Sequence record: OQ921332.1
Length of the DNA: 64,000 bases
Source of the DNA: Escherichia phage vB_EcoP_PAS59
Reading direction: 5' to 3' (one strand)
Made by a program: the position numbers and the translations under genes. Positions within the stretch are counted from its first letter, which is position 1, and each line of letters begins with the position of its first letter. Positions 1 to 64,000 of the stretch are shown piece after piece. The notes below the pieces were generated by a model, which did no database searches, was not told the origin of the DNA, and was given only the letters and a program-made list of their open reading frames with translations.

Positions 1-120
1 ATGTATATCTAACCAGTGAATACATACCCGTATTTCTCTTACTCATGTTGAGAAGGGATGAAAGGCTAGACTCTGATGTACTGTACAGGCATACTGATAG
101 TGACTATAATAACTGACATA

Positions 121-201
121 ATAACCTATGATAACTAATGATAACCTATGTAAACTATATCAATCCTCACACTACCCCAAGTTTAATAGTGATAACCTAT
201 G
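121..201. repeat. Direct repeat array ATAACCTATG x3 (121, 141, 192) plus variant ATAACTAATG (131)
   Basis: Exact 10-mers read directly in the non-coding left end; no ORF here. Confidence 0.8.
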
Positions 202-398
202 TTAATGTTTCATGAGTGGATTATTGATGTATGTATCATTAGACTGGTATTAGTTTCTTTTATCATTCTTTTAGGTCTGTTTCTTTTTCAGCGTGTCTTT
301 ATTCTTTTTCTTTTAGTTGTTTGAGTAAATTATTTGACTGGTAATTTACTACCGCATGGTCTGACCTGTTACCTGTAACTAACTTACATTATACCCTA

Positions 399-492
399 CC
401 CGTTTCCCCTTCCCCGTTAGGCTTCTTACCCATTGGCTAACCTATGCGGCACGTCTTACCCATCTATCTATCCCGTTGGTCTGCTACCCGTT
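399..492. repeat. Short-motif array: CCCGTT x4 (399, 413, 472, 487) interleaved with CTTACCCAT x2 (425, 455)
   Basis: Exact motifs read directly; non-coding; candidate protein-binding (packaging/replication) sites. Confidence 0.75.
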
Positions 493-608
493 CTGTAAGT
501 GTTATAAAATTGTAAGCTGTATCTCTGAACAAGAAAGTTTAGTAAATTAAATTCTCTTTATATTCAGTGAGTTAGGATTATAAATCTAGATAGTTTGAAA
601 ATAAGTGG

Positions 609-636
609 TTGACATGTTTTTCCTTTAATGTATAGT
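609..636 (+). promoter_or_regulatory. Promoter: TTGACA-16 nt-TATAGT; also contains the 9-mer TAATGTATA (626-634)
   Basis: Consensus -35 at 609-614, -10 at 631-636, about 135 nt upstream of the first gene. Confidence 0.6.
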
Positions 637-770
637 TGCAATCGTAGTTTGAATTATCGTTAATGAAGCAGTGATGTAAAGTAGTTAGCGGTGATAGTGA
701 GCAGTGAAGGTTGATCAGCCTAAGTAACTACACACGACAAACAATCTTTCATTTATCAGGAGTAGTAATA

Positions 771-1271
771 ATGGCTATCAAAGCAATGCAGGCTATCAAT
801 CTAGCGTCCTATGCACTGGTTGCAGCTATCGGTGTTAGTGCTATCGCTACCAATGTTCAGGCTAAAGATGATAAAGTGTTATCCGCTCCTACAGGTCTGC
901 AATCCTTTGTTAGCACGTTTAAGAATGCTCCTGATATGACTTGTCGTGACGTTGGTAGTGATGGTAATGATGCCTTCTGGCGTGTACACTTCAATGAAGT
1001 CACTACCGCTAATGTGCGTGTCACTCTTACCCCATTGGGCGAGAAATCTGGCACTCAGTCAGTCATTAAATTGAAACGTGCTGATAGTGATCATGACATG
1101 GTTACTTATTCTCTATATCAGAAGGTTGAGAAAGAAAAATTACAGTTTGTAACTAATCTCGTTAGTTATGGTGATGTGAGTGAAACCGTACTCGCTACTA
1201 CTGCATATCATGACGGTGTAGCAGTTTATACAACCTTTATTAACTTTGCTAATTGTGATATTGTTCAATGA
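771..1271 (+). CDS. Exported early protein (signal peptide), unknown function
   Basis: Frame of ORF 711..1271; ATG 771 follows AGGAG (758-762); N-terminus MAIKAMQAINLASYALVAAIGVSAIATNVQA/KD looks like a Sec signal with an AxA site. Confidence 0.75.
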   Translation: MAIKAMQAINLASYALVAAIGVSAIATNVQAKDDKVLSAPTGLQSFVSTFKNAPDMTCRDVGSDGNDAFWRVHFNEVTTANVRVTLTPLGEKSGTQSVIKLKRADSDHDMVTYSLYQKVEKEKLQFVTNLVSYGDVSETVLATTAYHDGVAVYTTFINFANCDIVQ

Positions 1272-1364
1272 ATATGGTTTACCCTTTCTTGTTCTTTCTT
1301 GCAATCTTATTGTATGTTCGTAGTTGTATAGCCCTTGTTTCTCAAGCTATTAAGGATTAAACTA

Positions 1365-1613
1365 ATGAATGAGTCATACGCAACCGTAATAAATGCCTAT
1401 ATGTGCATTCAGCATGGTGATTTGGTTATCAGTGGTAAATATGGCCTTGTACTGATTCCTATCCGTGCTTTGGCTTCCTTGTCTTCAGCACATGCACGCA
1501 TGACTATTGCCCGATTGTCCGGCCTTGATCCGATGACCGCTAGCGAGTATCGCGATTTGCTGGTTAAGTCTGGTTTATCGCTGGAAGAACTGTTAACCGT
1601 CGAGGATAATTAA
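1365..1613 (+). CDS. Hypothetical early protein
   Basis: ORF 1335..1613; internal ATG 1365 after TAAGGA. Confidence 0.55.
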   Translation: MNESYATVINAYMCIQHGDLVISGKYGLVLIPIRALASLSSAHARMTIARLSGLDPMTASEYRDLLVKSGLSLEELLTVEDN

Positions 1614-1615
1614 CG

Positions 1616-1888
1616 ATGGAAACTATTGCCATTATTGAAACACATAATTACGGCGTAGGCATTACACTGAATTATGACGCTATGGCTGACGTTGGTAATT
1701 TGTTATTGATCACCCCTAGCGATATGAAAATTATTGCCTTCACTGGTATTATGCTTATTGGTGCGGATTATCTTGAGCTGGCCCAATTCTTTGCCCGTAA
1801 TGGCCTACTATTGGACGTTGACGAGGTGCAAGCCATTTGTGAAACCTTTGATGACTATCTAGATAAGGTTGTAAGTGGTGATTCATAA
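1616..1888 (+). CDS. Hypothetical early protein
   Basis: ORF abuts the previous stop (coupled). Confidence 0.6.
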   Translation: METIAIIETHNYGVGITLNYDAMADVGNLLLITPSDMKIIAFTGIMLIGADYLELAQFFARNGLLLDVDEVQAICETFDDYLDKVVSGDS

Positions 1889-1980
1889 ATACTTCTTGCA
1901 TTGCCTGTTAGTAATTAGTATCATGTTATTTATCTATGACGTGATTTCTTATGTTGTTCGTTCCTTCTAAGGCTTGAATT

Positions 1981-2307
1981 ATGAAAATTAAATTAGCTGT
2001 ATGTGCTGCCTTGTTCGCTGTTTCTTCCGTGTCACATGCTGCCGTATTCAACGAGGCCAGTTTAGATGGTCTGCAATGCACCTATCTAATGGAAAACTAC
2101 GACACTGGCAAGAAGTCCAGCAAGGCAATATTGATTGACCTGAACGACTACGACAGCAAGATAGTTGATAGTAAGTCTGCAATGCTGGTCAATCAGACAA
2201 CAGGCAAGCAAATCACCATTGATCACATGATGCGATCTAGCATGACGTTGTTCGATGAGTCGATGAATGAAATAGCATCAGGTAACGGCACTTGCACCAA
2301 TCCGTAA
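1981..2307 (+). CDS. Exported early protein (signal peptide), unknown function
   Basis: MKIKLAVCAALFAVSSVSHA/AV signal peptide; followed by a terminator. Confidence 0.75.
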   Translation: MKIKLAVCAALFAVSSVSHAAVFNEASLDGLQCTYLMENYDTGKKSSKAILIDLNDYDSKIVDSKSAMLVNQTTGKQITIDHMMRSSMTLFDESMNEIASGNGTCTNP

Positions 2308-2327
2308 CTAATCCGTAAGACTCTCTA

Positions 2328-2352
2328 AGCGCCCTTTTGAGGCGCTTTTTTC
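2328..2352 (+). terminator. Rho-independent terminator
   Basis: GCGCC-CTTTTGA-GGCGC followed by TTTTTTC. Confidence 0.8.
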
Positions 2353-2513
2353 ATTTCTAAGGTGATTGCACATCTTGCCCCTGTTTAGCTCGTTAGGATG
2401 CTTCCTATGTGCCTAGATTTCGATTATAGGGCTTGTTTTCTTCCTCCCTTGATGTTATTCGTGTGTGCGTTCCTTTATGCCTAAAAGAAAGTGAAATTAT
2501 TTTAGAAAAAGAC

Positions 2514-2541
2514 TTGCAACGGTTTTAGGATAGTGTATATT
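2514..2541 (+). promoter_or_regulatory. Promoter P0: TTGCAA-16 nt-TATATT
   Basis: Sigma70-like hexamers; also TAGTGTATA (2531-2539), one mismatch from the TAATGTATA 9-mer. Confidence 0.5.
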
Positions 2542-2581
2542 GAATCTTGTCAGGACGTGATGCAGTAAGTTACCTCCTGAT

Positions 2582-2612
2582 AGGCTAGATTCTTAGCCTT
2601 GCTCTTTAATAA
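2582..2612 (+). promoter_or_regulatory. Hairpin (AGGCTA/TAGCCT) followed by boxA-like TGCTCTTTAATAA (2600-2612)
   Basis: 12/13 match to E. coli rrn boxA TGCTCTTTAACAA; hairpin-then-boxA order as in rrn leaders. Confidence 0.6.
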
Positions 2613-2666
2613 TTCGATTAGTGTATCTTGATAAACTCCCAACCATGCCATAATGAGGATTTATCA

Positions 2667-2867
2667 ATGAACGTGTATACCTTCTCAAGCAAAGACACGC
2701 AAATCACTTGCACTAGCATTAACGTTACTAACATGATTATGAGAATAGTCGGTAGTACATTACAGCAGGCAAAAGAGATGGTAGCCGATGCCGATAAAGG
2801 CAAAGCTATTGCGGTGTTATCGCTGGTAAGTACGGATAAAGATTTAACCTTTAAACGTATGAACTAA
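2667..2867 (+). CDS. Hypothetical early protein (66 aa)
   Basis: ORF 2628..2867; ATG 2667 after GAGGA. Confidence 0.55.
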   Translation: MNVYTFSSKDTQITCTSINVTNMIMRIVGSTLQQAKEMVADADKGKAIAVLSLVSTDKDLTFKRMN

Positions 2868-2929
2868 GGTAAGGTTAGCGGCCTTAACGGTCGCTAGTTT
2901 ATCAAGATGCATTAATCGAAAAATAGTTG

Positions 2930-2957
2930 TTGACACATCGAATCATTATGATAAGAT
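2930..2957 (+). promoter_or_regulatory. Promoter P1: TTGACA-16 nt-TAAGAT with extended -10 TG; A-tract upstream
   Basis: TTGACA 2930-2935; TGaTAAGAT 2949-2957. Confidence 0.7.
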
Positions 2958-2989
2958 GTTCACACGGTCAGCGATGACATAAAACATCC

Positions 2990-3022
2990 GGCACTTAGTG
3001 CCCCGCTCTTTAACAATTTATC
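2990..3022 (+). promoter_or_regulatory. Hairpin GGCAC-TTA-GTGCC followed by boxA CGCTCTTTAACAA (3004-3016)
   Basis: 12/13 match to rrn boxA; GCTCTTTAACAATTTATC (3005-3022) matches the E. coli rrn leader as I remember it. Confidence 0.7.
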
Positions 3023-3089
3023 GTCTTGCCCTTTCGCAAAGATTCACGCGAGATAAGGGAAGAGAATAAAAAGAAGACGATAAAAAGAG

Positions 3090-3117
3090 TTGACAAGGTG
3101 AAACGTTCTGATAGAAT
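3090..3117 (+). promoter_or_regulatory. Promoter P2: TTGACA-16 nt-TAGAAT with extended -10 TG
   Basis: TTGACA 3090-3095; TGaTAGAAT 3109-3117; A-tract upstream. Confidence 0.7.
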
Positions 3118-3140
3118 GTTCACTAAGCAGTAAGAAACAC

Positions 3141-3153
3141 CGCTCTTTAAAAA
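3141..3153 (+). promoter_or_regulatory. boxA variant CGCTCTTTAAAAA
   Basis: About 17 nt downstream of the predicted P2 start; 11/13 match to rrn boxA. Confidence 0.5.
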
Positions 3154-3256
3154 TATGAATCAGAAAGTTAAGCGCAACCGCTTACAATCTTGTTAATCCA
3201 ATGCGTGATTAACTGGTCATTCGAAAGAATAGACGAGAAAAAGATTAAAAAAGTGG

Positions 3257-3285
3257 TTGACACGCTAAACAGGATGATTCATAAT
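3257..3285 (+). promoter_or_regulatory. Promoter P3: TTGACA-17 nt-CATAAT
   Basis: TTGACA 3257-3262; CATAAT 3280-3285; A-rich upstream. Confidence 0.65.
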
Positions 3286-3338
3286 GAGCACTCACTAGAC
3301 AACTAGTGAAACGCGAAACCACGGCGAACGGTGGCGGG

Positions 3339-3379
3339 AGGTGAGAAAGCACCTCGATAGATTTACCGCTCTTTAACAA
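3339..3379 (+). promoter_or_regulatory. Hairpin AGGTG-AGAAAG-CACCT followed by boxA CGCTCTTTAACAA (3367-3379)
   Basis: 18-mer CCGCTCTTTAACAATTTA is identical to the copy at 3003-3020. Confidence 0.7.
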
Positions 3380-3439
3380 TTTAAACTTCTTCCTATATCG
3401 GTTGAACATGGCGAGCAATAATAACCATTGCAAGCTATG

Positions 3440-4185
3440 CCAGATAAAACGATGTAAGGCGCTCTAAAATATCAGAGGAAACCGCTTTATAATCCCTTAC
3501 TGGAAACGACACCACTGATAAATGAAGTTATTGAGTACATGCAAGGCTTAAGCTAATCGCCTACGGTTAAAGGGTAGCGGCGGCGGTGCTAGTAAAGTGC
3601 TACAATAATAGACGTTTATCGGGGTAGTCAAGTCCGACGAATTAACGCTCAATAGCGAGCGGCGGGAGGGGGTTAAAGAGTAGCAAATTGCTATTTAACA
3701 ATAAGGTTTAAGCGTGAGTATTTACTAAGTGAGTGTTTTGATACACATCAATAGCGATGTGAGTACATAAACATGTAGTGTAGTAAATCGTGAGAGAGAT
3801 AATCAAACGCCAAAGTATCAGGCGGTCAATGACTCTTTACCATATGCTTTCCCTTAGTAGGCGATAAGCAGGTTTAGAGAGTTGATATAAAAGGGTATCA
3901 CGAAGCGAAAGCAAAGTAGATAGTAATGCCATCGGCTAGAAATTTAGCTAATTAGAGATGGACGCGCTTGCCTTATTGTGATGATTGATCATCGCTGGCA
4001 AATCGGCTTTGTTTATAGCGATTAGTTGAATCCACCAGATGAAACATCACGGCAAGTTAGGCGGCAAGGTTAACTCCTGATAAGACCGCCTGATTTACCA
4101 CTGGTTACTAATGGTTAGTGATTAGTGTTAAGTCATAGTGACTTGAATAGCCCATAGAGGGCGGCGCATAGTGCGTTTATAATTG
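3440..4185 (+). ncRNA. Long untranslated leader or non-coding RNA (~750 nt) downstream of the promoter/boxA array
   Basis: No ORF of 60 aa or more on the + strand; internal repeats (3565-3610 vs 3671-3706); 11-nt long-range complement 3817-3827 / 4084-4094. Confidence 0.45.
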
Positions 4186-4198
4186 AAAGGTGAATATC

Positions 4199-5101
4199 AT
4201 GGCTAAAGTTTTTAATCTGGTTAACGAATCCGGCTTTAATGCACTGGCAAACAACATTCGTAGCAATAACGCGGCGATCAAACAAGATGTTTCTAACTTC
4301 CTGTTAGGGCATTTGCAGCACTTCCGCACCAACGGTAAGAAACTGGATGTATTGCAGGCGGCGGTTGATTTCTTGTTAACTGAACGTTATCGTGACTTAG
4401 ATGTGATTGCGGTTGCCATCTCTTTCTTAACTCCTATCAAATATAACACTGACGGGGCGAACGGTAAGAAGAAATGGATTAATCTGGAAGGTGAAGCGAA
4501 AGCTAAAGAAGATGCTAAACCGGAACAGGTTAAATCTAAAATGGAACAAAACCGCGCCCGCTGGTCGAATTCCTTTGAACGCTTTGCTAAAGGTGAAGAC
4601 GTGCAGGTTGATAACCCAGCATTCTACAAAGGTTGCAATGACAACGTTCCGGTAGCAAACCAGATCAACCAGAAGGTTAACGAAAACTTTAATCAGGATA
4701 TTTATGCACTGGTTGACCGTCTGGCTGCAATCCGTATTGAAGCGGCATTACTAGCAGATGAACGCAATGGCGCATCTTCTGATAACACTATCGCATTGAG
4801 TGAAGAAGTCGGCAAAGTTAAGAAAACTTTCGATTCACTCCTTAAGAAAGTGACCGCATCAACTGTATCTATCAGCGATGACTACCTGATTAATGCCTCG
4901 ACTAAAGAGCTTGAATCTCTGGACTCATACGCTGATGAAATGGAAAAAGCGATCAACGAAATGACTGAAAAATTGTCTAACCTTCGTGGTCGCATCTCAA
5001 ATGCTTCAACTATCAAAGCGAACGAGAAAGCTGCGCAGGAAGAAGAAGAAGTGTTGCGCAAAGCTGCCGAAATCATGGCAGCACGCCAACAAGCTGCATA
5101 A
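4199..5101 (+). CDS. Early protein (300 aa), C-terminal coiled-coil, unknown function
   Basis: ORF 4190..5101; ATG 4199 after AAAGGTGA; strong terminator follows. Confidence 0.8.
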   Translation: MAKVFNLVNESGFNALANNIRSNNAAIKQDVSNFLLGHLQHFRTNGKKLDVLQAAVDFLLTERYRDLDVIAVAISFLTPIKYNTDGANGKKKWINLEGEAKAKEDAKPEQVKSKMEQNRARWSNSFERFAKGEDVQVDNPAFYKGCNDNVPVANQINQKVNENFNQDIYALVDRLAAIRIEAALLADERNGASSDNTIALSEEVGKVKKTFDSLLKKVTASTVSISDDYLINASTKELESLDSYADEMEKAINEMTEKLSNLRGRISNASTIKANEKAAQEEEEVLRKAAEIMAARQQAA

Positions 5102-5119
5102 CCTATAATAAAACACATG

Positions 5120-5154
5120 AGGCGCTATTCGAAAGGGTAGCGCCTTTTTCTTTT
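5120..5154 (+). terminator. Rho-independent terminator
   Basis: GGCGCTA-N10-TAGCGCC followed by TTTTTCTTTT. Confidence 0.8.
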
Positions 5155-5208
5155 ACTAGTGCATTGATTCAGTGTGCTAATCAAAGAAACTAAAAAGAGA
5201 TAAACACC

Positions 5209-5433
5209 ATGCCAAAACTGAAAACAGAAGTTAAGATGTATCGTAACATTCTCAACAACATGACCTATCGTAAAACCGATAAATACGGAATCGAATGCAA
5301 ATGCATTCTTACTGGCAAGTGGTATCCGTCGCCGATTCAAGAACAAGCATTGATTGAAAACTCTGTTACTTACACTATCACGCAGGAAACTAAGCTAGGC
5401 CGATTCCTTCGTAAGCTGGGGTTACGCAAATGA
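5209..5433 (+). CDS. Hypothetical protein
   Basis: ORF with ATG; overlaps the next start (ATGA coupling). Confidence 0.6.
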   Translation: MPKLKTEVKMYRNILNNMTYRKTDKYGIECKCILTGKWYPSPIQEQALIENSVTYTITQETKLGRFLRKLGLRK

Positions 5434-5651
5434 TCTTAACTCAATCCCATTTGTGCCCTATCTGTAAGAAAGCACGTGCTAACAATAACCATCGCAAGTG
5501 TAGTAGAATCTTACAGCGTCGTCGTAATGATGCCGAGATGGATAAGATTCGAAAGAATCAGTATGAGCACGAAAGAAAACAAGCGGCGATTAGTGCATCT
5601 TCTGTAATGTATCGTCGTGTAAGAGCACTCCAATATAAAGAGGTTGTTTAA
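5430..5651 (+). CDS. Hypothetical basic protein with a CPICK...C motif
   Basis: ORF, coupled to its neighbours. Confidence 0.6.
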   Translation: MILTQSHLCPICKKARANNNHRKCSRILQRRRNDAEMDKIRKNQYEHERKQAAISASSVMYRRVRALQYKEVV

Positions 5652-5861
5652 ATGACTAGTTTAAGCACGTTAGAGAAGAAAGCGACTCGACTGCTAGGAC
5701 GTCGTGTCCGCTACCACTACCTGAATAAAGGTAAGGCATTAACTGGACGTATTACCACGGTATCAAGTCGCTGCGGTAAACTAATCTCCGTAAGTGTTCT
5801 CTTTGATGGCGAACGTGTAGCAATTACACGTAGTTGGAAATCGTTTAGTTTAATTGATTAA
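5652..5861 (+). CDS. Hypothetical protein
   Basis: ORF starts 1 nt after the previous stop. Confidence 0.6.
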   Translation: MTSLSTLEKKATRLLGRRVRYHYLNKGKALTGRITTVSSRCGKLISVSVLFDGERVAITRSWKSFSLID

Positions 5862-5931
5862 GTTATTTGGTTAAGCCTTGCTATGTGGTAAGGCTTGCAC
5901 GATATAATTTATCAGCGAAAGGAATAAAGCA

Positions 5932-6375
5932 ATGGCTAAATCTAAAATCAGCATGAAAGGCGGACGAGTGTTCTCTATGAGTGAGCTGGAAAAAGAAAAG
6001 CCAGCCGCTGTTAGTCATATTAGCAAACGTAGCCTTAAACGAAGAGCTATGAAACAGGCCGCTCAAGCACATAAAGAATCACCTGTACCAAAGGTGCTAG
6101 GTCGTCGTGTTCATCGTGCTGATGCGCTTCTTCTTGCTGATCACAAGCGTTCCTTGTTAACCAACGGGGCAGCAAAAACAGAACAAGAAAAACGTTTAGA
6201 AATCTTTTGTAATGGTCGCACTAAAGGTAAGCAGAAGAATAAAGGTAGCACTAAGCCACCGAAAGCATTTCCTACTACTAGTCAATGTGCACCGGATGTT
6301 TTCTACGCTGACAGTAAACACAAGTGGGGAGTTGAAAAATATATTGACCCAATCAAAACAGCAAGAGTTAAGTAA
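5932..6375 (+). CDS. Hypothetical highly basic protein
   Basis: ORF; GGAATAAAGCA precedes the ATG; Lys/Arg-rich. Confidence 0.6.
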   Translation: MAKSKISMKGGRVFSMSELEKEKPAAVSHISKRSLKRRAMKQAAQAHKESPVPKVLGRRVHRADALLLADHKRSLLTNGAAKTEQEKRLEIFCNGRTKGKQKNKGSTKPPKAFPTTSQCAPDVFYADSKHKWGVEKYIDPIKTARVK

Positions 6376-6405
6376 GCCCCTTCTGTACCAGTGGTCAACT
6401 ACTAT

Positions 6406-6430
6406 GACGCTCTTCTTGAGCGTCTTTTGT
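6406..6430 (+). terminator. Rho-independent terminator T1
   Basis: GACGCTC-TTCTT-GAGCGTC followed by TTTTGT. Confidence 0.75.
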
Positions 6431-6432
6431 CT

Positions 6433-6453
6433 GCCGCCTCTGTGCGGCTTTTT
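6433..6453 (+). terminator. Rho-independent terminator T2
   Basis: GCCGC-CTCTGT-GCGGC followed by TTTTT. Confidence 0.75.
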
Positions 6454-6532
6454 GCGTAGCTAGTGATGCCTAAAGGGAACTCCCTTTGTGAATCATTGGC
6501 ATGGTTCAATCCCTATTGGATGGTCATTTGAC

Positions 6533-6558
6533 CGGGCCTTTAACGAGGCCGCTTTTTT
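6533..6558 (+). terminator. Rho-independent terminator T4 (short stem)
   Basis: GGCC-TTTAACGA-GGCC-GC followed by TTTTTT. Confidence 0.55.
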
Positions 6559-6612
6559 AAGAGTCTTTGCGAGGATTTTTAAATGAGTGAGGTCATGTTC
6601 ACTTTTCAGGTC

Positions 6613-6638
6613 GCCCCGTCTTCGGATGGGGCTTTTTT
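6613..6638 (+). terminator. Rho-independent terminator T5
   Basis: GCCCCGTC-TTCG-GATGGGGC followed by TTTTTT. Confidence 0.85.
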
Positions 6639-6690
6639 ATGCCCGTAAAACAGGGGGTAGTAAGTTCTGATAACGACAGCACAGCTACTT

Positions 6691-7077
6691 TTGACATTGA
6701 CTATTTATTATGAGGCAGGGAATCAGCCAACCGCTTGCAAAGCATTAGTAGCGGATACCGTAATAAACAGAATGTCACAACGAAAACTGACTGCCGAGCA
6801 GGTTATAAATCAACGAAACCAGTTCGAGTGGATACCCGTCCTATTAAAGAAGGAGAAACCTTTTAAGCGTTATGTAAAGCTGATTCGTGATGATAATCCT
6901 CTGACGAAGAAGTCAATCAGAGAGAGCGAGTGGCTTGCAAGGCGTGCACTGAAGAAAGGTTATGTGCCTTTGTACAGCGGTACATACTTTCAGAGTAAGA
7001 GCGAAGGGGTGCCAAAGTGGTATACCAATCCAATGTATTGTGGTGATTTAGTGTTCAATAATAGTGCCCGTGATTGA
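6691..7077 (+). CDS. SleB-like cell-wall hydrolase domain protein
   Basis: TTG start. TIYYEAGNQPTACKALVADTVINRM...QFEW resembles the Hydrolase_2/SleB signature (a.tiy.Ea....g..AVa.Vi.NR....qF). Confidence 0.5.
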   Translation: MTLTIYYEAGNQPTACKALVADTVINRMSQRKLTAEQVINQRNQFEWIPVLLKKEKPFKRYVKLIRDDNPLTKKSIRESEWLARRALKKGYVPLYSGTYFQSKSEGVPKWYTNPMYCGDLVFNNSARD

Positions 7078-7278
7078 TTCATAGGTGCCAAGATTGACAA
7101 ACTAAATTTCCTTATAAATCACACACTTATGATTTTCTCTGCAAAAAGTGGAAGTGATTTGGGACCAGAGGTAATGACTGTATATAGACCTCTGAAAATT
7201 ATTGATAGAAATTAAGTTTAGAAATAATAAATTCTAAATAACATTTCTTATAATATCTTACTTTAAGAGGATAAAGAT

Positions 7279-7584
7279 ATGACTTTAGAGGTTTATAGAT
7301 TCCTTCTCGTACTCACCGTAACGATTTCTGTTCTAGGATTTATTGCGTTAAGTAATAAGTCAGCAAGCTGGAAGCGTCGTTATGAGTTCCTTCTTAAGCA
7401 AGAGGAAGTCTTTAATGCTGATGTTCGTTCCAAACTGCTCAAGATGCAGGAGCAAATTGAAGCACGTAATGATCGTTTGGCTTCTTTGGGTTGGGAGATT
7501 AAACGTATTCAAGATCTCAACAAGCAACTCGCTGAAGAAATTAAACGCCAGAATGAGGAAACAGAGGATGCGCTCAAAGGTTAA
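7279..7584 (+). CDS. Membrane-anchored coiled-coil protein
   Basis: N-terminal TM segment VYRFLLVLTVTISVLGFIAL, then a heptad-like region; AGAGGA RBS. Confidence 0.65.
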   Translation: MTLEVYRFLLVLTVTISVLGFIALSNKSASWKRRYEFLLKQEEVFNADVRSKLLKMQEQIEARNDRLASLGWEIKRIQDLNKQLAEEIKRQNEETEDALKG

Positions 7585-7744
7585 GTTTACCACTGGTAAC
7601 ACTGTTCGCCTTGTTGGCGGTACTCAAACAGGTGTTATTCGTCGGAGAACAACGATTGATGGTGTTCTCTGTTATCTTGTTCAGTGGAATGGTGAGTCTT
7701 CTCCTTCCTTCGAACGTCGTACTGATTTGGTGCTAGTCAAATGA
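7568..7744 (+). CDS. Small protein (58 aa), SH3/KOW-like pattern
   Basis: Internal ATG of ORF 7382..7744, overlapping the end of the previous gene. Confidence 0.45.
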   Translation: MRSKVKFTTGNTVRLVGGTQTGVIRRRTTIDGVLCYLVQWNGESSPSFERRTDLVLVK

Positions 7745-7974
7745 AGATAAACTTCGAAATCATCCCAAAGGTTAAAGAAAAGCAGCTAATCTTCAGTGAT
7801 CTCTCTAACGGGGATATTTTTAAATTTAAGAATGTTGATGCTGATACTTATCTTTGGATGAAAATTGACAAACGGTCTGCCATGAAGTTAAGTGACACTT
7901 CTGACATCACTGATGTATTTATCCATTCTGAAGTCTCTAAGTACAAATACAAAATTATCATTGAGGGTAAGTGA
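7741..7974 (+). CDS. GDxF-family small protein, paralog a
   Basis: LSNGDIFKF motif shared with 6 other ORFs. Confidence 0.65.
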   Translation: MKINFEIIPKVKEKQLIFSDLSNGDIFKFKNVDADTYLWMKIDKRSAMKLSDTSDITDVFIHSEVSKYKYKIIIEGK

Positions 7975-8204
7975 TGAAAATTAATCTCTTCTCTGTAGTT
8001 GTTACTAAAAAGCTCAGTGAGTTACGTCCGGGCGATGTATTCCGTTTACCGACTAACTCTGAAAATGTCTACCTAAAGACAGACACTAGACTTAACGATA
8101 TGCATCGTGTGGTTGGTCTTAGTCAGGGGACACTGTTCCAATTACAGGAAGACCATGAAGTTATCCCTGTACCTGATGTTCAAGTAACTCATATCAATGG
8201 TTAA
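7974..8204 (+). CDS. GDxF-family small protein, paralog b
   Basis: LRPGDVFRL...GLSQGTLFQL...VIPVP; closest to 13948..14199; TGATG overlap. Confidence 0.7.
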   Translation: MKINLFSVVVTKKLSELRPGDVFRLPTNSENVYLKTDTRLNDMHRVVGLSQGTLFQLQEDHEVIPVPDVQVTHING

Positions 8205-8335
8205 GTAACATCGACTTATAGCCCTTGTGTTTATCAGAGGGCTATGTGAGGGTGTTCCTCAATTAACTATAATCTCAACGCCATATGGCTCACCGCTAGG
8301 GCGAGACTTGTCTCAAACATCCGGTGATAGACTAA
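8205..8335 (+). ncRNA. Conserved structured non-coding element, copy A
   Basis: Aligns with 14197-14335; hairpins at 8218-8245, 8247-8261, 8280-8289 and 8303-8314 show compensatory changes between the copies. Confidence 0.5.
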
Positions 8336-8510
8336 AACCTGTTAATTTTCGAACAGCTTTCCGATATGTAGGGGTATGTATCGGTTTGGGATAGAGAACA
8401 ATCTAGGGGTAGAGAGTTCTCGACAGTTAGTACAAGCGGAAGCCTTAACGTGTAGGGCTTCCCTTTATATTAACTGGCAAACCTGCCTCCACCAACAAAG
8501 AGAGAACGAT

Positions 8511-8651
8511 ATGAAGAAGACAACCAAACGTATGAACCGTCCTGAACGTATGGATGCAGTAGCAAATGGTGCTCTGAAGATTGAGTCTGCCATGCTTCGT
8601 CTGACAACTAACATCCGTAAGCGTCAAGGTGATTGGTTCTACGGTGGATAA
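8511..8651 (+). CDS. Small basic protein (46 aa)
   Basis: Internal ATG of ORF 8376..8651 after AGAGAGAA; terminator follows. Confidence 0.45.
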   Translation: MKKTTKRMNRPERMDAVANGALKIESAMLRLTTNIRKRQGDWFYGG

Positions 8652-8660
8652 TTAATAATG

Positions 8661-8690
8661 GGCTGCCCTTCGGGGTGGCCTTTGTTGTTT
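8661..8690 (+). terminator. Rho-independent terminator
   Basis: GGCTGCCC-TTCG-GGGTGGCC followed by TTTGTTGTTTT. Confidence 0.7.
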
Positions 8691-8734
8691 TAATTAAGGG
8701 ACAACTCTTAATTAAACTAACAAGAGAGGTTGAT

Positions 8735-8986
8735 ATGTTCAATCGTTTATTTGACCGTAAAGGTCGCACTGACATACTGATACCCTCTATCGGTGTGCCA
8801 GCTAAGTTCGGTGAGATACGTGCTGGTGATTTCTTCATGGAATCAGGTCGTCTTCATCTGAAGATTAATCTTGAACACGCTGTAGAAATCCTCAGTGATG
8901 ATAAGCCAATCATTGGCACTTCGGTGTACAGTGCAAACCATACTGTATTTGTTGTCAACGTCCAGATTGAGATTAAAAAGCCATGA
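8735..8986 (+). CDS. GDxF-family small protein, paralog c
   Basis: ATG 8735 after AGAGAGG; IRAGDFFM motif. Confidence 0.6.
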   Translation: MFNRLFDRKGRTDILIPSIGVPAKFGEIRAGDFFMESGRLHLKINLEHAVEILSDDKPIIGTSVYSANHTVFVVNVQIEIKKP

Positions 8987-9291
8987 CAATTTCATCTTCA
9001 ACTCGCTGCAATCCTAATGTAGATATCCGTGCTCAAATGTCTAAGATGCCCGGTGTTACTCATTTAGAGTTCACCTACAGTCACTCGCGGTATGAACCGG
9101 GCTTTACTGTGGTAATAAAATCTCCGTGGTTAACAATGACATTGTTCTCGGATGAAGTTGAGAAGGCGGTGAATGGTATTAAGTCAGGCGGACTTAAACT
9201 TTTATCCACTGAACTGGCTGATGAGTTCATGCCTCTTATCCGTAAAGGTGTGGCTAAAATGAACAAAATGATGGAGGCTGCAAAGCAATGA
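8983..9291 (+). CDS. Hypothetical protein
   Basis: ORF, ATGA-coupled. Confidence 0.6.
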   Translation: MTISSSTRCNPNVDIRAQMSKMPGVTHLEFTYSHSRYEPGFTVVIKSPWLTMTLFSDEVEKAVNGIKSGGLKLLSTELADEFMPLIRKGVAKMNKMMEAAKQ

Positions 9292-9542
9292 CAAACTTCC
9301 GAGCAGCAGTTATTACGAAAGTAATAGCAGTTGGTGATGTAATGATGCAAGTTCCTCTGAACACTCGTTACATTGCCATTGACCGAATGGGTTATGTGTG
9401 GGCTTGGAAGTGGAAGCCTACTTACAATGAACTGTTCGACGAATACCAGTGCGCTGGGCCTTACATGCCAACGTTGGTTGGTGTGTATGAAGACGGTCCT
9501 TGTCGTACTCCTCAGTTAATTGAACTACCGGCGTGTGCTTAG
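9288..9542 (+). CDS. Hypothetical protein
   Basis: ORF, ATGA-coupled. Confidence 0.6.
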   Translation: MTNFRAAVITKVIAVGDVMMQVPLNTRYIAIDRMGYVWAWKWKPTYNELFDEYQCAGPYMPTLVGVYEDGPCRTPQLIELPACA

Positions 9543-9543
9543 T

Positions 9544-9708
9544 ATGATTAAATGGTTCAAGCGTCTTGTGCATCTGCATGATTGGGTAATCCTTGAAAAA
9601 TATACGCTGAAGATTACTGACGATCACGGTGGGACAAAGCACAAAGGTCTTCGCTATATTATGCAGTGTAAAGTGTGTGGTCATGTTACCAAGCGTGACA
9701 TGATCTAA
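9544..9708 (+). CDS. MIKWFKRL/CKVCG small protein, tandem paralog 1
   Basis: Internal ATG of ORF 9520..9708; MIKWFKRLVHLHDW...CKVCGHVTKRDMI. Confidence 0.6.
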   Translation: MIKWFKRLVHLHDWVILEKYTLKITDDHGGTKHKGLRYIMQCKVCGHVTKRDMI

Positions 9709-9717
9709 GGGATCATT

Positions 9718-9882
9718 ATGATTAAATGGTTCAAGCGTCTCTTTCATTTCCATGAGTGGGAAGATCTTTCTACTTATGAATTGACGATCACAAATAAACT
9801 TACTGACAGAGAGCGACAAGGGTTGCGTATCTACTCTCGCTGTAAAGTGTGTGGTCTGCACAAGAAAACAGATTTGATCTAA
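9718..9882 (+). CDS. MIKWFKRL/CKVCG small protein, tandem paralog 2 (54 aa, below the ORF-track cutoff)
   Basis: My translation: MIKWFKRLFHFHEWEDLSTYELTITNKLTDRERQGLRIYSRCKVCGLHKKTDLI. Confidence 0.6.
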   Translation: MIKWFKRLFHFHEWEDLSTYELTITNKLTDRERQGLRIYSRCKVCGLHKKTDLI

Positions 9883-9890
9883 GGGGTGTT

Positions 9891-10100
9891 ATGTTCTTTC
9901 GTAAGAAAAAGCCCGAAGATTCTGGATGTAAACATGAATGGGTGGTCACTGAAAACTTACATATCACTCACGCTAAAGACACTCCAGTAGAGAGAAAAGA
10001 ATCTCGTGTATCTCGCATCTGTAAACACTGTTTGAAAATAGAACAGCATAAAGTTCCCGGTCATATCGGTCATGATGTGGCCTTGCGTATTTTCAGTTAA
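9891..10100 (+). CDS. Related CxxC small protein, tandem paralog 3
   Basis: Internal ATG of ORF 9849..10100; ...CKHEW...ICKHCLK. Confidence 0.55.
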   Translation: MFFRKKKPEDSGCKHEWVVTENLHITHAKDTPVERKESRVSRICKHCLKIEQHKVPGHIGHDVALRIFS

Positions 10101-10109
10101 ACAAATCCA

Positions 10110-10185
10110 GCACCCTTAGCTCAATGGACAGAGCAGCGACCTTCTAAGTCGTTGGTTACAGGTTCGAATCCTGTAGGGTGCACCA
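10110..10185 (+). tRNA. tRNA-Arg (anticodon UCU), CCA encoded
   Basis: Acceptor stem GCACCCT/AGGGTGC, anticodon stem GCGAC/GTCGT, loop CTTCTAA, T-arm GGTTCGAATCC, 3' ACCA. Confidence 0.9.
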
Positions 10186-10203
10186 ATCAACGTAGGAGGG
10201 TTT

Positions 10204-10344
10204 ATGACCCCTGAGTTTAATGAGTGGTTCGATGATATCTTTACTTCTCCTTTGTTCAGCGAAGAAGAAAGAGAAGAACTTAAAACCTACCTATGGATGG
10301 CTTGGCGAGATAGCCGCCGTAAGGCGCTTCAGGAGGGATCATGA
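10204..10344 (+). CDS. Small protein (46 aa) with ELKTY.W.AWRDSRRK motif, paralog 1
   Basis: My translation: MTPEFNEWFDDIFTSPLFSEEEREELKTYLWMAWRDSRRKALQEGS; paralog at 11879. Confidence 0.55.
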   Translation: MTPEFNEWFDDIFTSPLFSEEEREELKTYLWMAWRDSRRKALQEGS

Positions 10345-10667
10345 GCTGGGGTGGTGTAATTACCTTAACCTGTATCTTTATCGCCTGTGTAGCTCTTACA
10401 GGCTGTGTACAGCATCGTCCTGATGGGTGGTGTGCATTATCTGTAGAAGGTGTCTGTGTTTCCCGTTGGCATAGTGGGGAGAAGGTTCCTAGCGGTGAAA
10501 TTGATATGCGTTATGCTGGCGCTTCTTGTTCTAATGGCGGTGCTGTTGACGAGAAAGCTTATGCAAAACGTGACATGGAAACACAAGGTGATTGGTCACG
10601 ATACGACTTCATCTCCCGTGGTGTACAGTGTAGTGGCTCTGTGACAACAACAGGTAAGGAGTGGTGA
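10341..10667 (+). CDS. Predicted lipoprotein
   Basis: Signal peptide with lipobox VALTG/C; ATGA-coupled. Confidence 0.7.
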   Translation: MSWGGVITLTCIFIACVALTGCVQHRPDGWCALSVEGVCVSRWHSGEKVPSGEIDMRYAGASCSNGGAVDEKAYAKRDMETQGDWSRYDFISRGVQCSGSVTTTGKEW

Positions 10668-10668
10668 T

Positions 10669-10923
10669 ATGTCTAGTCATTATTCTGATACGAAAGCTTT
10701 ACTGGAAACAGCGGCTCAGACTTCATGCCAACAGCAAGTAAAAATGTTGTTGGTTGATATTCGTAATCTGCGTTGGCTTATCAAAGAAGGTCATATCGGA
10801 AACGCTGCCTATTACAACGTTAAAGATATCCTTCGCCGCCAGCACTTTCTTATCCACGGAAACGTGGTCACTCGCAACTATCAGTGGAATGGTCAATGGT
10901 TACAGCAGCGTATGTCCTCCTGA
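10669..10923 (+). CDS. Hypothetical protein
   Basis: ORF with GGAG upstream. Confidence 0.55.
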   Translation: MSSHYSDTKALLETAAQTSCQQQVKMLLVDIRNLRWLIKEGHIGNAAYYNVKDILRRQHFLIHGNVVTRNYQWNGQWLQQRMSS

Positions 10924-11150
10924 TTTATGTTATTGGTTGGTGGTTAGCAGCCATCGTAGTTAAGTGGTGCTTCAAAACCAATACATTCTATAACTTCTTC
11001 CACAACCCGTGGAGTGGTAAGCCTGATGAATATTCTATCTGGATAGTAATATTCTTCTGGCCTATTTTGTTATTATTCCTCTTACTCATCCCTTTCATGC
11101 TCCTGTTAGGGTGGGTGTTGGACAAGATGACAATCTTTATTATACATTGA
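10884..11150 (+). CDS. Two-TM membrane protein, paralog 1
   Basis: LLIYVIGWW...IVIFFWPILLLF; similar to 11622..11870; start uncertain. Confidence 0.55.
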   Translation: MEWSMVTAAYVLLIYVIGWWLAAIVVKWCFKTNTFYNFFHNPWSGKPDEYSIWIVIFFWPILLLFLLLIPFMLLLGWVLDKMTIFIIH

Positions 11151-11248
11151 AAGAAAGGATTAATAAAACCCACTTCATCATGTATGGTCGTACTAGAAGT
11201 TATATCAAGTATGACTTTTGGAACTCTTACTACGGTTAGGATGTTATT

Positions 11249-11470
11249 ATGAAACTGAATTCTAAACAGTGCCTTAAAACTGTTGAACTATCCTCCCTCT
11301 CTAATGGGGATGTTTTTGGGCACGATAAACATTTCTGGATTAAAACAGATTTCTTAAATGACGGGTACATCACCTGCGTCAATCTTTGGAATGGTTCGGT
11401 AGATGGTTATCGCCCTAGTGCACAAGTGGTTCCTCAGCCTGATGCAAAGGTTGTAGGTTTAGTCTACTAA
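11249..11470 (+). CDS. GDxF-family small protein, paralog d
   Basis: LSNGDVFG motif. Confidence 0.65.
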   Translation: MKLNSKQCLKTVELSSLSNGDVFGHDKHFWIKTDFLNDGYITCVNLWNGSVDGYRPSAQVVPQPDAKVVGLVY

Positions 11471-11479
11471 GGAATTCAT

Positions 11480-11653
11480 ATGGCTTGCTATGGTGGTGGT
11501 GAAGTGTGTGACGATGATGACATGGAATCCAACGGAGAGTGCCCTGACTGTGGGTGTGAGACGTGGAATGGTGTGTCAGTATATCCTGCCTGTAGTTATT
11601 CACCAGTGATTTGTAAAACATGTGGAGATCAACCTTGTGATCAGTCCTGTTAG
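11480..11653 (+). CDS. Cys-rich small protein (57 aa)
   Basis: My translation: MACYGGGEVCDDDDMESNGECPDCGCETWNGVSVYPACSYSPVICKTCGDQPCDQSC; 12 Cys. Confidence 0.45.
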   Translation: MACYGGGEVCDDDDMESNGECPDCGCETWNGVSVYPACSYSPVICKTCGDQPCDQSC

Positions 11654-11870
11654 TGTGTTAATAGTCTACCTGATAGGTATTGTGTTAACCTCAGCTCTGA
11701 TAAAATTCCTTGATGTAAAAGGTAGTGTCGAGTTCAGAGGATGGGGTAACGAACCAAACCTATCAAAGATAGCAATTATAGTTTTTCTATGGCCCATTGT
11801 TGCTGTGATGTTTATATCCCTTTGCTTGTGGGCAGGGCTGTGGGGTTTCATTCTTCCTAAAAAGGAGTAG
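11622..11870 (+). CDS. Two-TM membrane protein, paralog 2
   Basis: LIVYLIGIV...IIVFLWPIVAVMF; start uncertain (GTG options). Confidence 0.55.
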   Translation: MEINLVISPVSVLIVYLIGIVLTSALIKFLDVKGSVEFRGWGNEPNLSKIAIIVFLWPIVAVMFISLCLWAGLWGFILPKKE

Positions 11871-11878
11871 GGGTATTT

Positions 11879-12010
11879 ATGACTAAAGAATTTTTAGAGT
11901 GGTTTGGAAATACCTTCAAAGAATATCTATTCTCTCCAGAAGACTTTGAAGAGCTGAAAACCTACACTTGGTTGGCTTGGAGAGATAGCCGACGAAAAAT
12001 GAATAAGTAA
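11879..12010 (+). CDS. Small protein (43 aa) with ELKTY.W.AWRDSRRK motif, paralog 2
   Basis: My translation: MTKEFLEWFGNTFKEYLFSPEDFEELKTYTWLAWRDSRRKMNK. Confidence 0.55.
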   Translation: MTKEFLEWFGNTFKEYLFSPEDFEELKTYTWLAWRDSRRKMNK

Positions 12011-12305
12011 TATCGTGAAGGACTCTTACGAGAGTCCTTTGAGATAGGACTTCAGATCTTCTATCAAACTAACTTTCACGTAACTAGCCCATAAGGGCGT
12101 TACCCTTCAATAACCCAGCCCACTAAGGGGGCGGGAGTTTAGTGCTGGAAAAGCATAACGCTTATCCTACAAAGGCAACCGATTGTTAGATCTTACATGC
12201 AATATTAATTAATAGGATATGGGAGGATTCGTCCCCTCCCCCTATTTATGAAAGCATTCTCCCGAGAGTTCTCTCATAAATTGGTCCATAACTAAAGGTG
12301 GTAAA

Positions 12306-12560
12306 ATGAAAGTTAACAAACCAGCCAGTAAGAACGCAATACCACTCAGCGCTCTGCGTCTTGGGGATTGCTTCATGTACCCTAACAGTGAAGATGGTGA
12401 TTTGTATATCTTACTGTCTACAGAGTTCTCCACTCGTTTGTGCATTAAGGGTGCGGACGAGCACAGACTTGTAGCCTGTCTTAACACAGGCCGAGCGACA
12501 GCTCCTCGTAAAGATGTTGCTGTTATTCCTATTAAAGCTGAAGCAACTATTAAGGAGTAA
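12306..12560 (+). CDS. GDxF-family small protein, paralog e
   Basis: LRLGDCFMY motif; AAAGGTGG RBS. Confidence 0.65.
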   Translation: MKVNKPASKNAIPLSALRLGDCFMYPNSEDGDLYILLSTEFSTRLCIKGADEHRLVACLNTGRATAPRKDVAVIPIKAEATIKE

Positions 12561-12563
12561 GCA

Positions 12564-12827
12564 ATGGCTCTGACCATTAACAAAACTCGTATTGCGGATA
12601 TTCCTCTAATGGTGGCAGGTGTTTCTATCGGTTCTTTCTTTACTTTGAAAGAAGATAAAGAACAAACCATTTACATGAAAGTGAACAAAAGCTCTAATGG
12701 TTGTGAATACCACCGAGCTGTGTCTGTGCAGAGTGGATACGTTCGTAATATGGCATCCAATATGCCAGTTGGTGTTGTGTTTGAATCAGCAACTCTGGAT
12801 TTAGTGGAGAAGATCAGTGAAACATAA
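12564..12827 (+). CDS. GDxF-family-like small protein, paralog f (divergent)
   Basis: SIGSFFTLKED...YMKV pattern. Confidence 0.55.
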   Translation: MALTINKTRIADIPLMVAGVSIGSFFTLKEDKEQTIYMKVNKSSNGCEYHRAVSVQSGYVRNMASNMPVGVVFESATLDLVEKISET

Positions 12828-13074
12828 AGACCATCCAAAGTATGTATCGCTATTGGATGCAGCCCTTCTCTGCACGTACTGGCTCCTTATTGTTATTGGG
12901 GTTGTGCTAATGATATGTGGTGTCGTACAGTTCTTTATGTATCTGCAAAGCGTGTTAGATACCACATTAGCTAACACTATAATCCTTGCAATTCTCGGTG
13001 TTATTGCTTTCTGTGTGATTGTCTTCTTCGTTTGGTTATCTATGAACGACGACTCTACACACACCTTCTATTGA
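12817..13074 (+). CDS. Membrane protein (2-3 TM)
   Basis: Hydrophobic segments LLCTYWLLIVIGVVLMICGVV and ILAILGVIAFCVIVFFVWL. Confidence 0.6.
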   Translation: MKHKDHPKYVSLLDAALLCTYWLLIVIGVVLMICGVVQFFMYLQSVLDTTLANTIILAILGVIAFCVIVFFVWLSMNDDSTHTFY

Positions 13075-13273
13075 CAGGAGAAAATCAGTGAGAAAACGTG
13101 CCTACTCTGAAGAAGAAATGGTTAACTTGAAAGGCTTCGGTCAACGACAGCCTGACGGTTCAGTTATCTGGTACATTAACGGACAGAAAAAGGCAAGTAA
13201 ATAAGCCCTCTTCTCTCCTCCTTTTAACTACTATGACGCCTCTCTTTTCGGCGCTGTTTTGGAGCTTCAAAAA

Positions 13274-13687
13274 ATGGCTGGGAAATTCCCCAACGTAAGC
13301 AAGAAATTGGCTTACCTCACGTATAAAGAAAACATTGATCTTCTGGTCAAGCTTTATCCGGCTTCATTCAACAAGCAATTCCCTCTTCCTTTGGAGCTTA
13401 ACATCCATAAGGAAATAGCCCGTAAGACCGGTTGGTCAGCGGAGAAAACAAGCATGGTGCTCAACATCTGGACTACTCGTATGGAGTATGTGATGATGGC
13501 CTGTAGCACTGGTAAACGCTTCAAGCTGCACTCTGTAGCTATGAAGATTCGTAGCCCTATCGACCCTGAGCCGATGGCTGGGTTCAGTAGCCGTTTGAAA
13601 TCTTTCCGTGATCGTGGTCGTGTAGTGAAATTCAAGCATGACTTCTCTTACAAGTTTGGATACGAAGCGTTCCAATTTGTTGTTTAA
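13274..13687 (+). CDS. ProQ/FinO-domain-like RNA-binding protein
   Basis: LVKLYPASFNKQFPLPLELNIHKEIARKTGWSAEKTSMVLNIWTTRMEYVMMACSTGKRFKL aligns by eye with the ProQ N-terminal domain (FP.cF....PLKIGI..dl....s...lr.al..Yt....Y......g..R.dL). Confidence 0.55.
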   Translation: MAGKFPNVSKKLAYLTYKENIDLLVKLYPASFNKQFPLPLELNIHKEIARKTGWSAEKTSMVLNIWTTRMEYVMMACSTGKRFKLHSVAMKIRSPIDPEPMAGFSSRLKSFRDRGRVVKFKHDFSYKFGYEAFQFVV

Positions 13688-13714
13688 TCTCTCTTTAAAA
13701 TAAGGTAATAAAAC

Positions 13715-13948
13715 ATGTCTAAAGTTAGCGCAATTGATGCCATCCGTCAGCCGTTCCAGTTCCAGTCTAAATCAACTCAGACCCACAGCGAACCTAAACA
13801 GATTCGTCTGGGCGGTACAGAGAAGACTGTATTTGATATTGCGAAAAACAAAAGCGTAACCATCGTCGAAGGCGGCGAACTGGTTAATGTTTCCCACCGT
13901 ATTCGCACTGGCAAGACTGCCAAAGATCGTGCTAAGAAAGGTTTGTAA
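13715..13948 (+). CDS. Hypothetical protein
   Basis: ORF; AAGGTAATAAAACATG. Confidence 0.6.
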   Translation: MSKVSAIDAIRQPFQFQSKSTQTHSEPKQIRLGGTEKTVFDIAKNKSVTIVEGGELVNVSHRIRTGKTAKDRAKKGL

Positions 13949-14199
13949 TGCAAATTTCCAATAAAACACCTCCTGAGCCTACTGTTCAAGTAAAAGATAT
14001 GACACCGGGAGATGTGTTTCGTTCGGTTGAATATCCGGGGGAATTCTTTATCCGAACCCCTTCTGCCTCTGTTGATGGTGTCACTAAGCCGGTAACAGCA
14101 GTTCAGTTGAGCACAGGTCATCTCTTCCGTTTAGAGCTTGACATGGCAGCTATTCCTGTTCCGACAGCAATCCTCCGCTTCGACGGAGACACAGAGTAA
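13948..14199 (+). CDS. GDxF-family small protein, paralog g
   Basis: MTPGDVFRS...LSTGHLFRL...AIPVP. Confidence 0.7.
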   Translation: MQISNKTPPEPTVQVKDMTPGDVFRSVEYPGEFFIRTPSASVDGVTKPVTAVQLSTGHLFRLELDMAAIPVPTAILRFDGDTE

Positions 14200-14335
14200 C
14201 ATCTATAGCCCTCGTGAGTATCAGAGGGCTATGTGAGCTATTCTGGCTCAACTAACCTAATCTTAATTTAATCTTACCCGTATGGGGCCGATGCTAGGGA
14301 GAGGAACAATCCTCAAACATCCGTCGGATAGAATA
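14197..14335 (+). ncRNA. Conserved structured non-coding element, copy B
   Basis: Aligns with 8205-8335; hairpins at 14205-14232, 14234-14250, 14277-14286 and 14301-14314. Confidence 0.5.
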
Positions 14336-14395
14336 TTTTAAGAGCAGGTTATCCACAGATATTGGGTGATATCTATTTAATTGGCCTTAAAGCTT

Positions 14396-14420
14396 GGCTC
14401 TCTTAGGAGAGTCCTTTTTT
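14396..14420 (+). terminator. Rho-independent terminator
   Basis: GGCTCTC-TTAG-GAGAGTCC followed by TTTTTT. Confidence 0.7.
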
Positions 14421-14440
14421 AAGTTCAAAGAAGAGGTTGT

Positions 14441-14608
14441 ATGGATAATAAGTTGAAAGCTAAATTCTTATTGGCAGCAATCTTTATTTGCTTAGCCACT
14501 GTAGGGTTTGTCAGGATGTACTCTTTTGCATCTTGTGAATTAAGCAAGAATGATAGAGGGTCTTACAACTGGCTAACCAATCAATGTGACAAACAGGAGA
14601 AGTTATGA
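14441..14608 (+). CDS. Small membrane or exported protein (55 aa)
   Basis: My translation: MDNKLKAKFLLAAIFICLATVGFVRMYSFASCELSKNDRGSYNWLTNQCDKQEKL; ATGA overlap with the next gene. Confidence 0.45.
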   Translation: MDNKLKAKFLLAAIFICLATVGFVRMYSFASCELSKNDRGSYNWLTNQCDKQEKL

Positions 14609-14967
14609 ACCTACGCCCCATTAAAGGCCATGTGAACCTGTCTACGCTTCATAAAGTAGCAAATGATTTAGGTGGTATGGATGAGAATGATTTGGAGCAG
14701 AATTTGCTCTGGATTGCTAATGGCATCAAGGCGGCAAAGGCCAAAATGGCTCGTGCACAAGGTAAACTAAAAGCGAATAAATATCTTATTCGTCGTCGTA
14801 ATGTCTTGCCTCAGGATGTGGTGAGTTTAGCTTTATCGGGATATAAAGCGGCAGAGTTAGAACTTCAGGAAGCTGAATTTGAAAAGATGCGCTTCCAAGA
14901 GAACTATCGAAACTTCCGTAGTATTGACTACATTCGCAAATCTCTGGGCCTTCTGGTATCAGAGTAA
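14605..14967 (+). CDS. Hypothetical coiled-coil protein
   Basis: ORF; GGAGAAG RBS. Confidence 0.65.
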   Translation: MNLRPIKGHVNLSTLHKVANDLGGMDENDLEQNLLWIANGIKAAKAKMARAQGKLKANKYLIRRRNVLPQDVVSLALSGYKAAELELQEAEFEKMRFQENYRNFRSIDYIRKSLGLLVSE

Positions 14968-14977
14968 AGAGGTAAAA

Positions 14978-16195
14978 ATGTTCCCTGTAACACTTCAAAG
15001 CTGGAAAGAATCAGAAGACGTTGTAACTGTTTGGCCTCCTTGTTATGGTTTCCTGAAAGCAGGTTACTATCAGGGTGGTGATTATGATGAAGATGAAGAT
15101 GGTTATCCTGACTACTACAACGCATATGACAGCAATTTTGGCTGGAATATCCGTATTAAGGTGTGGAGTGAGGGTATGATGGTTCGTCAAGGCACTGCTG
15201 AAGAGAATGTTCTCGAAAACATGATGCCTATGTCCGAAATCAAGTACATCTGGAACTCTGGTACACACCTTCCCGCTTATGGTGTAAAACGTTATGGCGA
15301 TAAAGAGCCTATTACCACTCAGTATTTCCGCGAAGGGTTGGAGAATGGAGACCCTCGTCCTCCGTCTCATGTAGAAACATGGGCAGAAGAAAACAACCGT
15401 CCTGATATTACTGATCGCGCTGTAATGGAAACCTTTGAAGCATTCATGGATAAAGACCTCGATTCATGTCTGGTGTGGCATGAAGCAGGATTCATGGGTG
15501 TTTGTACTGATGGTTGTCCTGCTGATCGCGCTCTGTTCTATCTGATGCTGAATCGCACATTCTATACAGATGATGAAAAATCTGCTGTGTATGAAATGTT
15601 GAACAAGATGTATAAGAAGGGCTGGTCTCCTTTAGCCTCTCTTGCATTCAGCCGACTGATCAACTCTTCAGTGGATGTGTTCGGTAACGAACGTGTTGCT
15701 TTAACAGGGAATGATTACGATTCCTGTATCTTCCAAGCATCTCTGTATACAGTGGGTGTTGGCAGTACAATGGTTGAACCTCGCCAGACCAAGTGGCGAC
15801 AGTGTGAATACACCGAAGGTGAAGGGCATCTTCGTGATGAAGACTTCCCCAGTCTGCTCTACCGTAGTGAAGGTGTGCGAGACTGTCGAGTGAATAACTC
15901 AATGTTCTTACCAATCCTTCTTCCTCAGTATTGCAATCTGCCGAATGGTGAACGTCCGGTCATCACAGAGAAGTCACTCTTGGTTGAATTTATCCGAGAA
16001 GTAGCTGAATCTGAAACATCTTTTGATAAAATTGTGTTCGGTTATAACTGGAACAATGAAACAGCTTCAGCTCGAAGCTACAACACGTATAACATTATCA
16101 GTAGTATGTCCAATGGACTGACAGGTAGTAATTATACAGTACGTCCCTCAGAAGAGTGGGAAAACATTTTGGAAAAATTATTCTTCAATAAATAG
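14978..16195 (+). CDS. Conserved protein of the amidoligase operon (405 aa), unknown function
   Basis: Internal ATG of ORF 14879..16195 after AAAGAGG. Confidence 0.75.
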   Translation: MFPVTLQSWKESEDVVTVWPPCYGFLKAGYYQGGDYDEDEDGYPDYYNAYDSNFGWNIRIKVWSEGMMVRQGTAEENVLENMMPMSEIKYIWNSGTHLPAYGVKRYGDKEPITTQYFREGLENGDPRPPSHVETWAEENNRPDITDRAVMETFEAFMDKDLDSCLVWHEAGFMGVCTDGCPADRALFYLMLNRTFYTDDEKSAVYEMLNKMYKKGWSPLASLAFSRLINSSVDVFGNERVALTGNDYDSCIFQASLYTVGVGSTMVEPRQTKWRQCEYTEGEGHLRDEDFPSLLYRSEGVRDCRVNNSMFLPILLPQYCNLPNGERPVITEKSLLVEFIREVAESETSFDKIVFGYNWNNETASARSYNTYNIISSMSNGLTGSNYTVRPSEEWENILEKLFFNK

Positions 16196-16203
16196 AGGCG
16201 AAT

Positions 16204-17154
16204 ATGTCAATCTCCGCATCGATTGCTCCGGTAACACCGGCAGAGGATTTCGGTGAGTCAGTGTTTAAAGGAAGGGCTTGCTTTGGTACTTTTAACTGTA
16301 TGCACATGTACTCTGTTACAGACATTAATGGCGACAGTCTTAGACAAACAAACCTTCGTGATAGAACTTCAGAAATTGAAGTTATTAACTTCTGGCCTCA
16401 CAATTTTTATGGCGTACCGTCTAAAGATATCGAAAGAGCTTTAGTTGAAGCAACAGACATTTTTAACTCAATGTCTTGCTATAAAGATATGTTCTCTGTC
16501 ACTTCGGTGAACTCTATTGCCGTGAACCTTCGAAACCATCCAGCAGACAAGGTGTTTACTGGACTAATGACCATCCGTAGCTATTTGGATGGTGATTTTA
16601 ATGGAATGGAGTTCCTTCAGGAAGGCGTACAAGACAAGGAAGAGTTGCTTAAGCGACAACGAATCGGTTTAGCTCTACGCCTAGCTGGTTTAAGTCGTAA
16701 CTTCTTTGGTCGCTGGTGTTATAGTAATGACGTAGACTCAACTGATGAGTCAGCAGCGACTTATTTTGATGGTGACATGAGTGCAATTGCATTTCTGCCA
16801 CTAATTTGCACCACTGATGAATTTTCTGAAAACGTATGGGTTCAGAATGTGTTCGGTGTTGATGATAACCGAGATGGTTATGTACGAAACCATAATGATG
16901 GAGTTCTCCGTCGTATGGCACGTCGTCGTGACCAAGACCCTGACCATTATGAGAGTATGAGTGAGTGGTTGCGTCTCTGGTCAACTTGTGCAGGTCACAA
17001 GCGAGAAGTATTAGATCAGCGTATGGACAGAATTACTGTTCGCAGTTTTATTGAACGTCTGATGCAAGCAGTACCTTCCTCAATGACACCAGAAGAAGCT
17101 GGTGCCCGTGTTGTTTCCCTTTTTGATGAACTCGTGGAGTATTACAATGACTAA
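16204..17154 (+). CDS. Conserved protein of the amidoligase operon (316 aa), unknown function
   Basis: ORF; overlaps the next start. Confidence 0.75.
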   Translation: MSISASIAPVTPAEDFGESVFKGRACFGTFNCMHMYSVTDINGDSLRQTNLRDRTSEIEVINFWPHNFYGVPSKDIERALVEATDIFNSMSCYKDMFSVTSVNSIAVNLRNHPADKVFTGLMTIRSYLDGDFNGMEFLQEGVQDKEELLKRQRIGLALRLAGLSRNFFGRWCYSNDVDSTDESAATYFDGDMSAIAFLPLICTTDEFSENVWVQNVFGVDDNRDGYVRNHNDGVLRRMARRRDQDPDHYESMSEWLRLWSTCAGHKREVLDQRMDRITVRSFIERLMQAVPSSMTPEEAGARVVSLFDELVEYYND

Positions 17155-17953
17155 GCGCGCTTTCCTTATTGGCTCTGACCCTGAAATGTTTGTTCGTACT
17201 GCTTCCGGTATTATCACCTCTGTGGCTGGTAAGCTGGGCTGTTCTAAAGATAATAAAATTGATCTGGCTCCTGATGTTCGTCTTCAAGAAGACAACGTTC
17301 TGGCTGAATTCGATATTAACCCACAGAAAGGGTTTGAAGCGTTTGATGATAATATTCAGCGTGGTATTGATCTGACTAACAAAGTTCTCAATGAACGTGG
17401 CATGGAGGCAGCACTTGGGATTAGCTCTCATGTGTTCACTTCAGAAGAACTTGAATCATTCCACCCGTCAGCTTTTGTATTTGGCTGTACTCCTGATTTC
17501 AATGCCTTCACTGGACAAAAGAACCCTTCACCAGTCGCAACCGATAAGGGTTTGCGTACTGCTGGGGGTCATGTGCACCTTGGTGTCTCCGGGACTTTAG
17601 AGATTACTCGACAAACTCAAATGATGTTGGGTGTGTTATGTGATTACTTCCTGTCCTTGCCAGCTGTGATCATGGATAAAGACACTCGTCGTAAAGAGTT
17701 GTACGGAAAGGCTTCTGCCATTCGCTACAAAGATTACGGTATTGAATATCGTTCTCTTTCTAACTTCTGGATTGGTGATAAGTCCACTCGCAAGTTTGTT
17801 TACGAGCAAGTGGATAAGGTTGTTCAGGGTTGTGATATGGAAGTGTTGATGTCACTTCACTCTCGCCTTCCAATTGAAAAGCTTCATAACATCATCAACA
17901 GCAACGATGTTAAAGAAGCGGATAAATTCTCCTCTAAACTCCAGATTGTATAA
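17147..17953 (+). CDS. Putative COOH-NH2 ligase (phiEco32-like amidoligase type 2)
   Basis: FLIGSDPEMF...EFDINP...GCTPDFNAFTG...GGHVHLG...EYRSLSNFW pattern, recalled from the phage COOH-NH2 ligase family. Confidence 0.55.
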   Translation: MTKRAFLIGSDPEMFVRTASGIITSVAGKLGCSKDNKIDLAPDVRLQEDNVLAEFDINPQKGFEAFDDNIQRGIDLTNKVLNERGMEAALGISSHVFTSEELESFHPSAFVFGCTPDFNAFTGQKNPSPVATDKGLRTAGGHVHLGVSGTLEITRQTQMMLGVLCDYFLSLPAVIMDKDTRRKELYGKASAIRYKDYGIEYRSLSNFWIGDKSTRKFVYEQVDKVVQGCDMEVLMSLHSRLPIEKLHNIINSNDVKEADKFSSKLQIV

Positions 17954-17962
17954 GGTGATATT

Positions 17963-18589
17963 GTGAGCTTGTTAAGAGATTTTCAACACTATTATTGTGG
18001 AACATGGATTGCTCAGCGATCACCTGATGGTAAAAACCTCCCTCTATATGTGCTTGATGTTCGTCAGCAAGGTAACTTTGATATCGACGACTACTCACAC
18101 GACGCTGAAAGGTCTTTAGTGTTTGAGGCGGAACGCTGGACTAAAAACTCTGAAGGTCAGTTTGAACGTCAGATTGTTAGTAATATCCCAGTGTTTGATC
18201 ACAGCCTCATTCTAGAGTCTCCAGATGTAGGATACCTTCAGCATGGTAATAACATGGTGAGCTGGACCCATATCAACCCTGTTCGTCAGCGAGCTAAAGG
18301 CTTGATGGGGAATAAACTTCGTGGTGCTGCACCTTCTCTCGGACGTTCGATTCCGGGTGATTTGGTGTACAACTTGTTTAATCCAGAGTTTGAAGGGTTG
18401 GTTACTCGTTTCATCTATATCAACCCTGTCGATGGAAAAGTGTATTACAAAGGGGCTTACGTTGGAAACGTGCTTCTTGAAGCTGGCTATGGCGACAACG
18501 GTCGCCAATCTTTAAACCTTCTGGAGAAGTTCAAGCACATTTCTTCAGACCTGTCATCATATAATGTAGAGTTGGTGGAATCACTATGA
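17963..18589 (+). CDS. Conserved protein of the amidoligase operon (208 aa), unknown function
   Basis: GTG start after AAGGTGA; ATGA-coupled to the next gene. Confidence 0.65.
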   Translation: MSLLRDFQHYYCGTWIAQRSPDGKNLPLYVLDVRQQGNFDIDDYSHDAERSLVFEAERWTKNSEGQFERQIVSNIPVFDHSLILESPDVGYLQHGNNMVSWTHINPVRQRAKGLMGNKLRGAAPSLGRSIPGDLVYNLFNPEFEGLVTRFIYINPVDGKVYYKGAYVGNVLLEAGYGDNGRQSLNLLEKFKHISSDLSSYNVELVESL

Positions 18590-19686
18590 CAACCGTAGCA
18601 CAAGTTTTTGGATACCGTAACCCTCGCTTATCTGAACCGCATCCAAGCATTGCTTTTCAGTGTGGTGTTGGTATTGAGTTAGAAGTCGAAGGTACTACTG
18701 ACATTGACGTTGATATGTGGGTTTGTACTGAAGACGGCTCTCTTCGTGATGGTTGTGAGTTAGTGTGTTCACGACCTTACAACGGTGAAGAATTACTTCG
18801 TGCTATTAACAATCTGAGTGAAGCAGTACAGGATTCTGGAGCCGAGGGGACTTGGCGCTGCTCCACTCACGTTCATATGGATATGCGGGACGCTGATAGT
18901 AATATCCTTAAGAAAGTTATTCTTGGGTGGACGTTCTATGAAAAGATGATGTTCAAATGTTCTGGATATCATCGTTACCGTAGTAACTTCTGCCCAGCTT
19001 TTGCTGTTGTTCAAGCTCAAGTTATGAATGCTTCATCAGCGTTCAACCGAGATGGGGAAGATTTCTTCCGTACTCTTGTTAATAGCTGGGACAAGTATAC
19101 CTCCCTTAACCTGTTGCCTCTATCTCAGTTTGGTTCTGTTGAGTTTCGTATTTCAGAGCCGAAGTGGAAAAAGAGTCAGCTGCTAAATCTGGTCAATCGC
19201 TTCTTGGTTCTCAAGAAACTGGCTGTTGAATATGCAGATTTAGATAATGAAGCTTATGTTGAGAAGTTGAATGAGCTGCGCTTCGCTCCTATGATTCAAC
19301 ATCTACCTCTAGACTATACTCCAAGAGATAGCGATCTCACTGAAGGGTATCGTCTTGCCCGTGATATTCTGTTCTGTCGTGAGCAATCTGTAACTTTGGT
19401 TGGTCGTGTTCGTGTGCAACAGACTGGCCCTGATGGTGAAGTCCTTATCAACTTACGTGACATGAATGACTTCTATGGTTTCTTGGGATATGTGCGCGGT
19501 AATGCCAACACTGTCTATGAAGAGATCATGACCTACTACACCCCTCAGATTGAAAGCACTCGAATCGCAACGGTTCGTGAAATTCGTCACATGTTTGCAT
19601 TGATGCGTGAATCAGGTAGCAGTGATAATAACATCACTGATTACATTCCAGACCATCTGGAAATGCAATTAGAACGACTGCTGTAA
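18586..19686 (+). CDS. Putative amidoligase (glutamine-synthetase-like COOH-NH2 ligase fold)
   Basis: GVGIELEVEG...EDGSLRDGCELV...STHVHMD...GSVEFRI motifs typical of the Amidoligase_2 family. Confidence 0.6.
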   Translation: MTTVAQVFGYRNPRLSEPHPSIAFQCGVGIELEVEGTTDIDVDMWVCTEDGSLRDGCELVCSRPYNGEELLRAINNLSEAVQDSGAEGTWRCSTHVHMDMRDADSNILKKVILGWTFYEKMMFKCSGYHRYRSNFCPAFAVVQAQVMNASSAFNRDGEDFFRTLVNSWDKYTSLNLLPLSQFGSVEFRISEPKWKKSQLLNLVNRFLVLKKLAVEYADLDNEAYVEKLNELRFAPMIQHLPLDYTPRDSDLTEGYRLARDILFCREQSVTLVGRVRVQQTGPDGEVLINLRDMNDFYGFLGYVRGNANTVYEEIMTYYTPQIESTRIATVREIRHMFALMRESGSSDNNITDYIPDHLEMQLERLL

Positions 19687-19763
19687 CACAATGGGCGCTC
19701 TGATAAAGGGCGCATTTAAAGGTTAATTAGATGAAAGGGTTTACCCTTCAGGTGGATTAGAAA

Positions 19764-21797
19764 ATTTGTGGTATCGTATTAGCTGGCGGCAACATGACCT
19801 CAACAGATTTGGATATTTTCAACCAACTTCTGTATGCTGGTGTTTTCCGTGGACAGCACTCAACTGGTGTGTTTGGTCAGCGTAAAGGTGAAAAGCAAGT
19901 CTTCTCTTATAAAGAAGCTCTTCCTTCTTATGCTTTTATGCTCCAGACAGAATATACAAATATTACCAAAGGGCTTACGAACTACGTAGTTCCTCCTTCG
20001 TGGATTGTTGGTCACAGCCGACATGCCACTCGTGGGGCTGTCAATGCTCGAAATGCTCACCCATTTACTCACGGGGATATTACTCTGGTTCATAATGGAA
20101 CCCTGTTAGATCAAGATCTCCTTCCTGACAGTAAGCGTTTCGAAGTTGATAGTGAAAACATCTGCCACTCAATTAATACCATTGGAGCAGCAGAGACTAT
20201 CCAAAAACTGGATGGTGCATTCACTTTGATTTGGCATGATGCTAAAGACAACACGCTTCACATTATCCGTAATGATGAGCGTCCTTTCCACCTAGCCCGT
20301 TGTGGTTTAGATTGGTTTGGGGCTTCTGAAGAAGCTATGCTTATGTGGATTTTAGAGCGTTCTAAATCCCACAAGAACCGTATCAATGACCACTTCGAAT
20401 GTAAAGTGGGAACTGAGTATATCTTTGATGTGTCTAACAGTCGTATGACTCTGGTTCAAGAGGTGGAGCACAAGCTTCCGGTTTTTACGATAACGAGTCG
20501 CTGGGGCGGCTATTACTCGAACTCCTCTCTATATCAGAACCGACAGACAAACAAATCAAGCAGCAGCACAAGCGACATTTACGGAAACAAAGACGACAAG
20601 CCCGGCGTGACAAGCGGAGACATTCGTCGTCGTAAAGCGATTGAAGACCAGAACAAACTGGCTGCCGATCGTGGTCTTCCTTATCGTCGTGATGGTCGTG
20701 TGGATATTATTCCTCACGAGTTCCATGCTTATAACAACACAGATCGTGGTAAGATGGTTGGTTACATCTACGACGATAAAGCCCAAGAGTATGTCGAAGG
20801 GGATGTTCACAACGTAGCCAAAGATGAATATCTTAAGGCTCTTGAAAACCCAAAGGTAGTATATCGCGGGACGATTGCTTGTATCTCCGAAGTGGACAGT
20901 ATGATTCGCCTCGTACTAACTTCAGGGCTGTTTGTTGATGCTACAGATAAGGAGCCTCAAAGCACTACTGCTGATTTTGATGATGATATCCCTTTTGATG
21001 CAGAGGACTCCTTCATCACTAAAAATGGTGTAGAAGTCACTCGTAAGTTCTGGGAATCTCACTCTCATGGAGATTGTGGTGGCTGTGATAAGCACATTGA
21101 CTGGAAAGATGCTCGTAAGGCTGTGTTTGCTTACCAAGCGTACTGGCATCCAGAATGCTTCGAAGCGTTGTCTAAAACCTCTGAAGAGGAAGAAGACGTA
21201 CCTTTGGGTGTATGTGCTGTCTGTGGTGAAGTCAAGACTGATTTCGAGTTTGACAACGAAATGAGTAAACTTCGTGGTGAAGATATTTGTTATATCTGCT
21301 CCAAAGAAATCAAAGATAAAGTAAAAAATGTTACTCTGTCTGAAGGTTATATTTGGACTAAAGCAGTAGACACAACTAATCCGCGTCGTCCTGAAGTGGC
21401 TGTTCGTGTTGATGAACGTATGCTTAGCCGTATGATTGTAATGGTCAGCTCAGCAAAACGTTCAGGGGATATTACACTCGCAGATGTTCCTAACTCATAT
21501 TTGGAAAAACGTGGTGGCGATACTTATGCCATTTCCGTTTACGGTCCAAAGAATGCCCCAAAGGAGGTACCCGCTGAGAAAGCGGAGACATTTCCAGAAA
21601 AATCAACCTCTCTCCGAAAAACAGTTGTCAGTTATGACGGACAACGAACAGCTGAGTTCACAAAAGCCCTCTGGACTTCAATTGGGTTTTGTGCAGTCTG
21701 TTATAAACAAATTCCGTGGCGTGATGCAGAAACTTGCTCACTAAACAAAGAAAATAGAGTGATCTGTAATTCAGATTACTGTAAAGGTAAACACTAA
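19764..21797 (+). CDS. Class-II (Ntn) glutamine amidotransferase with a C-terminal multi-Zn-ribbon extension; ATT initiation codon
   Basis: In-frame (ATT)CGIVLAGGN... precedes the ATG at 19794; stop TAG at 19758-60; AGGTGGA lies 7 nt upstream of the ATT; GHSRHATRG, HPF and LVHNG motifs. Confidence 0.7.
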   Translation: MCGIVLAGGNMTSTDLDIFNQLLYAGVFRGQHSTGVFGQRKGEKQVFSYKEALPSYAFMLQTEYTNITKGLTNYVVPPSWIVGHSRHATRGAVNARNAHPFTHGDITLVHNGTLLDQDLLPDSKRFEVDSENICHSINTIGAAETIQKLDGAFTLIWHDAKDNTLHIIRNDERPFHLARCGLDWFGASEEAMLMWILERSKSHKNRINDHFECKVGTEYIFDVSNSRMTLVQEVEHKLPVFTITSRWGGYYSNSSLYQNRQTNKSSSSTSDIYGNKDDKPGVTSGDIRRRKAIEDQNKLAADRGLPYRRDGRVDIIPHEFHAYNNTDRGKMVGYIYDDKAQEYVEGDVHNVAKDEYLKALENPKVVYRGTIACISEVDSMIRLVLTSGLFVDATDKEPQSTTADFDDDIPFDAEDSFITKNGVEVTRKFWESHSHGDCGGCDKHIDWKDARKAVFAYQAYWHPECFEALSKTSEEEEDVPLGVCAVCGEVKTDFEFDNEMSKLRGEDICYICSKEIKDKVKNVTLSEGYIWTKAVDTTNPRRPEVAVRVDERMLSRMIVMVSSAKRSGDITLADVPNSYLEKRGGDTYAISVYGPKNAPKEVPAEKAETFPEKSTSLRKTVVSYDGQRTAEFTKALWTSIGFCAVCYKQIPWRDAETCSLNKENRVICNSDYCKGKH

Positions 21798-21808
21798 GAG
21801 GTATAGTT

Positions 21809-22042
21809 ATGGAAGTTCGTAAACTGATGTTGGATAACGTGGTAACTACCCGTCGTATTCCGATGACAAGCACAGGATGTGATAACCTCCGAGCAATTCA
21901 GAAGTGGATGCAAGAAGGTATTGGGAAGCTGGTTGACTCTCCAGTAGAAATCCCTTTTCCAACCGTTATCAATAACGTGTTGGCTGACTATGTTAAAATG
22001 AAGGGGATTAAAGTTGAGCCTCATGTCAAGCAAGGGAGCTAA
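21809..22042 (+). CDS. Hypothetical protein
   Basis: ORF after AGAGG. Confidence 0.6.
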   Translation: MEVRKLMLDNVVTTRRIPMTSTGCDNLRAIQKWMQEGIGKLVDSPVEIPFPTVINNVLADYVKMKGIKVEPHVKQGS

Positions 22043-22244
22043 GCCTCACCTGACAATGCTGGAGTATCAACAACTCCGACTTCAACAACTGGTAACGGAG
22101 CAGCGAAAGCTGTATCCGTTTGCTTTTAACTTAATCGACTCTCCAAGTGATGCCCAAGAAGACGAAATGTTCGCCGAGTATTGGGCAATCGAAGCTAAAA
22201 TTCAATCCTGTCGTAACGAAATTCTTAAACTAAAAGGTATCTAA
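22014..22244 (+). CDS. Hypothetical protein (start uncertain; ATG 22056 possible)
   Basis: ORF bridging to the ATP-grasp gene. Confidence 0.45.
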   Translation: MSLMSSKGAKPHLTMLEYQQLRLQQLVTEQRKLYPFAFNLIDSPSDAQEDEMFAEYWAIEAKIQSCRNEILKLKGI

Positions 22245-22246
22245 AA

Positions 22247-23494
22247 ATGACTACTCGTATCCGTGTTCTTCCGTATGGCCCGTCTGATTCTGTTAACGCT
22301 CTGGTATCTGCTATCAGTGATACTATCCGTGATGAACGTATCAACGCTAACATAATGGGTCTTCTTTCAGAGAACAGTCGCTGGCGTTCTCGTGAGGATG
22401 ATGTGGTTGTGAACTACGGGAACCGTCGCTATCCTGAATCCTTCTTTGGTTCTGCAACTGTCCTTAACCGTACCGCAGCCTTACATATGGCAGCGAACAA
22501 ACGTCGTGCTTTCAGCGTGATGGACCAAGCAGGTGTTAAAACTGTTGAGTATACAGATGTTCAAGAGATTGCTCAGGAGTGGTCAAACTCTGGCAACATT
22601 GTGTATGAACGTCATGAACTGACTGGTCACTCTGGTTCGGGTATCGTTGTTGTTGAGCCTCGTGATTCAATTGGTCAAGCTGAACTGTACACCAAAGGTA
22701 TTCAAGGTCCACGTCGTGAATGGCGTGTCCATGTGTTCAAAGGTGTTATCACCTATGTTCAGAAGAAGATTCGTCGTAACGGCTATCGTGAAGACCCTAA
22801 CTATCGTGAAGATGTTCGTAACCATCACACTGGTTGGGTTTACTCAAGTTCCTTCACAGACGCTCCAAATGATGCATCTCTGATCAACGCAGTGAAGGCC
22901 GTTGAATCGATGGGTCTGGATTTTGGTGCAGTTGATATCATTACCAAAGGCCGAGAAGCATGGGTACTGGAAGTTAACACAGCACCGGGCCTGACTGGTA
23001 CAACTCTGGATATCTACCGTCACAACATCCTTGAGTTTGTTAAAGCTCAAAATCCTCTCTATACTCCTCAGTATAAAGTGGGTTACCAGACTCCTGTTGA
23101 AGCTCCAATCGAAGACGGAGATGGAGAGTTGGTAGATGACAGCGAAAGCGCTAATGATGAAAACTTTGCACTGGAAGGTCAGGTAGCACAGCCGGTTGAG
23201 TTGGTAGATGTAGTTCCTGAAGAGATGCAACTGGAAGGTCAGATGAATACTCAAACTATTCGTAATGCACCTACTGGTTACACTTTATCTCGTGGTTATT
23301 GGATTGCAGATATCCGTCATGTCCATAACAACCTGCAACCGAATGCAATGTCTTCCAATGTCATTTTGTTCTGTGATGGTCGTAACTTCTACCGTAGTGG
23401 CTGGAACGTTCCGGTCAATCCAGTCCAGATTCATAACCCTCGCAAGTTAGAATCTGTCAATGTTGAAGGTAGCGAAGTAGCAGTAACTCTGTAA
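22247..23494 (+). CDS. ATP-grasp (RimK-like) ligase with a C-terminal extension
   Basis: ELTGHSGSGIVVV...EWRVHVFKG...FGAVDIIT...AWVLEVNTAPGL, typical ATP-grasp motifs. Confidence 0.75.
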   Translation: MTTRIRVLPYGPSDSVNALVSAISDTIRDERINANIMGLLSENSRWRSREDDVVVNYGNRRYPESFFGSATVLNRTAALHMAANKRRAFSVMDQAGVKTVEYTDVQEIAQEWSNSGNIVYERHELTGHSGSGIVVVEPRDSIGQAELYTKGIQGPRREWRVHVFKGVITYVQKKIRRNGYREDPNYREDVRNHHTGWVYSSSFTDAPNDASLINAVKAVESMGLDFGAVDIITKGREAWVLEVNTAPGLTGTTLDIYRHNILEFVKAQNPLYTPQYKVGYQTPVEAPIEDGDGELVDDSESANDENFALEGQVAQPVELVDVVPEEMQLEGQMNTQTIRNAPTGYTLSRGYWIADIRHVHNNLQPNAMSSNVILFCDGRNFYRSGWNVPVNPVQIHNPRKLESVNVEGSEVAVTL

Positions 23495-23520
23495 TTAAAT
23501 TAAACAAAAAGGAATTTGTA

Positions 23521-23763
23521 ATGTTGTCTATCGAAGATTTGATCAGCCGTGGAATGACCGAAGAAAAAGAGCCTCTGATTGTAGGCTCTCGTAAAGCTAT
23601 CAACCAACTCTGTGAAGAGTTCGGTATCACAAATAAGAGAATGATTGGTAATCAGTTCTCTGCAATCATCACCTTCCTCAAACGAGGTGATAAATATTCA
23701 ATGGAAAGTGCTGAGCGTATCATCGCAATTGCACAAGCAGATAAGGGAGTAACAAGTCTGTGA
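23521..23763 (+). CDS. Hypothetical protein
   Basis: ORF after AAAGGAA. Confidence 0.6.
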   Translation: MLSIEDLISRGMTEEKEPLIVGSRKAINQLCEEFGITNKRMIGNQFSAIITFLKRGDKYSMESAERIIAIAQADKGVTSL

Positions 23764-23945
23764 ATAAATATACAATCATGTTTCGTACAGTAACATCAGA
23801 AGGGAATATTCAATCTCTGGATATTCAAGCAGACCGCTTTGAATCACTTGGAACAAATGTCAATTTCTTCCGAGGCGCAGAGCTAGTAGGTACGTTCCAA
23901 TCTGATGTATTAACTGGTGTGATCAAACACTTCGAAGTAGAATAA
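23760..23945 (+). CDS. Hypothetical protein
   Basis: GTG start overlapping the previous stop. Confidence 0.5.
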   Translation: MNKYTIMFRTVTSEGNIQSLDIQADRFESLGTNVNFFRGAELVGTFQSDVLTGVIKHFEVE

Positions 23946-24011
23946 TTTGCTTTAGCCTCTTCGAAAGAGGAGGCTAGTTCGAATTTAACTGAAACACTAA
24001 AAGGTAATATA

Positions 24012-24443
24012 ATGTCTGATAAAGTACTAGTTGCAACTTACGGAAGCTTGAGAAAAGGTCAACACAACCACGCTATCAATGCTCGTGCAGGTGGTGTGTC
24101 TATTGGTGAAGGGTGGACAGTAAACAACTGTAACCTGTATCAGTATTGCACAGCATACTTCCCAAGTGTATCTTTGGAGCATGACAGCAATGGTAAGCCT
24201 GTTCGTGTAGAAGTCTTTGAAACAACCCAAGCTGGTCTGGAAGGTCCGTATGACGGTCTGGAAGGTCATCGTGGTAATGATAACCCATACACCTTTTATA
24301 AGCGTACACTGATTCCAGTATTATTGGACAGCGGTGAAACTGTGGAAGCGTGGATTTATCACATCGACGAAGAACAAGATGTTCTGGTTGAATCGGGTGA
24401 CTGGACAGCATATCTGGCAGGTGAGAAGGATGACAGTAACTGA
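24012..24443 (+). CDS. Gamma-glutamyl cyclotransferase (AIG2/GGACT-like)
   Basis: VATYGSLRKGQHNH...YFPSV...VEVFE...LDGLEGH...YKRTLIPV...AWIY pattern. Confidence 0.7.
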   Translation: MSDKVLVATYGSLRKGQHNHAINARAGGVSIGEGWTVNNCNLYQYCTAYFPSVSLEHDSNGKPVRVEVFETTQAGLEGPYDGLEGHRGNDNPYTFYKRTLIPVLLDSGETVEAWIYHIDEEQDVLVESGDWTAYLAGEKDDSN

Positions 24444-24636
24444 CAGGCAGAAGTTAAGAAAGCTTGAATCTGACTACTTAAAGATGCGGTGGAAGATTAA
24501 TCGCTATGAAAAGTTTGTCAGTATGCTCACACCTGATAAGCACTCTGAAGAGTTTATTCACAGAACAAAGCAAACCTTGCAGGGTTTTCGAAACTTGCAA
24601 GATGACGTGTGGGAAGAAATACGATCGTTTTATTAA
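24430..24636 (+). CDS. Hypothetical protein (68 aa)
   Basis: Internal ATG of ORF 24334..24636 after GAGAAGG. Confidence 0.5.
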   Translation: MTVTDRQKLRKLESDYLKMRWKINRYEKFVSMLTPDKHSEEFIHRTKQTLQGFRNLQDDVWEEIRSFY

Positions 24637-24671
24637 GAAGATTGCTCAAGGAATTCCAAGGAGGATAGAGC

Positions 24672-26462
24672 ATGTCAAAGATCATTTTGGGAGACACAGG
24701 CTGTAAAGAGTGCATCTCTCATGGTCGTGATAAGACCCATAATCACATGATTCTCTTCCGAAATGAAGAGTCCGGTGAGGAGTGGGGTTCATGTAACAGA
24801 TGTGGTGCGTATGAAATCTTCGAGAAAGGAACGACGCCCACTCCTAATGAAAAGAAAGAGCTGTCCCCTGAAGAACTTCGAGAAGTCTTAGACGATTGCT
24901 TAGAGCTTCCTCAGGGAGAGTTGACTCGTCGCTTAATCCCTAAAGCTGTGTCTGAACGCTATGGATGCCGTATTGGTTTAAGTCAAACAGACGGTCAAAC
25001 TCCTGACAGCTACTTCTTCCCTCGTGAACGTGATGGGAATATTGTTGGATATGAAGTAAAACTTCTAGACAGCAAGAAATTCTATTATGTAGGTAATGTG
25101 AAAGAAGCCGACTTATTTGGTATGGCTCAAGCACAACGTGGTGACGTATACAACAAGAAACTCTTCATCTTTGAAGATCCTCTCTCTTGTATGTCTGGGT
25201 TCCACGTACTTACCGCGTTTACAAACGCAACTAACATCAAACCTGCTTGCGTCTCTCTTCCGTTCGGTGCAGGTTCAATCTCTTCTGTCTTATCAAGAAA
25301 CCGTGATTTTATTAATGGTTTCGAGGAGATTGTACTCTGCATGGACAATGATGATGCAGGTGAGATTGCTTTAACTAAGGGTCGTTCTCTGTACCCGCAT
25401 GTTAAGTTTTCAAGGATTCCAAAAGGTACGTTCACTTATAACGGACAAGAAAAGGAAATCAAAGATGCAAACGACATGTTACTGGCAGGGAGAGGTCAAG
25501 AGCTTTTCAATAATCTTAAGTATTCAGCTAAGCGGGAATCTCCTGCTGGAGCTGTTACAGTTTTTGATTGCCTCGAAGATGCTCTGAAGAAAGCGGAATG
25601 GGGTATTCCTTATCCGTGGAAAACTCTTAACGACATGACCTTTGGTATTCGTTGGGGAGAGATGGTTGCAATCGGCGGTGGTGTTGGTTCAGGTAAAACC
25701 TTAATCGCACACGAACTGGTAGCATGGCTTTGCCTTGAGCATGGTTTTAATGGTGGTGGCTTCTTCTTGGAAGAGAAGGTAGGCATGTCTGTTAAGAACA
25801 TTGCTGGTAAGTCTGCATCTGTTCCATTTCACCGACCAGATGTTGAGTATGAAGAAAGCCAGCTACGAGATGAAGCACTTCGATACGCTGATAAGTTTTT
25901 CTTATACGACAACTTTGGACAGAATGAGTGGGAAGACATTAAGCAGTGTATTCGCTTTTGGGTAGTTGAGAATCAATGTAAGTTTATCATCCTTGATAAC
26001 ATCACTGCATTGGTATCTCACTTAACTCCATCCGAAGTGAATACAGAAATCAGTAAGATTGCTTCAGAGCTTGCTGGTATGTGTAAGGAATTAGACTTCA
26101 CTGCTTTTGTGTTATCTCACTTGAATGCTCCGGCGGGCGGTGCCCCTCACGAAGAAGGTGGTCAGGTTAAAGAAGTACAGTTTACTGGCTCACGTTCATT
26201 AATGCGCTGGTGTCAATGTATTATCGGTTTCGAACGTAATAAACAAGCGGATGGGTTAGGTAAAAACTTGTCAATCATACGTCTGCTCAAAGAGCGTAAC
26301 TATGGACAGACGGGGGTTTGCTATACCAAATATATTAACGAAACAGGTCGTCTTGTAGAACGAGAAGATCATGAAGTTGATGAAGATAATCCGTTTACAG
26401 TCACCAACGGAGAAGATGCAGCTTCCTTACTCTCACAAGAAGGGGAGGCGCGTCCGTGGTAA
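24672..26462 (+). CDS. Bifunctional DNA primase/helicase (T7 gp4-like)
   Basis: N-terminal Cys4 Zn finger, TOPRIM (FEDPLS...MDNDDAG), Walker [10 protein letters not shown], Walker B IILDNI. Confidence 0.9.
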
Positions 26463-27004
26463 AGAAACTGTATGCGTTTGATATTGAAGGTGATAACCTC
26501 TATGACGGTATTCAGAATGTCTGGTGTATATGGATATTTGATGTACTGTCTGGAGAACGGTGGGGGTATCGCCCTCACCAAATTGAAGAAGCACTACACA
26601 AACTGAAAGAAGCTGATGTAGTAATAGGTCACAATATTATTGATTTTGACCTTCCTGCTTTGTTTAAATTCTATTCTCATGTGATACCTTTTCGTTTTAA
26701 TGTCTTTGATACTCTGTGCCTGAGTCGATACCTCAAGCCTGACCGTATTGGTGACAGTCCAGAATACCCCAAAGGCGACCCTAGACATGGCCCTCGCGGT
26801 CATGGCCTCAAGCAATGGGGTGAATTTCTGGGAGAGCTGAAGGGTGATTATGGTGAACAGGAAGAAGCATGGGACGCATTCACTGAAGACATGTTCACAT
26901 ATTGTGAGCAAGACGTTAACTTGACAGTTAAGGTTTACATGTGTCTTTGCCAAATGGCAGGATTTGATTATAAGAATCCCCCATCTCTCAACTGGAAAAT
27001 GTAG
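26456..27004 (+). CDS. DNA polymerase 3'-5' exonuclease subunit (T7 gp5 N-terminal-domain-like, separate gene)
   Basis: GTG start after GGGGAGG; ExoI FDIEGDN, Exo[11 protein letters not shown], ExoIII YCEQDV. Confidence 0.85.
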
Positions 27005-27006
27005 AA

Positions 27007-28479
27007 ATGATTAAGATTCCATTATCTGAATTGAACCTTCAAGAAGGAGAAGCCCTCAGTGTAGGGCTTGACCTGATTCGTAATTTGATCAGAGATAACG
27101 TAGTCCCTGATGGCATCTATCCTGTTATTGCAGGTGGTGCTATCCGTGATACGTTCTTTCAAAATAGAACTCCGAATGATGTTGATATCTTCCTAGTTCA
27201 AGGAGGATTACGTTGGAACGCTCGTCAGGAAAATAGCCCTGCTAACGTAGGTAATGCTGCACTTTTCCTTGACAACTTCTTATCTTGGACAGAAAGTAAA
27301 GGGCTTCAGGTTACATCTCGACTAATTCAGCCTGTTAACGGGACAACCTATGCTGAAGCGCTTTTCACTTTCCAAGAGATTCTGGAAATCGAGATTGATC
27401 AAGTTAAAATCCAGATGATGATTAATCTACCTTTGGATATGGATACTTTAAGCCGTCGCTTCCCTATGATCTGTCAAGGGTTTATGACTCTTGGTAATCT
27501 GTATGTGTCAAACGAAGGTTTGTTTGCAATGTCATACACTCGTGACATTCCTGTGGTGTCCAGTCGTGAAATGAAGTATGTTCACAAGAAGTGGCCTGAA
27601 GCAACTGTTGCAGTTTATAGCAGTTCTACCGAATATATGCACCTTGCAATGGGAGCTTTCGGTGAGCCAGAAGTTCACCTGATTAGTGATTTAGTTGGAC
27701 CTATGGCTGGTGTAAATTTATATCAGAATCAGCGTCGTCATTATACCCTGAAGATGATGGAAACTACATTAAACATTCCTCAGGAAAGGGGTCGTAGTTA
27801 TCTGGACGAGGAAGTTAACCTACAGACAGAATGGTCTAGTGGATTAACCACTATAGGTGCTGAAGCAATTACACGACCTTGGACTCCGGGAACTAACAGA
27901 CGAGATCTTCAAGCTTTTAATGAAGAAACTTCTCGAACTGTTCGAGGAGGTGTTGTAGGGTATAACGTACAACCTCATGAAAGACCTCGTGATACTTTCA
28001 CTGGTAGTTTTGGTAGTGCACACTCTTCTGGAATGGATACTCGTACATGGCATGTCCAAGGAGGAACTGCTCGTCCTATTCCCTCTCCGTCAATGGATGA
28101 TTTGCAGCGTTCTCGTCGTTCATGGGAAACAGTAAGCTCTGTTGTTCAGGGTCTACGTGCTAGTGATATTGAACGTGTAGAAGTTGGTGATTTGCCAACC
28201 TCTACAGAAGATCGAGTATCAGCTATAGCGGCTCGTGAAGCTGCTCATATTGGTTTTGCATCATTAGCTAATGACGCTAACGAAGCTCCTCGACCTGTTG
28301 GTCGTCGTAATGGTCTAGCTCACTCTGACACTGCACTTGGTGCAGAACTACGAGCAGCAGCTCGTGAGCTATCTGGTGAGCTTCACAACAACCTGGCAGG
28401 TGTTACACTATCTCGTGAAACAGCTCGTAATATGATTAATAATTTGGCATCATCTGTACAAGGAAACAGAAACTCATGA
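27007..28479 (+). CDS. Pol-beta-superfamily nucleotidyltransferase (CCA-adding / poly(A) polymerase-like head) with a long low-complexity C-terminus
   Basis: AGGAIRDTFFQNRTPNDVDIF matches GG.(V/I)RD-x9-D.D of class II tRNA nucleotidyltransferases. Confidence 0.5.
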   Translation: MIKIPLSELNLQEGEALSVGLDLIRNLIRDNVVPDGIYPVIAGGAIRDTFFQNRTPNDVDIFLVQGGLRWNARQENSPANVGNAALFLDNFLSWTESKGLQVTSRLIQPVNGTTYAEALFTFQEILEIEIDQVKIQMMINLPLDMDTLSRRFPMICQGFMTLGNLYVSNEGLFAMSYTRDIPVVSSREMKYVHKKWPEATVAVYSSSTEYMHLAMGAFGEPEVHLISDLVGPMAGVNLYQNQRRHYTLKMMETTLNIPQERGRSYLDEEVNLQTEWSSGLTTIGAEAITRPWTPGTNRRDLQAFNEETSRTVRGGVVGYNVQPHERPRDTFTGSFGSAHSSGMDTRTWHVQGGTARPIPSPSMDDLQRSRRSWETVSSVVQGLRASDIERVEVGDLPTSTEDRVSAIAAREAAHIGFASLANDANEAPRPVGRRNGLAHSDTALGAELRAAARELSGELHNNLAGVTLSRETARNMINNLASSVQGNRNS

Positions 28480-29009
28480 GTCTTTTAGGTTCTCAAGAAT
28501 TACACAGCGTTATTGATAATGGCTTTTTAGATGCGGAGCATAAATATGTTAACGCTGCTAGTGTGGATATCCGTATTGGTGATACTATCCTTGTTGAAGA
28601 GCAGGCTGATGGTATTGTTGACATTGATGCTAAAGAAAACCTCAAGTGGAAAGAAGTAAAAATCCCTGAAGATGGTATCGTTATCACTCCGGGACAGTTC
28701 TTCTTAGCTCACTCAATGGAAGAGTTTAACCTTCCAGACAATATTTCAAGTCTGTTTGTACTCCGCTCCTCAATGGCTCGTTGTGGTTTAAACCATCTCC
28801 ATGCTGGTTGGGCTGATGCAGGGTTTAATAACAGTAAGCTGACCTTTGAGTTCCATAACGTTACTCACAATCACAGCTTACGAGTTCGTGCTGGGATGCG
28901 TGTCGGTCAAATGGTTATGTTTGAACACTCTCACGCTGGTGATGATTCCTATGCAGTGAAGGGTCGTTATAACAACTCCGATGGGGTTGTTGCTTCTAAA
29001 GGTGTATAA
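28476..29009 (+). CDS. dcd: dCTP deaminase
   Basis: ASVDIRIG...LRSSMARCGL...AGWADAGF...LEF.N motifs. Confidence 0.8.
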   Translation: MSLLGSQELHSVIDNGFLDAEHKYVNAASVDIRIGDTILVEEQADGIVDIDAKENLKWKEVKIPEDGIVITPGQFFLAHSMEEFNLPDNISSLFVLRSSMARCGLNHLHAGWADAGFNNSKLTFEFHNVTHNHSLRVRAGMRVGQMVMFEHSHAGDDSYAVKGRYNNSDGVVASKGV

Positions 29010-29012
29010 CTG

Positions 29013-29225
29013 ATGGAGTTTGGAACAATGAAAAGACGTTGGGTTGTTCGTGTTCACTGGAGCAGTGGTACAGAATCAATGGGTATCAGAAACACTCGTC
29101 AAGAAGCTCGCGCTCATAAGAAGTTCCTATTAAGCTGCGAAAGTACTATTGACAAGATCACTATCCACAAAGCTCAGGACTTTAAATCAGGTCGTTTCTA
29201 TATCAGCGGAAAGGTACATTACTAA
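29013..29225 (+). CDS. Small protein, tandem paralog 1 (W.VRV.W...TRQEAR..KK...KVHY)
   Basis: Similar to 29225..29431; alternative start at 29028. Confidence 0.6.
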   Translation: MEFGTMKRRWVVRVHWSSGTESMGIRNTRQEARAHKKFLLSCESTIDKITIHKAQDFKSGRFYISGKVHY

Positions 29226-29431
29226 TGGCTAAATTATGGGCAGTTCGTGTTAAATGGGCTAACAAAGATCTCGGTGGTGACTGTCTTAAATTATTCGACA
29301 CACGACAAGAAGCTCGTCTTGCTAAGAAAGCTACAAAAGCTTTAGGACTCGCTGAAAAAGTGGATATTCATCGCTGGTTTCAAAATGATAATAACAGTGC
29401 TGGGTCCTTGACTAGCAAGGTCCACTACTAG
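29225..29431 (+). CDS. Small protein, tandem paralog 2
   Basis: MAKLWAVRVKWAN...TRQEARLAKKA...KVHY. Confidence 0.6.
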   Translation: MAKLWAVRVKWANKDLGGDCLKLFDTRQEARLAKKATKALGLAEKVDIHRWFQNDNNSAGSLTSKVHY

Positions 29432-29455
29432 TTGGTAGTAGATATGATAACTCTC

Positions 29456-29464
29456 AAATGTATA
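29456..29464 (+). promoter_or_regulatory. AAATGTATA, one mismatch from the TAATGTATA 9-mer
   Basis: Intergenic, 38 nt upstream of the ATG at 29502. Confidence 0.35.
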
Positions 29465-29501
29465 TACAGTATAAGAATATTGTATGAAACAGGAGAGAGT
29501 T

Positions 29502-29831
29502 ATGTTAGATTTGAGTAAAGTGGCCCCGCCATCTGAAGAGATTAGCAAAGCTAAAGTTATGCAGCAGTTCTATCATCGTGACATGCTTGGTCGTTATATC
29601 AAGAATCGTGATGTTGTTGCATGGTCTATTGGAAACCAAGGCTATCTTCTCAAAGTGTTGCAAGTTACTGGCTCAACAGCCAAGCGAGTCAAAGTCTATG
29701 ACCCTGAGATGGGGCGTTCTAAATCGGTAGACCCACAGAATTGCATTGTTATTACACAGCAGGTCATGGATAACATTGCTCGTAATGTAGCTAATTCAAC
29801 TAACTTAGAAGGGGATGCACCTAATGCATAA
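29502..29831 (+). CDS. Hypothetical protein
   Basis: Internal ATG of ORF 29484..29831 after CAGGAGAGAG. Confidence 0.6.
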   Translation: MLDLSKVAPPSEEISKAKVMQQFYHRDMLGRYIKNRDVVAWSIGNQGYLLKVLQVTGSTAKRVKVYDPEMGRSKSVDPQNCIVITQQVMDNIARNVANSTNLEGDAPNA

Positions 29832-30390
29832 TAATGTCTTCGACTTACCAGAACTAACAAGAGTGGGTTCTAGTAATCCATTCTCTACTACTGATTCTTC
29901 TATCTCTCGTCTTGAGGGAATGAATAAACTGATTAGCAGTAACAGCCTAGAGCACATTCTTTGTGGTGTGCAGGCTAACCTTGAACTTCTACACATCAAA
30001 GCAAAGAACTACCACTGGAACGTCTCTGGAGCTGGTTTCCAAGGTGTTCATGGGATGTTCGATGAGTTAGAAGATTATGCTCGTGAGGCAGGCGACCGAA
30101 TAGCAGAGCGTATGCGCTTCCATTGTGTTAAGGTGGATGCCACTGCTAGTAACTATTTAGGTCACGCTTGGTTCCGAGAAGGTAACGCTGATCTCGACAT
30201 GGACGGTATGCTTTCCGACATGTGCATGACTCTTATGTGTATCATTGAGAAGATGGACGAGTTTGATTCAGACTTGTGCACCTATCCAGTTGATCAGAGT
30301 ATGCTTCAAGAAATTAATGAAGGTCTTGGCAAGTTCTGTTACTTTGTCAAGAGCAACATGTCCCACTCTGGTGGTGATGTGTCTTACTAA
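29815..30390 (+). CDS. Dps-like ferritin-fold protein
   Basis: KNYHWNVSGAGFQGVHGMFDELEDYAREAGDRIAERMR matches the Dps signature (H.W.v.G..F..vH..f.e......D.iAER). Confidence 0.7.
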   Translation: MHLMHNNVFDLPELTRVGSSNPFSTTDSSISRLEGMNKLISSNSLEHILCGVQANLELLHIKAKNYHWNVSGAGFQGVHGMFDELEDYAREAGDRIAERMRFHCVKVDATASNYLGHAWFREGNADLDMDGMLSDMCMTLMCIIEKMDEFDSDLCTYPVDQSMLQEINEGLGKFCYFVKSNMSHSGGDVSY

Positions 30391-30453
30391 TCAAACCTCC
30401 GCCCTGTCTCGTTTGTTCAAGAGGTGGGGCGAACTTTTTATAAGGATGTGAAT

Positions 30454-30633
30454 ATGTTTTCAGCAATCGTATGGTCTGTGTGGGCAATTCTTGTTGGCGG
30501 TATCGTTTATCTGGCTCAGAAGCAGATGCTTAAAGAGAATCCGAATGATGCCAAACCTATTAAACATGGTAGCATTGCTCTGGTAGTTTTCTCTGTTGTC
30601 ATTCCTTTCCTTCTCCACCTGTTGACTGCATAA
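30454..30633 (+). CDS. Two-TM small membrane protein, tandem paralog 1
   Basis: MFSAIVWSVWAILVGGIVYLAQKQMLKENP... Confidence 0.6.
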   Translation: MFSAIVWSVWAILVGGIVYLAQKQMLKENPNDAKPIKHGSIALVVFSVVIPFLLHLLTA

Positions 30634-30642
30634 GGGTTTGAT

Positions 30643-30828
30643 ATGATTTCACTGATTGTGTGGGCCGTGTGGTCGTTAATAGTTGGTACTGTTATATATA
30701 AAGCTCGAAATTTAGCAATTAAAGAAAACCCAGCAGAAGAGGATGTTAAAGCTATCAAGCTAGGTAGTGTTGTTCTGGTACATTTTGCTATAACACTACC
30801 TCTTGTTATTATTCTTTGTATGCTATAA
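30643..30828 (+). CDS. Two-TM small membrane protein, tandem paralog 2
   Basis: MISLIVWAVWSLIVGTVIYKARNLAIKENP... Confidence 0.6.
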   Translation: MISLIVWAVWSLIVGTVIYKARNLAIKENPAEEDVKAIKLGSVVLVHFAITLPLVIILCML

Positions 30829-30840
30829 GGAACCCAAAGA

Positions 30841-31017
30841 GTGAAACTAAACCTACCTGAAGAATTACAAGCACATGCCATTATCGTTAGTGGCTGTGTG
30901 ATGGGTCTTGGTCAGACAAAGAAGATTGCTCATGACTTAGCAAAAGGTCAGTATAAATCTTTTATTGTTGTTCCTGCTACCCAGCGTCATATCAATCTGT
31001 TTATTAACAAGGAATAG
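30841..31017 (+). CDS. Small protein (58 aa)
   Basis: GTG start 9 nt after AAGGA; fills the gap before the thioredoxin gene. Confidence 0.4.
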   Translation: MKLNLPEELQAHAIIVSGCVMGLGQTKKIAHDLAKGQYKSFIVVPATQRHINLFINKE

Positions 31018-31018
31018 A

Positions 31019-31294
31019 ATGAGTAAAGTAATTAAGTTTTATAGTGATCAGTGTGCTCCATGTAAAGCAATGGCTCCTACCTTTGAGAAGGTTGTTAAGG
31101 AGTTTGATGTAGAAGTGGAAGAGATTAACATCCTTGAAGGTGATGGTCGTGAACAAGCTGTTAAGTATGGTGTACGAAGTATCCCTGCTTTCGTTGTGCC
31201 TGACCGTAACAGTGGTGCACACTACAGCCTCTCCGGTATGCAGACTGAAGCAAACCTGAAAGCATTTTTGGATACAGCTCTAGGCAATAAATAA
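31019..31294 (+). CDS. Thioredoxin
   Basis: Internal ATG of ORF 30965..31294; FYSDQCAPCKAMAP (CxxC) ...IPAF. Confidence 0.8.
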   Translation: MSKVIKFYSDQCAPCKAMAPTFEKVVKEFDVEVEEINILEGDGREQAVKYGVRSIPAFVVPDRNSGAHYSLSGMQTEANLKAFLDTALGNK

Positions 31295-31309
31295 TAAGGG
31301 TATTCACGG

Positions 31310-31801
31310 ATGAATAATATTGACCCGTCAATAAAAGAAGCTCTTGATTACGACCCTTTGACTGGAGATTTCCGATGGGTTAAAACTTATGGAAAAGGAC
31401 ACAAAGGGTCTATAGCTGGTTCTGTAAATACCAATGGGTATTTGAGAATCGTTTATAAAGGTGCTAGATACTACGCTCATCGACTTGCTTACTGGTGGGA
31501 CACTGGATTGCTTCCTGAAGAAGTAGATCACATAGACCGCAACAGGATAAACAACAAAAGAGAGAATCTTAGGGGGACTACTAGATCAGGAAATGGCCTA
31601 AACAAAGTAGCTCAGAGTAATAATTTATCAACCGGAGTGATTGGAGTGACTGTCCATAGAAGGAAAAGTGGCTCTATTGCTTACCGGGCGGTATTTAAAT
31701 CTAAGCACATAGGACTCTTCTCAACCATAGAAGAAGCCTCTAGGGAATATAATAAAGTCAAGGAGACTTACATAAATGACAATCAAAGCTTCATTAATTG
31801 A
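31310..31801 (+). mobile_element. Free-standing HNH (HNH_3) + AP2-domain homing endonuclease gene
   Basis: YAHRLAYWW...VDHIDRNRINNKRENLR; C-terminal GVIGVT...YRAVF..KHIGLF.TIEEA; overlaps the thyX start by 26 nt. Confidence 0.8.
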
Positions 31802-32423
31802 TAACTTCGGTTCAGATCTTACAGTAGTCAATGCTGCTCGTGTAACTATGGGGGTAGAAAGGGAAGAATTAAAAGAAAGTGACACTCGTCTAATAAATTT
31901 TCTAGCTCGGGAACGGCACGTAAGTCCTTTTCGTCACCCACAAGCGAGCTTCAGATGCGAAGCTCCTATAGCAATTGCACGACAGTTACAGAAGCATCAA
32001 GTTGGTTTTTCTTGGAACGAGATGAGTCGTAGATATAAAGATGGAGCAGTGGATATTTTCATACCTAAAGAAATCTTCTCCCGTCCAGATGATCTACATT
32101 CTGGTTCTGGAATACTTCTTGAAGGGGAGGAAGAGGCAAAAGCTTTAGCTTTGTTTAACTCTGCGTACGAGGCATCTCTTGCTAGTTATGACGAATTGAT
32201 TAAGTTCGTAGCTCCTGAACAAGCTAGATTTGTTTTACCTCAAGGTATGGTAACTACTTGGTACTGGACTGGTAGCTTGTATGGCTGGTTTGAATTGTGT
32301 CGTCAACGACTATCATCCCATGCTCAATATGAAGTTCGACTATTTGCTCAGTCATTAGATGAAGAGATGGCTAAACTCTATCCAATCTCATGGGCAGCTT
32401 TGAAGAAAACTTTGGAGAGTTAA
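31776..32423 (+). CDS. thyX: FAD-dependent thymidylate synthase ThyX
   Basis: ERHVSPFRHP...IARQLQKHQVGFSWNEMSRRY (ThyX RHR...S motif region). Confidence 0.85.
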   Translation: MTIKASLIDNFGSDLTVVNAARVTMGVEREELKESDTRLINFLARERHVSPFRHPQASFRCEAPIAIARQLQKHQVGFSWNEMSRRYKDGAVDIFIPKEIFSRPDDLHSGSGILLEGEEEAKALALFNSAYEASLASYDELIKFVAPEQARFVLPQGMVTTWYWTGSLYGWFELCRQRLSSHAQYEVRLFAQSLDEEMAKLYPISWAALKKTLES

Positions 32424-32568
32424 TTTTGGAAGAAAACGATGATGATGTTTTCTGTACACGGTGCGGTATGACAGTTGATGATGCTTACGACCCTACAGTA
32501 GAGATTTGTCCTTGCTGCGGAGTTTGTGAGTATTGTTGTAGTCACAATTCAGATGAATAGGTAAAACT

Positions 32569-32754
32569 GTGGACTTATACAAAACATGTAGCTTCTGTCA
32601 AAAGCAGAAGCTTCTTATCAACTTCAAGCTGAACGAGGAAACAGGTTTGGGTCATGCTTTTTGTCATGATTGCAGACACTACCTTGAACAGAAACAATAT
32701 ATAAACTGGTTGCATTATTTCAACCCCAGCATCTACGAGCACAAGGTTATCTAA
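32569..32754 (+). CDS. Small Zn-finger-like protein
   Basis: GTG start; CSFC...CHDC. Confidence 0.45.
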   Translation: MDLYKTCSFCQKQKLLINFKLNEETGLGHAFCHDCRHYLEQKQYINWLHYFNPSIYEHKVI

Positions 32755-33075
32755 ATGATCAACGATAGTACATTTAGGACTGGTAACGGAAATGAAATCA
32801 GTCCTGCTGAAGTGATTAAACGACACAGAACACAGATGCTTATCCACTCCTATTTGTATTATTGGTTGGATGACCCAATCTGGTCTGACGATAAGTGGCA
32901 ACAAGTGGCTGATGACTTAACCACCTTGCAAGAGATGTATCCTGAGCCTATTGGATTCTTCGATTCAGAGTTCAATGGATGGAATGGCTCCACTGGTATG
33001 CATCTTCCTCATGACGAGCGTATAGCTTGTATGGCTACTGAAGTATACCGTTTACATAAGGACAAATCAATCTGA
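32755..33075 (+). CDS. Hypothetical protein; N-terminal half resembles NAD-dependent ligase domain Ia
   Basis: HSYLYYWLDDPIWSDDKWQQVADDLTTLQEMYPE versus the LigA pattern YY..d.P.isD.eyD.l...L..le..yPe (by eye only). Confidence 0.55.
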   Translation: MINDSTFRTGNGNEISPAEVIKRHRTQMLIHSYLYYWLDDPIWSDDKWQQVADDLTTLQEMYPEPIGFFDSEFNGWNGSTGMHLPHDERIACMATEVYRLHKDKSI

Positions 33076-33257
33076 AATGTTTTAAATGTGAATCAACTCT
33101 TCTCCATTTGGACTCGAAAGTAATACGGGAGCTTGCCAAAGGCTCCCCGACTAAAGGGAAGAATAAGAAGTTTGTCGAAATTAAGGTTATAGGTATCCAT
33201 TGCTCAGAGTGTAAATCCTGTAGCTTCTTATATGAAGAACACGGAGGTAGGAAATGA
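33072..33257 (+). CDS. Zn-ribbon ORF with no ATG/GTG/TTG start (CTG candidate)
   Basis: Open frame 33060-33254 encodes KCFKCE...HCSECKSC; AAGGA lies 9 nt upstream of CTG 33072. Confidence 0.3.
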   Translation: MKCFKCESTLLHLDSKVIRELAKGSPTKGKNKKFVEIKVIGIHCSECKSCSFLYEEHGGRK

Positions 33258-33991
33258 GTCGTAGAGAATCTCGGAAAGCATCACGGAGAGAATTACGTCG
33301 TGAAGCTCTCGTCACCAAGAAAGGAAAGCGGGAATTTGAAGAAGTAGTTCTTGCTAAGCCGGTAGTACCTCAGAACCAATTCCAGAGTGAGCTGCTTGAT
33401 GCAATTAAAACCAAACAGGTTGTATTCACAGATGCTCCTGCTGGCTGTGGTAAGACATTCGTAATCACTTCTACAGTGATCGATGCTCTGAAGAGTGGGA
33501 AGATTGAGAAGATTATCCTAAGCCGACCTGCTGTTGGTATGGGTAACAGTCTAGGATTACTTCCCGGTGGGCTTCGTGAGAAATTTGAACCATACCTGAT
33601 GCCAATTGTTGATGTTATCACTCAGCGTTATGGTAAAGGCTTCTATGAGTGTCAAATTGGTAATGGTAACATTGAGTTTGTACCTCTGGAATACCTCCGT
33701 GGCCGTTCATTCAACGATGCTATTGTGATTGTTGATGAGTTCCAGAATACCACTCCTGATGAAGCATATTCAATTATGACTCGTCTTGGTGAAACCTCTC
33801 AGATGTTCTGTATGGGGGACACCAATCAGCACGATATGCGTGGTGAGAGTGGTCTAGATTGGGCTACTGATTTCATATACCGTCACAAATTGTTTGAATT
33901 TGCCGCTCTAGTAGATGGTGAATCGGATGATATTGTTCGTTCAGGTTTCTGTAAAGCTATTGTCAAAGCAATGGAATCTGAAAAATCATAA
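33254..33991 (+). CDS. phoH: PhoH-like ATPase
   Basis: Walker A DAPAGCGKT; VIVDEFQN; typical PhoH C-terminal region. Confidence 0.85.
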   Translation: MSRRESRKASRRELRREALVTKKGKREFEEVVLAKPVVPQNQFQSELLDAIKTKQVVFTDAPAGCGKTFVITSTVIDALKSGKIEKIILSRPAVGMGNSLGLLPGGLREKFEPYLMPIVDVITQRYGKGFYECQIGNGNIEFVPLEYLRGRSFNDAIVIVDEFQNTTPDEAYSIMTRLGETSQMFCMGDTNQHDMRGESGLDWATDFIYRHKLFEFAALVDGESDDIVRSGFCKAIVKAMESEKS

Positions 33992-33994
33992 ACA

Positions 33995-34003
33995 TAATGT
34001 ATA
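33995..34003 (+). promoter_or_regulatory. TAATGTATA 9-mer (candidate phage-sigma promoter element)
   Basis: Perfect copy, intergenic, 33 nt upstream of 34036. Confidence 0.5.
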
Positions 34004-34035
34004 CTCCTTAGTGTACACTGATATATTAAGGAGTT

Positions 34036-34353
34036 ATGATGACCGATAAGGCGAAAAGAGATTATGCACAAGAACGAAGAACTGCAATCAAACGTGGGGA
34101 GACAGGTGTTGGTAGCAAGAGCGGAGATGCTCAGCGCCACCGTGCACGTCGCATCGTTGAAAAACGCGATGGAAAAGCTGCTGTCCGAGGTAAAGATGTT
34201 GGACACAAACGATCAATCAAGTCGGGAGGTTCTAATGCGTCAAGTAACTTACGTGTTGAATCAGTCTCTCGAAATCGCTCGAACGGCGGCAAAAGTGGAG
34301 ATCGTGCTGGAAAATCAGCAGGCGGTCGCAAAGGAGCTTTAAGCTCAAGCTAA
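34036..34353 (+). CDS. Small, very basic protein with a degenerate HNH-like segment
   Basis: GKDVGHKRSIKSGGSNASSNLRVESVSRNRSNGG; own promoter motif and terminator. Confidence 0.55.
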   Translation: MMTDKAKRDYAQERRTAIKRGETGVGSKSGDAQRHRARRIVEKRDGKAAVRGKDVGHKRSIKSGGSNASSNLRVESVSRNRSNGGKSGDRAGKSAGGRKGALSSS

Positions 34354-34357
34354 TATA

Positions 34358-34388
34358 AGGCTACCCATTTCGGGTGGCCTTTTCTTTT
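34358..34388 (+). terminator. Rho-independent terminator
   Basis: AGGCTACCC-ATTTC-GGGTGGCCT followed by TTTCTTTT. Confidence 0.8.
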
Positions 34389-34409
34389 ATGTAACCTAAG
34401 GTAATAAAT

Positions 34410-34661
34410 ATGTCTAAAGTAACTTATATCACTGTAACTGATTTCCTTCCTTCTCTGAACACAACTGAGAGTTATACTTTTCCTGTAGAAAATGTTACAA
34501 GCTCTGTTGAGATGATTCAGTTTAACAAAACAACAGCTCGTACTAATGTAACCCTTCGTGGCCCTGATGGCAAGTTCATCTCCTTCCGTGATAAGGGTGT
34601 TCCTAAGCGTATTGCTAAATCTATTGAAAATCTGAAACCTTTCCCCAACTTTGGTGCATAA
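34410..34661 (+). CDS. Small protein, tandem paralog 1 (TARTNV..RG.DGKF.S.RD...NLKPFP)
   Basis: Similar to 34663..34920. Confidence 0.65.
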   Translation: MSKVTYITVTDFLPSLNTTESYTFPVENVTSSVEMIQFNKTTARTNVTLRGPDGKFISFRDKGVPKRIAKSIENLKPFPNFGA

Positions 34662-34662
34662 T

Positions 34663-34920
34663 ATGAAGATTAGCTTAATCCAAATTCGTGATCATCTCTT
34701 TAATGGTGACGCTCAGACTCATGACTACAAGGTTAATCAAGGACAACACCCTACCAATCACCTGATTGGAGGGATTTCTTTATTGCCTAATAAAACAGCA
34801 CGGACTAATGTAATGATTCGTGGTAAGGATGGTAAATTCCTCTCTTATCGTGACCCTGAAATCTGTGCTATTGTTCGTACAGCCATGAACAACCTAAAAC
34901 CATTCCCGACAGTGGAGTAA
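34663..34920 (+). CDS. Small protein, tandem paralog 2
   Basis: Internal ATG of ORF 34651..34920. Confidence 0.65.
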   Translation: MKISLIQIRDHLFNGDAQTHDYKVNQGQHPTNHLIGGISLLPNKTARTNVMIRGKDGKFLSYRDPEICAIVRTAMNNLKPFPTVE

Positions 34921-34923
34921 GTT

Positions 34924-35274
34924 ATGCCAGTACCTCAACGCCTAGAACGTCACTGCGTTCTCAAATGGGACAATATTCATGACAACCTCTCTAGTCAAGA
35001 GTTTCGTCAGTTTATTGAATTGACAGCGAAGATTAACCGAAACCGACCAGCTCGAAATTATGTGGTGGTTAGTGACAAGTATCCAGAGCTGTATGAGCAG
35101 GTGTGGGGTATGAAACTTGCACAAGTTCAGAGGAACAGTAACGAACGGAGAGAAGCTCGTAGACAGAGAGCAGAAGATATTCCAGCAGTCTTTTATGTGG
35201 ATGAAGCGGAATCCTACGAACAGTTAGATATTGTTGAGGATAACCAAGCGTTCACTGATTTAATATACCGATAA
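34924..35274 (+). CDS. Hypothetical protein
   Basis: ORF. Confidence 0.6.
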   Translation: MPVPQRLERHCVLKWDNIHDNLSSQEFRQFIELTAKINRNRPARNYVVVSDKYPELYEQVWGMKLAQVQRNSNERREARRQRAEDIPAVFYVDEAESYEQLDIVEDNQAFTDLIYR

Positions 35275-35290
35275 CTATAAGGAGTGGGTG

Positions 35291-36982
35291 ATGGATAACC
35301 CTGATAAGTTACCTTTCATAACGGAGATGACAGTCGCTGATATAATCTCAAAACAGGCGAAGCATGGAGTCAACTTCAACAGAAGAAACGCTCGGTGGTT
35401 TGTTCATCTTCTCAAAGAGATTATTGTCAATATTGATAAAGAACTGATTCCTCTCCTCCCCAAAATGCGGGTGGATGGTTCAACTTATTCTAAACCTTTT
35501 AAGAAATCAGGTGCTTTACAGAAGTGGCCTCAGCTCTATTGCGATAGGGTTGGTCTTAAAAGAGAAGATATCGGTGGGGCGTTTACTTGCGTTGAGTATG
35601 TAGATTTTGACCCATCAAAAGATGCACGTATTAAAGAAGCCTTGATGGATGAAGGTTTTATACCTCCAGAGTGGAATTATTCTAAGAAACCTTGGAATAC
35701 TTTTGAAATTCGTAAAGCTATGAAGAAGTATGGTACATACTCTGCATGGTATTCTGCTTGGATTCGAGGTAACGCTAAAGAGAAACAGACAGCAGAGATG
35801 ATAGATGCTGATATCCGAAGGTTTTTGGATAAGCACTTCCGTTATCACACTGTCAATTATATGAAAGCCTATGTCAGCGGTTTAGGTCTTAACCCTAACA
35901 GGAAGAAGCCTGTAACCTTTGATGAAATCAAAAAAGCTTTGGCTACATCAAACAAGTGGCCTACAGCCCCTACAAACCTTGAGGAGACTCTTGAAGAGGG
36001 GCTTGGGGGTGAACTAGGGGGTGTAGGAAGTTTGCTTAAGAGACGCGTTGTAGCGGCTCACAGGCTAGGTTTGATTAGCGGGCTTATCGACAAGGAACGT
36101 AAAGATGGTAAACTGTCCGCCGAAGCTAATAGCTGCGCTACTCCGACATTTCGTTTTAAACATCGCATTGTTGTTAATATTCCTTCTCGCGGTTTGTTTG
36201 GTCACGAGTGCCGCAGTCTTTTTCAATCTGACTATTCCTCAGACGATAGTCATAACCATCCTTTCATCATTACCAACCATATCCCTGATGGGTGTTACGT
36301 ACGAAAGGGTACTAACATTATCTACGAAATGGGAAAACCGGGCAAGAAAGACAAACCAATAGGTGCTTATAAATTTTATGTACCTGCTGGTCGTGAAGTC
36401 TTCTTAGGTTATGATGGCTCTGGTCTTGAGCTGAGGATGCTTGCTCATTACCTTATCAAAGAGTGTCGTGAGATGCTCGCTGAAGCAGAGCGGGAAAACA
36501 ACCCAGCTAAGAAACGGGAAGCTGAACGCGGTCTAGCTTCTGCTGTTATGTACAGAGATATTCTTTTAGAAGGGGATATTCACTCACATAACCAAAAACT
36601 TGCTGGCCTTCCTACTCGTGATAATGCTAAAACGTTTATCTACGCATTCAACTACGGAGCTGGTGACGCTAAGTTAGGAAGCATCGTAGGTGGTGGCTCT
36701 GATGAAGGGGCTGTCATGAGGGCAAGATTCTTAGCAGAGAATCCTTGTATTGCAATTCTTATTGAACGTATGACAGAGAAAGCACAAAGTGGATACATCT
36801 ACGGTGTGGATGGACGTCGTATTACAATGAGGAGGGATGCAACTGGAAAGGTTATGGTTCATAAAGCCTTAAACACCCTCTTACAGAGCGCTGGGGCGAT
36901 TGTTATGAAGTATGCAATGCTATTCCTTAATAAATGGATTGAGCGTGATGGTGTTCGTTGTGCGAAGGTTATTGACATGCAT
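35291..36982 (+). CDS. Family A DNA polymerase, polymerase domain, exon 1
   Basis: T7 gp5-like; motif A region GYDGSGLELR, motif B NAKTFIYAFNYGAG; the frame breaks inside motif C after ...VIDMH. Confidence 0.85.
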
Positions 36983-37589
36983 AAACTTCATTGTGCATGT
37001 AAAAGTTGGTGAACTCGGTGAAACCCGACCATTAAGTTGAGGGCAATACCGAGCTAAGCTATTAGGAGGTGATATGGCTAAGAAAGATCTAGTGTTAGAA
37101 ACTACTGACACAGGATGTATCATCCCTATCTCACACAAACTTAATAAAGATGGTTACTTCAGAAAGGTAATAGATGGCAAATGGGTCATGTATCACCGAT
37201 ACGTCATGGAAGAAAAGTTTGGAAAGATTCCTGATGGGTTTGAAGTAAACCATAAATGCAAGAACAGAGCTTGCTGTAACACAGACCACCTAGAGATTCT
37301 ATGGGGGAGTGCTCATGCAATAGAATCCAATACAGGTAGAAACAGAGAAAGACAGGAAGCTGCTAAAGAATTCTGGCTTAATAATGAATGTACCGGTGTT
37401 GCTCTTGCGGAAAGATTTGGTGTGAGCTTTGGAATCGCTTGTAGATGGATTCGAAAGTGGAAAGTGTAGAGACTATCCTTTGGGAGTAGGGGGTTAACAG
37501 GGAAACCCTCGAAGCGCCAACAACAGCAAATTAGCTATGCTGTTATGATATAGTCCGATACCCGAAGTAATTTGGGAATAACATAAATG
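36983..37589 (+). mobile_element. Group I intron carrying an HNH homing endonuclease, inserted in DNA polymerase motif C
   Basis: Exon 1 ends in U (..CAT); the intron ends in G (37589); R-like TAGAGACTATCC (37468-37479) and S-like ATGATATAGTCC (37545-37556) elements; joining the exons restores MH-DEGQ (HDE motif). Confidence 0.7.
37074..37469 (+). CDS. Intron-encoded HNH homing endonuclease
   Basis: EVNHKCKNRACCNTDHLE His-Me finger; C-terminal HTH-like ALAERFGVSFGIACRWIRKW; GGAGGTGA RBS. Confidence 0.8.
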   Translation: MAKKDLVLETTDTGCIIPISHKLNKDGYFRKVIDGKWVMYHRYVMEEKFGKIPDGFEVNHKCKNRACCNTDHLEILWGSAHAIESNTGRNRERQEAAKEFWLNNECTGVALAERFGVSFGIACRWIRKWKV

Positions 37590-37742
37590 GATGAAGGTCA
37601 GTTCACTGTACATCGTGATGATGTTAACAAACTTCGTACCCTCACTGAAGAGTGTGTTCGTAAAGCAGGAGAGTACCTCAAGATGGAATGTCCTCTGGCA
37701 TCTGATTGCAAAATTGGATTAAACTGGAATCACACCCACTAA
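37590..37742 (+). CDS. Family A DNA polymerase, exon 2 (C-terminus)
   Basis: DEGQFTVHRDD...KIGLNWNHTH* parallels the T7 gp5 C-terminus ...HDEIQV...GPNWAICH*. Confidence 0.75.
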   Translation, partial: DEGQFTVHRDDVNKLRTLTEECVRKAGEYLKMECPLASDCKIGLNWNHTH

Positions 37743-37759
37743 TTTGTAGTGGAGGAATA

Positions 37760-37951
37760 ATGACTAGACATGTACATGAAACATGGGCCATTACGGGAGC
37801 AAAAGATGCAATTGTTTGCTGTAATGGACATTTCTGCATCTATAACACAGAAAGAAAAGCTATTCAAGAAGCGGCTGAGTTAATGGAAGAGTTTCCTGAT
37901 AAAGATTTCTCCATTAAGAATTTAACCATCAATCTCCCGTGGAAGAGCTGA
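37760..37951 (+). CDS. Hypothetical protein
   Basis: Internal ATG of ORF 37706..37951 after GGAGGA. Confidence 0.55.
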   Translation: MTRHVHETWAITGAKDAIVCCNGHFCIYNTERKAIQEAAELMEEFPDKDFSIKNLTINLPWKS

Positions 37952-38008
37952 ATCGTATTACGAAATGAACTAGTCTTATTGATTAGTTCTTTTTAAGGAG
38001 ACAAGGAA

Positions 38009-38143
38009 GTGGAAGAAGTAAAAAGTTCTGAATGGTGCTTGAAGCAACAAAAACTCGCACAGGAAGAAGGACGTTTTGATGATGCCAAAGTGTATGGGGA
38101 GCTTTTCCGTACATGGGTTGAACGAGAGGAGAAAGATCAATGA
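38009..38143 (+). CDS. Small protein (44 aa)
   Basis: GTG start 8 nt after AAGGAG; my translation VEEVKSSEWCLKQQKLAQEEGRFDDAKVYGELFRTWVEREEKDQ. Confidence 0.4.
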   Translation: MEEVKSSEWCLKQQKLAQEEGRFDDAKVYGELFRTWVEREEKDQ

Positions 38144-38307
38144 TGGATTTGATTCGTAAACCTGCTCCAAAATGGAATGTATATTTCCAAGATGCTACAG
38201 GAAAATTTCACAACCAACTGGTTTATTCTGACGAAGAACGCGATGAAGTCGCTGCTCAGATTAAAGCAGGCGGTGGTACAGTTCTCAAAATTTATGAAAG
38301 GGAGTAA
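38140..38307 (+). CDS. Small protein (55 aa)
   Basis: ATGATG overlaps the previous stop; my translation MMDLIRKPAPKWNVYFQDATGKFHNQLVYSDEERDEVAAQIKAGGGTVLKIYERE. Confidence 0.45.
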   Translation: MMDLIRKPAPKWNVYFQDATGKFHNQLVYSDEERDEVAAQIKAGGGTVLKIYERE

Positions 38308-38552
38308 TGATGACTTTAACATCTAAAGAATTAAAAGAGACTTTGGAAACAACTGAAGGTAAGCAATTCTTTGTTGCACAGATTCATTCTATGGGCAAAG
38401 ATTCACTACGTCAGGCTTTGTATGAACTAACTACTGCGGTTCTTCAAACAGAAGCTGACGCTGAAGAAGCTCTAATTAAGCTAGAAGCCGCTCAGGCTGA
38501 AATTAATGGTTTGAAAGTTCGTATCAGTGAACTGGAAACACAGAATAAATAA
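38307..38552 (+). CDS. Coiled-coil protein
   Basis: ORF; terminator follows. Confidence 0.6.
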   Translation: MMTLTSKELKETLETTEGKQFFVAQIHSMGKDSLRQALYELTTAVLQTEADAEEALIKLEAAQAEINGLKVRISELETQNK

Positions 38553-38575
38553 GCTACCTTCGGGTGGCTTTTCTT
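38552..38575 (+). terminator. Rho-independent terminator
   Basis: AGCTACC-TTCG-GGTGGCT followed by TTTCTT. Confidence 0.8.
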
Positions 38576-38590
38576 GTCTAAGAGGCTAGT

Positions 38591-38983
38591 ATGAATATTG
38601 GTTTAGATTATGATGATACTTTTACAGTGGACAAGGAGATGTGGACCCACATTGTAGGTCTTATGAAATCTCGTGGACATGATGTTCGTATCGTCACTTA
38701 TCGTTTTGCTCAGCCCAATGGGTATTCAAATGAAGAGCTTCTAGCAGATGCAGCAAGTCTAGATATTCCTGTTATCTTTTGCAACGGTGTTCAGAAGGAT
38801 TCTGTCACTCAGAGCTTGGGTTTCTTTGTGGATGTTTGGATTGATGACTTCCCTGTCGGTATCCCTAAAATGGACCACCTAGATGGAATGCTAAAGGGTG
38901 TAAGACTTAATGACCTTAAAGCAGCACCTCCGGTAGAAATAGCCTCTCCTGTGTACTCTGAAGAGCCTCTGGTGATACGATGA
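38591..38983 (+). CDS. HAD-superfamily phosphatase / 5'-nucleotidase-like
   Basis: N-terminal GLDYDDT (DxDxT motif I). Confidence 0.5.
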   Translation: MNIGLDYDDTFTVDKEMWTHIVGLMKSRGHDVRIVTYRFAQPNGYSNEELLADAASLDIPVIFCNGVQKDSVTQSLGFFVDVWIDDFPVGIPKMDHLDGMLKGVRLNDLKAAPPVEIASPVYSEEPLVIR

Positions 38984-39159
38984 AGAAGTTTCTAATCTGG
39001 TCTATTGTAATTGCTCTGTTTCTTTGGGTGATGGATGCTCTTGGAGATTATAGCAAAGAAGACTGTGAGACTCGAATCTCTCAAGAGTTTAAATCAGAGA
39101 CCAAGTGGGTTGATGGTCGCTGTTACATCAAGGATTGGGGAAGGGTCTTATCAAGATGA
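38980..39159 (+). CDS. Small membrane or exported protein (59 aa)
   Basis: MKKFLIWSIVIALFLWVMDALG...; ATGA-coupled at both ends. Confidence 0.45.
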   Translation: MKKFLIWSIVIALFLWVMDALGDYSKEDCETRISQEFKSETKWVDGRCYIKDWGRVLSR

Positions 39160-39335
39160 AGAAATACAGCGTGTGGTTCAATGAGGTAGAAGAGGGTTTT
39201 GATGAAGTTGGTGGTTGGGTTAATATCCTAAACACAGACGACATAGAAGAGGCCGAGAAATGCGCCCTAAACTACAACTCTGGATATTATGAAAGAAATT
39301 GGGAGCACGATGAAATACTACAAAGTAGTTTATAA
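39156..39335 (+). CDS. Acidic small protein, paralog 1
   Basis: MKKYSVWFNEVEEGFDEVGGWVNILNTDDIEEAEK...; similar to 39903..40070. Confidence 0.55.
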   Translation: MKKYSVWFNEVEEGFDEVGGWVNILNTDDIEEAEKCALNYNSGYYERNWEHDEILQSSL

Positions 39336-39495
39336 GTTAAATTTATACCTTCGTGGAACAGGCAGTCTTGAAGTGTCAGGGTGTAAAGTTGTAGAAGAAG
39401 AAAACCCTATTAAAGCTGTTGAGAAGGTTAAAGAGACTATTAAGCTTGAAGAAATAGGAAGTTTTGAATTAGTTGATATTGAGGAAGTTAAATGA
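39310..39495 (+). CDS. Hypothetical small protein
   Basis: Internal ATG of ORF 39289..39495 after GGGAG. Confidence 0.45.
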   Translation: MKYYKVVYKLNLYLRGTGSLEVSGCKVVEEENPIKAVEKVKETIKLEEIGSFELVDIEEVK

Positions 39496-39716
39496 TTTGG
39501 GTTCATACTTATAAGATTGGAAAGAAAATAGTTGACCGAATTCACTATGATGAAGCAGAAGCTCAGGCTTCTCTGGCAGTTCTTGGTGGTAAGGTGAGGA
39601 ATTATGTAGAGGCTGGTAAGCCAGTTAACAATCCACCTGTTCTAGAGTATCTCGGAACAAACAATCCAATCACAGCAATGTCAATCATCAACAATAAACA
39701 AAGGGAGTTGTTATAA
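39492..39716 (+). CDS. Hypothetical protein
   Basis: ORF, ATGA-coupled. Confidence 0.55.
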   Translation: MIWVHTYKIGKKIVDRIHYDEAEAQASLAVLGGKVRNYVEAGKPVNNPPVLEYLGTNNPITAMSIINNKQRELL

Positions 39717-39919
39717 TGACTAATGAATATATTATTAAAAATGATGCGACAGGTTTGTTTCAATTCATCACAGATGCGACAGACTATGGACAACTTATCA
39801 ATTTCGTAGAACTTGCAAAGCTCAAGGAAGAAATTGATGCTCTATATGCCGACGAGCAATCTAAACTCCTACAAGAGTCTCTAAGTGGAGATTACATCTG
39901 TGATGGTTGCACAATCTAA
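39716..39919 (+). CDS. Hypothetical acidic protein
   Basis: ORF. Confidence 0.55.
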   Translation: MTNEYIIKNDATGLFQFITDATDYGQLINFVELAKLKEEIDALYADEQSKLLQESLSGDYICDGCTI

Positions 39920-40070
39920 ACGATATAAAGTCTGGCTAGATGAAGGAGCTGAGTATCCTGAAGGTTTTGGCTGGAAAGTTATTCTGGAAACAGATGATAT
40001 GGAGGAGGCTGAAACGAAAGCTGAATCTTTCAACTACTCATATTATGAGGACACATACGAGAATGGCTGA
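39903..40070 (+). CDS. Acidic small protein, paralog 2
   Basis: ...KRYKVWLDEGAEYPEGFGWKVILETDDMEEAETK... Confidence 0.5.
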   Translation: MVAQSKRYKVWLDEGAEYPEGFGWKVILETDDMEEAETKAESFNYSYYEDTYENG

Positions 40071-40569
40071 AGTTTATTTTGCAGGTGATGGTCACCTAGG
40101 CCATCGTAATATTTGTAACTTTAGAAAGAAGTTTAGTAGTATTGAAGAGCATGACAAAGCTATCTTAGCAGCGTTTGATCATGTTACTAAACGTGATAAA
40201 ACTTTCTTTACAGGTGACTGGGTGTTTGAGAAGTATGCACTTGATATTATCGCTGAAGTAAAAGGAGAGAAGCATCTTGTCTTAGGGAACCATGACAGAT
40301 TAGAACTTCTCCCTGATATGATGAAAGTCTTTAGACACATCAGTGGTGATTATAAGTACAAAGAGTTTTGGGTAACTCATATTCCTATTCACTCTGATGA
40401 AATGAGAGGAAAGTATAATATCTATGCTCATACTCATAATCATGTGATTGATGATTGGAGATACTTCTGTACTTCGATGGAACAAATCAACTTTAAAGCT
40501 GTATCTCTGCAAGAGATTAGGAAGACCTTTGATGAAAGAAGAAAAGAACAAAGTATCATCACTATTTAA
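40063..40569 (+). CDS. Calcineurin-like metallophosphoesterase
   Basis: Internal ATG of ORF 39940..40569; GDGHLGH, GDW, GNHD, THIPIH and AHTHN motifs. Confidence 0.75.
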   Translation: MAEVYFAGDGHLGHRNICNFRKKFSSIEEHDKAILAAFDHVTKRDKTFFTGDWVFEKYALDIIAEVKGEKHLVLGNHDRLELLPDMMKVFRHISGDYKYKEFWVTHIPIHSDEMRGKYNIYAHTHNHVIDDWRYFCTSMEQINFKAVSLQEIRKTFDERRKEQSIITI

Positions 40570-40699
40570 ACCACCTGTTGTTTATAAAGATAGTCTCAGA
40601 GATCAATACAGTAAGATGTTAAAAGATCAAGCTGAATCTAACTTACTTTATCAGCGAATAGTAGAAGAATCTAGATTAAAAGGAATGATGGAGTGGTAA
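40532..40699 (+). CDS. Small protein (55 aa)
   Basis: Internal ATG of ORF 40448..40699 after AGGAAG. Confidence 0.4.
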   Translation: MKEEKNKVSSLFKPPVVYKDSLRDQYSKMLKDQAESNLLYQRIVEESRLKGMMEW

Positions 40700-40813
40700 C
40701 TTATGTTCTTTACTTCTTAGCTTTCTTAGGAATAATCTTTTTATCTATTATTATTGAATTTGGTTTAAGTAAGTTAGTTAACTATTTAGGTAGTAAGTAA
40801 TTAATATTCTTTT

Positions 40814-40884
40814 AAATAGAGAATCAAAGTCCCTAGGAGTCCCCACAACCTAAATCAAGGATTCCTTAATTCTCTATTTTTATC
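40814..40884 (+). terminator. Large inverted repeat AAATAGAGAAT...ATTCTCTATTT followed by TTTAT (terminator-like)
   Basis: 11-bp arms at 40814-40824 and 40868-40878. Confidence 0.4.
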
Positions 40885-40974
40885 TCGCAGGTGTCTCCTG
40901 CCCTTCGGTACTTGCAAGGGTTACAATGATTGCCCAATATACAAGCCTGCAATAGCTTTACTAGCTATACCATA

Positions 40975-40983
40975 TATACATTA
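40975..40983 (-). promoter_or_regulatory. TAATGTATA 9-mer on the minus strand (leftward, antisense to the + genes)
   Basis: The plus strand reads TATACATTA. Confidence 0.45.
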
Positions 40984-41045
40984 CTACTTGTCATTATCTA
41001 CTACCAAAAAGGTTATAGTATAATAGAACCTTATCTGTATAGGTG

Positions 41046-41054
41046 TAATGTATA
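41046..41054 (+). promoter_or_regulatory. TAATGTATA 9-mer upstream of the SSB gene
   Basis: Perfect copy 60 nt upstream of the ATG at 41114. Confidence 0.55.
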
Positions 41055-41113
41055 TAGTATACAAACCGCTCAAAGAGAGCAACAATCTTAAATCTATATA
41101 AGGAAATATTAAT

Positions 41114-41854
41114 ATGTCTATGATCCCTGAACTGTCTGTATCCCGTAAATCCAACTACGATGTAATCCCTGATGGTGAGTACGAAGCACGTATTGTTCGT
41201 GTTGTAGGTTTGGGTGTTCACAATCGTGACCCTTGGATTGACCCTAAGACCAAAGCAGTTACCCCTAAGAACCCAGCTTTCCGTATGGACTTAGCTTTTG
41301 AGCTGATTGGCGTAGATGCAACAGGGACTGATAATGAAGGCAAACCTCTGGACCCTCGTCCTGCTTGCCAGTTTAAATCTTTCGATGTAAACCCACGAGC
41401 TAAGAACTCTGGTATTCTAAATCTGATTAAAATGATCGACCCAAGTGTTCAAGCACTGAAAGGTGATTTGGGTTGGTTTAAAGATATGCTGTTAGGTCAG
41501 CCTGTTAACATTCTGGTTAACTCTTACACCAATAAAGCTGGTGAGAAGAAAAACTCCATTAAAAGCATCACTCCAATCCCGACTAAATATCGTGACGCGG
41601 TAGGTGCTCCTCGTAGTGAGTTGATCTTCTTCGAACCGTATGCTGAGACTGACGCTAACTTAGCTGCTTATCAAGCAATCTTCCCATTCCAACGTAACCT
41701 CTTGACTCAAGCTAACGATGCTAAGAATATCCCTCTGGCTGGTCGTGAAGTTACTAAAGCTTCTGATACTGAACAGAAAGATGCTACTCCAAGCATCCCT
41801 ACCATTAATGAAGAGCCGCAATCAACCTTTGAAGAGGATGATTCGCCTTTCTAA
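41114..41854 (+). CDS. Single-stranded DNA-binding protein (T7 gp2.5-like class)
   Basis: Acidic C-terminal tail ...FEEDDSPF, comparable to the SSB/gp2.5 tails; own promoter motif and terminator; replication-gene context. Confidence 0.6.
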   Translation: MSMIPELSVSRKSNYDVIPDGEYEARIVRVVGLGVHNRDPWIDPKTKAVTPKNPAFRMDLAFELIGVDATGTDNEGKPLDPRPACQFKSFDVNPRAKNSGILNLIKMIDPSVQALKGDLGWFKDMLLGQPVNILVNSYTNKAGEKKNSIKSITPIPTKYRDAVGAPRSELIFFEPYAETDANLAAYQAIFPFQRNLLTQANDAKNIPLAGREVTKASDTEQKDATPSIPTINEEPQSTFEEDDSPF

Positions 41855-41877
41855 GAATCTCTCCTTGTAACAGCTTA

Positions 41878-41900
41878 GCCACCTTCGGGTGGCTTTTTTC
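41878..41900 (+). terminator. Rho-independent terminator
   Basis: AGCACC-TTCG-GGTGGCT followed by TTTTTC. Confidence 0.75.
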
Positions 41901-41912
41901 GTTGGAGTTAAA

Positions 41913-42254
41913 ATGGAAAAGCTTCAAAACAATATAGGTTTTTTAATCTTCACAGCTCTGGTTTTCTTTGGTGGTGTCAAGTTTGAGCAATACAGAAGTG
42001 ATAGTAATGCTCTTGACCATGAGAAGAAACAGCAAGAGATTGAGGTTGAGAGAGCTAAGGCTGCTGATGAAGTGGCTCAGAAAGTTCTGACTGGTTTATC
42101 TAACTGGAAGAAGAACACGGAAACTATTTACAAAGAGATGCATTATGAAAAGACTAAGCCAGTTTTTTACAATGTGTGTGCTAGTGATGAGTATGTAGGA
42201 CTTTTCAATGAACGACAGCAACAAGCAGCGGAGGCACTGAAATTAAAGAATTAG
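41913..42254 (+). CDS. N-terminally anchored coiled-coil protein (i-spanin-like)
   Basis: TM segment IGFLIFTALVFFGGV, then a helical Gln/Glu/Lys-rich domain with one Cys near the C-terminus. Confidence 0.4.
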   Translation: MEKLQNNIGFLIFTALVFFGGVKFEQYRSDSNALDHEKKQQEIEVERAKAADEVAQKVLTGLSNWKKNTETIYKEMHYEKTKPVFYNVCASDEYVGLFNERQQQAAEALKLKN

Positions 42255-42736
42255 TTAAATATCTATCTTACAATGAGGTTTCTGGTCTTCTCTGCTGGAA
42301 ACAGTCTGAGGATAAGAGCGCTCAGTGGAATTCAAGATTCGCTGGAAAGGTGGCAGGTTGTAAAGCCACAGATGGCTATACAGTGATTACCTATCAATAT
42401 AAACAGTACAAAGCTCATAGAATTGCTTGGTATATCAAAACTGGAGAGATTCCTGATTTTCAAATAGACCATAAAGATTTAGACAAATCTAATAATTCTT
42501 GGAGCAATCTAAGAAGAGCAACACCTGTCCTTAATAATGCCAACAAAATAGTTCAAAAGAACTCTTTAACTGGAATAAAAGGTGTAGGGTACAGGTCGGA
42601 TATTAACAAATGGAGTGCTCGCATCGGATATCAAAACAAAGTAATTTGGCTTGGTTATCACAGCACTCAAGATGGTGCAGAAAATGCTTACAAAGAAAAA
42701 GCAAAAGAGTTGTTTGGTGATTTTTCTCGCTTCTAG
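42242..42736 (+). mobile_element. HNH (HNH_3) + AP2 homing endonuclease gene, probable ATT start
   Basis: The conserved N-terminus (I)KELVKYLSYNEVSGLLCWK lies upstream of GTG 42350 with no ATG/GTG/TTG; GGAGG lies 7 nt upstream of ATT 42242; AHRIAWY...IDHKDLDKSNNSWSNLR. Confidence 0.65.
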
Positions 42737-42950
42737 TTTGATGGCTTGTTCAACGAGCGACAACAGCAGGCAGCTAATGCCCTTACCAACAAACCTAAAA
42801 GCTGAATGTGATGTAGACCTCCCTTTACTTCAGAGTGGACAGGGAGTAGCACTTGCAACAACACTCGAGTGGTATCAGGACAATTATACAACCTGTGCCG
42901 CTAACCACAACGGTTTGCTTAAAGCTCTCAAGGAGAGAGGAATACAATGA
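42684..42950 (+). CDS. Predicted lipoprotein (o-spanin-like or exclusion lipoprotein)
   Basis: MLTKKKQKSCLVIFLASSLMA/C lipobox. Confidence 0.5.
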   Translation: MLTKKKQKSCLVIFLASSLMACSTSDNSRQLMPLPTNLKAECDVDLPLLQSGQGVALATTLEWYQDNYTTCAANHNGLLKALKERGIQ

Positions 42951-43171
42951 TCAGAGCGGAACTTACAATACCAGAAGGTGTTACTCAGTTTCATGCAGTA
43001 TGGGAACACAATAACCAAATCTTTGGTTGTACCTTCAAGTTCTTTATTAATGAAAATGGGTCTTATTGGGCTTATTATGTCCCTGAAGATGATATATGGT
43101 CTCGGATTGGGCATCCAAGTCAACACATTCCTTGCCCTGAAACAGCAATGTATTTATTCTGCGTAGTTTAA
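42947..43171 (+). CDS. Hypothetical protein
   Basis: ORF, ATGA-coupled. Confidence 0.55.
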   Translation: MIRAELTIPEGVTQFHAVWEHNNQIFGCTFKFFINENGSYWAYYVPEDDIWSRIGHPSQHIPCPETAMYLFCVV

Positions 43172-43195
43172 TATAAAGTAAGTTAAGGATGACTT

Positions 43196-43846
43196 ATGAA
43201 GAAAAAGACAACACCCACACGCTATCGTATTCATGGCATACCTATTAAATACTACCCAACCTTCGATGAATTCTATCGAGAGAATTGGAAAGTTGTGCAT
43301 AAGTATTTTATGTACGACATTAAAGATTATCACGAAGCAGAGGATGTTGCTCAGGAAGTGTTACTGAACTCTTGGCGTTTTGTATTTGCAAAGCAAGAAG
43401 AACTGCTGCTTACCGATGAAAAAGATATTGAACACATGACTTATCGTGTGAAGAATATCATCTGGTCGATTCGTTCTAATCGACAGACAGTTGGAGACAG
43501 ACGTATCTATTCTATTCCAGAGGCTGATATGTTTAGACCTCCCGAGATGAATTCATGGGAAAGTCCTTTAGAGATTGCTATGGATAAGCATGATTCTACT
43601 GGAGACCCATTCTTGGAATCTAGAATCTTTTTCTTCTTCCAAGACCTAAGTGATATTATGGAAAACCGCAAGATGGCAAGTATGTTCTCAATGCTCTTCC
43701 TCGGTATTCCTCATGATCACATCCAACAAGAGCTGGGAATTTCACACGGAACCTTCTATCGCCGTTATTCGGAGAATCGTGATCTGTATGAAGCGGTAGT
43801 AGAGAAGCACTTTGATAAAGAAGATCTTCAAGGGATGATTCAATAA
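43196..43846 (+). CDS. Phage-encoded sigma70-family (ECF-like) sigma factor
   Basis: Region 2-like [18 protein letters not shown]; C-terminal region 4 [23 protein letters not shown]. Confidence 0.6.
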
Positions 43847-44442
43847 TGAGTAAACCTTTAGTAGTAATCCTAAATGGACCTCCGGGTTGTGGTAAAGATA
43901 CAATCGCTAATGCTTGGTTAGAGAAGACAGCTGGTAACACTGAGTTTAGACCGCATGTAAAGGCTTTTAAGGAGCCTATGTATCGGGTGGCTGCTGCTGC
44001 ATTAGGTCTCCCTCTTTATGAGTTCATGGAGCTGTACAACGACCGTGAGTGGAAAGAACTTGTCCGTCCTGAATGGGGAGGTAAGTCAGTTCGAGATTTG
44101 ATGATTGCAACTAGCGAGAATTATCTGAAGCCTATGTTTGGTGAGACCTGCATGGGTAAACTTGCTGTTAGCAGTATCCAACAACATATCCCATCACAGA
44201 ATGATGTTATCGTCTTCTCTGATGGTGGTTTTAGAGCAGAAGTTGAAGAACTAGAGAGACACTTCCATGTTCGAGTAGTTCAGGTTCTCCGCGATGGCTG
44301 CTCCTTTGAAGGAGACTCCCGTTCTTATATTGAAGGAACAAACCTACCAACCTACCTCCTCTTTAATGACCGTTCTGTAGAAGAGGCAGTTGAGGATTTA
44401 GAGTGGATTATTGAAGGGACACGGAGAGATCTCTATGTCTGA
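43846..44442 (+). CDS. dNMP kinase (T4 gp1-like P-loop kinase)
   Basis: GPPGCGKDT P-loop; SVRDLM, FSDGGFRAE and GDSRSYIE resemble T4 gp1 landmarks. Confidence 0.55.
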   Translation: MSKPLVVILNGPPGCGKDTIANAWLEKTAGNTEFRPHVKAFKEPMYRVAAAALGLPLYEFMELYNDREWKELVRPEWGGKSVRDLMIATSENYLKPMFGETCMGKLAVSSIQQHIPSQNDVIVFSDGGFRAEVEELERHFHVRVVQVLRDGCSFEGDSRSYIEGTNLPTYLLFNDRSVEEAVEDLEWIIEGTRRDLYV

Positions 44443-45253
44443 TGTAATCTATCCTGAAGTGGCAATTGTGGATGCAGATGTTCTACGATATGAAGTCGGT
44501 GCTCTTACACAAGAGCATCCTTTTCTAGACACAGGTCGTGTTCCAGTTGATTATGGATTCTTGATTGAACGACTTCAACATAAAATAGATGTAATCATTG
44601 CAAGGTCTGGTTGCGAGAAAACAATCTTTTACTTCAGCGAAGGTGGTAATTTTCGGTTTGATATTGCTAAGCAGCAAGGCTATAAAGCTAATCGACCACC
44701 GGGAGAAAGACCTCACCACTGGCAAAATGTCAGTGATTACATTAAAGAGAATTACGAATACGTAGAAGTTTTTGGGAGAGAGGCGGATGATGCCCTAGCT
44801 GAAAGACAGAGACGTGATAAGAACACTATCATTTGCACCCGTGATAAAGATTTGTTAATCACTCCCGGATGGCATTACCGTTGGGCTTGCGGGGAGAGAC
44901 AGAAAGAAGTACCTCCTCACTATGTATCAGAGGAAGTAGCATGGCAGAACTTCTTCTACCAGATGCTGATCGGGGATAGCACAGATAACATTCCCGGATG
45001 CGGTGAGAAGGTTGAAATGATGTGGGGTGGCAATCTAGTAATGCGTCGTAAAGGCATTGGTAGTAAGGCTGCAATCAAACTTATTGAGAAGGTATTCGAT
45101 AAGTGGACTCTTTATCATATTATACGAATGGAATACTATAAAAGGTTCGAGGAAGAAGCAGAAGCTAAGATGTTAGAAAATGCTCGATTGCTCTTCGTTG
45201 GACAAGCTGAAGGTGACCTCTTTGATTGGTCATGGTTAAACAAGGAATGGTGA
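44435..45253 (+). CDS. 5'-3' exonuclease / flap endonuclease
   Basis: VDADVL..., YKANR, EADDALA, TRDKDL and GDSTDNIPGCG motifs. Confidence 0.8.
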   Translation: MSDVIYPEVAIVDADVLRYEVGALTQEHPFLDTGRVPVDYGFLIERLQHKIDVIIARSGCEKTIFYFSEGGNFRFDIAKQQGYKANRPPGERPHHWQNVSDYIKENYEYVEVFGREADDALAERQRRDKNTIICTRDKDLLITPGWHYRWACGERQKEVPPHYVSEEVAWQNFFYQMLIGDSTDNIPGCGEKVEMMWGGNLVMRRKGIGSKAAIKLIEKVFDKWTLYHIIRMEYYKRFEEEAEAKMLENARLLFVGQAEGDLFDWSWLNKEW

Positions 45254-45741
45254 TCTTGGATAGAGAAGAGTTAAAAAGGCTTCTCAAGTATGATCCAAAT
45301 AGTGGTCAGTTTACTTGGAAAGTTAAGAAAGGTAGGAAGAATGTTGGAGATGCGGCTGGATGCTTTTATGGAAAACATAGATACCGCTGCATCAAGTTAA
45401 ATCAAATATTGTATCAATCTCATAGACTTGCATACCTTTACATGGAAGGTTACATTCCTGATTGTGTAGACCACATAGACGGAGACCCTTCTAATAACAA
45501 GTGGTGCAATCTAAGAGAAGCAACTTTAAGTCAGAATCAGTGGAACAGAAAGATCTCTATAAACTGCACTTCCGGAATCAAGGGAGTCTCTTTCCATAAA
45601 AGAGCTAATAAGTGGAGAGCTATTATTGGAGTGTCTGGGAAATCTATCCATCTAGGGTATTATGCAACTAAAGAAGAGGCTGAAGAAGCCCTGAGACTGA
45701 AAAGAGAAGACCTACACTTAGGCTTTCATCGTCACAAATAA
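45232..45741 (+). mobile_element. HNH (HNH_3) + AP2 homing endonuclease gene
   Basis: SHRLAYLYMEGYIPDCVDHIDGDPSNNKWCNLR; GIKGVSFHKRANKWRAIIG; start uncertain (45232 or 45247). Confidence 0.75.
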
Positions 45742-45764
45742 AACTTGGGAATAAGGATATTATA

Positions 45765-45956
45765 ATGGGTAAATTTGACTATCGTTCGTATGATGAAAAC
45801 TTCTCTACTCGCGAATCTCGTAAAGATCAAAAGATTAAGCACCAAGCATTTGATCGTCGCACAGGTCGTATCCCTCGTGCTGATAAAGAATCACACCGAG
45901 TCAATAAACGCATTTGGGAAGACGCTGATATGGATGTAGGTTATGGCGAAAGCTGA
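45765..45956 (+). CDS. Small basic protein
   Basis: ORF after AAGGA. Confidence 0.55.
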   Translation: MGKFDYRSYDENFSTRESRKDQKIKHQAFDRRTGRIPRADKESHRVNKRIWEDADMDVGYGES

Positions 45957-46347
45957 GAAGACAAGATGCTCTGGTCAGTGGACTGAAGCACGTTATAACT
46001 CCTTCATTAAGTCAGGGATTCGTTCTCTGACTAGGAAATGGAAACCTATGTTTGATTCTCTCAAAGAGGCTCAGACAGAACGTAAAATCAACCCTAAAAC
46101 TGGCAAACTGGCAATGCACTATAAGTGTGCTATGTGTGGTAATGATTCTCCTCTTAAAGACGTAGCAGTAGACCATATAGAGCCTATTGTTCCAGTGGAC
46201 CATGAAGCTACTTGGGATGAAATCATCGAGAGGGCTTTAGTTGAGAAAGATGGTTTTCAAGTCTTATGCAAAGAGCCTTGCCATAAGATAAAAACTAAGG
46301 AAGAGAATGATGCAAGACGTGAATTTAAAAAATCTAGAGACTCCTGA
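45943..46347 (+). CDS. HNH endonuclease (small, Zn-binding)
   Basis: CAMCGN...VDHIEPIVP...VLCKEPCHKIKT. Confidence 0.7.
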   Translation: MAKAEKTRCSGQWTEARYNSFIKSGIRSLTRKWKPMFDSLKEAQTERKINPKTGKLAMHYKCAMCGNDSPLKDVAVDHIEPIVPVDHEATWDEIIERALVEKDGFQVLCKEPCHKIKTKEENDARREFKKSRDS

Positions 46348-46609
46348 AGAAAAGGAAGTCTTTGAATCCATGAACAAGGAAAGCACAAATGATCAAGTAT
46401 CTACGAAACAAGTTCTTCGCTTTAGCTATCGTAATTGGAGAGGCGAGATTGCAGACCGCTCCGTTATTCCTATACGAACCTCAGTTGCTTCTTCCCGTTA
46501 TCATAATGGGGGCAAACCTTGTTGGATAATGACCGCTTGGGACAATGACAAGAATGACATTCGAGAGTTTAAGCTCTCTGATATTATTAAGTATTATGAT
46601 TTAATCTAG
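46307..46609 (+). CDS. Small protein with a WYL-like pattern
   Basis: RFSYRNWRGEIADRSVIPIRT...WIMTAWDNDKNDIREFKLSDI (by eye); start uncertain. Confidence 0.45.
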   Translation: MMQDVNLKNLETPEEKEVFESMNKESTNDQVSTKQVLRFSYRNWRGEIADRSVIPIRTSVASSRYHNGGKPCWIMTAWDNDKNDIREFKLSDIIKYYDLI

Positions 46610-46617
46610 GAGGTCTT

Positions 46618-47121
46618 ATGAATGAAGAGAAGTGGACCCATTTTCTATACTCCTCTGAATCTCCTTCTGGATTTCTCTGGAGGAGTAAACCAGCCCCTTT
46701 TGTAAAAATAGGAAGCGTGGTAGGTACGAAAAACAAGAAAGGTTATTGGGAAATCAACACCAAAAACTCTGGAAGAATTAAAGCTCATCGGTTGGTTTGG
46801 GAGTACCATAATGGACCTATCCCAGAAGGGTTTTTGGTAGACCACATAGATAATAACCTAGACAACAATACAATAGAAAATCTTAGACTTTGTAATGCGA
46901 AGGAAAGTGCTAGGAATACTAGAGGTTGGAGCAGTAAAAGAGATTCTTTACCTAAAGGTATTCATGACAACTCTCATGGAGGAAAGAATCCGGGATACTA
47001 CCAAGCTCGAATTTACATATCAGGTAAATCTTACACGAAATCTTCATACGATATCTTATATTTACACAGATGGCTTAAGAGTAAAAGAGAGGAACATCAT
47101 GGAGAGTTTAAAAAAGATTGA
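46618..47121 (+). mobile_element. HNH (HNH_3) homing endonuclease gene
   Basis: KAHRLVWEYHNGPIPEGFLVDHIDNNLDNNTIENLRL. Confidence 0.75.
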
Positions 47122-47154
47122 TGAATTCGATGGATTCTAACATCTAGAAATAAA

Positions 47155-47190
47155 GAAGCCCCCTTCCTTTTCAGGTTGGGGGCTTTTCTC
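47155..47190. terminator. Bidirectional terminator between the convergent + and - gene blocks
   Basis: AGCCCCC-N14-GGGGGCT with T-runs on both strands. Confidence 0.75.
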
Positions 47191-47193
47191 GTT

Positions 47194-50100
47194 TTACTCC
47201 TTAGCTCGAACTCTAACACGGAGTTTAGCTTGACGCTTACTTCTCTCCAACTTGTCAGACAGAGAACCACGTTTGACTTTCAACTCTCCCTCGTCATTAT
47301 ACTTCTCCAAGAACTGTAAATACTCTTGTCGAGTAGTTGTCTTGTAAGAAGGAATCTTAGCATTAGGATTCGCTTCAATCACACGTCTAATCTTAGCTAC
47401 ATCATCCCTCCCTAAAAGTTTCCCTTTAGCTTGTTCTGCTGTAGAACCAAAGATCTTCTCAAGTGCTCGAGATTTGTTACCACCTGCCGAAGCAGCACCA
47501 AGTTTCGCAATAGCAGAATAATCATCAGCACTAAACCAAGCCACTGGATTATCTCCATAACGTTTCTTGTTCTCAGCAGCAGTCTGTAGAGCACGCACAA
47601 ATCGACGGTTGTTACCAGCCTTATCTGCACCATGAACCCTATCTAGAACCTCTGCAACACTCGCCAACTCCTGCAAGTCTTTCCCTTCAATAAAAGCTTT
47701 CTCTGCTTTGTTAGCAAAGTCGTCTTCCTGCTTCTTAATACTTTCAAGAATATCAGAGTTAGCCTGAGATCTTTCATCCTCAGGTAGAGCCGAACGAATC
47801 TTCTCCATTTCTTTCTCTTCATCTAAAAGTTTCTTAAAGTCAGAATCAACTTTACGAGCATCTTCGATAGCTTTTGATGTTTCTGCATCAAGGTCAGAAG
47901 TTTTCCCATCTGCATCACCAGTTGCCTTAGCAATCTCTCTTTCGATTGGAGTAGCTGTTTCATACTTCTTAACAAACTTCTCTACGTCAGATTCGATACG
48001 AGCACGAGCATTCTGATGTTCCACTGGAGTCATAGGTTTCTCTAACAAAGCATACCGATTGTCCATATAAGAACCAGCATACGCTTCAGCATCCTCCCTA
48101 GAAACCCCCTTCTCTTCCAAAGTGTTGACTAAACGCTTATGAATGTCGTCACGTTGACGTTGAACTGCCATTAGGTCATTCTCTCGTTCCTGAGCTTCTT
48201 TCAGAGCCTTATCTCTCTTCACTCTAGAATCAATATCAAACCTACGGTTCATTTCCTCAGCCTGTTCATACATCCTATTCCACTTAGCCTCACGAGCATC
48301 TTCCTCTGCTTCGGTCAAACGACGTTTGCGATCGAGGTAATCACTCTCAGCGTTGTGAATACGTTCAATAATACTACGGAAACGCTCTGGTGGTACTGGA
48401 GAGTTTTTATCATGGTGAGCAGCAAGCTGCTTCAAAGTACGACCTTCCTGAGCTTCTCTGACACTTTCAGGCAATTCTTTGAACATCTTCTCCATCTCGG
48501 ACTTCTGAGCCGCTATAGCTTCCAAGGACTGCTTTTCAGCTTCCATAGCTGCCTTGGCATCATTACGAGCCTTAGCTCTGTTACGGAGCGTCTCAAGACG
48601 TTCTTGACGTGCTTGCAAGTGTTTAGCCGCTGCTTCGTATTGAGAGTTCTTGTTAGCCTTGTTGAACATGTTAACTTCTCGGTTATATGTATTGATAAAC
48701 CCATCCCACACATCCTTCATTTGACCAACTTCCAAAGCCTCAACCCTTCCAGCTTTCTCTGAAGATTTAAACTTACTCTCCACGAAGTCTTCCATAATCC
48801 TACGCATAGCATCTTTCTGAGCAGGACGTAACGGTTCTGCATCAAGCAGTGTACCAATTTCATCCTGAAGCTCTTTCTTCTGATCTACCAGTTTAGGAGC
48901 ATCTTTCTTGTCAAAAGCTTTATTCTCTTCCAGAGCCTCTCGATAGAGACGGTCAAATTCATCATCTCTCTGTTTCTGATATAAACGCTCAGCTCTTCGT
49001 TTCAGTGAGTCTAGACTTGTGACGTTTCCACCCAAACCCTTCTCTTCAGCACGTAAAGCCTTAGTAGCAATATCAGAAGGCAACCCACGCTCTTTTACCC
49101 AATCAGCAAAAGAAGAACGAACATGTTGAGACTTAGCAGAAGCAATACCTTGCTGTGAAGCTAGCTGGTTTCTAGCCATCTCTTCATGACGCTGTGTGTT
49201 GTTTGCTTGGTCTTCCTGACGGATACGACGCATAAGCTCTTTAGGGTCTCCTTTATAAGAAAGGAAGTTTTCCGCAGTAGCTTTGGCTTTAGCAGCAGCC
49301 GAATACAAAGAACGAGCAAATCGGTCAGCACGATCTTTTGTTGCCTGACGGGCAGCAGTTGACATAGAAGCCAGACGCTCTACACCGAGTGATGGTTTAA
49401 CAGGCTCAGGAGCCTTCTCAGGAGCTTTGGGCGCACGAGCAGGTAATGGCTCAGGTTTCTCTTGAGGTTCCTCTACGGTCTTCTCAGGAGCTTCTTTAGC
49501 ACGTTCTGCTTCCTCTGCTTCTTGACGTTTCTTCGCTTCTGCTACAGCTCTGCGCTGAGCTACTAGTTCTCTTGCTGTCAGTGCTTCTTGCTGTGGTTCA
49601 GGTTCTGGAGTAGTGCTTTCTTGAGCCTGAGCAGCTTCCGCTTCTTGACGTCTAAGTTCTGCTTGTTGTAGAGCACGTCTTTGAGCAACTAAATCTCTTG
49701 CCGTAAGAGGTGTTTCAGTAGGAGCTGGAGAGGAAGGAATTTCTTCCGTCACAGTAGTAGCAGAAGGCTCCTCACGAACCGGTTCGGAAGGGGCATCATT
49801 TTGGGTACGGAATTTGATGTCTTCTGTGGTTGGTTCTTCTTCCATTTTTGCTCTTGCTTCTTCGGCTTGAGTTCTAGCTCGTTGTACTTCTAAATCCGCT
49901 CTAGCCAAAGAACGAATAGCTTCACTATTAGCTGACTGTTGTTTCTCTCGTTGAGCACGAGCACGATCAGAAGTGAAACGATTAAGTACATACTTAGCCG
50001 CACCAAGAGGATTCTTAACCAAGACAGGAGCTGGAGCTTCACGGAAACCATCATCAGTCAGAGAGGTCCAACCGCGATCTTGGTTGCTCATGAACTTAGC

Positions 50101-51639
50101 CGTGTTATTTAAAGTGAAAGCATCTTGAATAGGATTAAACCCTTCAGGCATACCTTTCAGTTTCTTCAACCCACCAATAGCCTTCTTCATCTCTGGAGAA
50201 ACATTATCAGAGAGCTTCTGCAACTGAGTAGCTTTCTCAATGAAGTTATTTAGATCTTCGCCATCACGAGCTTTGAAACGATTTGCTTCGCTGTAGAAGG
50301 TCTTGTAGGCATCAATAAAGTCACGGTCAGCTTGTGTACGGTTCTTAATGTCAATAGCACTACCAGTAAAGTCACCACTCGCTCGGAGAGCTACTAACTC
50401 TCGGTCTAGGTTGTCTAGAACATCAGTAAGAGCCTTGGTGTTGTCTTTAGTGTAGTCAGCCATCGCATCTTTCATTGCTACAGCTTGTTTCTGGTTATAC
50501 TCATTGTCAGCAAAAGCTTTACCTTGAGTCTTCTTAGGAGAAGCTAAAGGATTGAGACCGGGAACGTTAGAACTGTCTTTCTGAACAGTAGCAGCCTTCT
50601 CTGCACGACTTTGGTCTGTATTTAAGATGCGCTGAACAGCAGGAGAATCCATAGCAACTGCATCAGTGATACGGAAACCATTTTCATCTAGAAGATTTAA
50701 AGCAGAAGCAGCATTAGCATTCTCAGCTTTAGAGTAGGCTTCACGAAGTTCATCAGCATTAGCAGCTTTACGAATAGCTTCATCTTCAGCAGCAATATCA
50801 GTTTTAACATGCTCAGGAGTACGGTCAAATACTTGAGGGCTAGAACGACTTATCAATCCATGAACCCCACCAATTGCCCCACCATAAGCAGCACCAAGTG
50901 CACCCTCTTCAATAGCCCCTTCTAAGACATTAGCGAGAGTAGTATCATCCCCATATTTGTTCTGAGCTTCAGCAGCACCTACAATAGCACCACCCTTAGC
51001 ACCCGCAACTGCGTTGGAAGCTACGCTCTGTCCTACACGACCAAGAGTCGTAGAAGCTGTACCAGTCATACCCGGAAGGATTTTCTGAGCAGCGTAGTTA
51101 GCACCACCAACAAGAGCAGCATCCAGAACTGACTTGTCTTCGTCTTCTTTTGGAGTTTGGTCAGCATATGCACGACCTGTTTCACGAGCCGCAATAACAG
51201 CAGCAGCAACAGCAGGGTTTGCAACTGTCAAACCAATATCAGCAGCAACTCCAGCATACTGACCAGCTGTTTTACCAAAACCATCTTCTATTTTAGATAA
51301 GCGCTCTTCTAACAATTGCTTGGAGTTCTCTTGAATACGCTTACCGTAGCTTGTTTCTGAACCAGTTAAGTTTTCACCAATCTCTACCAGCCCACCTATA
51401 CCCCTAGCAGCACTAGCTGCAATGTTAGCACCACCAGATTGAAGAGCGTTAGACACACCTTGAGCAAACTCCCCAATAGCACCTCGTTCTTCTTGTTGTG
51501 GTTGCTCTTGTGGTTGAGTCTCAGGAATAGTGCCCCCTGCTGCCTTGTATTGTTCTCTCATTTGAGCCTGTTGCTCTGGAGAGGCATTCAGATACGCAGG
51601 AGCTTTGGAAGCTTCTTCCCACGATTTTAAATTAGCCAT
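47194..51639 (-). CDS. Very large virion-associated protein (1481 aa), probably an internal/ejection protein
   Basis: Gly/Ala-rich N-terminal third, long coiled-coils, internal repeat LTAR[DE]LVAQRRA x2; late-strand context; AAGGAG RBS. Confidence 0.8.
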   Translation of the reverse strand: MANLKSWEEASKAPAYLNASPEQQAQMREQYKAAGGTIPETQPQEQPQQEERGAIGEFAQGVSNALQSGGANIAASAARGIGGLVEIGENLTGSETSYGKRIQENSKQLLEERLSKIEDGFGKTAGQYAGVAADIGLTVANPAVAAAVIAARETGRAYADQTPKEDEDKSVLDAALVGGANYAAQKILPGMTGTASTTLGRVGQSVASNAVAGAKGGAIVGAAEAQNKYGDDTTLANVLEGAIEEGALGAAYGGAIGGVHGLISRSSPQVFDRTPEHVKTDIAAEDEAIRKAANADELREAYSKAENANAASALNLLDENGFRITDAVAMDSPAVQRILNTDQSRAEKAATVQKDSSNVPGLNPLASPKKTQGKAFADNEYNQKQAVAMKDAMADYTKDNTKALTDVLDNLDRELVALRASGDFTGSAIDIKNRTQADRDFIDAYKTFYSEANRFKARDGEDLNNFIEKATQLQKLSDNVSPEMKKAIGGLKKLKGMPEGFNPIQDAFTLNNTAKFMSNQDRGWTSLTDDGFREAPAPVLVKNPLGAAKYVLNRFTSDRARAQREKQQSANSEAIRSLARADLEVQRARTQAEEARAKMEEEPTTEDIKFRTQNDAPSEPVREEPSATTVTEEIPSSPAPTETPLTARDLVAQRRALQQAELRRQEAEAAQAQESTTPEPEPQQEALTARELVAQRRAVAEAKKRQEAEEAERAKEAPEKTVEEPQEKPEPLPARAPKAPEKAPEPVKPSLGVERLASMSTAARQATKDRADRFARSLYSAAAKAKATAENFLSYKGDPKELMRRIRQEDQANNTQRHEEMARNQLASQQGIASAKSQHVRSSFADWVKERGLPSDIATKALRAEEKGLGGNVTSLDSLKRRAERLYQKQRDDEFDRLYREALEENKAFDKKDAPKLVDQKKELQDEIGTLLDAEPLRPAQKDAMRRIMEDFVESKFKSSEKAGRVEALEVGQMKDVWDGFINTYNREVNMFNKANKNSQYEAAAKHLQARQERLETLRNRAKARNDAKAAMEAEKQSLEAIAAQKSEMEKMFKELPESVREAQEGRTLKQLAAHHDKNSPVPPERFRSIIERIHNAESDYLDRKRRLTEAEEDAREAKWNRMYEQAEEMNRRFDIDSRVKRDKALKEAQERENDLMAVQRQRDDIHKRLVNTLEEKGVSREDAEAYAGSYMDNRYALLEKPMTPVEHQNARARIESDVEKFVKKYETATPIEREIAKATGDADGKTSDLDAETSKAIEDARKVDSDFKKLLDEEKEMEKIRSALPEDERSQANSDILESIKKQEDDFANKAEKAFIEGKDLQELASVAEVLDRVHGADKAGNNRRFVRALQTAAENKKRYGDNPVAWFSADDYSAIAKLGAASAGGNKSRALEKIFGSTAEQAKGKLLGRDDVAKIRRVIEANPNAKIPSYKTTTRQEYLQFLEKYNDEGELKVKRGSLSDKLERSKRQAKLRVRVRAKE

Positions 51640-51675
51640 AACGTCTCCTTATAAATAAAAATGTCCTACCTCCTA

Positions 51676-51684
51676 TATACATTA
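51676..51684 (-). promoter_or_regulatory. TAATGTATA 9-mer on the minus strand upstream of the 1481-aa gene
   Basis: The plus strand reads TATACATTA; 37 nt upstream of the start at 51639. Confidence 0.55.
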
Positions 51685-51709
51685 TAAGAGATAGGACTTA
51701 GGTCTTAGA

Positions 51710-53377
51710 TTACTGTAACATCCAACTTGTGTCCGCTGGAGCAGAAGAAAGAGCACCTGTTAATCGAGGATTTGTAGCATCCCCACCAACAGCTGCTTCA
51801 GCTTCACTCTCAAACGTACCGAATGGGTCATAGAAACCAGCAGAAGGAATAGCACGGTTGACAAGAGCTGTCGCTCGTTTCTTATCCATACCAGAGCCAA
51901 TATACGCTTCGATCGTTGCTTTCTTAGCATCCTTAACACCCTTCTCAGCGGAAGTAGCACCAACAGTTGCCTGCTTACGAGCATATGACAGAGCAGCATC
52001 AGAGGGACGATAACCTGCTTTAAGTGACCATGTATTACCCAACTTAACAAAGATGGACGGGTCTTCTGCAAAGTGGGCTAAGTCATCAGCTTGGAGAGAA
52101 CGGTTAGCACCGATTTCTGCCCTTGCGGAGTTCATAATAGCCTGCATGTAAGCAGAACGAGCAGTTTGGTAATCCTTATCCTTAACAGCTTTGTCTGCCA
52201 AATCCAAGTCCTTATGAGACTGGTTGAACAGACCTGCTTTCTCTGCCCACTGCTTAGCAACTGTACCTTCTGCTGTGTTCTGAGCCAGACGAACTTCTTT
52301 CGGATTGAAAGTAAAGCTCTGAGCAGCTTTCTCTGCACGATCTGCTTTAACTTGATCACGATATCCAATAAGTTCTTTCTGTTTCTCAAACTGAGCATTA
52401 GCACGTTCTTCAGCAGCACGGCGAGTTTCAGCAGCACGCTCCCGCATAGAGTTCTCTTGAATCTGCTGACGTCTATCCCATTCACGGTTAGCACGTTCTT
52501 CATCTTGAGCAGCAAGAGCCATTTTCTCCTGAGGACTAATTTGACGCATTTTAAGAAGAGAAGGATCTCCTGAAGCAATTGCAGCAGCAACCGAGTCTTG
52601 AGAGTAGCCTTGCTCTAACAGAGCGTCACGATTAGCTTCTAACTGTTGTTTAGTTTCATCCTGAGCAGCCAAACCAGAGCCAATCTGGAAAGCTTCAATA
52701 GGGGACTTACCAGACATAATAGAAAGACCAACACCCATCAACCCTGTATAGAAACTAGACTTCTGATAGAAAGGTTGTTTTTGAAGTTCATTCCAAGCTT
52801 GAGCTGGGTCTTTGGCTTTAGCAACTTCCATAATATCATTATTGATACGCTCTTGATCTTTAGCACGGGTAGCACCAGCCATACCTTCAGGAGCAGGATT
52901 ACTATTAGCTAGAGTATTAATAACGTTCTGAGCCTGTTCCACCTGAACTGGAGAAAACTCTTTATCTGTTTCTTCCAGAGGTTTACGAGGGGGGGTAACA
53001 GGAAGAGGATCACTAGGCATTAATCCAGCAGCCTGTAAACCTTCATCAGAGGAAAGATCTGGATTAGCCACAGCAGGAGCTGGTTCACCGATATCAATAC
53101 CCTGAAGGCTCGTAGGGGTTCCTTGATTCTCTGATTCCAGAAGTCTCTGTCTGAATCCTGGGTTTAACATAGCCTCTTGATCTTCCTGAGCAGTAGCAAC
53201 AAGAGAAGATAAACCTACAGGAGAGGCAGGAGGTCTCTGACTATACATTGAAACATCAGCAGCTGGGTAAGCAGGTCTTGCCATGTATGGAGAGGCCGAA
53301 GCGGCCCCTTGTTTAACACCATAAATCTGATTTCTTGGGTCTTGACTGCGAAGATACGCATAAGAAGTTTGTTGCAT
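51710..53377 (-). CDS. Virion-associated protein (555 aa)
   Basis: ORF with AGGAG RBS; late cluster. Confidence 0.75.
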   Translation of the reverse strand: MQQTSYAYLRSQDPRNQIYGVKQGAASASPYMARPAYPAADVSMYSQRPPASPVGLSSLVATAQEDQEAMLNPGFRQRLLESENQGTPTSLQGIDIGEPAPAVANPDLSSDEGLQAAGLMPSDPLPVTPPRKPLEETDKEFSPVQVEQAQNVINTLANSNPAPEGMAGATRAKDQERINNDIMEVAKAKDPAQAWNELQKQPFYQKSSFYTGLMGVGLSIMSGKSPIEAFQIGSGLAAQDETKQQLEANRDALLEQGYSQDSVAAAIASGDPSLLKMRQISPQEKMALAAQDEERANREWDRRQQIQENSMRERAAETRRAAEERANAQFEKQKELIGYRDQVKADRAEKAAQSFTFNPKEVRLAQNTAEGTVAKQWAEKAGLFNQSHKDLDLADKAVKDKDYQTARSAYMQAIMNSARAEIGANRSLQADDLAHFAEDPSIFVKLGNTWSLKAGYRPSDAALSYARKQATVGATSAEKGVKDAKKATIEAYIGSGMDKKRATALVNRAIPSAGFYDPFGTFESEAEAAVGGDATNPRLTGALSSAPADTSWMLQ

Positions 53378-53391
53378 AATTATTCTCCTAA

Positions 53392-54363
53392 TTAAGAGCT
53401 AGCTAAGCCACCGATAACACCGCCAGCTAAAGCACCCCAAGGGCCAAAAGCTGAACCAGCAGCAGCACCACTCGCAGCACCGCCTAGGAAGCCTCCACTA
53501 CCACCAGATGTTTTAGTAGTTGTGGTTGTTCCCAAAGCCCCGTTAAGAACCCCGGCAGCACCTAGTTGATTGTTAATATCCTGCCAACCCCAATTAGCAG
53601 CATTCTGAGCATTCTCATAAGCATTGTTCAAATCAGACTGCTGTTGTTGCTGCTGTTGCAGTCCTGCATTCCACTGATTCATCATTTGCTGTTGTGATAG
53701 CTGACCAGCTTGGTTTCCTAGATTAGCAAGGTTGGAGCCAATGTTAGATAAACCACCTAAAGCAGATGCTTGTGTTTGTCTATTACCAGAAAGAATGTTC
53801 TGTGCTTGAGTTAGAGCAGAGTCATAGGCACTATTAGTAATATTAGTTGCTGTGTTCTGCATCTGGTTCAGAGCATCACCCTGAGCAAAAGATTTAGCCA
53901 TACGTGCACCAGAACCTTGCTGACCAGCAAACTGCTGAGAGATTTGAGGAAGTGCATTCCTAGCCAAACTCTGTTGGGTTTGTTCATTATTCGCTGCAAT
54001 AGCTGCTTGCACAGCCTCGTCGTCATAGAGCTGGCCTGCAAGAGCCCCAATCTGTTCTCCAGTGATTTGACCAGAGTTTGCAAGGTTGTTATATCCAGAG
54101 TATGTGTTATCTAGATACCCTAAACCAGATTGAGCAGCATCCATGTATTGAGAAGAAAGTGCACCTAATGCACCAGATTGTGATAGGTTGTTCAGAGCCT
54201 CTTGCTGGTTTTGATTAAGTCCAACATTTTCTCGATACACATAATCGCCTGAACTAGTGTTATTAACCTGATTGACCAGCTGATCAATATAGGATTGAAT
54301 GTAGTCAGGTCTTGTCATTTTAGAAGTAGTCTTGCTACTCCCACCACCAAATAAACCTGCCAT
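53392..54363 (-). CDS. Gln/Asn/Gly-rich protein with a C-terminal glycine-zipper, paralog 1 (putative ejection protein)
   Basis: MAGLFGGG..SKTT N-terminus, QQQQQQQ tract, C-terminus GALAGGVIGGLASS; homologous to 54822..55874. Confidence 0.75.
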   Translation of the reverse strand: MAGLFGGGSSKTTSKMTRPDYIQSYIDQLVNQVNNTSSGDYVYRENVGLNQNQQEALNNLSQSGALGALSSQYMDAAQSGLGYLDNTYSGYNNLANSGQITGEQIGALAGQLYDDEAVQAAIAANNEQTQQSLARNALPQISQQFAGQQGSGARMAKSFAQGDALNQMQNTATNITNSAYDSALTQAQNILSGNRQTQASALGGLSNIGSNLANLGNQAGQLSQQQMMNQWNAGLQQQQQQQSDLNNAYENAQNAANWGWQDINNQLGAAGVLNGALGTTTTTKTSGGSGGFLGGAASGAAAGSAFGPWGALAGGVIGGLASS

Positions 54364-54812
54364 TATTTACCTCCTCGCAGATATTTAATTGCATTTTCTA
54401 GGTTTTCTGGTGAATCTTTAAAAAGACCTAAACCAGTGTTACAACTAGAACACAGCAAACCTCTAATGTGAAGACCTTCATGACAATGATCGACAGCAAG
54501 TCTCTTAACAACCCCTTTCAGGGTTGCTGTCTCTGGTTGACCACAGATTGCACAAAGTCCTTCTTGCTTTTCAAACAGTGCATCATATTCTGCAAGAGTT
54601 ATTCCATAAAGTCTTCTCAGGTTTCGGTCTGTTATATTCTCAACAGGTTCACCATAGAGTTTTTTATAGTATGACGGACTGGTTGTTTCTAAACCAGAGC
54701 TTTTGAGTTTTCTTTTTTCTTTCTCTCTCTGGCGGCTAGCCAGATATTTAGATACATCCCTATAACCTTTCTTACGAGCAGCAGCTATAGTGGATTCTGA
54801 GTATTCTTCCAT
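54363..54812 (-). CDS. Endonuclease VII-family nuclease
   Basis: CAICG...LAVDHCHEGLHIRGLLCSSCNTGLGLF matches the Endonuclease_7 signature. Confidence 0.75.
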   Translation of the reverse strand: MEEYSESTIAAARKKGYRDVSKYLASRQREKEKRKLKSSGLETTSPSYYKKLYGEPVENITDRNLRRLYGITLAEYDALFEKQEGLCAICGQPETATLKGVVKRLAVDHCHEGLHIRGLLCSSCNTGLGLFKDSPENLENAIKYLRGGK

Positions 54813-54821
54813 AGCTCCTCC

Positions 54822-55874
54822 TTAATTTGCTCCAAAGGCTCCTAGAACACCACCTAAGATATTACTCCCTGCGGTAGATAGCCAGTTGCTCTGACCGTTC
54901 TGTTGAGACAGGTTTGAGCCACCAATCATAGGACCAGCCATCCCAGCTTGACCTCCAGAAGCATTGTACGAATTCCAAGCATTAGTAGTTTGCTGGTTAG
55001 GGGTAAAAGCACCTAGACGACCAGCAATACCAAGACCAGTAATCCCAGCACCAAGGATTTGTTGTGAAGCATTAGGGGCAGCACCTCTATTAGTAATAGT
55101 GTACCCAGCCATTGGACTTACTGAGTTTAATACATTAAGCTGATTGTTAAGCTGATTCCAACCATACTGCTGACTACCAATAGCATTCTCCCAATTGTTG
55201 TTAGCTTGGAGTTGATCTTGCTGCTGTTGAAGGTTTCCAGCAATGAGCTGATTCTGTATTGCCTGTTGACCAGCTTGTACTCCAGCAGCACCTAGATTCA
55301 AGTTCTGACCTGCTAAACCAGATTGAGCATTTAGCAAACCTTGCTGATAAGAGTTGTTATTCAGAAGATTACTAACACCCATATTTTTACCCTGAATAGA
55401 GCGAGAGAGGTTAGTATTCGCTGAAGAAAGAGCAGCACCTTGGGCAGCAGCACGTCTCAGAGAACCTGAGTCAGATCCATTGCCAAGGGATACATTAGCA
55501 GCAGCTTTACCTGTAGACTTAGCTAGTGCAGAATTATTCAATCCAGAACTAAAGTTATTAACATCCTGAGCAGAGATACCACCTTTATTAACTAGGTTTT
55601 GGTATTTCTGAGCCAACTCATTCATCTGGTCTAGCCCTTGTTGAGTTCGAGGAGTATACATCTGACTAAGTTGGTTAAGTGTATTAGAGTTTGCTAAATT
55701 AGAAAGAGCTGCCGTTTGGCCTTCATTAAAGCCCGCTATATTACGACTGATGAACCCTTGGTCATTTTGATTCATAGCTTGGGCATTGGCTACAATCTGT
55801 TTCAGAAGAGCATCAACCTGAGAAGACGGAGCTACCGTAGTCTTAGATTTAGGAGCAGAACCGAAAAGAGACAT
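54822..55874 (-). CDS. Gln/Asn/Gly-rich protein with a C-terminal glycine-zipper, paralog 2
   Basis: MSLFGSAPKSKTT..., QQQQDQ, C-terminus GGVLGAFGAN. Confidence 0.75.
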   Translation of the reverse strand: MSLFGSAPKSKTTVAPSSQVDALLKQIVANAQAMNQNDQGFISRNIAGFNEGQTAALSNLANSNTLNQLSQMYTPRTQQGLDQMNELAQKYQNLVNKGGISAQDVNNFSSGLNNSALAKSTGKAAANVSLGNGSDSGSLRRAAAQGAALSSANTNLSRSIQGKNMGVSNLLNNNSYQQGLLNAQSGLAGQNLNLGAAGVQAGQQAIQNQLIAGNLQQQQDQLQANNNWENAIGSQQYGWNQLNNQLNVLNSVSPMAGYTITNRGAAPNASQQILGAGITGLGIAGRLGAFTPNQQTTNAWNSYNASGGQAGMAGPMIGGSNLSQQNGQSNWLSTAGSNILGGVLGAFGAN

Positions 55875-55883
55875 ATGTCCTCC

Positions 55884-56681
55884 TTATCTGTAAATGTCAG
55901 TGCCTATGCTAGACAGACGTCTAAGCACGGCTTGTGTTTGTGGACTATATCGAGAACCTGCCTGAGTGGGAGCATGTGCTCTTTGCACAGTTTGAGAGTT
56001 AGGTTGCTTTCCTGCAAGCATAGAGGCAGCTGCCAATACAGCATTACCAAAATTCTGTTGAGGTTTTTGATCCTCTCCGGAAGATTGTTCGTCAGAGTAA
56101 AACTCTACAGGACTACCACCTAAAGCTCCAGCCTTACTTGCAGCTATCTCTGCCTGAGTTGGAGCATTAGCAGCTCCTTCTTTAGTAAGTGTGTTAGAGC
56201 CGAATTGGTCTACAGGTTGTGCTGCTTTCAAAGCACCGACAGGGTTAGCCACTTGAGATGCTGCTGTATTCTTATCAAAGAATGGTAGGAACAGTTTGTT
56301 ATTCATCGAATCCAAAGCCTGAGGCGTAAACCCCTTCTTACCAGAGAACATCTGTTTAGCACCGCCAGTCCCTTCTGAATATCCCACCAAAGCCTTCCTC
56401 ACATCGCCATCAAAAGCTTTTAGATTATCTCTTAAATATCTAGCACCCATGTCAATATTCTTTGCAGGGTCTAGCCTATCTTCAAGTTTGTACCCATAAT
56501 CTTTAGCCAACCCCTTACTAATTTGCATTAAACCTACTGGCCCTGTACCTGATGCAACAGAGGGTCTACCACTAGACTCCCTCTGGATAACTGCATGGAT
56601 AAGAGCAGCAGGAATGCCGTACTTCTTAGAAGCTTGCTGGACCATAGGATCTAGCTCAGACACTCCCATTCTTATTGTCAT
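55884..56681 (-). CDS. Virion lytic transglycosylase (SLT domain)
   Basis: IQRESSGRPSVASGTGPVGLMQI...YG (catalytic E-S ... GLMQ). Confidence 0.8.
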   Translation of the reverse strand: MTIRMGVSELDPMVQQASKKYGIPAALIHAVIQRESSGRPSVASGTGPVGLMQISKGLAKDYGYKLEDRLDPAKNIDMGARYLRDNLKAFDGDVRKALVGYSEGTGGAKQMFSGKKGFTPQALDSMNNKLFLPFFDKNTAASQVANPVGALKAAQPVDQFGSNTLTKEGAANAPTQAEIAASKAGALGGSPVEFYSDEQSSGEDQKPQQNFGNAVLAAASMLAGKQPNSQTVQRAHAPTQAGSRYSPQTQAVLRRLSSIGTDIYR

Positions 56682-56693
56682 ACGTCCTCCTTG

Positions 56694-57728
56694 TTATATA
56701 CTTGCAAAAACTTTAGTTGCATCTAATACAGGAACGGAGATCCCTATAGTTGAGTTAGAGCCTAGGTCGTAGGAGTTATCCCACTGGAACATATACCTCC
56801 CATACCCTGTACCAAAAGAAGAACCATTCATAGTGTGTGACCTAGCATGTTGGAAATACCAACCACTACCACTACCTCGGATAGCACCTACACCAGAAGA
56901 TAAAGGTATCATTGGGTATGAGATTCCTGTATTCCCACCACTATAAGGCATGAAATTGTGAATCATCATTGGTGTTCTGTAAGTAGAGAATACACACTGA
57001 GAGCCGTTAGGAGAATAAATGTTTAGTCCTCCATTGTGAGTAGGGACACTACCACCATCACAGAATACTGCAACCCTAACTGTTCCAATGTTACCACCTG
57101 CGTTGTTGTTTCCGTTATTGTAAGATCTGTTCTGATACACACGGATAGTTCTATCACCAGCTGTGTAGAGAAGACCTGCACCACTATTTGACCAGTTAGC
57201 AAATACCATGTATCTATTTGAGTCAAACCCGCTAATTGCTGGTATTTGCATAGAGCCGTTGATTGTTCCCTCCCAAGCATAGATACACTGACCAACTGTA
57301 CCACTATCAGAGATGGAGAAATAGTCAGCTGTGTTTGAAAAAGTAATACCGTAATTTCTATTAGCTCTAGGCCAAATCTGATATACGTTAAACCCACAAT
57401 CAAACAAAGGGTTGCTTCCGGGGTTTTGATTGATACTGACCCTAAAGGTAGAATTGTTAACCACAGATATTCCGGTGACACAATAAACATCAGGAACCAA
57501 GTTAGGAGGGACTTCCCATTGCCAACACAAACTACCAATCGGAGCAATAACAATCTGACCTGAACCATCCCAGCCAGATATAGGAAAATCTCTACTCCCA
57601 CCATTGAAGTTGTAATTACCACTTACTCTGTTCTTAAACTGAGGGAATGTTGAATCGCTATCAATATATAAGTCAGCTGGAGAAGCTGGTCCCGGACCTA
57701 CCGGAGTTGTCCAAATCCCATATGCCAT
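56694..57728 (-). CDS. Tail/virion protein (344 aa)
   Basis: ORF in the late cluster. Confidence 0.7.
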   Translation of the reverse strand: MAYGIWTTPVGPGPASPADLYIDSDSTFPQFKNRVSGNYNFNGGSRDFPISGWDGSGQIVIAPIGSLCWQWEVPPNLVPDVYCVTGISVVNNSTFRVSINQNPGSNPLFDCGFNVYQIWPRANRNYGITFSNTADYFSISDSGTVGQCIYAWEGTINGSMQIPAISGFDSNRYMVFANWSNSGAGLLYTAGDRTIRVYQNRSYNNGNNNAGGNIGTVRVAVFCDGGSVPTHNGGLNIYSPNGSQCVFSTYRTPMMIHNFMPYSGGNTGISYPMIPLSSGVGAIRGSGSGWYFQHARSHTMNGSSFGTGYGRYMFQWDNSYDLGSNSTIGISVPVLDATKVFASI

Positions 57729-57729
57729 A

Positions 57730-58743
57730 TTACCATGTCCCTATTCTGATTCTCAAAACACCATTACCGTCATAGAAATCTATACGGCTTCCATTCATCC
57801 ACAGCCTGTTACCACCAGAGCTTGGACCTAGTTGGAAATCTCCACCAACTGTAAGTCTCCAGTTAGTTCCGCTCATTGCACCAGCAGTGATTTTATTAGC
57901 TGCCAAGTTTTGAATCTGAGCATTACTAACAGACACATTATCAATTTGTGCCCATTGGATTCTAGCATTTGCTATCATTGCTGTCGTTATATTGACATTC
58001 TTGATGTCCGCAAATTCCATCCTAGCTCGACCGTTCTCAAAAACAAAAGGAGTGTTACCTGTTGTTCCGTTACCAACTATAAACTTGTTAGCAGTAACTT
58101 GAAATTGGCTATTAGTTCCGTTGTTGGTCAGCTTAACACCAGCATACTGACCGTTGACAGAAGAGTTGACACCCCAAGTAGCCTCATATGAAGAAAGTTT
58201 CATATATTGAGATAAAGAGTTCTGAACTGTAGTAACTTTACCATCTACCGTTGCTATCTGTTGACCTTGAGCGGTAAGCTCTGTTTGAACTAAAGCAATC
58301 TCTTGACCTTGGTCATTTACAATACCTTCTACCGTTTGAATCTTAAGATTAGCCCCTTCAATAGAGGTCTTGAAGCCTGCTACCGTCCCATCTAGTTTGG
58401 TAGGAGGAACAGTTGAGTTATCCCAAATATCTTCAGTGGACAGATTACCCATTTGTGTCTGGATATCAGCAATAGCTGTTTCAATCTCTGTAGTAATTCT
58501 ATTCTCAAGTTCGTCAAATTGAAGATTCATTGCATTAAGAGCTTTGATTCGAACATCAATCTCATCATGTATCTCATCAATTGCTTGGAACATTTGGTTT
58601 GTAGCGGTGCTGACTTTCTGGAGTTCATCATAAACCGCAACGTTGTATTTATCCGTATCCTCTACATTGTTGAGAAAGCCAACGTTGTAGGGAAGCGTGG
58701 TGTTGTTTCTTCCAGTATTCTTACGAAAACCTCCAGCACCCAT
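57730..58743 (-). CDS. Tail fibre / host-specificity-like protein
   Basis: N-terminal coiled-coil; C-terminal I..A.I repeats (ITTAMIANARIQWAQIDNVSVSNAQIQNLAANKITAG) as in J-type tip proteins. Confidence 0.6.
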   Translation of the reverse strand: MGAGGFRKNTGRNNTTLPYNVGFLNNVEDTDKYNVAVYDELQKVSTATNQMFQAIDEIHDEIDVRIKALNAMNLQFDELENRITTEIETAIADIQTQMGNLSTEDIWDNSTVPPTKLDGTVAGFKTSIEGANLKIQTVEGIVNDQGQEIALVQTELTAQGQQIATVDGKVTTVQNSLSQYMKLSSYEATWGVNSSVNGQYAGVKLTNNGTNSQFQVTANKFIVGNGTTGNTPFVFENGRARMEFADIKNVNITTAMIANARIQWAQIDNVSVSNAQIQNLAANKITAGAMSGTNWRLTVGGDFQLGPSSGGNRLWMNGSRIDFYDGNGVLRIRIGTW

Positions 58744-58764
58744 AAGTACCTCCCATTATAAACA

Positions 58765-58786
58765 ATAAAAGGGGCCGAAGCCCCTT
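58765..58786 (-). terminator. Rho-independent terminator/attenuator within the late operon
   Basis: Minus strand reads AGGGGC-TTCG-GCCCCT followed by TTTATT. Confidence 0.7.
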
Positions 58787-58790
58787 GTCG

Positions 58791-61790
58791 TTACCTTCGA
58801 CCGCCAACAGCAAACTCTATAGTGAGTCCATTCATAGAGGCATTACTATTAACATCATTATCTATAACATTATAGAATAGGTATGGATGGTTCAATCTGA
58901 CCGATACGTGACGATCTACACCAACCCTAAACTCTTTAGTTGAGTGATTATGTCCATACTCATTAGAGAATTGACTTCCACCTGCTTCGAACACATAAGT
59001 ACCTGTTCCAGTTACTTGTGGTCTAAACTTGTTGATGTGTTTTTGATTCCATTCATTAGTGACATTATCAAAGTCAATACCAGTCCTCTCTAGCCTCATT
59101 TCTAAAGGCCTTTCTATAACTGTATCATTTGATCTGTCATAAAAATAATCTAAAGCACCAACATCTACTTGATAGAACCCTCTCAAGAAAGAACCTACTA
59201 TTGTAACCCTCTGACGGAAGTTTGTTGCATCCTTTCTCCAGACAAGTTTGTCAATAGATGGATCATCCCAAGTGACTTCTTGAAAGTCTGCCCAAATAGG
59301 ACCACGCTCAAGAACAGGAGGATCAACCAAACCAATACAGTAAGAGTATGGAATAGTACGGAAAGACCAAGTATCAAATTCGTAGTTCCAAACAGCAGCT
59401 TTGGTACAAGCGAAACTCTCTTTTGGCTCTCCCGGTCCTACATATAGAATCCAAACTTCTTTCTTATCTTGATGTAGATGGACTTTGGTAGCTATAGGAT
59501 TTACTAGGCATATTTCATTGATTAGCATATTCTTAACACGGTTAGAAGCAATAGACTTCTTAGATGCCCCATTATGAAGAATAACATCGTTCTGAGTAAC
59601 TACAAAATGACCACCCTCTACTTCCACAACACATTCGGGAGCAAGAATTCCTGAATCGTTAAACAACTTCTTAAACATCAGAGGTTGATATGTGTTATTA
59701 GTGGGTGACCCAATGTATGTCTCAAATTCAGTGTAAACAAACAAATAGTCCTTCAGAGGTAACACTTCTATAAGACTACCGTTCGAATCTGCAAGATCAA
59801 TATACCCTGCATACCCATTCTCAAGAGCTTCAGTCTGTCCGACAATATTAGCAGCAAGATCAGAGCTGACAGCCCTATCATATGCATAATCATCCCACAG
59901 CTCTGGAGCCTTGTTCTCTTCTGCAAAATTAGACCAACGAAGACGCAACGGGTAATGTGTTGTAACGCCAGAAGCATTAGATTCTCTCATATTCAGAGCA
60001 AACAATCTGTTGTTAAATGCACGAATGCGCTCACACTTCCAGTTATACTTCTTAACAGAAGGGTTCCCTGATGCATCTACTACTGTCTGTTCACCCCATC
60101 CCGGCAAGTCAACAAAGTATTCAGAATCAAACTCTTTAACTTGAGGAGTTTCATAATGGGTGGTTGCAACTGCACAGTTAGAGATGATAGTATGATACCA
60201 CGGGTAATCTTCAAAAGCATCGTAGTCTTTTTGAACCATCTGACTTACAGTGCAGGTAACTTTCACTTCACCCTTACGGAGAGCTGTGAGCTTGAGAGTA
60301 GGACTACTGGTGTTGGTAGTAGACACATAACCACTCTTATCTACGGTCCATTTATAGGAATAGTTACCAGTCGGAGAAGCTGTTGCTGTCAATACAATCT
60401 CTTCACCAACATCCAGAGAGGCATCTATAATATCCAAAGTCACGCCACTTAAAGGAGGATCATTAGCTAGAAGAGCAGCTCTGCCAAAACCTTCAAGGTC
60501 CATTACGTTAGAGTAGTCATAGAAATTGTTACCTTCTGCCATACCTGTTGTATCAATTCCAGTGTTCTCTGATGCAAAATATACCACATCTTCTTTCTCA
60601 ATCACAGGCTCTTCTACCGGAGCTTCAGGAGTAATAGAGTAAGACAAAGAACGAGCCATTCTAGAAGCCAAACCAACTTGAACTTCACAAGTAGCGGTAC
60701 GATTACCTTCTACAGTTGTTGCTGTAATTTGAGTATACCCCGCTACTAAACCAGTAATAGTTGCTTCTGTACTAGAACCACTAACAGTAGCAATGTTGGG
60801 GTTAGAACTTGTCCAAGTGATTGCTTTGTTAGGGGCATTGGCTGGATTAACCGTAGCTGTTAGTATGTACTGAGTCCCTCTATTCATTGTTACATTCTCT
60901 TGACTTAGAGAGATGCTATCAATCTGAGGAATTGCAGAAACTACACAAGATGCAGTTTTTGTCCCATTATCAGCTGTAATGGTTACGTTACCTTCTCCTG
61001 AAGCCCTCAATACTGCGGTTAAAGAGTTTGAGTTAGGTGTGACTGACACAATACTTGGGTTAGAGCTTGTCCAAGTGACGCTTGGTTTTCCTGTAATAGC
61101 AGTAAGTGTTGAAGTTCCTCCTTTTCTCACTGTCAATGTATCCTGACTTAAGAAGATTCCAGAATCTCCATCAATAATGTTAACAGCAATCTGAGTGGAC
61201 ACAGATTCATCTGCTGTTCGAACTGTAACTACTAGATTTCCTTCAACAGCTTTAGAAGTAAGTGTTGCTTTTTTGGAATCTGTAGGGTCAACAACAATGC
61301 TACCATATGCTGAATTACTTACTGACCAAACTAGATTAGTATTCTGTGCATCTTCCGGGGTTATACTGACTTCTAAAACCTTTGTCTTGTTGAAAGTCAT
61401 TGAGACAGAAGACTCTTTAGGGGTAATAGAAGATACAACCGGATAGATCTTGAGTGTCGCTGTTGCTTTCTTAGTTGCCGTAGCAACCTTGCGGCTGATA
61501 TCAGTAAGCCCTTCATCAGTTAATTTGTACAACTTCTTGTCTGTACCAACTACAAGGAAACTATTGCCAGCACTGTAATAATCAAAAGGCATAGAGATAA
61601 AAGAAAGAGGGGTTAGGTCTTTATCTTCATCAACGTAAGAAAGAGGGGCATTGCCCCCCGTCTTAAATACCCTCTGCTCTACAAAGCGAGCATTAATAGC
61701 GTTAGTGAAAGCATTTGGTGCTAAGTCAGTAGGTGCTTGGTCAGCGATAACCCCAACTGCCCCTAATGATTTTATTGGATATAAAGCCAT
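58791..61790 (-). CDS. Large tail structural protein with 3-4 tandem Ig-like (Big_2) domains
   Basis: Repeated ...L.atV.P.nA.nk.itWtSSNp.iAtV...G.vT....G...ITA.. segments in aa ~105-530. Confidence 0.75.
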   Translation of the reverse strand: MALYPIKSLGAVGVIADQAPTDLAPNAFTNAINARFVEQRVFKTGGNAPLSYVDEDKDLTPLSFISMPFDYYSAGNSFLVVGTDKKLYKLTDEGLTDISRKVATATKKATATLKIYPVVSSITPKESSVSMTFNKTKVLEVSITPEDAQNTNLVWSVSNSAYGSIVVDPTDSKKATLTSKAVEGNLVVTVRTADESVSTQIAVNIIDGDSGIFLSQDTLTVRKGGTSTLTAITGKPSVTWTSSNPSIVSVTPNSNSLTAVLRASGEGNVTITADNGTKTASCVVSAIPQIDSISLSQENVTMNRGTQYILTATVNPANAPNKAITWTSSNPNIATVSGSSTEATITGLVAGYTQITATTVEGNRTATCEVQVGLASRMARSLSYSITPEAPVEEPVIEKEDVVYFASENTGIDTTGMAEGNNFYDYSNVMDLEGFGRAALLANDPPLSGVTLDIIDASLDVGEEIVLTATASPTGNYSYKWTVDKSGYVSTTNTSSPTLKLTALRKGEVKVTCTVSQMVQKDYDAFEDYPWYHTIISNCAVATTHYETPQVKEFDSEYFVDLPGWGEQTVVDASGNPSVKKYNWKCERIRAFNNRLFALNMRESNASGVTTHYPLRLRWSNFAEENKAPELWDDYAYDRAVSSDLAANIVGQTEALENGYAGYIDLADSNGSLIEVLPLKDYLFVYTEFETYIGSPTNNTYQPLMFKKLFNDSGILAPECVVEVEGGHFVVTQNDVILHNGASKKSIASNRVKNMLINEICLVNPIATKVHLHQDKKEVWILYVGPGEPKESFACTKAAVWNYEFDTWSFRTIPYSYCIGLVDPPVLERGPIWADFQEVTWDDPSIDKLVWRKDATNFRQRVTIVGSFLRGFYQVDVGALDYFYDRSNDTVIERPLEMRLERTGIDFDNVTNEWNQKHINKFRPQVTGTGTYVFEAGGSQFSNEYGHNHSTKEFRVGVDRHVSVRLNHPYLFYNVIDNDVNSNASMNGLTIEFAVGGRR

Positions 61791-61801
61791 TATAGCCCTC
61801 C

Positions 61802-62605
61802 TTAGCTAATACGTCTCCAAATGTGTGCTGCTCGGAACGGCGGCAATGTGTTAATAGGTTGGCGAGATGTATCATCACGACCAAAACTAACAGAACCTGT
61901 GATTGTGTGTGAGTGAGTATTAGTGTCAGTCACCTGAGTGTAACCACTACCCGGACTATACCAGTTAGGGCTGCTGTTATGACCACTTGCATCACCTCGT
62001 CCCATTCTGATATTGTGTGAGTGGGAATAAGAACTAACTTGGAAGCTAGAGCCATTGATTGTGGTTAGAGGTATGTTATCAGCACGAATCGTATTGAATA
62101 CGCGACCACCTGTACCACCTGCTTGAAATTCTACACGTTGGGCGTTAGGAACAGACCCATCAGGGTTAACAACACCAGTACCCATAATAACACCTGTTAC
62201 TTTAGCCCAAGAGCCAAAACCAAGAGATGCAGAATCACCGGGGTTAATATCTTCTTCAGTGATGTAATAAGAACCAATACGGTACAACTTATTCTGCATC
62301 CAGTTCAACATGAAAGCTTCCATCTGACCTTTTGTTACAGCATCCCTATCCCCGGTTCCCGGAGTAAGGTTCTTAATCATGAGATTACCAACATCCATAG
62401 CATCACCAGTAAAAGTGATCTTCTCTGATAGAGCTTTAAAAGATTCAGAAGAAAGGTTTACTGGTTCTGTAATATTTGGGAATGTGTTAATCAAAACCTG
62501 CTTAATAAGGCGGAGTTGAGCCGCCCCTTCATAAATGTAATCTCTGTCTCTAGGGTACAGAGGGTTTAAATCGGTAGTCACTACCGCAGTTGTTTCGATA
62601 GCCAA
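61802..62605 (-). CDS. Tail fibre-like protein
   Basis: TTG start 5 nt after GGAGGTG; late cluster. Confidence 0.65.
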   Translation of the reverse strand: MAIETTAVVTTDLNPLYPRDRDYIYEGAAQLRLIKQVLINTFPNITEPVNLSSESFKALSEKITFTGDAMDVGNLMIKNLTPGTGDRDAVTKGQMEAFMLNWMQNKLYRIGSYYITEEDINPGDSASLGFGSWAKVTGVIMGTGVVNPDGSVPNAQRVEFQAGGTGGRVFNTIRADNIPLTTINGSSFQVSSYSHSHNIRMGRGDASGHNSSPNWYSPGSGYTQVTDTNTHSHTITGSVSFGRDDTSRQPINTLPPFRAAHIWRRIS

Positions 62606-62617
62606 AAGGCACCTCCA

Positions 62618-63109
62618 TTAATATTTTCCTGTGGTGTATAGGTCTGCTTCTGCAACCCTACGATTGTGAAGTCCCGGACTCTGTTGTTTTACACCCTTAA
62701 CAGTTATCTTATCCCAACGCAAGAATTCTGAATAAACATCACCCTTTACGTCCCCGTTAATCACTTTCCTAAGTTTTGAGGTTGATAGAGCACCACCACC
62801 AACATTAAAGTTGAACGAGGTGACAGCATCAAACTCATGAGCTAACATAGGAACTCTTATGTTTTTCTGAGTAGCACGAACAGAGTCTTGTGTGTCTCTA
62901 TCTAGCAGAGCTAGACAATCCTCTATAGAATACGTTAATCCTTGTCTTACTGGATACCCATTCATATCGCGCGTAGCCCCTACACATATTGTCCAGATTC
63001 CAGCGGAGTCTTTATAGGCTTTAGTTCTCATGCCTTCATGTTTCATGATAAACTCCATACCGTCCGGACTCAGGCTCATTTGTACAGGTGGCAATGCGAT
63101 AGCGTCCAT
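62618..63109 (-). CDS. Endolysin, GH24 (T4/P22-type) lysozyme
   Basis: MKHEGMRTKAYKDSAGIWTICVG; start at MDAIAL (AAGGAGG RBS), inside ORF 62618..63142. Confidence 0.85.
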   Translation of the reverse strand: MDAIALPPVQMSLSPDGMEFIMKHEGMRTKAYKDSAGIWTICVGATRDMNGYPVRQGLTYSIEDCLALLDRDTQDSVRATQKNIRVPMLAHEFDAVTSFNFNVGGGALSTSKLRKVINGDVKGDVYSEFLRWDKITVKGVKQQSPGLHNRRVAEADLYTTGKY

Positions 63110-63142
63110 CTTGACCTCCTTTTTGTTATTATGATAGGTCAA

Positions 63143-63361
63143 TTAAGGAAGAATTTTTCTCAGAGCTGAAGATTGAGCATCTGGGCAAATAACAACCAAA
63201 TTATTTTGAATGGTCCTTTGTTTACATTGAGAACTAAGCTTCTCTACGGGAGCTTCTATAACAGAATGAGAGCTTACCGCATTTACAGGCACTGCCGTAG
63301 AAATCACAAAACCAGTCCCTAAGCAAGCAAGACCATAAGTTACTTGTTTCATCATTTTCAT
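63143..63361 (-). CDS. Small single-TM / signal-anchored protein next to the endolysin (holin candidate)
   Basis: MKMMKQVTYGLACLGTGFVISTAVPV...; AAGGAG RBS. Confidence 0.45.
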   Translation of the reverse strand: MKMMKQVTYGLACLGTGFVISTAVPVNAVSSHSVIEAPVEKLSSQCKQRTIQNNLVVICPDAQSSALRKILP

Positions 63362-63426
63362 TTTCTTCTCCTTTTCGTTTTCCTTTTGGATATAATAGTT
63401 TCATTACTTATTCATCAGTTTCACTC

Positions 63427-63448
63427 CTAAAAGCCCCCGAAGGGGCTG
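63427..63448 (-). terminator. Rho-independent terminator
   Basis: Minus strand reads AGCCCC-TTCG-GGGGCT followed by TTTT. Confidence 0.75.
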
Positions 63449-63452
63449 TTAA

Positions 63453-64000
63453 TCATTTAGCAGCTTTCAGCGTAGCAACCTCCTTCTTCAACTCATCAAC
63501 CTGCTTCATCAACTCTAAAATAGCTTCATGATGAAGTGCCGCAGCAACACCATAAGTGTCTACAGACTTTGTATCTTTAACAATCGAACCATCTTGAAGC
63601 TCTGTATCCCCGGTAACTTTGACAGCATCAGGGAAGATTTTTTCCACATCTTGTGCAATAAACCCATAACCCACTTTATCACCGGATGTTTTAAGTTTCC
63701 AAGAAACACCTTTTATCTCTTTCATCTTGTCCAAAGGTTTTTCTATTCTAGAAATATCATCTTTTATTCTTTCATCAGAATCAGTGCTCCAACCACCCGG
63801 GCAAACAGCTCTTCCATCCTTGAGAAATTGAAAATGTTTTAGATTAGTTCCGGCTGTAGATGTTGATATGGTAACGTCACCATCACGCTCTGTGTAAAGT
63901 CTTCCATATATAGCAGTGTTAGCGCTGTTTTTAAATTCAATGAAAGATTGATTATTGTTGTTACCTACAAAAGTTGCTTTACCTTCACGAGAAATTAACT
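63453..64000 (-). CDS. Tail fibre/spike C-terminus with a peptidase S74 intramolecular chaperone domain (partial; continues past the window)
   Basis: The frame stays open to 64000 upstream of the track's TTG; ...GGWSTDSDERIKDDISRIEKPLDKMKEIKGVSWKLK...GFIAQDVEKIFPDAV... (SDxRxK autocleavage motif). Confidence 0.75.
   Translation of the reverse strand, partial: LISREGKATFVGNNNNQSFIEFKNSANTAIYGRLYTERDGDVTISTSTAGTNLKHFQFLKDGRAVCPGGWSTDSDERIKDDISRIEKPLDKMKEIKGVSWKLKTSGDKVGYGFIAQDVEKIFPDAVKVTGDTELQDGSIVKDTKSVDTYGVAAALHHEAILELMKQVDELKKEVATLKAAK

Follow-up and report, generated by a model that had tools for sequence, protein, structure and literature searches.

The two copies (A and B) of a non-coding element in the genome of Escherichia phage vB_EcoP_PAS59 (OQ921332.1) represent one folded RNA family that was previously undescribed. 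The family is kept in about a hundred phiEco32-like phages and in their Salmonella, Klebsiella and Citrobacter relatives. The window, by which we mean the whole stretch of 64,000 nucleotides that was analysed, belongs to a Gordonclarkvirinae coliphage of the phiEco32/SU7-like type. The blocks GTAACATC, TATCAGAGGGCTATGTGAG, CTCAAACATCCG and GATAG, which the first-pass annotation had reported as shared, are present in both copies at the coordinates given there, and the window contains two occurrences of the 16-mer CAGAGGGCTATGTGAG and no others. A covariance model trained on B-type copies only (R1) retrieves copy A with 64.6 bits (E ~2e-12) and copy B with 154 bits; a second model (R2) gives 108.6 and 138.5 bits, respectively. 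Among relatives, about 97-98 Gordonclarkvirinae records, essentially all, carry the element, in two copies per genome, so that it is not missing from syntenic relatives. The 7-11-like Salmonella phages and the Citrovirus phages (of Klebsiella, and Citrobacter phage CVT22) have a single copy each, and the full element is absent from the relatives GAP52 and Pecta. The element resembles the orphan Rfam 'motif' families in being phage-associated and defined by covariation and conservation alone, but differs from them in lying outside all 4227 models of Rfam 15, none of which matches at gathering score or at E<=10.

The folded RNA domain measures ~135-155 nt (Table 1). Five helices (P1-P5) are common to A and B. 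The 5' part consists of the hairpins P1 and P2, followed by an A/U-rich linker, and the 3' domain of a tiny hairpin P3 abutting the stem P4, a rigid 7x7 internal loop and the apical hairpin P5. All four hairpins with identical or compensated stems that had been described before were found, but P4, which encloses the fourth of them and covaries strongly, had been overlooked. In the B-type, base pairing between the linker and the 3' tail forms a sixth helix, P6, which closes a three-way junction. This helix is seen in the minimum-free-energy folds of all B and Salmonella types and in the RNAalifold prediction. Its strands (14253-14266 with 14338-14351) imply that the copy B RNA is longer than the earlier end at 14335 suggested. 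The internal loop, CUAGGGN / RAACAUC, is nearly invariant. Its position pair N7/R1' covaries in a non-Watson-Crick manner (C.A 13, A.G 16, A.A 3 and C.G 0 times), and the C.A and A.G states are each found in the B and in the Salmonella lineages. By isostericity rules, the pattern would fit a structured stack of non-canonical pairs. In the Citrovirus copies, the loop has degenerated while the remaining fold is kept.

Table 1. Coordinates of the element copies, their helices and adjacent features in the window
Feature	Position	Strand	Basis
Copy A core (type A)	8205-8336	+	sequence, fold, covariance-model matches, pair counts
Copy A P1	8217-8225/8238-8246	+	
Copy A P2	8247-8251/8257-8261	+	
Copy A linker	8262-8279	+	
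Copy A P3, loop AUAU	8280-8282/8287-8289	+	
Copy A P4	8290-8295/8322-8327	+	
Copy A internal loop, 5' strand CUAGGGC	8296-8302	+	
Copy A P5	8303-8306/8311-8314	+	
Copy A internal loop, 3' strand AAACAUC	8315-8321	+	
Type-A extension hairpin H-a, CCGAUAUGUA-GGGG-UAUGUAUCGG, UAGGGGUA loop	8361-8384	+	RNAalifold, 8 A-type sequences
Type-A extension hairpin H-b, second UAGGGGUA loop	8394-8421	+	RNAalifold
Terminator-like hairpin 3' of copy A, weak tail CUUUAUAUU	8438-8462	+	terminator scan
Copy C, putative degenerate paralogue	12007-12124	+	R2 19.7 bits, E=0.018 over whole window
Copy B core (type B)	14196-14337; to 14351 with P6	+	sequence, folds, covariance-model matches
Copy B P1	14204-14212/14225-14233	+	
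Copy B P2	14234-14239/14245-14250	+	
Copy B P3, loop GUAU	14277-14279/14284-14286	+	
Copy B P4	14288-14293/14322-14327	+	
Copy B internal loop, 5' strand CUAGGGA	14294-14300	+	
Copy B P5	14301-14305/14310-14314	+	
Copy B internal loop, 3' strand AAACAUC	14315-14321	+	
Copy B closing P6	14253-14258 + 14261-14266 / 14338-14343 + 14346-14351	+	
Perfect DnaA-box consensus TTATCCACA	14349-14357	+	sole perfect match in 64-kb window
Small hairpin AGAUAU-UGGGUG-AUAUCU, G-rich loop	14357-14374	+	fold
Intrinsic terminator, 7-bp stem, 4-nt loop UUAG, U6 tail	14396-14420	+	terminator scan

The earlier suggestion of selection for RNA secondary structure, rather than for coding or primary sequence, is supported. 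In 34 distinct sequences, 97.7% of the cells are paired, and 19 of the 29 base pairs have changed on both sides, in six or seven lineages, a count that none of 500 shuffles reached. The covariation score of 0.395 compares with at most 0.089 in the slid controls. An RNAalifold prediction from an alignment made without fitting to the structure also returns P3, P4, P5 and P6 as well as the terminator. G-U pairs occur on the + strand only, which assigns the structure to the transcribed strand. Insertions and deletions between A and B have lengths that do not divide by three, and copy B is not spanned by any ORF of at least 40 aa.

These observations bear on the idea that the element is a DNA-level site (origin-related, controlled by DnaA, or a recombination anchor between variable cassettes) and that the RNA structure is secondary. 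The DnaA box shares positions with the 3' strand of P6 and shows no variation in the aligned B-type and Salmonella-phage sequences (10 of 10), which span two families, and mosaic boundaries coincide exactly with the element's 5' edge. However, compensatory changes with G-U pairs that function on one strand only point to a single-stranded RNA. Copy A lacks a DnaA box, GC skew gives no signal at 14 kb, and recombination anchors need no covarying helices. We consider this explanation very improbable.

The surroundings of the copies are conserved as well. In addition to what the first-pass annotation described, two further conserved hairpins with UAGGGGUA loops follow copy A. A hairpin related to H-a, AUAUGUAGGUGUAG, is present in L042, and H-b shows compensatory changes at four pairs in the RNAalifold analysis, with the exact motif at 8404-8411. 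The stem of the terminator-like hairpin covaries among relatives, and the next gene begins at 8512. Downstream of copy B, the small hairpin that precedes the terminator is kept in Kuravirus and absent in 7-11. The terminator itself, already noted in the first-pass annotation, retains its stem with compensatory changes and has a UUCG or GAAA loop in relatives. In addition to the two copies first reported, the window contains what appears to be a degenerate third one. The match is weak, and the assignment is supported by a shared layout: copy C starts at the stop codon (GUAAU), retains P1, P2, the ACUAAC linker and P3 (GCCC-AUAA-GGGC), and has GUUA-8nt-UAAC in place of the P4/internal-loop/P5 domain. 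It is followed by a hairpin (12221-12240) and a gene at 12306, and its syntenic counterpart in phiEco32 (L002 5037-5154) scores 16.7 bits. Each junction with the full element owns a copy, A, B or the degenerate C.

In the lineages examined, P1 begins about 8-17 nt past a stop codon, and the order of features is fixed as stop codon, element, hairpin or terminator, and next ribosome-binding site. The ORFs upstream of A (7971-8204) and B (13948-14199), earlier assigned to the GDxF family, are indeed paralogues (34% identity, E=4e-8), but the upstream gene varies in relatives, and the implied functional tie is not seen there. Homology between relatives begins exactly at GTAAC; the homology blocks start at the element and extend into the downstream genes, with the upstream genes swapped. 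Between genera, the element is 85-89% identical at the nucleotide level, and flanking proteins just 41-61%. A position 5' of an amidoligase / COOH-NH2-ligase module is retained in three phage families, with CVT22 assigned to it via a homologue of the neighbouring 446-aa protein. This location upstream of a metabolic module (amidoligase / GATase / ATP-grasp), together with an aptamer-like layout of covarying helices round invariant unpaired nucleotides, then terminator and gene, could suggest a riboswitch in which loop and junction bind a metabolite or ion and control the terminator. Such a function is improbable, since Rfam riboswitch models give zero matches even at E<=10, an overlapping expression platform was not found with the terminator 60-110 nt away, the loop is degenerate in Citrovirus with the other fold kept, and the immediately downstream genes differ between families.

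The gaps between genes that the element occupies are untranslated parts of a long early operon driven by sigma70. They contain no match to a sigma70-like or gp36-type promoter, and downstream of copy B the start codon (14441) follows the terminator after 20 nt, without space for a promoter. In SU10, sigma70 early promoters lie between CDS120 and 121, and the early genes are CDS69-125 (PMC4281155); in 7-11, no early promoters are predicted between genes 151 and 99 (PMC4331800). With early promoters far upstream, RNA polymerase must cross the element sites to express the downstream early genes. Signals of the rrn boxA type follow every early promoter of the operon, which is therefore already equipped for processive antitermination.

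We tentatively favour a cis role for the element, in which it would serve as a docking platform and control read-through or the formation of 3' ends. Covariation, the invariant loop, the fixed position, the operon context and the linkage to downstream genes speak for this role. Several observations speak against it. As boxA already supplies processivity, a second such mechanism is less needed. A canonical intrinsic terminator is found only in the B and Salmonella types, and the hairpins of A, C and Citrovirus have poor U-tails. Other strong terminators of the early region (5119 and 6613) have no element upstream, and the situation in GAP52 and Pecta points the same way. By-eye inspection did not demonstrate a conserved antiterminator, in which the terminator would be drawn into an alternative pairing.

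The same anatomy would also suit a stable RNA with its 3' end at the terminator, and we regard this reading as nearly as likely. The RNA would be released from the early polycistronic transcript by a 5' cut near the stop codon, have a length of ~225 nt (B) or ~260 nt (A), and act in trans, probably as the cognate ligand of the phage ProQ/FinO protein or else as a host-protein decoy. Structured 3' UTR RNAs with an intrinsic terminator are typical of ProQ/FinO ligands (PMC9977716), and the element, with its high degree of structure, its 3' UTR location and a conserved intrinsic terminator that has a U6 tail and, in relatives, stable UUCG or GAAA loops, conforms to this description. The ProQ/FinO-like gene of the first-pass annotation was confirmed, just over the Pfam cut-off (ORF 13259-13687, 27.2 bits versus 27), ~500 nt 5' of copy B, and ProQ/FinO-domain genes are also present in 7-11 (36.8 bits) and pSal-SNUABM-01 (30.6 bits). 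The operon contains a tRNA-Arg (10110-10185) that must itself be excised, boxA is typical of operons with untranslated stable RNAs, type A displays UAGGG(G) three times, as protein-sponge RNAs do, and paralogous copies are common among sRNAs. Like FinP-FinO, Inc-FopA and RaiZ-ProQ RNAs, the candidate ligand is structured and located 3' of a coding gene with an intrinsic terminator, and, as in those systems, the mobile genome that carries it also encodes a FinO-domain protein close by. Unlike them, it has neither a cis antisense target nor an evident seed (a long conserved single-stranded one is lacking), and it far exceeds FinP and Inc in size and complexity. The element lacks a conserved promoter on its 5' side, so release would require putative processing. 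Moreover, no ProQ-like protein was detected beside the copies in the Citrovirus regions examined, the hairpins of these phages and of the A-type have no U-tails, and neither TAGGGGTA nor its complement shows enrichment in the rest of the genome.

An unlikely third role is that of an mRNA processing or stability module, in which cleavage by a host RNase, within the element or close to it, would leave behind a structure that shields the upstream or downstream message. Several paralogous covarying elements with an internal loop, between early cistrons of a lytic podophage, recall the T7 RNase III sites R0.3 to R1.3. The A/U-rich linker adjoins stable hairpins, and the Citrovirus and A-type copies are followed by long, irregular hairpins that lie directly against the ribosome-binding site. 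However, classical RNase III substrates comprise ~20 bp, and P4 and P5 together have only 8-12 Watson-Crick pairs in a multi-branch fold. Strict conservation of 14 loop nucleotides also exceeds the usual need of a cleavage site.

For a docking platform in cis, the closest parallels are HK022 put (putL/putR) and lambda nut. Like these, the element is present twice per genome, as paralogues that differ by compensatory changes, is transcribed by host RNA polymerase in early operons, and lies 5' of terminators that guard later early genes; as with nut sites and rrn leaders, its operon carries boxA. It has no homology to them in sequence or structure: put is a double hairpin of ~70 nt and nut consists of boxA and a 15-nt boxB, whereas the element has five or six helices and the 7x7 loop, and sits many kilobases from promoters, directly past stop codons. 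An N-like protein for it was not identified, and both the partner that it would bind and its role in termination are putative. Transcribed by host RNA polymerase (sigma70) as part of the long early-operon transcript, the element could present its invariant loop and junction as a docking surface for a conserved factor, either from the host (RNA polymerase, a Nus factor or another protein) or an early phage protein. In its logic, this would compare with nut and put sites or with a protein-dependent attenuator: binding of the factor would decide the fate of transcription at the hairpin or terminator that lies 60-110 nt further on, and may allow read-through into the conserved downstream genes or lead to termination and 3'-end formation.

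The window holds two full copies of the non-coding element, A and B, and a degenerate paralogue, copy C. All the sequence blocks and hairpins that the first-pass annotation had cited for copies A and B were found in the window, and its claim of a repeat is confirmed by the 16-mer CAGAGGGCTATGTGAG, which is present exactly twice in 64 kb. Its hairpins stand as cited, but its set of helices was incomplete. Minimum-free-energy folds reveal an overlooked helix, P4 (UCACCG/CGGUGA in copy A, CCGAUG/CGUCGG in copy B), which encloses the former hairpin 4, here P5, via a 7x7 internal loop (CUAGGGN / RAACAUC). The architecture thus comprises five or six helices over ~135-155 nt.

Among 34 distinct sequences, standard pairs fill 97.7% of cells, and both sides have changed in 19 of the 29 pairs. 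The covariation score is 0.395, a value reached by none of 500 shuffles (0.139 +/- 0.010), and slid controls score 0.089 at most. The earlier proposal that selection acts on RNA structure is borne out by these figures. Since the underlying alignment was fitted to the covariance model, RNAalifold was also run on a plain MAFFT alignment of ten regions of the B and Salmonella types. This unfitted analysis independently recovered P3, P4, P5 and the terminator, and found a closing helix, P6, between the linker and the 3' tail (UAACCU..UCUUAA / UUAAGA..AGGUUA); three of the P6b pairs show compensatory changes. A closing helix for type A (copy A and the like), AUUAAC/GUUAAU, was rejected, as it pairs in SU7-like copies and is lost in phiEco32 itself. 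P1, P2 and P4 contain G-U pairs, which would be A-C mismatches on the opposite strand, and therefore the folded strand is the + (mRNA) strand.

One position pair within the invariant internal loop covaries as well. Between the last nucleotide of its 5' strand and the first of its 3' strand, C.A is found 13 times, A.G 16 times, A.A three times and C.G never, with both the C.A and A.G states present inside the B lineage and inside the Salmonella lineage. According to isostericity rules, this pattern fits a sheared-type pair stacked on P5, beside G.A pairs. The internal loop would then amount to a rigid stretch of non-canonical helix.

BLAST against phage genomes identifies the window as that of a phiEco32-like podophage of the Gordonclarkvirinae, closest to Suseptimavirus SU7, Bas86, Bas87 and 4E8. 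The element lies within the early region of small genes, which is transcribed rightward. Of the phage records, 98 contain copy A and 97 contain copy B, at two places per genome. Two downstream marker proteins are found in 97 records each, approximately the number of element-bearing records, which makes the element essentially universal in the subfamily; its presence in syntenic relatives had been left for checking in the first-pass annotation. Suseptimavirus and Kuravirus copies share 85-89% nucleotide identity, whereas the neighbouring proteins share just 61% and 41%. A B-type copy occupies the syntenic place in the Salmonella phages 7-11, SE131 and pSal-SNUABM-01 (Grimontviridae).

IMG/VR, metagenomes and GTDB genomes were scanned with exact patterns, which yielded phiEco32-like and 7-11-like variants and one outlier, L042. 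The matches L005, L013, L023, L028, L033, L040 and L041 are taken as chance, being in coding sequence or without the helices, and so are all 10 new loci obtained from IMG/VR with the relaxed pattern TATG..GCTAGGG..AACATCCG. The covariance model R1, built from 15 B-type sequences and a hand-drawn structure, recovers all A copies and the Salmonella copies, and also detects L042 (56.5 bits), Klebsiella phage Asterion (30.8 bits, E=3e-5) and Klyazma. A second model, R2, was built from the widened alignment; the copy of Citrobacter phage CVT22, absent from its training set, is detected where synteny places it (35.5 bits, E=5e-6). No copy was found in Erwinia phage Pecta or in a marine, oyster-associated relative (L058). 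Cronobacter phage GAP52 has a P1-like hairpin only (CUAUAGAG...CUCUAUGUG; locus L059, 11716-11803, - strand), upstream of an ATP-grasp gene. This hairpin could be what is left of the element, or else P1 could be a module in its own right. L042 (JBOFGJ010000684.1) is a Flavobacterium MAG by label, with genes that match CVT22 and the Klebsiella Citrovirus phages (Zobellviridae); the very wide host range suggested by the label was therefore dropped. L043 (CALKAR010000070.1), a contig in a GTDB MAG labelled Peptococcaceae, is a Kuravirus. Both contigs are probably binning contaminants.

Coordinates of the element copies and of nearby or related features in the window
Feature	Position	Strand	Remark
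boxA GCTCTTTAACAA	2601-2612, 3005-3016, 3142-3153, 3368-3379, 3690-3701	+	
Copy A	8205-8336		
UAGGGGUA-loop hairpin, type A	8361-8384	+	
Second UAGGGGUA-loop hairpin, type A	8394-8421	+	
Long hairpin	8438-8462		weak U/A tail, after the type-A extension
Copy C	12007-12124		degenerate paralogue
Copy B	14196-14351		
DnaA-box consensus TTATCCACA	14349-14357	+	directly 3' of copy B, overlaps the 3' strand of P6
Intrinsic terminator	14396-14420		7-bp stem, U6 tail

In the lineages examined, the stop codon of the upstream gene lies ~8-17 nt before the start of P1, often inside the GUAAC block. What follows the core depends on the type. In type A, and likewise in the Citrovirus copies, it is followed by one or two hairpins with UAGGGGUA loops. 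This motif is found in the window at 8369-8376 and 8404-8411, and in Asterion (L056) at ~2831-2838; in the Klebsiella phages its place is the apical loop of the hairpin downstream of the element, and a near match is seen in L042 at ~3170. The motif resembles the CUAGGG of the core loop; its loops may be repeated binding sites for one factor. As a pairing motif it finds no support in the genome, where neither UAGGGGUA nor its complement is enriched. Copy C still begins at a stop codon and retains P1, P2, the ACUAAC linker and P3, lacks the domain of P4, internal loop and P5, and is followed by a hairpin (12221-12240) and then a gene; phiEco32 has a counterpart at the syntenic gap (L002, 5037-5154). 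In type B, that is copy B and the copies of the Salmonella phages, the core is followed by P6, an invariant TTATCCACA and a strong terminator. The terminator announced earlier for copy B was found by scan; its stem covaries, and relatives have UUCG or GAAA loops.

The invariance of TTATCCACA holds in 10 aligned copies of the B and Salmonella types, and the sequence is the single perfect match in 64 kb to what is a predicted DnaA box. An inverted box with one mismatch (14440-14448, - strand) overlaps the next start codon, and the two predicted boxes bracket the terminator. A role of the element at the DNA level is less likely: the G-U pairs are strand-specific, and GC skew gives no origin signal near the DnaA box.

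Small open reading frames have been placed over the element. A CDS of Asterion (L056, 2654-2812) overlies it, the counterpart in the window is a mechanical ORF (8227-8394), and in hit tables, further records show features named 'hypothetical protein' beneath the element. These ORFs are probably spurious, and the annotation of several GenBank records can now be corrected. In the Klebsiella Citrovirus phages, an extended -10-like TGaTATAAt lies between the element and the downstream hairpin (L056, 2789-2800; L057, ~2808-2820). This hairpin may be a 5'-UTR structure rather than a terminator.

The ORFs upstream of copies A and B (7971-8204 and 13948-14199) are paralogues, as proposed (34% identity, E=4e-8). 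The implied tie between the element and these genes is not seen in relatives. The upstream gene varies even among close ones, and homology starts exactly at GTAAC. Tiny paralogous early proteins with a (K)GDxV/F motif are encoded in L042 (1978-5668) and in the window (7741-8204, 13948-14199). Many of those in L042 end in EEENE, with overlapping ATGA stop/start codons, and one (K)GDxV/F protein has weak SH3-like and L21e Pfam matches. Elsewhere in the window, a 75-nt direct repeat (72% identity; 9543-9617 and 9717-9791) covers the starts of two adjacent small ORFs, which look like tandem paralogous genes. On the downstream side, the element precedes an amidoligase / COOH-NH2 ligase / GATase / ATP-grasp module in three of the phage lineages examined; for CVT22, we infer this position from a homologue of the 446-aa neighbour protein. 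The module, with a RimK-like ATP-grasp protein, runs from 14441-16195 onward in the window, is present in the related loci L003, L056, L057, L058 and L059, and is syntenic 3' of the element position in Gordonclarkvirinae, Grimontviridae and Zobellviridae. The ~440-aa downstream proteins of L042 and the window show no similarity.

The five rrn-type boxA matches, two perfect and three with one mismatch, cluster in a non-coding leader of ~1.3 kb. At least four of the five follow a sigma70-like early promoter (TTGACA at 2932, 3091 and 3258; TTGCAA at ~2515), and a small hairpin usually precedes boxA. The motif recurs in all related loci that extend as far as their promoter region, Citrovirus phages included. 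Judged by its sequence, the cluster implies Nus-factor antitermination of the early operon, which for this reason appears to be built for Nus-dependent processive transcription. The operon has long untranslated structured inserts, namely A, C and B, and a tRNA-Arg at 10110. In the gaps, neither the gp36 promoter TAATGTATA nor a sigma70 match was found, and the 20 nt between the terminator of copy B and the next gene leave no room for a promoter. In SU10, whose early genes are CDS69-125, sigma70 early promoters are placed between CDS120 and CDS121 (PMC4281155), and in 7-11 no sigma70 early promoter is predicted between genes 151 and 99 (PMC4331800). Published analyses thus place the sigma70 early promoters far upstream of the element.

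At the Rfam 15 gathering threshold, the tRNA-Arg is the only match in the window, and even at E<=10 nothing matches the core of A or B. A weak STnc100 match near copy B (14324-14425; 21.2 bits versus a cut-off of 47) overlaps the last 14 nt of the copy and spans the spacer and terminator. The open-access literature on these phages contains no description of the element RNA or of boxA. In view of the lack of an Rfam match and of any mention in these papers, the element is a new RNA family. Its mode of action probably falls within known kinds, as a cis-regulatory leader or a 3'-UTR RNA.

Several known systems invite comparison. The HK022 put RNAs (putL/putR) have two stem-loops in ~70 nt, and make RNA polymerase termination-resistant in cis with no need for phage proteins. 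Like put, the element is transcribed in an early operon and has terminator-like hairpins 3' of it, at 60-110 nt from A, B and C, and also after the 7-11 copy; its promoters are far upstream. By its architecture of five or six helices, it is set apart from put. In contrast to lambda-type nut sites, the element contains no boxA with a short boxB hairpin. All boxA matches on the + strand with 0-1 mismatch lie at 2601-3701 near the promoters, none are in A, B or C, and the element linker resembles boxA just loosely. The B and Salmonella types share with attenuation riboswitches a U6 terminator followed 20-40 nt on by a start codon; the hairpins of A, C and the Citrovirus copies have weak tails. 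Candidate antiterminator pairings seen by eye are limited to short low-complexity complementarities (UAAGAG with CUCUUA) that are not kept in 7-11. A metabolite riboswitch is a less likely explanation, given that no platform was found and that the Citrovirus loop is degenerate. The same applies to a pure processing site, since the helices are too short for RNase III: there is no quasi-continuous two-turn duplex of the T7 type, P4 having 5-7 bp and P5 3-5 bp.

The element also has features of 3'-UTR RNAs of the ProQ/FinO class. It is structured and lies 3' of an ORF, copy B and the Salmonella phage copies have a terminator with a U-tail (an anatomy only weakly seen in type A), and a FinO-domain protein is encoded in the same genome. 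The ProQ/FinO-like ORF noted earlier (13259-13687) barely reaches the Pfam threshold of 27 with 27.2 bits; 7-11 gp122 scores 36.8 and the pSal-SNUABM-01 protein 30.6. Eight proteins from the regions of L042 and CVT22 were tested, and none gave a ProQ match. The element may be released as a stable RNA that ends at the terminator and is a partner of the phage ProQ/FinO protein. A ProQ/FinO gene is present in both Gordonclarkvirinae and Grimontviridae, and this reading agrees with the boxA signals and with the tRNA in the same transcript.

A cis-acting platform, which would govern either read-through or the formation of 3' ends at the neighbouring hairpin or terminator, fits the data nearly equally, and is slightly favoured. 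The element is co-inherited with what lies downstream (spacer, terminator and genes) and not with the gene upstream; every junction carries a copy of its own; polymerase has to pass the element sites; and the conserved feature is a three-dimensional motif rather than a pairing seed. It is conceivable, if unlikely, that this platform represents a new class of RNA acting on the transcription elongation complex together with boxA/Nus, with the internal loop docking RNA polymerase or a Nus factor to gate the terminator. The gated terminator would separate variable host-takeover genes from conserved downstream genes. If so, the element would join HK022 put, until now the only RNA family known to reprogram bacterial RNA polymerase in cis.

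The phiEco32-like phages are a model for sigma-factor takeover, and to our knowledge no study has explored the RNA side of their early program. Here, a large, well-supported structured RNA outlasts neighbouring protein genes, recurs in three families of Enterobacteriaceae phages, and is located at the junction of immediate-early variable genes and conserved downstream genes. In either role, as a terminator gate or as a ProQ/FinO partner, it would make a new mechanism of RNA-based control readily accessible to study in E. coli, and it provides a concrete candidate ligand for a branch of the FinO family that is still uncharacterised.

Follow-up and report, generated by a model that had tools for sequence, protein, structure and literature searches.

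A Predicted Minimal FinO/ProQ-Domain Protein Encoded by an Accessory Gene of the Coliphage vB_EcoP_PAS59

The Locus and Its Transcription Unit

The window analyzed here is a stretch of 64,000 nucleotides of Escherichia phage vB_EcoP_PAS59 (OQ921332.1), a Gordonclarkvirinae podovirus of E. coli and a virulent coliphage of the Suseptimavirus/Kuravirus type. The gene under discussion is located at 13274-13687 on the + strand, within a run of small + strand ORFs, and encodes a basic protein of 137 amino acids (16 kDa, pI 10.0, 24 Lys + Arg against 11 Asp + Glu). The ORF extends from the ATG at 13274 to the TAA at 13685-13687, whereas the program-made ORF list opens it at an in-frame TTG (13259). 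The ATG is preceded at a distance of 9 nt by a Shine-Dalgarno GGAG (13258-13261, + strand), which is evident in the sequence and is also annotated in phage vB_EcoP_SU7 (Suseptimavirus), and the SU7 orthologue, SU7_91, a “hypothetical protein” with the identical start, is annotated with 414 nt. The start is therefore placed at 13274, and the ATG, the stop codon and the length of the SU7 orthologue all bear out the position which an earlier note, made from the letters of the window, had given to the gene. The 2.6 kb of DNA round the gene is 93% identical to that of SU7 and 88-93% identical to that of about 20 related phages. Pairwise comparison of six orthologues gave dN/dS of 0.06-0.15, with dN of 0.003-0.03 and, except for one near-identical pair, dS of 0.07-0.33, and the amino-acid changes are nearly all outside residues 17-97. 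Consequently, the gene is real, and purifying selection on it is strong.

The protein consists of a FinO domain flanked by a short tail at the N-terminus and a single additional helix at the C-terminus, and no second Pfam domain was found in its 137 residues. The core FinO domain (residues 18-87, by the Pfam match) corresponds to 13325-13534 on the + strand and contains the putative 3'-nucleotide pocket residues Y72 (13487-13489) and R82 (13517-13519). The C-terminal region, residues 98-137 (13565-13684, + strand), was delimited from the alignment and from DSSP of an AlphaFold2 model: helix 98-110 is the final helix of the FinO domain, and helix 114-128 is an additional, partly basic one which is conserved only within the phage clade, where the alignment has the conserved C-terminal block “F.k.f.k.fg..aF”.

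As for transcription, AATGTA is the middle/late (gp36-type) promoter element of phiEco32 (PMC12276001), and none occurs on the + strand from 9016 to 18563, which is consistent with early transcription by the host sigma-70 RNA polymerase. A scan for the sigma-70 consensus gave fewer sites than in shuffled sequences, so that the scan is uninformative. Directly upstream of the gene is a weak terminator-like hairpin (13234-13259, + strand, GACGCC...GGCGCTG followed by TTTT, -6.5 kcal/mol), and the equivalent hairpin in Kuravirus 4E8 is annotated as a terminator. Downstream, a strong intrinsic terminator (14396-14420, + strand, GGCTCTC-TTAG-GAGAGTCC followed by T6) closes the unit; its stem carries a compensatory change in SeKF_80. 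Most likely, the host sigma-70 enzyme would transcribe the gene by reading through the weak upstream hairpin, and the transcription unit would end at 14396-14420, a terminator of the RNA-end type that FinO domains recognize.

Some other features of the early region may be mentioned. It has a tRNA-Arg gene (anticodon TCT, 10110-10185), which is the sole match in the window to Rfam (at gathering score) or by ARAGORN. There are small paralogous ORFs, namely, the ORF at 13948-14199, which precedes the structured element B described below, resembles the ORF at about 8100-8210 preceding element A, and two direct-repeat pairs (10263-10322/11938-11997 and 9543-9617/9717-9791, 72-78% identity) are located inside small ORFs. 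On the minus strand, a terminator-like hairpin with a T-run (13294-13277) overlaps the start codon and the Shine-Dalgarno spacer. As an antisense terminator it was rejected: two of its pairs are G-T, the Ser2 orthologues cannot form the outermost one and no antisense promoter was found, so it is probably due to chance.

Assignment to the FinO/ProQ Family

The earlier note had recognized four landmarks of the ProQ/FinO domain in the protein, and all of them are present in column-for-column alignment with ProQ and RocC: YPASF aligns to FP.cF, PLELNI to PLKIGI, VLNIWTTRMEY to L..al..Y and GKRFKL to g..R.dL. The same note had proposed an HMM search and a structural comparison as checks, and both turned out in its favor. 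Pfam PF04352 (ProQ/FinO) matches residues 18-87 with E = 4e-6 and 27.2 bits against a gathering score of 27, a single-sequence score which is borderline in that it exceeds the threshold by 0.2 bits. The same domain is matched individually by all of 42 aligned relatives (best E = 1.7e-20), and all 41 matches of a profile search carry the precomputed PF04352 tag. When a profile of five phage homologues was searched against the PDB, the top match was the N-terminal domain (NTD) of E. coli ProQ (5nb9, E = 2e-14), followed by RocC (7rgu, 7rgt and 7rgs, E from 8e-10 to about 1e-9), NMB1681 (3mw6, 6e-7) and Lpp1663 and FinO (6s10 and 1dvo, 3e-6 each), that is, all solved FinO-domain structures and essentially nothing besides. 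A profile is required for this, since the single sequence gave nothing relevant in the PDB. About 97-99 residues can be aligned to the solved FinO domains.

The AlphaFold2 model, built on a 41-sequence alignment (pLDDT 87.3, pTM 0.80), has the helical bundle of the FinO fold with the β-hairpin before the last helix. In a Foldseek comparison of the model with the PDB the first 26 chains are all FinO-domain chains (RocC, E = 1.3e-4, target-normalised TM 0.70-0.75), and winged-helix proteins follow, after a gap, at E > 2 only. Two other candidates were rejected: ribosomal protein L31 (Pfam E = 0.067; TIGR00105 E = 0.0067, far under its cut-off) and DUF7343 (19 residues matched, under its cut-off). 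The profile searches, the modeled fold and the conserved Tyr/Arg pocket described below all agree, and the domain identity claimed in the earlier note, a phage gene encoding a FinO/ProQ-domain protein, is thus confirmed at the level of sequence profiles and modeled structure. A second FinO-like gene was not found among all six-frame ORFs of the window with the family HMM and gp142 of Salmonella phage 7-11 as queries.

The assignment is correct, but it is already on record, and the protein is a member of a known family with unusual residue substitutions. The GenBank label of the gene is “hypothetical protein”, whereas the domain can already be found in UniProt and Pfam: BFVD/UniProt name the proteins of SU7 (A0A8F3C9D8) and 7-11 (G0X555) “ProQ/FinO domain-containing protein”, and homologues in Erwinia, Aeromonas, Shewanella and Salmonella phages appear in GenBank as “sRNA-binding protein”, “proQ: RNA chaperone” or “ProQ/FINO family protein”. 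PHROGs includes the protein in family 18901, which is labeled as of unknown function. FinO/ProQ homologues on bacteriophages have been placed in a heterogeneous FinO/FopA/RocC branch in a review (PMC9977716). In the literature searched there was no paper which characterizes a phage FinO/ProQ member, including its RNA binding, or which links Kuravirus or Gordonclarkvirinae to ProQ/FinO.

An Accessory Gene and Its Phage Relatives

Near-identical copies of the gene (at least 95%) were found by tblastn in 21 phage records, including the BASEL phages Bas86, Bas87 and Bas88, while about 100 Gordonclarkvirinae records share the neighboring DNA, so that about 80% of them are without the gene. In Kuravirus 4E8, 68 nt stand in place of 13247-13719 and the flanks are 82-97% identical, which makes the difference a clean indel, with the weak hairpin at 13234-13259 at its left edge. 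The FinO gene is therefore an accessory indel.

When 1.8 billion representatives were scanned exhaustively with HMMER, only 45 related clusters were obtained at E ≤ 1e-3, so the clade is small. It is distant from enterobacterial plasmid FinO and FopA, and a tblastn search of 72,556 plasmids for homologues gave one marginal match. The SU7 protein A0A8F3C9D8 (98% identity) is a direct homologue, and those of 7-11 (gp122/G0X555), Erwinia phages phiEa21-4/M7 (gp085), Aeromonas phage LAh_8 (gp040) and Shewanella phage KASIA (p031) are 28-41% identical; the 7-11 type differs in having a C-terminal extension of about 100 amino acids. Since the closest relatives are all phage proteins, the gene is not a recent capture from a host. 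In addition, phage PKM.Lu.22.1 (Grimontviridae, 76 kb) has a divergent FinO gene of the 7-11 type (250 amino acids, 29.5% identity; 1962-2714 of its contig) at the corresponding site, about 1 kb past an upstream non-coding element which it shares with the window, so the slot is the same and the allele differs.

The surroundings of the distant homologues deserve mention. In four phage lineages the FinO-like gene is 0-3 genes away from a pair encoding PRPP-synthetase-like (Prs-like) and NAMPT-like proteins, with TerC/TerD often near; these lineages include metagenomic contigs (L012-L016), 7-11 (gp119-gp122) and Erwinia M7 (gp083-gp085). Pairs of this Prs/NAMPT kind have been described as anti-defense pathways by which phages reconstitute NAD+. 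No NAMPT or Prs gene was found in the window. Furthermore, the main FinO gene of 7-11 is followed by gp121, and a homologue of gp121 (blastp E = 1e-25) follows the FinO gene of LAh_8, so that the FinO gene and the next gene are a conserved pair in these two phages. Phage 7-11 also has a second, degenerate FinO-like paralogue, gp142 (24946-25323 of its contig; BFVD G0X575; family HMM E = 3.5e-12), which keeps the W..RREY motif and is without the pocket Arg.

RNA-Contact Residues

The residues important for RNA binding by FinO domains have been defined by the crystal structure of RocC with the RocR terminator and by mutagenesis of ProQ (PMC9674577, PMC10168233). The 3'-terminal nucleotide is held in a pocket with an absolutely conserved Tyr (RocC Y87/ProQ Y70), an Arg (R97/R80) and a β-turn Gly (G52/G37), and a Ser-capped helix contacts three consecutive phosphates of the stem (RocC S70, K71, K73 and R75; ProQ S53, K54 and R58) (PMC9674577, PMC10168233). 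In ProQ, R58A, R80A and Y70F abolished binding to all seven RNAs tested and G37A was deleterious; the turn Gly is near-universal, and the R58/R75 position is Arg in about 80% of the family and Lys otherwise (PMC9674577, PMC10168233).

The phage clade was aligned with ProQ and RocC to map these residues, and the composition of each column was taken over the 42 relatives. Y72 and R82, the Tyr and Arg of the pocket, are each invariant in 42/42, and this among relatives which are 25-40% identical. T67 (ProQ T65/RocC T82) is retained, the capping Ser is kept as S55 (the N-cap column is Ser or Thr in 32/42) and K58 is the equivalent of RocC K73. On the other hand, the R58/R75 position is Ser60 (Ser in 13/42 and Arg in 8/42 of the column), ProQ K54/RocC K71 is Ala56, RocC S72/ProQ T55 is Glu57 and ProQ R62 is Asn64. 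The turn Gly, Gly in 38/42 relatives, is replaced by Asn43, both in the window protein and in each of the five orthologues compared with it. Such a replacement may be tolerated, since Asn is frequent at turn positions of the Gly type. The clade has its own signature, “W-T-x-R-x-E-Y”, with Trp66 and Arg69 in 42/42 and Glu71 in 40/42. Judged from the alignment, the 3'-end pocket is intact and the canonical stem clamp is not, and stem recognition must differ from that in ProQ and RocC because the R58/R75 and K54/K71 side chains are missing.

Compared with known systems, the protein has its best profile match in the NTD of E. coli ProQ, whose Y70, R80, T65 and S53 correspond to Y72, R82, T67 and S55, whereas R58, K54, R62 and G37 are not retained and identity is about 20%. 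Unlike ProQ, a global regulator encoded by the chromosome, it has neither the linker nor the Tudor-like C-terminal domain; with 137 residues, of which 98-137 form two helices, and encoded by a phage, it is not an enterobacterial ProQ proper. Closer in size are the minimal FinO proteins NMB1681 (the ProQ of N. meningitidis, a global RNA binder whose ligands have been mapped) and Lpp1663 of Legionella, which are about 18-20% identical. These are chromosomal proteins, while the present one belongs to a virulent phage and has Asn for the turn Gly, Ser for the helix Arg and the extra helix 114-128. In RocC, whose C-terminal region is long and which is dedicated to a single sRNA partner, R75, K71 and G52 are at the places of S60, A56 and N43, and R75D causes a more than 100-fold loss. 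The F-plasmid FinO, like FopA a plasmid type, requires for strand exchange a long N-terminal helix, which the phage protein does not have, and it has a cis-encoded antisense partner, FinP, of which no counterpart is evident for the phage gene. The Aeromonas and Shewanella phage types retain the R58-equivalent Arg where the window protein has Ser60.

The loss of the R58/R75, K54/K71 and G37/G52 equivalents raises the question whether the FinO fold has been repurposed and no longer binds RNA ends, serving instead, for example, as an adaptor for proteins or to bind some other ligand that contains ribose. Degenerate paralogues such as 7-11 gp142 with no pocket Arg do exist, and the adjoining Prs-like/NAMPT-like NAD-salvage genes in the four relatives hint at another context. 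However, a pocket Arg and Tyr that remain invariant across 42 relatives of such low identity, the strongly basic character of the protein, the N-cap Ser and helix geometry retained in model and alignment, and a window without a NAMPT or Prs gene make repurposing very unlikely.

The earlier note had also suggested that the protein could rewire the ProQ/sRNA network of the host. In its more definite form, the protein would compete with or mimic host ProQ or FinO and displace ProQ from the 3' ends of sRNAs and mRNAs during takeover. The gene is in the early region and the 3'-end pocket is common to ProQ; moreover, many terminators are among the ligands of ProQ, and it shields mRNAs against poly(A) polymerase (PMC12086684). 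Against this, with identity of about 20% and without the stem-binding residues which ProQ needs for every RNA tested, competition for ProQ ligands is not predicted, and the nearest relatives, all of them phage proteins, also speak against a host-directed role, which we consider unlikely. Rewiring of the host ProQ network by the phage protein is pure conjecture.

Structured Non-Coding Elements Flanking the Gene Cassette

The earlier note described the gene as lying between two hairpin-rich non-coding stretches. The stretches are real and the quoted hairpin stems exist, but neither abuts the gene: the upstream stretch is about 1 kb away with four ORFs between and the downstream one about 0.5 kb away with two ORFs between, so they bound a gene cassette rather than the gene itself. 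Both fold better than shuffled sequences (z = -3.8 for the upstream region at 12011-12250, + strand, scored over 12011-12300; z = -4.1 for element B at 14197-14440, + strand), and element A, a paralogue of B at 8205-8440, has z = -2.5.

Element B was found in 103 phage records, which include phiEco32 and the Salmonella phage 7-11 group (about 70% identity). In an RNAalifold consensus of 12 copies there are 66 pairs, of which 16 show compensatory changes, the loops interchange among UUCG, UCCG, UACG and GAAA (UNCG/GNRA), and the terminator stem covaries too. Among phages in which dS of the neighboring genes is about 0.3, the element is 97-98% identical. In the window, a covariance model of B matches at 14201-14355 and 8214-8364, the strands GCUAGGG and AACAUCCG of the element are invariant, and the range of A/B is Gordonclarkvirinae and Moazamivirus. 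No Rfam family was found for A/B; a match to STnc100 within 11950-14500 (21 bits against 47, E = 0.084) is sub-threshold and was taken as chance. Probably, A/B is a phage ncRNA, or an element of 3' UTRs, that has yet to be described.

The upstream region, found in 123 phage records, is framed by two hairpins of terminator type, at 12019-12043 and 12221-12250. The 3' portion of the region (about 12111-12246) is 74-78% identical to sequences of the N4-like Gamaleyavirus phages PhAPEC5, E20 and NAN33P5, and this partial match makes it a non-coding module common to unrelated podovirus groups. A, B and the upstream region all look like functional RNAs. As a separate observation, the hairpin TATAGCC-N-GGCTATG(TGAG) at 8217-8246 and 14204-14233 is a portable module, of which the window has two copies where shuffled sequences predict 0. 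In the window, the FinO gene is followed immediately by the ORF 13715-13948. Two metagenomic phage contigs have a homologue of this ORF, and right before that homologue the hairpin occurs alone (L015, 11629-11652; L016, 11392-11415); on these contigs the covariance model of B matches at hairpin 1 only.

Such neighbors invite comparison with FinO-FinP and RocC-RocR, in which the protein and one cognate RNA are a dedicated pair; here the RNA, A/B or 12011-12250, would be stabilized or matched to a target. Element B is truly structured with its tetraloop swaps and 3' terminator, it is in the 3' part of the transcription unit of the gene, it is 97-98% conserved next to genes with dS of about 0.3, and a B-like element occurs together with FinO homologues in phage 7-11. 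However, the gene is found in 21 records as compared with 103 and 123 for the elements. Kuravirus 4E8, in which the gene is absent, keeps element B and the upstream element at 97-98% identity, and phiEco32 itself has B. The variants of the upstream element do not follow the presence of the gene: the element is 76-78% identical to that of the window in several FinO carriers (MLP3, EK010 and HC-25922) as against 95-97% in phages without the gene. Moreover, the covariance model detected no B-like element in the complete genome of Erwinia M7, which has a FinO homologue, or in the FinO-homologue loci of the Aeromonas and Shewanella phages. The elements, present in about five times more phages than the gene, kept in 4E8 and absent from M7, are therefore not co-inherited partners, and co-occurrence gives no support to the cognate phage RNAs next door that had been proposed in the earlier note. 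No co-inherited, cis-encoded partner RNA of the FinO/FopA type was found for the gene, and a dedicated pair is quite unlikely.

The elements could still be among the ligands, since element B ends in a canonical terminator, and this terminator, like every other terminator of the early region, is a plausible candidate; a simple scan gave six strong terminators for positions 1-19000. One could go further and regard the protein as the accessory half of a phage RNP which docks on the terminator of element B/A and modulates the stability or activity of that RNA. If true, this would be the first system of chaperone and ncRNA in a virulent phage, and we give it a very low probability. Still more speculative is a variant, suggested by the relatives beside Prs/NAMPT-like NAD-salvage genes, in which the pocket for the 3' ribose would recognize a modified RNA end or nucleotide in an arms race over NAD.

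Proposed Function and Significance

The reading which we regard as probable is that the gene encodes an accessory early minimal FinO-domain protein which binds RNAs having a hairpin and a 3'-OH U-tail. Binding of terminators and 3' ends may reasonably be expected from the invariant pocket, an expectation that is weakened by the missing stem-binding residues. The ligands would be the intrinsic terminators of the phage and possibly those of the host. The stem may be contacted through the clade-invariant Arg69, Lys58, the basic N-terminal tail and the C-terminal helix. The bound 3' ends would be shielded from 3'-to-5' exonucleases and from polyadenylation, as with ProQ, or else RNA-RNA pairing would be aided.

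Of the RNA-binding proteins associated with sRNAs in bacteria there are three major classes, and the FinO/ProQ proteins make up one of them. The present result is a correct annotation and not a discovery, and it provides phage RNA biology with a candidate which is tractable and unsurprising. The clade is a small and tractable E. coli example of the FinO/ProQ proteins of virulent phages, with natural gene-less relatives for comparison. Furthermore, because it has kept the 3'-end pocket and lost the canonical stem-binding arginine, it could reveal which contacts RNA recognition by FinO domains truly requires.

Follow-up and report, generated by a model that had tools for sequence, protein, structure and literature searches.

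The genes studied here form a module already described in 2009 from comparative genomics of phiEco32-like phages, and Pfam names one of its ligase families (PF14395) "Phage phiEco32-like COOH.NH2 ligase-type 2". The first-pass annotation of the DNA studied here attributed the description of the module to the Aravind group, and PMC10580990 and PMC5498523 do cite Iyer et al. 2009 for it. The annotation gave the published prediction as one of a peptide-like metabolite or of gamma-glutamyl or peptide tagging of a protein. The prediction as cited in these papers is narrower, namely a cell-wall modification that blocks superinfection; PMC5498523, PMC11945000 and PMC10580990 credit the cell-wall proposal to Iyer et al. 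2009 and Hardies et al. 2013. Protein tagging is among the options in the title of Iyer et al. 2009, as cited in PMC10580990. No experimental function, product or target was found in full-text searches of papers to 2026, only speculation in genome annotations, as the first-pass annotation had stated for product and target.

The window analysed here is 64,000 nucleotides of Escherichia phage vB_EcoP_PAS59 (OQ921332.1), a phiEco32-like (Gordonclarkvirinae) coliphage whose DNA is about 97% identical to that of phage EK010. All twelve ORFs reported earlier at 14978-24443 were found, co-directional on the + strand, and the block takes up 14.8% of the window (about 15% had been estimated). Its whole 9466 nt shows 95-97% nucleotide identity to EK010, SU7 and Bas86, and the twelve ORFs match the annotated genes of these phages. 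The edges of the block are arbitrary, with co-directional genes on either side. Upstream lies a gene at 14441-14967 (+ strand). Downstream, a thirteenth gene (S5, 24430-24636, + strand; phrog_10819), annotated in SU7 and Bas86, encodes a 68-aa basic protein; its start overlaps the stop of the cyclotransferase gene, and a primase/helicase gene follows directly.

The block had been called a translationally coupled twelve-gene operon in which most genes abut or overlap. Neighbouring genes overlap at four junctions (-8, -4, -29 and -4) and are spaced by 2-11 nt at five, but three gaps are longer: 77 nt 5' of the amidotransferase gene, 26 nt 3' of the ATP-grasp gene and 66 nt 5' of the cyclotransferase gene. 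The 66-nt gap contains a GC-rich hairpin (23952-23977, + strand) with an 11-bp stem and a free energy of -20.4 kcal/mol (z -3.7; none of 200 shuffles equalled it), which may be a partial terminator or an RNA-stability element. Coupling is therefore partial, and the operon claim was overstated. No phage-sigma promoter motif was found within the block or just upstream. In phage SU10, orthologues of the module were placed among the early genes, and those of the ATP-grasp, amidotransferase and YtfP-like (cyclotransferase) proteins were detected by mass spectrometry (PMC4281155). The highest 19-residue hydropathy among the thirteen proteins is 1.57; none reaches 1.6, so no membrane segment is indicated. 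The best model is that the module is expressed early and acts in the cytoplasm.

Two of the core genes encode glutamine-synthetase-like ligases. The COOH-NH2 ligase type 2 (CNL, 17147-17953, + strand), whose start overlaps the end of the preceding gene by 8 nt, matches PF14395 (E 2e-8; 34.1 bits vs a cut-off of 25) and phrog_3815 (E 1e-112). Its predicted fold is that of glutamine synthetase and gamma-glutamylcysteine ligase. In alignments of 12-20 divergent sequences, D11-P-E13, E54, H142-x-H144 and E200-x-R202 are invariant. The second carboxylate-amine ligase (AL2, 18586-19686, + strand) belongs to the Amidoligase_2 family (PF12224, E 1e-8; phrog_7469, E 6e-142). Its start overlaps the preceding stop codon (ATGA), and its invariant residues are E31-x-E33-x-E35, E58, H95-x-H97 and E186-F-R188. 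The motifs GVGIELEVEG, EDGSLR and GGHVHLG, noticed earlier in these two genes, are present.

The third core gene (GAT, 19764-21797, + strand) encodes a 677-aa class-II (N-terminal nucleophile) glutamine amidotransferase or amidohydrolase (GATase_6, E 2.7e-14). When it was aligned to the GlmS glutaminase domain, R86 (R73 in GlmS), N110-G111 (N98-G99) and D129 (D123) were conserved. As judged from sequence, the pocket appears to keep the residues through which glutamine is held by its free alpha-amino and alpha-carboxyl groups. The gene begins with an AUU start codon (19764-19766), and the Shine-Dalgarno sequence AGGTGGA (19749-19755, + strand) ends 8 nt 5' of it. A TAG stop lies two codons 5' of the ATT in the same frame, and Cys is codon 2. 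Translation from the next ATG (19794) loses the catalytic Cys, so the protein keeps it only with the AUU start. All five Gordonclarkvirinae loci that were compared share this ATT; in most other lineages the start is ATG, and in PA11 it is TTG. CxxC motifs at 438, 484, 509 and 643, an HxxC and, nearer the C-terminus, more Cys and His would account for about three zinc ribbons in the C-terminal part, in agreement with the "several" Cys4 ribbons proposed earlier. Of 49 amidotransferases from such modules, at least 30 have a CxxC...CxxC pair at the terminus.

The fourth core gene (AGR, 22247-23494, + strand) encodes an ATP-grasp ligase of the RimK/MptN/CofF (alpha-L-glutamate ligase) type. It matches NCBIfam MptN (E 4e-9), rimK_fam (E 6e-7), RimK structures (E 1e-3) and phrog_2599 (E 2e-170). 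Against the RimK profile it scores 20.8 bits, just under the cut-off of 21, and an orthologue scores 35 bits. As the first-pass annotation had described, a RimK-like domain with conserved ATP-grasp residues carries a C-terminal extension, here of about 135 aa instead of 130, which matches phrog_20552. Invariant residues include R122, S129, G130, G132, E158, K174, D230, E242 and N244; we read G130/G132 as part of a flexible loop and D230/E242/N244 as putative Mg ligands. The AIG2/GGACT-type gamma-glutamyl cyclotransferase (GGCT, 24012-24443, + strand) has the expected family match (PF06094, E 9e-16) and invariant Y10-G-x-L13 and D81-x-L-E84-G. All five enzyme assignments were thus borne out by profile searches, with every family score far under equivalog cut-offs, and catalytic residues are kept in all four core enzymes.

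About one third of the coding length of the block belongs to X1 (405 aa, soluble; 14978-16195), X2 (316 aa, soluble; 16204-17154) and X3 (208 aa, GTG start; 17963-18589), all on the + strand. The earlier remark that these carry no recognisable motifs stands: they had no Pfam or NCBIfam match and matched only PHROGs of unassigned function. Structure models of X1 and X2 are confident, and no relative was found among solved structures; the two are probably distant paralogues. X1 is confined to a lineage of prolate-head (C3-type) podoviruses. X3 usually lies between both ligase genes, and its family, phrog_4877, also holds LUZ24 gp17. Only 85 cluster representatives of X3 were found among 1.84 billion proteins; nearly all stand alone at 170-225 aa, with no informative fusion, and X3 had no sequence match in the PDB.

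Four small proteins complete the block, all on the + strand. S1 (77 aa, basic, pI 9.3; 21809-22042) belongs to DUF7195 (PF23825, E 3e-19) and is possibly a ribbon-helix-helix DNA-binding protein; its gene adjoins that of the amidotransferase in LUZ24, 7-11, Privateer-like and Vibrio phages too. S2 (about 73 aa, phrog_13464; 22023-22244) overlaps S1, with an ORF that opens at TTG 22014 and an ATG at 22023 that is annotated in relatives; it occurs only in Gordonclarkvirinae and close relatives. S3 (80 aa, phrog_8339; 23521-23763) is limited to the lineage of this phage. S4 (61 aa, acidic, GTG start, phrog_8591; 23760-23945) is confined to one lineage, and alignment shows a C-terminal Glu in most but not all of its orthologues.

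Co-occurrence was analysed in 34 loci, phage or phage-like, whose flanks reached 5 kb or more on either side of CNL. AL2 and the amidotransferase were present in 34/34 and the ATP-grasp in 32/34, and the four core genes stood in eight different orders. CNL, AL2, AGR and GAT are an obligate set despite gene shuffling. X3 (22/34) and the GGACT cyclotransferase (17/34, some copies of which may sit beyond the fetched flanks) are accessory. The block had been read as a complete ligate, amidate and trim pathway; the chemistry makes this a reasonable reading of a pathway that may or may not be complete, and trimming is not essential to the scheme, since the cyclotransferase is absent from half of the loci. 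Some lineages have a third hydrolase, about 205-215 aa long, that carries the annotation amidotransferase or peptidase C26. The ligases can therefore be accompanied by three kinds of gamma-glutamyl-amide hydrolase: the class-II amidotransferase always, GGACT in half of loci and the 205-215-aa protein sometimes. A phage contig of about 94 kb whose X1 shares only 27% identity still has the complete gene order. A survey of 185,579 species genomes gave only 34 loci, all on metagenome-bin contigs or short scaffolds. The module is phage-specific and common in podoviruses.

We lean, with modest confidence, towards a cytoplasmic, early, phage-specific module that forms amide bonds to glutamate and afterwards edits them. 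One glutamine-synthetase-like ligase would use ATP to activate free L-glutamate at its gamma-carboxylate and link this to an acceptor amine as a gamma-glutamyl amide. The second ligase and the ATP-grasp would add further residues; by comparison with RimK, MptN and CofF, AGR would most likely add L-glutamate to a terminal alpha-carboxylate. GAT could, equally well, give glutamine-derived ammonia to amidate an activated carboxylate or hydrolyse a gamma-glutamyl amide, and it probably docks to a partner through the zinc ribbon(s) at its C-terminus. The AIG2/GGACT enzyme would then strip a gamma-glutamyl group with a free alpha-amine, releasing 5-oxoproline, in a deprotecting or clean-up role that half of the lineages dispense with. 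X1, X2 and X3 may be non-catalytic or novel partners. Only family resemblance suggests in which order the steps run and that glutamate is the acid activated. Both hydrolases require the alpha-amine of the glutamyl group to be unblocked, which in our view makes a small molecule with an amine, or an amine left free on a macromolecule, a likelier acceptor than a peptide backbone.

The same enzymes might instead attach an amino-acid-derived group to a base or nucleotide precursor and so shield the genome from restriction. Gordonclarkvirinae are reported to show remarkable resistance to restriction-modification, for which no modification pathway or inhibitor is known (PMC11990801), and site avoidance does not explain it, since EcoRI (15), EcoRV (21), EcoKI (5) and EcoP1 (110) sites are near expectation. 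Other sites are strongly avoided (observed vs expected: CCWGG 2 vs 92, GATC 125 vs 278, PstI 0 vs 18, BamHI 0 vs 11), which implies that some nucleases can still reach the DNA. Primase/helicase lies directly downstream of the module in 20/34 loci, and in a crAss-like phage the module sits inside the replication block, but this linkage may just reflect shared ancestry of podovirus early regions. In viromes, genes for amidoligases and amidotransferases occur together with those for thymidine hypermodification (PMC8989533). The idea is weakened by the ThyX and dCTP deaminase of this phage, which make ordinary thymidylate. A Pfam scan of 36 window proteins found no ThyA-type hydroxymethylase or base-hypermodification family, and apart from the possible small regulator S1 no module protein matched a DNA-binding or base-flipping family. 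We consider DNA or nucleotide modification quite improbable. Slightly less so, though still unlikely, is the published cell-wall prediction, in which cytoplasmic muropeptide precursors would have amino acids or amide groups added or changed by the ligases, so as to exclude superinfecting phages or prepare lysis. The stem peptide has features that match glutamate-linked and amide chemistry, and the module enzymes, like the precursor steps, are cytoplasmic. However, no module protein is a Mur-type ligase, and the module is always beside replication genes, not lysis genes. In the stem peptide, L-alanine blocks the alpha-amine of the gamma-linked D-glutamate, so the cyclotransferase and the free-alpha-amine pocket of GAT would not be expected to act on it.

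Protein tagging, which we hold to be about as doubtful as the cell-wall role, would place a peptide or glutamyl group on a host or phage protein and redirect it during takeover, with X1, X2 and X3 as adaptors or targets. Known analogues are pupylation, whose PafA and Dop have a glutamine-synthetase-like fold, and glutamylation of ribosomal protein S6 by RimK. Early expression is consistent with such a role, the RimK/MptN glutamate ligases are closest to AGR, its conserved extra C-terminal domain could recognise a target, and the GAT zinc ribbons suggest docking to a macromolecule. But no small protein that always ends in Glu or Gln is conserved in the core, the S4 Glu being neither universal nor found beyond one lineage, and X3 offers no informative fusion. 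Free gamma-glutamyl ends would also suit both hydrolases better than backbone-linked tags. An auxiliary metabolic role, reportedly proposed for a Planctomycetes phage, would boost host nitrogen, glutamine or glutathione metabolism. The gamma-glutamyl cycle consists of a ligase, a synthetase, an N-terminal-nucleophile hydrolase and a cyclotransferase, and the module set, with its ATP-grasp as the synthetase, loosely mirrors it. The CNL and X3 families are essentially phage-only, so they are not copies of host metabolic genes; family scores are far under those of housekeeping enzymes, and E. coli is itself well supplied with glutamine synthetase and glutathione enzymes. We regard this role as very unlikely.

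When two lines of a Pseudomonas phage were evolved independently, missense changes arose in amidoligase and amidotransferase in each line (PMC11450229), which indicates that the module is under selection.

Along its whole extent, the 9.5-kb block at 14978-24443 on the plus strand shared 95-97% DNA identity with Escherichia phages EK010, E20-1, SU7 and BASEL Bas86/87, and about 75% with SU10-type Kuravirus phages. The closer matches therefore identify the window as part of a phiEco32-like podovirus of the subfamily Gordonclarkvirinae; going by the SU7 record, the genus is Suseptimavirus. In the records of these relatives the genes are annotated as COOH.NH2 ligase, amidoligase, glutamine amidotransferase, ATP-grasp enzyme, gamma-glutamyl cyclotransferase and hypothetical proteins. 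The window holds a near-identical copy of a phage module that is on record as a prediction. It is the phiEco32-type amidoligase module of Iyer, Abhiman, Burroughs & Aravind 2009, as credited in PMC10580990 and PMC5498523. It has also been called a "peptidoglycan modification cassette" (Hardies 2013; Duhaime 2017), a label for a predicted function. The block has the same PF14395, PF12224, class-II amidotransferase, ATP-grasp and AIG2 proteins in a phiEco32-like order, and nothing essential differs. The first-pass annotation had named these enzyme types and pointed to the 2009 work; profile matches and the identity of the module show that it was largely right on both. The twelve ORFs that it had listed were all present on the plus strand with the same boundaries.

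The two amidoligases were clearly assigned. The COOH-NH2 ligase (CNL, 17147-17953) matched PF14395 COOH-NH2_lig in Pfam with 34.1 bits against a cut-off of 25 (E 2.2e-8) and phrog_3815, "COOH.NH2 ligase", with an E of 1.3e-112. Its residues D11-P-E13, E54, H142-x-H144 and E200-x-R202 were invariant or nearly so in 12-20 sequences of 24-79% identity. Judging from the fold, these would be metal or ATP ligands of a glutamine-synthetase/gamma-glutamylcysteine-ligase active site. The Amidoligase_2 protein (AL2, 18586-19686) matched PF12224 with 35.8 bits against a cut-off of 22 (E 1e-8), and E31, E33, E35, H95, H97, E186 and R188 of its ExExE, HxH and ExR motifs were invariant.

The ATP-grasp ligase (AGR, 22247-23494) had been described as RimK-like. 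Its best NCBIfam matches were the alpha-L-glutamate ligases MptN (E 4e-9), rimK_fam and CofF, its best solved relatives were RimK structures (E 1e-3), and the ATP-grasp catalytic residues are kept: S129-G130-x-G132, R122, K174, E158, D230, E242 and N244 were invariant in 20 sequences. Membership of the ATP-grasp superfamily is thus secure. However, AGR fell just below the Pfam RimK threshold (PF08443, 20.8 bits against 21) and far below the NCBIfam cut-offs (29 against 143 bits for rimK_fam, 36 against 350 for MptN), so that it is RimK-like but cannot be placed firmly within the RimK family itself. The Pfam RimK threshold is passed, with 35.2 bits, by an orthologue from Proteus phage 3H10_20. 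RimK lacks the extra C-terminal domain of about 135 aa (phrog_20552) found in AGR, and the PHROG label "ribosomal protein S6 glutaminyl transferase" is an annotation transferred by homology. Longer orthologues of AGR and of the amidoligases added no informative Pfam domain, the only extra match being a weak one to T7_gp14 (E 0.025). Single-sequence and profile searches of PDB sequences with CNL, AL2 and the uncharacterised proteins X1 and X3 gave nothing useful.

The amidotransferase (GAT, 19764-21797) matched GATase_6 with an E of 2.7e-14. Its reading would begin with an ATT codon, at 19764. A TAG stop leaves just two codons of open frame ahead of this codon, and an AGGTGGA Shine-Dalgarno sequence ends 8 nt upstream of the ATT. 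Codon 2 is Cys, and only this start makes Cys the first residue after the initiator methionine; the first ATG in the frame, at 19794, would remove the catalytic Cys. The ATT was conserved in all five Gordonclarkvirinae loci examined, and homologues of other lineages mostly start with ATG-TGT (TTG in PA11). On this pattern AUU is probably the true start. The 77-nt spacer before the gene (19687-19763) could form two small hairpins, at 19695-19713 and at about 19736-19750 just before the Shine-Dalgarno sequence; its overall fold was not unusual (z -1.4).

In GAT, R86, N110-G111 and D129 align with R73, N98-G99 and D123 of GlmS (1xff). With these residues conserved, the pocket should accept a glutamyl moiety whose alpha-amino and alpha-carboxyl groups are both free. 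Four CxxC motifs and one HxxC lie in the C-terminal third and fit about three zinc ribbons, in line with the several ribbons proposed in the first reading. Of 49 module amidotransferases from other lineages, at least 30 end in a CxxC...CxxC pair, and the zinc-ribbon fusion is therefore an old feature of this enzyme. Between residues ~230 and 677 no known synthase domain was matched, only LIM weakly (E 0.037) alongside the zinc ribbons. GAT may be a stand-alone amidohydrolase like EgtC or YafJ, both of which it matched weakly. The cyclotransferase (GGCT, an AIG2/GGACT protein, 24012-24443) matched GGACT PF06094 with 59 bits against a cut-off of 22.8 (E 8.9e-16), and Y10-G-S-L13 and D81-x-L-E84-G were invariant in 15 sequences. 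Profile searches thus bore out the assignments of CNL and AL2 above cut-off, and likewise GATase_6 for GAT and GGACT for GGCT. Across loci the catalytic residues of all five enzymes were invariant or nearly so down to 24-40% identity.

Profiles from the window proteins were used to search 54 related loci, which came from phage records, from viral contigs and from scanning 185,579 species genomes. Counts refer to the 34 of them in which CNL has flanks of 5 kb or more on both sides. AL2 and GAT were near CNL in 34/34 of these and AGR in 32/34. The four core genes occurred in eight different orders. That the set stays together despite this shuffling is good evidence that the four enzymes work together. 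The other genes were less constant: X3 was found in 22 of the 34 loci, the primase/helicase in 20, GGCT in 17, the small DUF7195 protein S1 in 13, X2 in 12 and X1 in 10. Gene order is unchanged all the way from X1 to the primase on a ~94-kb phage contig with an X1 of only 27% identity.

The module set was also found in LUZ24, tf, PaP3, PA11, 7-11, RIO-1-like phage, CVT22 and a crAss-like phage, and in the last it lies within the replication block. CVT22, PA11, a Rhizobium phage and the crAss-like cr108_1 also have a small protein annotated as amidotransferase or peptidase C26. No cellular (non-phage) context for CNL was found in the 185,579 species genomes, only phage-size metagenome-bin contigs or short scaffolds. 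The X3 profile gave just 85 cluster representatives among 1.84 billion proteins. Together, the genome scan and the rarity of X3 indicate that the module is essentially confined to phages. The constant location upstream of the primase/helicase may be a legacy of common descent among these podovirus early regions and not a sign of function.

In distant relatives (L055/L056 1-9300, L013 1999-4562, L018 1-1343 and L020 3988-6269) the module is preceded by PRPP synthetase and nicotinamide/nicotinate phosphoribosyltransferase (NAD salvage) genes. In some of them tellurite-resistance-type genes precede it as well, namely TerC, TerD and vWA-TerF (L055/L056) or a "tellurite resistance protein" (L018). 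The window has none of these PRPP synthetase, NAD-salvage or tellurite-type genes.

Three large proteins, X1 (14978-16195, 405 aa), X2 (16204-17154, 316 aa) and X3 (17963-18589, 208 aa), had been noted as lacking recognisable motifs. They indeed matched nothing in Pfam or NCBIfam and only PHROGs of unknown function elsewhere. Foldseek against viral models matched X1 to two distinct proteins of Cronobacter phage GAP52 (314 aa, E 5e-5; 290 aa, E 5e-4) and also to Proteus, Aeromonas and Salinivibrio phage proteins. The 314-aa GAP52 protein sits at the position of the X2 orthologue. Homology of X1 and X2 from sequence alone was rejected, since the hhalign profile alignment was not significant (E 0.07-0.38) and iterative HMM searches never joined the two families. 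The alignment with an E of 0.07 nevertheless lines up the motifs PAD[RK]..LM..R, W.Q and G[HY].R[DN]. Based on the Foldseek match to the GAP52 X2 orthologue and these colinear motifs, X1 and X2 are probably remote paralogues whose fold has no relative of solved structure. X3 falls in the same PHROG as LUZ24 gp17. X3 fusions were considered as a functional clue and set aside, as their extensions were uninformative.

S1 (21809-22042) is a basic DUF7195 protein whose alignment pattern resembles that of ribbon-helix-helix proteins. The idea that one of the small ORFs encodes a carrier or tag was rejected: S1 is DUF7195, and S4 (23760-23945) occurs in one lineage and its C-terminal Glu is not invariant. 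In none of the thirteen proteins, including the further small protein S5, is there a hydrophobic stretch of the length that a membrane span needs.

The block had been called a translationally coupled twelve-gene operon. Its junctions include four overlaps (-8, -4, -29 and -4 nt) and five gaps of 2-11 nt. However, there are three longer gaps, of 77 nt before GAT, 26 nt after AGR and 66 nt before GGCT, the last with a GC-rich hairpin of 11 bp (z -3.7), and co-directional genes extend beyond the block on both sides. A thirteenth small gene, S5 (24430-24636), overlaps the GGCT stop and is followed by the primase/helicase, the DNA polymerase exonuclease subunit and a 490-aa "nucleotidyltransferase". 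The description as a translationally coupled operon of twelve genes is thus correct only in part. A terminator-like hairpin with a T-run at 14396-14413 (+), ~560 nt upstream of X1, corresponds to a terminator in the SU7 annotation, and this transcription segment may really begin there. A sigma-70 promoter for the GGCT gene, suggested by the promoter scan and the SU7 annotation, was rejected because the -10 box spans the start codon.

No exact match to the phiEco32 phage-sigma promoter motif was found in or just before the block, which agrees with the early class of the orthologous genes in SU10 (PMC4281155). Proteomics of SU10 detected the orthologues of AGR, GAT and the YtfP-like cyclotransferase (PMC4281155). 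Exact copies of the phage-sigma (gp36) element TAATGTATA lie at 626, 33995 and 41046 (+) and at 40975 and 51676 (-); allowing one mismatch there are 20 sites in the window, no higher than chance.

The CNL gene of SU7 and Bas86 differs in one respect. A free-standing HNH homing-endonuclease gene lies within its first ~11 codons (L002, SU7, 6202-6672; L001, Bas86, 6170-6700) and is followed by a duplicate, synonymously recoded CNL 5' end. In the window, 17147-17180 is the uninterrupted, "empty" site. An intron in the gene of these relatives was rejected: there was no Rfam match, and the insertion consists of the HNH gene and the recoded 5' end. The two-piece "join" annotation of the gene in Bas86 is probably wrong.

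The module comprises three ATP-dependent amide-forming enzymes with intact active sites, an Ntn glutaminase with an intact glutamine pocket and an optional GGCT; it is cytoplasmic, it is expressed early and its core enzymes co-occur as an obligate set. The class-II amidotransferase pocket and AIG2/GGACT enzymes both depend on a glutamyl group whose alpha-amine is free, and the C26 enzymes found in some module lineages likewise cleave gamma-glutamyl amides. Going by these features, the shared chemical theme of the module enzymes appears to be the gamma-glutamyl amide. In the pathway that we propose, the gamma-carboxylate of glutamate would be joined to the amine of an acceptor. The product would then be extended, with AGR probably adding glutamate like RimK, MptN and CofF. 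Amidation with glutamine-derived ammonia would be possible, and trimming would come last. Which step comes when, that glutamate is used and what kind of acceptor it meets are all inferred. To call this a complete ligate, amidate and trim pathway, as was done initially, is an overstatement, GGCT being an accessory present in 17/34 loci.

Similar enzyme sets are known where a gamma-glutamyl "handle" is installed and later removed, as in PuuA/PuuD (C26) for putrescine, EgtA/EgtC for ergothioneine and BtrJ/BtrG for butirosin. In these pathways a GS/gamma-glutamylcysteine-ligase-type or ATP-grasp ligase installs the handle and a class-II amidotransferase-fold, C26 or AIG2 enzyme removes it. The phage module has the same pairing of enzyme types, and by analogy a gamma-glutamyl pathway would be favoured. 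The match to EgtC was weak (E 0.006, NCBIfam); there is no orthology, and the module scores far below the family cut-offs. In contrast to the handle pathways, it has three ligases and no recognisable tailoring enzyme (PLP, radical SAM, oxygenase) between installation and removal. Pupylation offers another comparison. With their carboxylate-amine ligase fold, PafA and Dop link the gamma-carboxylate of a glutamate to an amine, in combination with a deamidation step. The module shares the GS-like ligase fold and a deamidation step, but the latter would fall to the Ntn amidotransferase rather than to a Dop paralogue, there is no Pup-like tag gene, and the Pfam scan gave no match to Pup_ligase.

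What is modified could be the cell wall, a protein or DNA. A cell-wall modification that prevents superinfection is the published prediction, as presented in the citing papers PMC5498523, PMC11945000 and PMC10580990. Against it, the requirement for a free alpha-amine disfavours the normal stem peptide as substrate, and no Mur-ligase family was among the Pfam matches to module proteins in a scan with E up to 0.05-0.1. Protein tagging is possible, although the core has no conserved tag-like protein. If the module put a glutamyl or glutaminyl group on phage DNA, or on a protein that shields it, with X1, X2 and X3 recognising the substrate, this would explain resistance to type I, II and III restriction in vivo, but we consider it improbable. 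The BASEL study described Gordonclarkvirinae as "remarkably resistant" to restriction with no known mechanism (PMC11990801). In the 64-kb window, EcoRI (15), EcoRV (21), EcoKI (5) and EcoP1 (110) sites are near the expected numbers, and the reported resistance is therefore not due to missing sites. Yet other sites are strongly avoided (CCWGG 2 against 92 expected, GATC 125 against 278, PstI 0 against 18, BamHI 0 against 11), which suggests that the DNA is still exposed to some nucleases. HindIII sites in the window are strongly avoided too, with 28 against 52 expected.

The nucleotide metabolism of the phage also bears on a DNA modification. Its middle-gene block encodes dCTP deaminase (28476-29009), a ferritin/Dps-like protein (29815-30390), ThyX (31776-32423; PF02511, E 5e-43) and PhoH (33254-33991). 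ThyX and dCTP deaminase argue against modified thymine, since with them ordinary dTMP would be made rather than thymine replaced. Thymidine hypermodification clusters, reportedly described by Lee et al. in 2018 and 2021, have a 5-hmdU kinase, aGPT-Pplase and tailoring enzymes. Like the module, they are phage gene clusters near replication genes, and they sometimes include amidoligase and amidotransferase genes (PMC8989533). Unlike them, PAS59 has ThyX instead of a hydroxymethylase, and no ThyA-type hydroxymethylase, TET/JBP, 5-hmdU DNA kinase or aGPT-Pplase was found among the 36 window proteins scanned, with ~14 kb of the genome lying outside the window. The 490-aa protein at 27007-28479 (+), annotated as "nucleotidyltransferase" in relatives and lying between the DNA polymerase exonuclease subunit and dCTP deaminase, matched no Pfam or NCBIfam family; the BASEL authors suspected that it takes part in DNA modification (PMC11990801).

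No product, target or knockout phenotype of the module was reported in the literature searched, seventeen years after its prediction. This analysis adds that the AUU start is conserved and the zinc-ribbon fusion widespread, and it defines by counts a core of four enzymes with X3 as a frequent fifth member; also new are the probable paralogy of X1 and X2, the accessory status of GGCT and the restriction-site counts bearing on DNA modification. When a Pseudomonas phage was put through directed evolution ("training"), missense mutations arose in both the amidoligase and the amidotransferase in each of two independent lines (PMC11450229), and this parallel change suggests that the module affects infection success. 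The module takes up ~12% of a roughly 78-kb genome, and the set is retained across many podovirus lineages (among them phiEco32-like, LUZ24-like and Zobellviridae) and in a crAss-like phage. LUZ24-like phages are used in therapy cocktails. From its share of the genome, its retention through shuffling and its near-absence from cellular genomes, the module likely matters for infection. Genetic tests are now practical with BASEL phages Bas86-94, relatives able to grow on E. coli K-12 once its O-antigen is restored. Solving the module would reveal new phage biochemistry and could explain restriction resistance or a new form of host remodelling.
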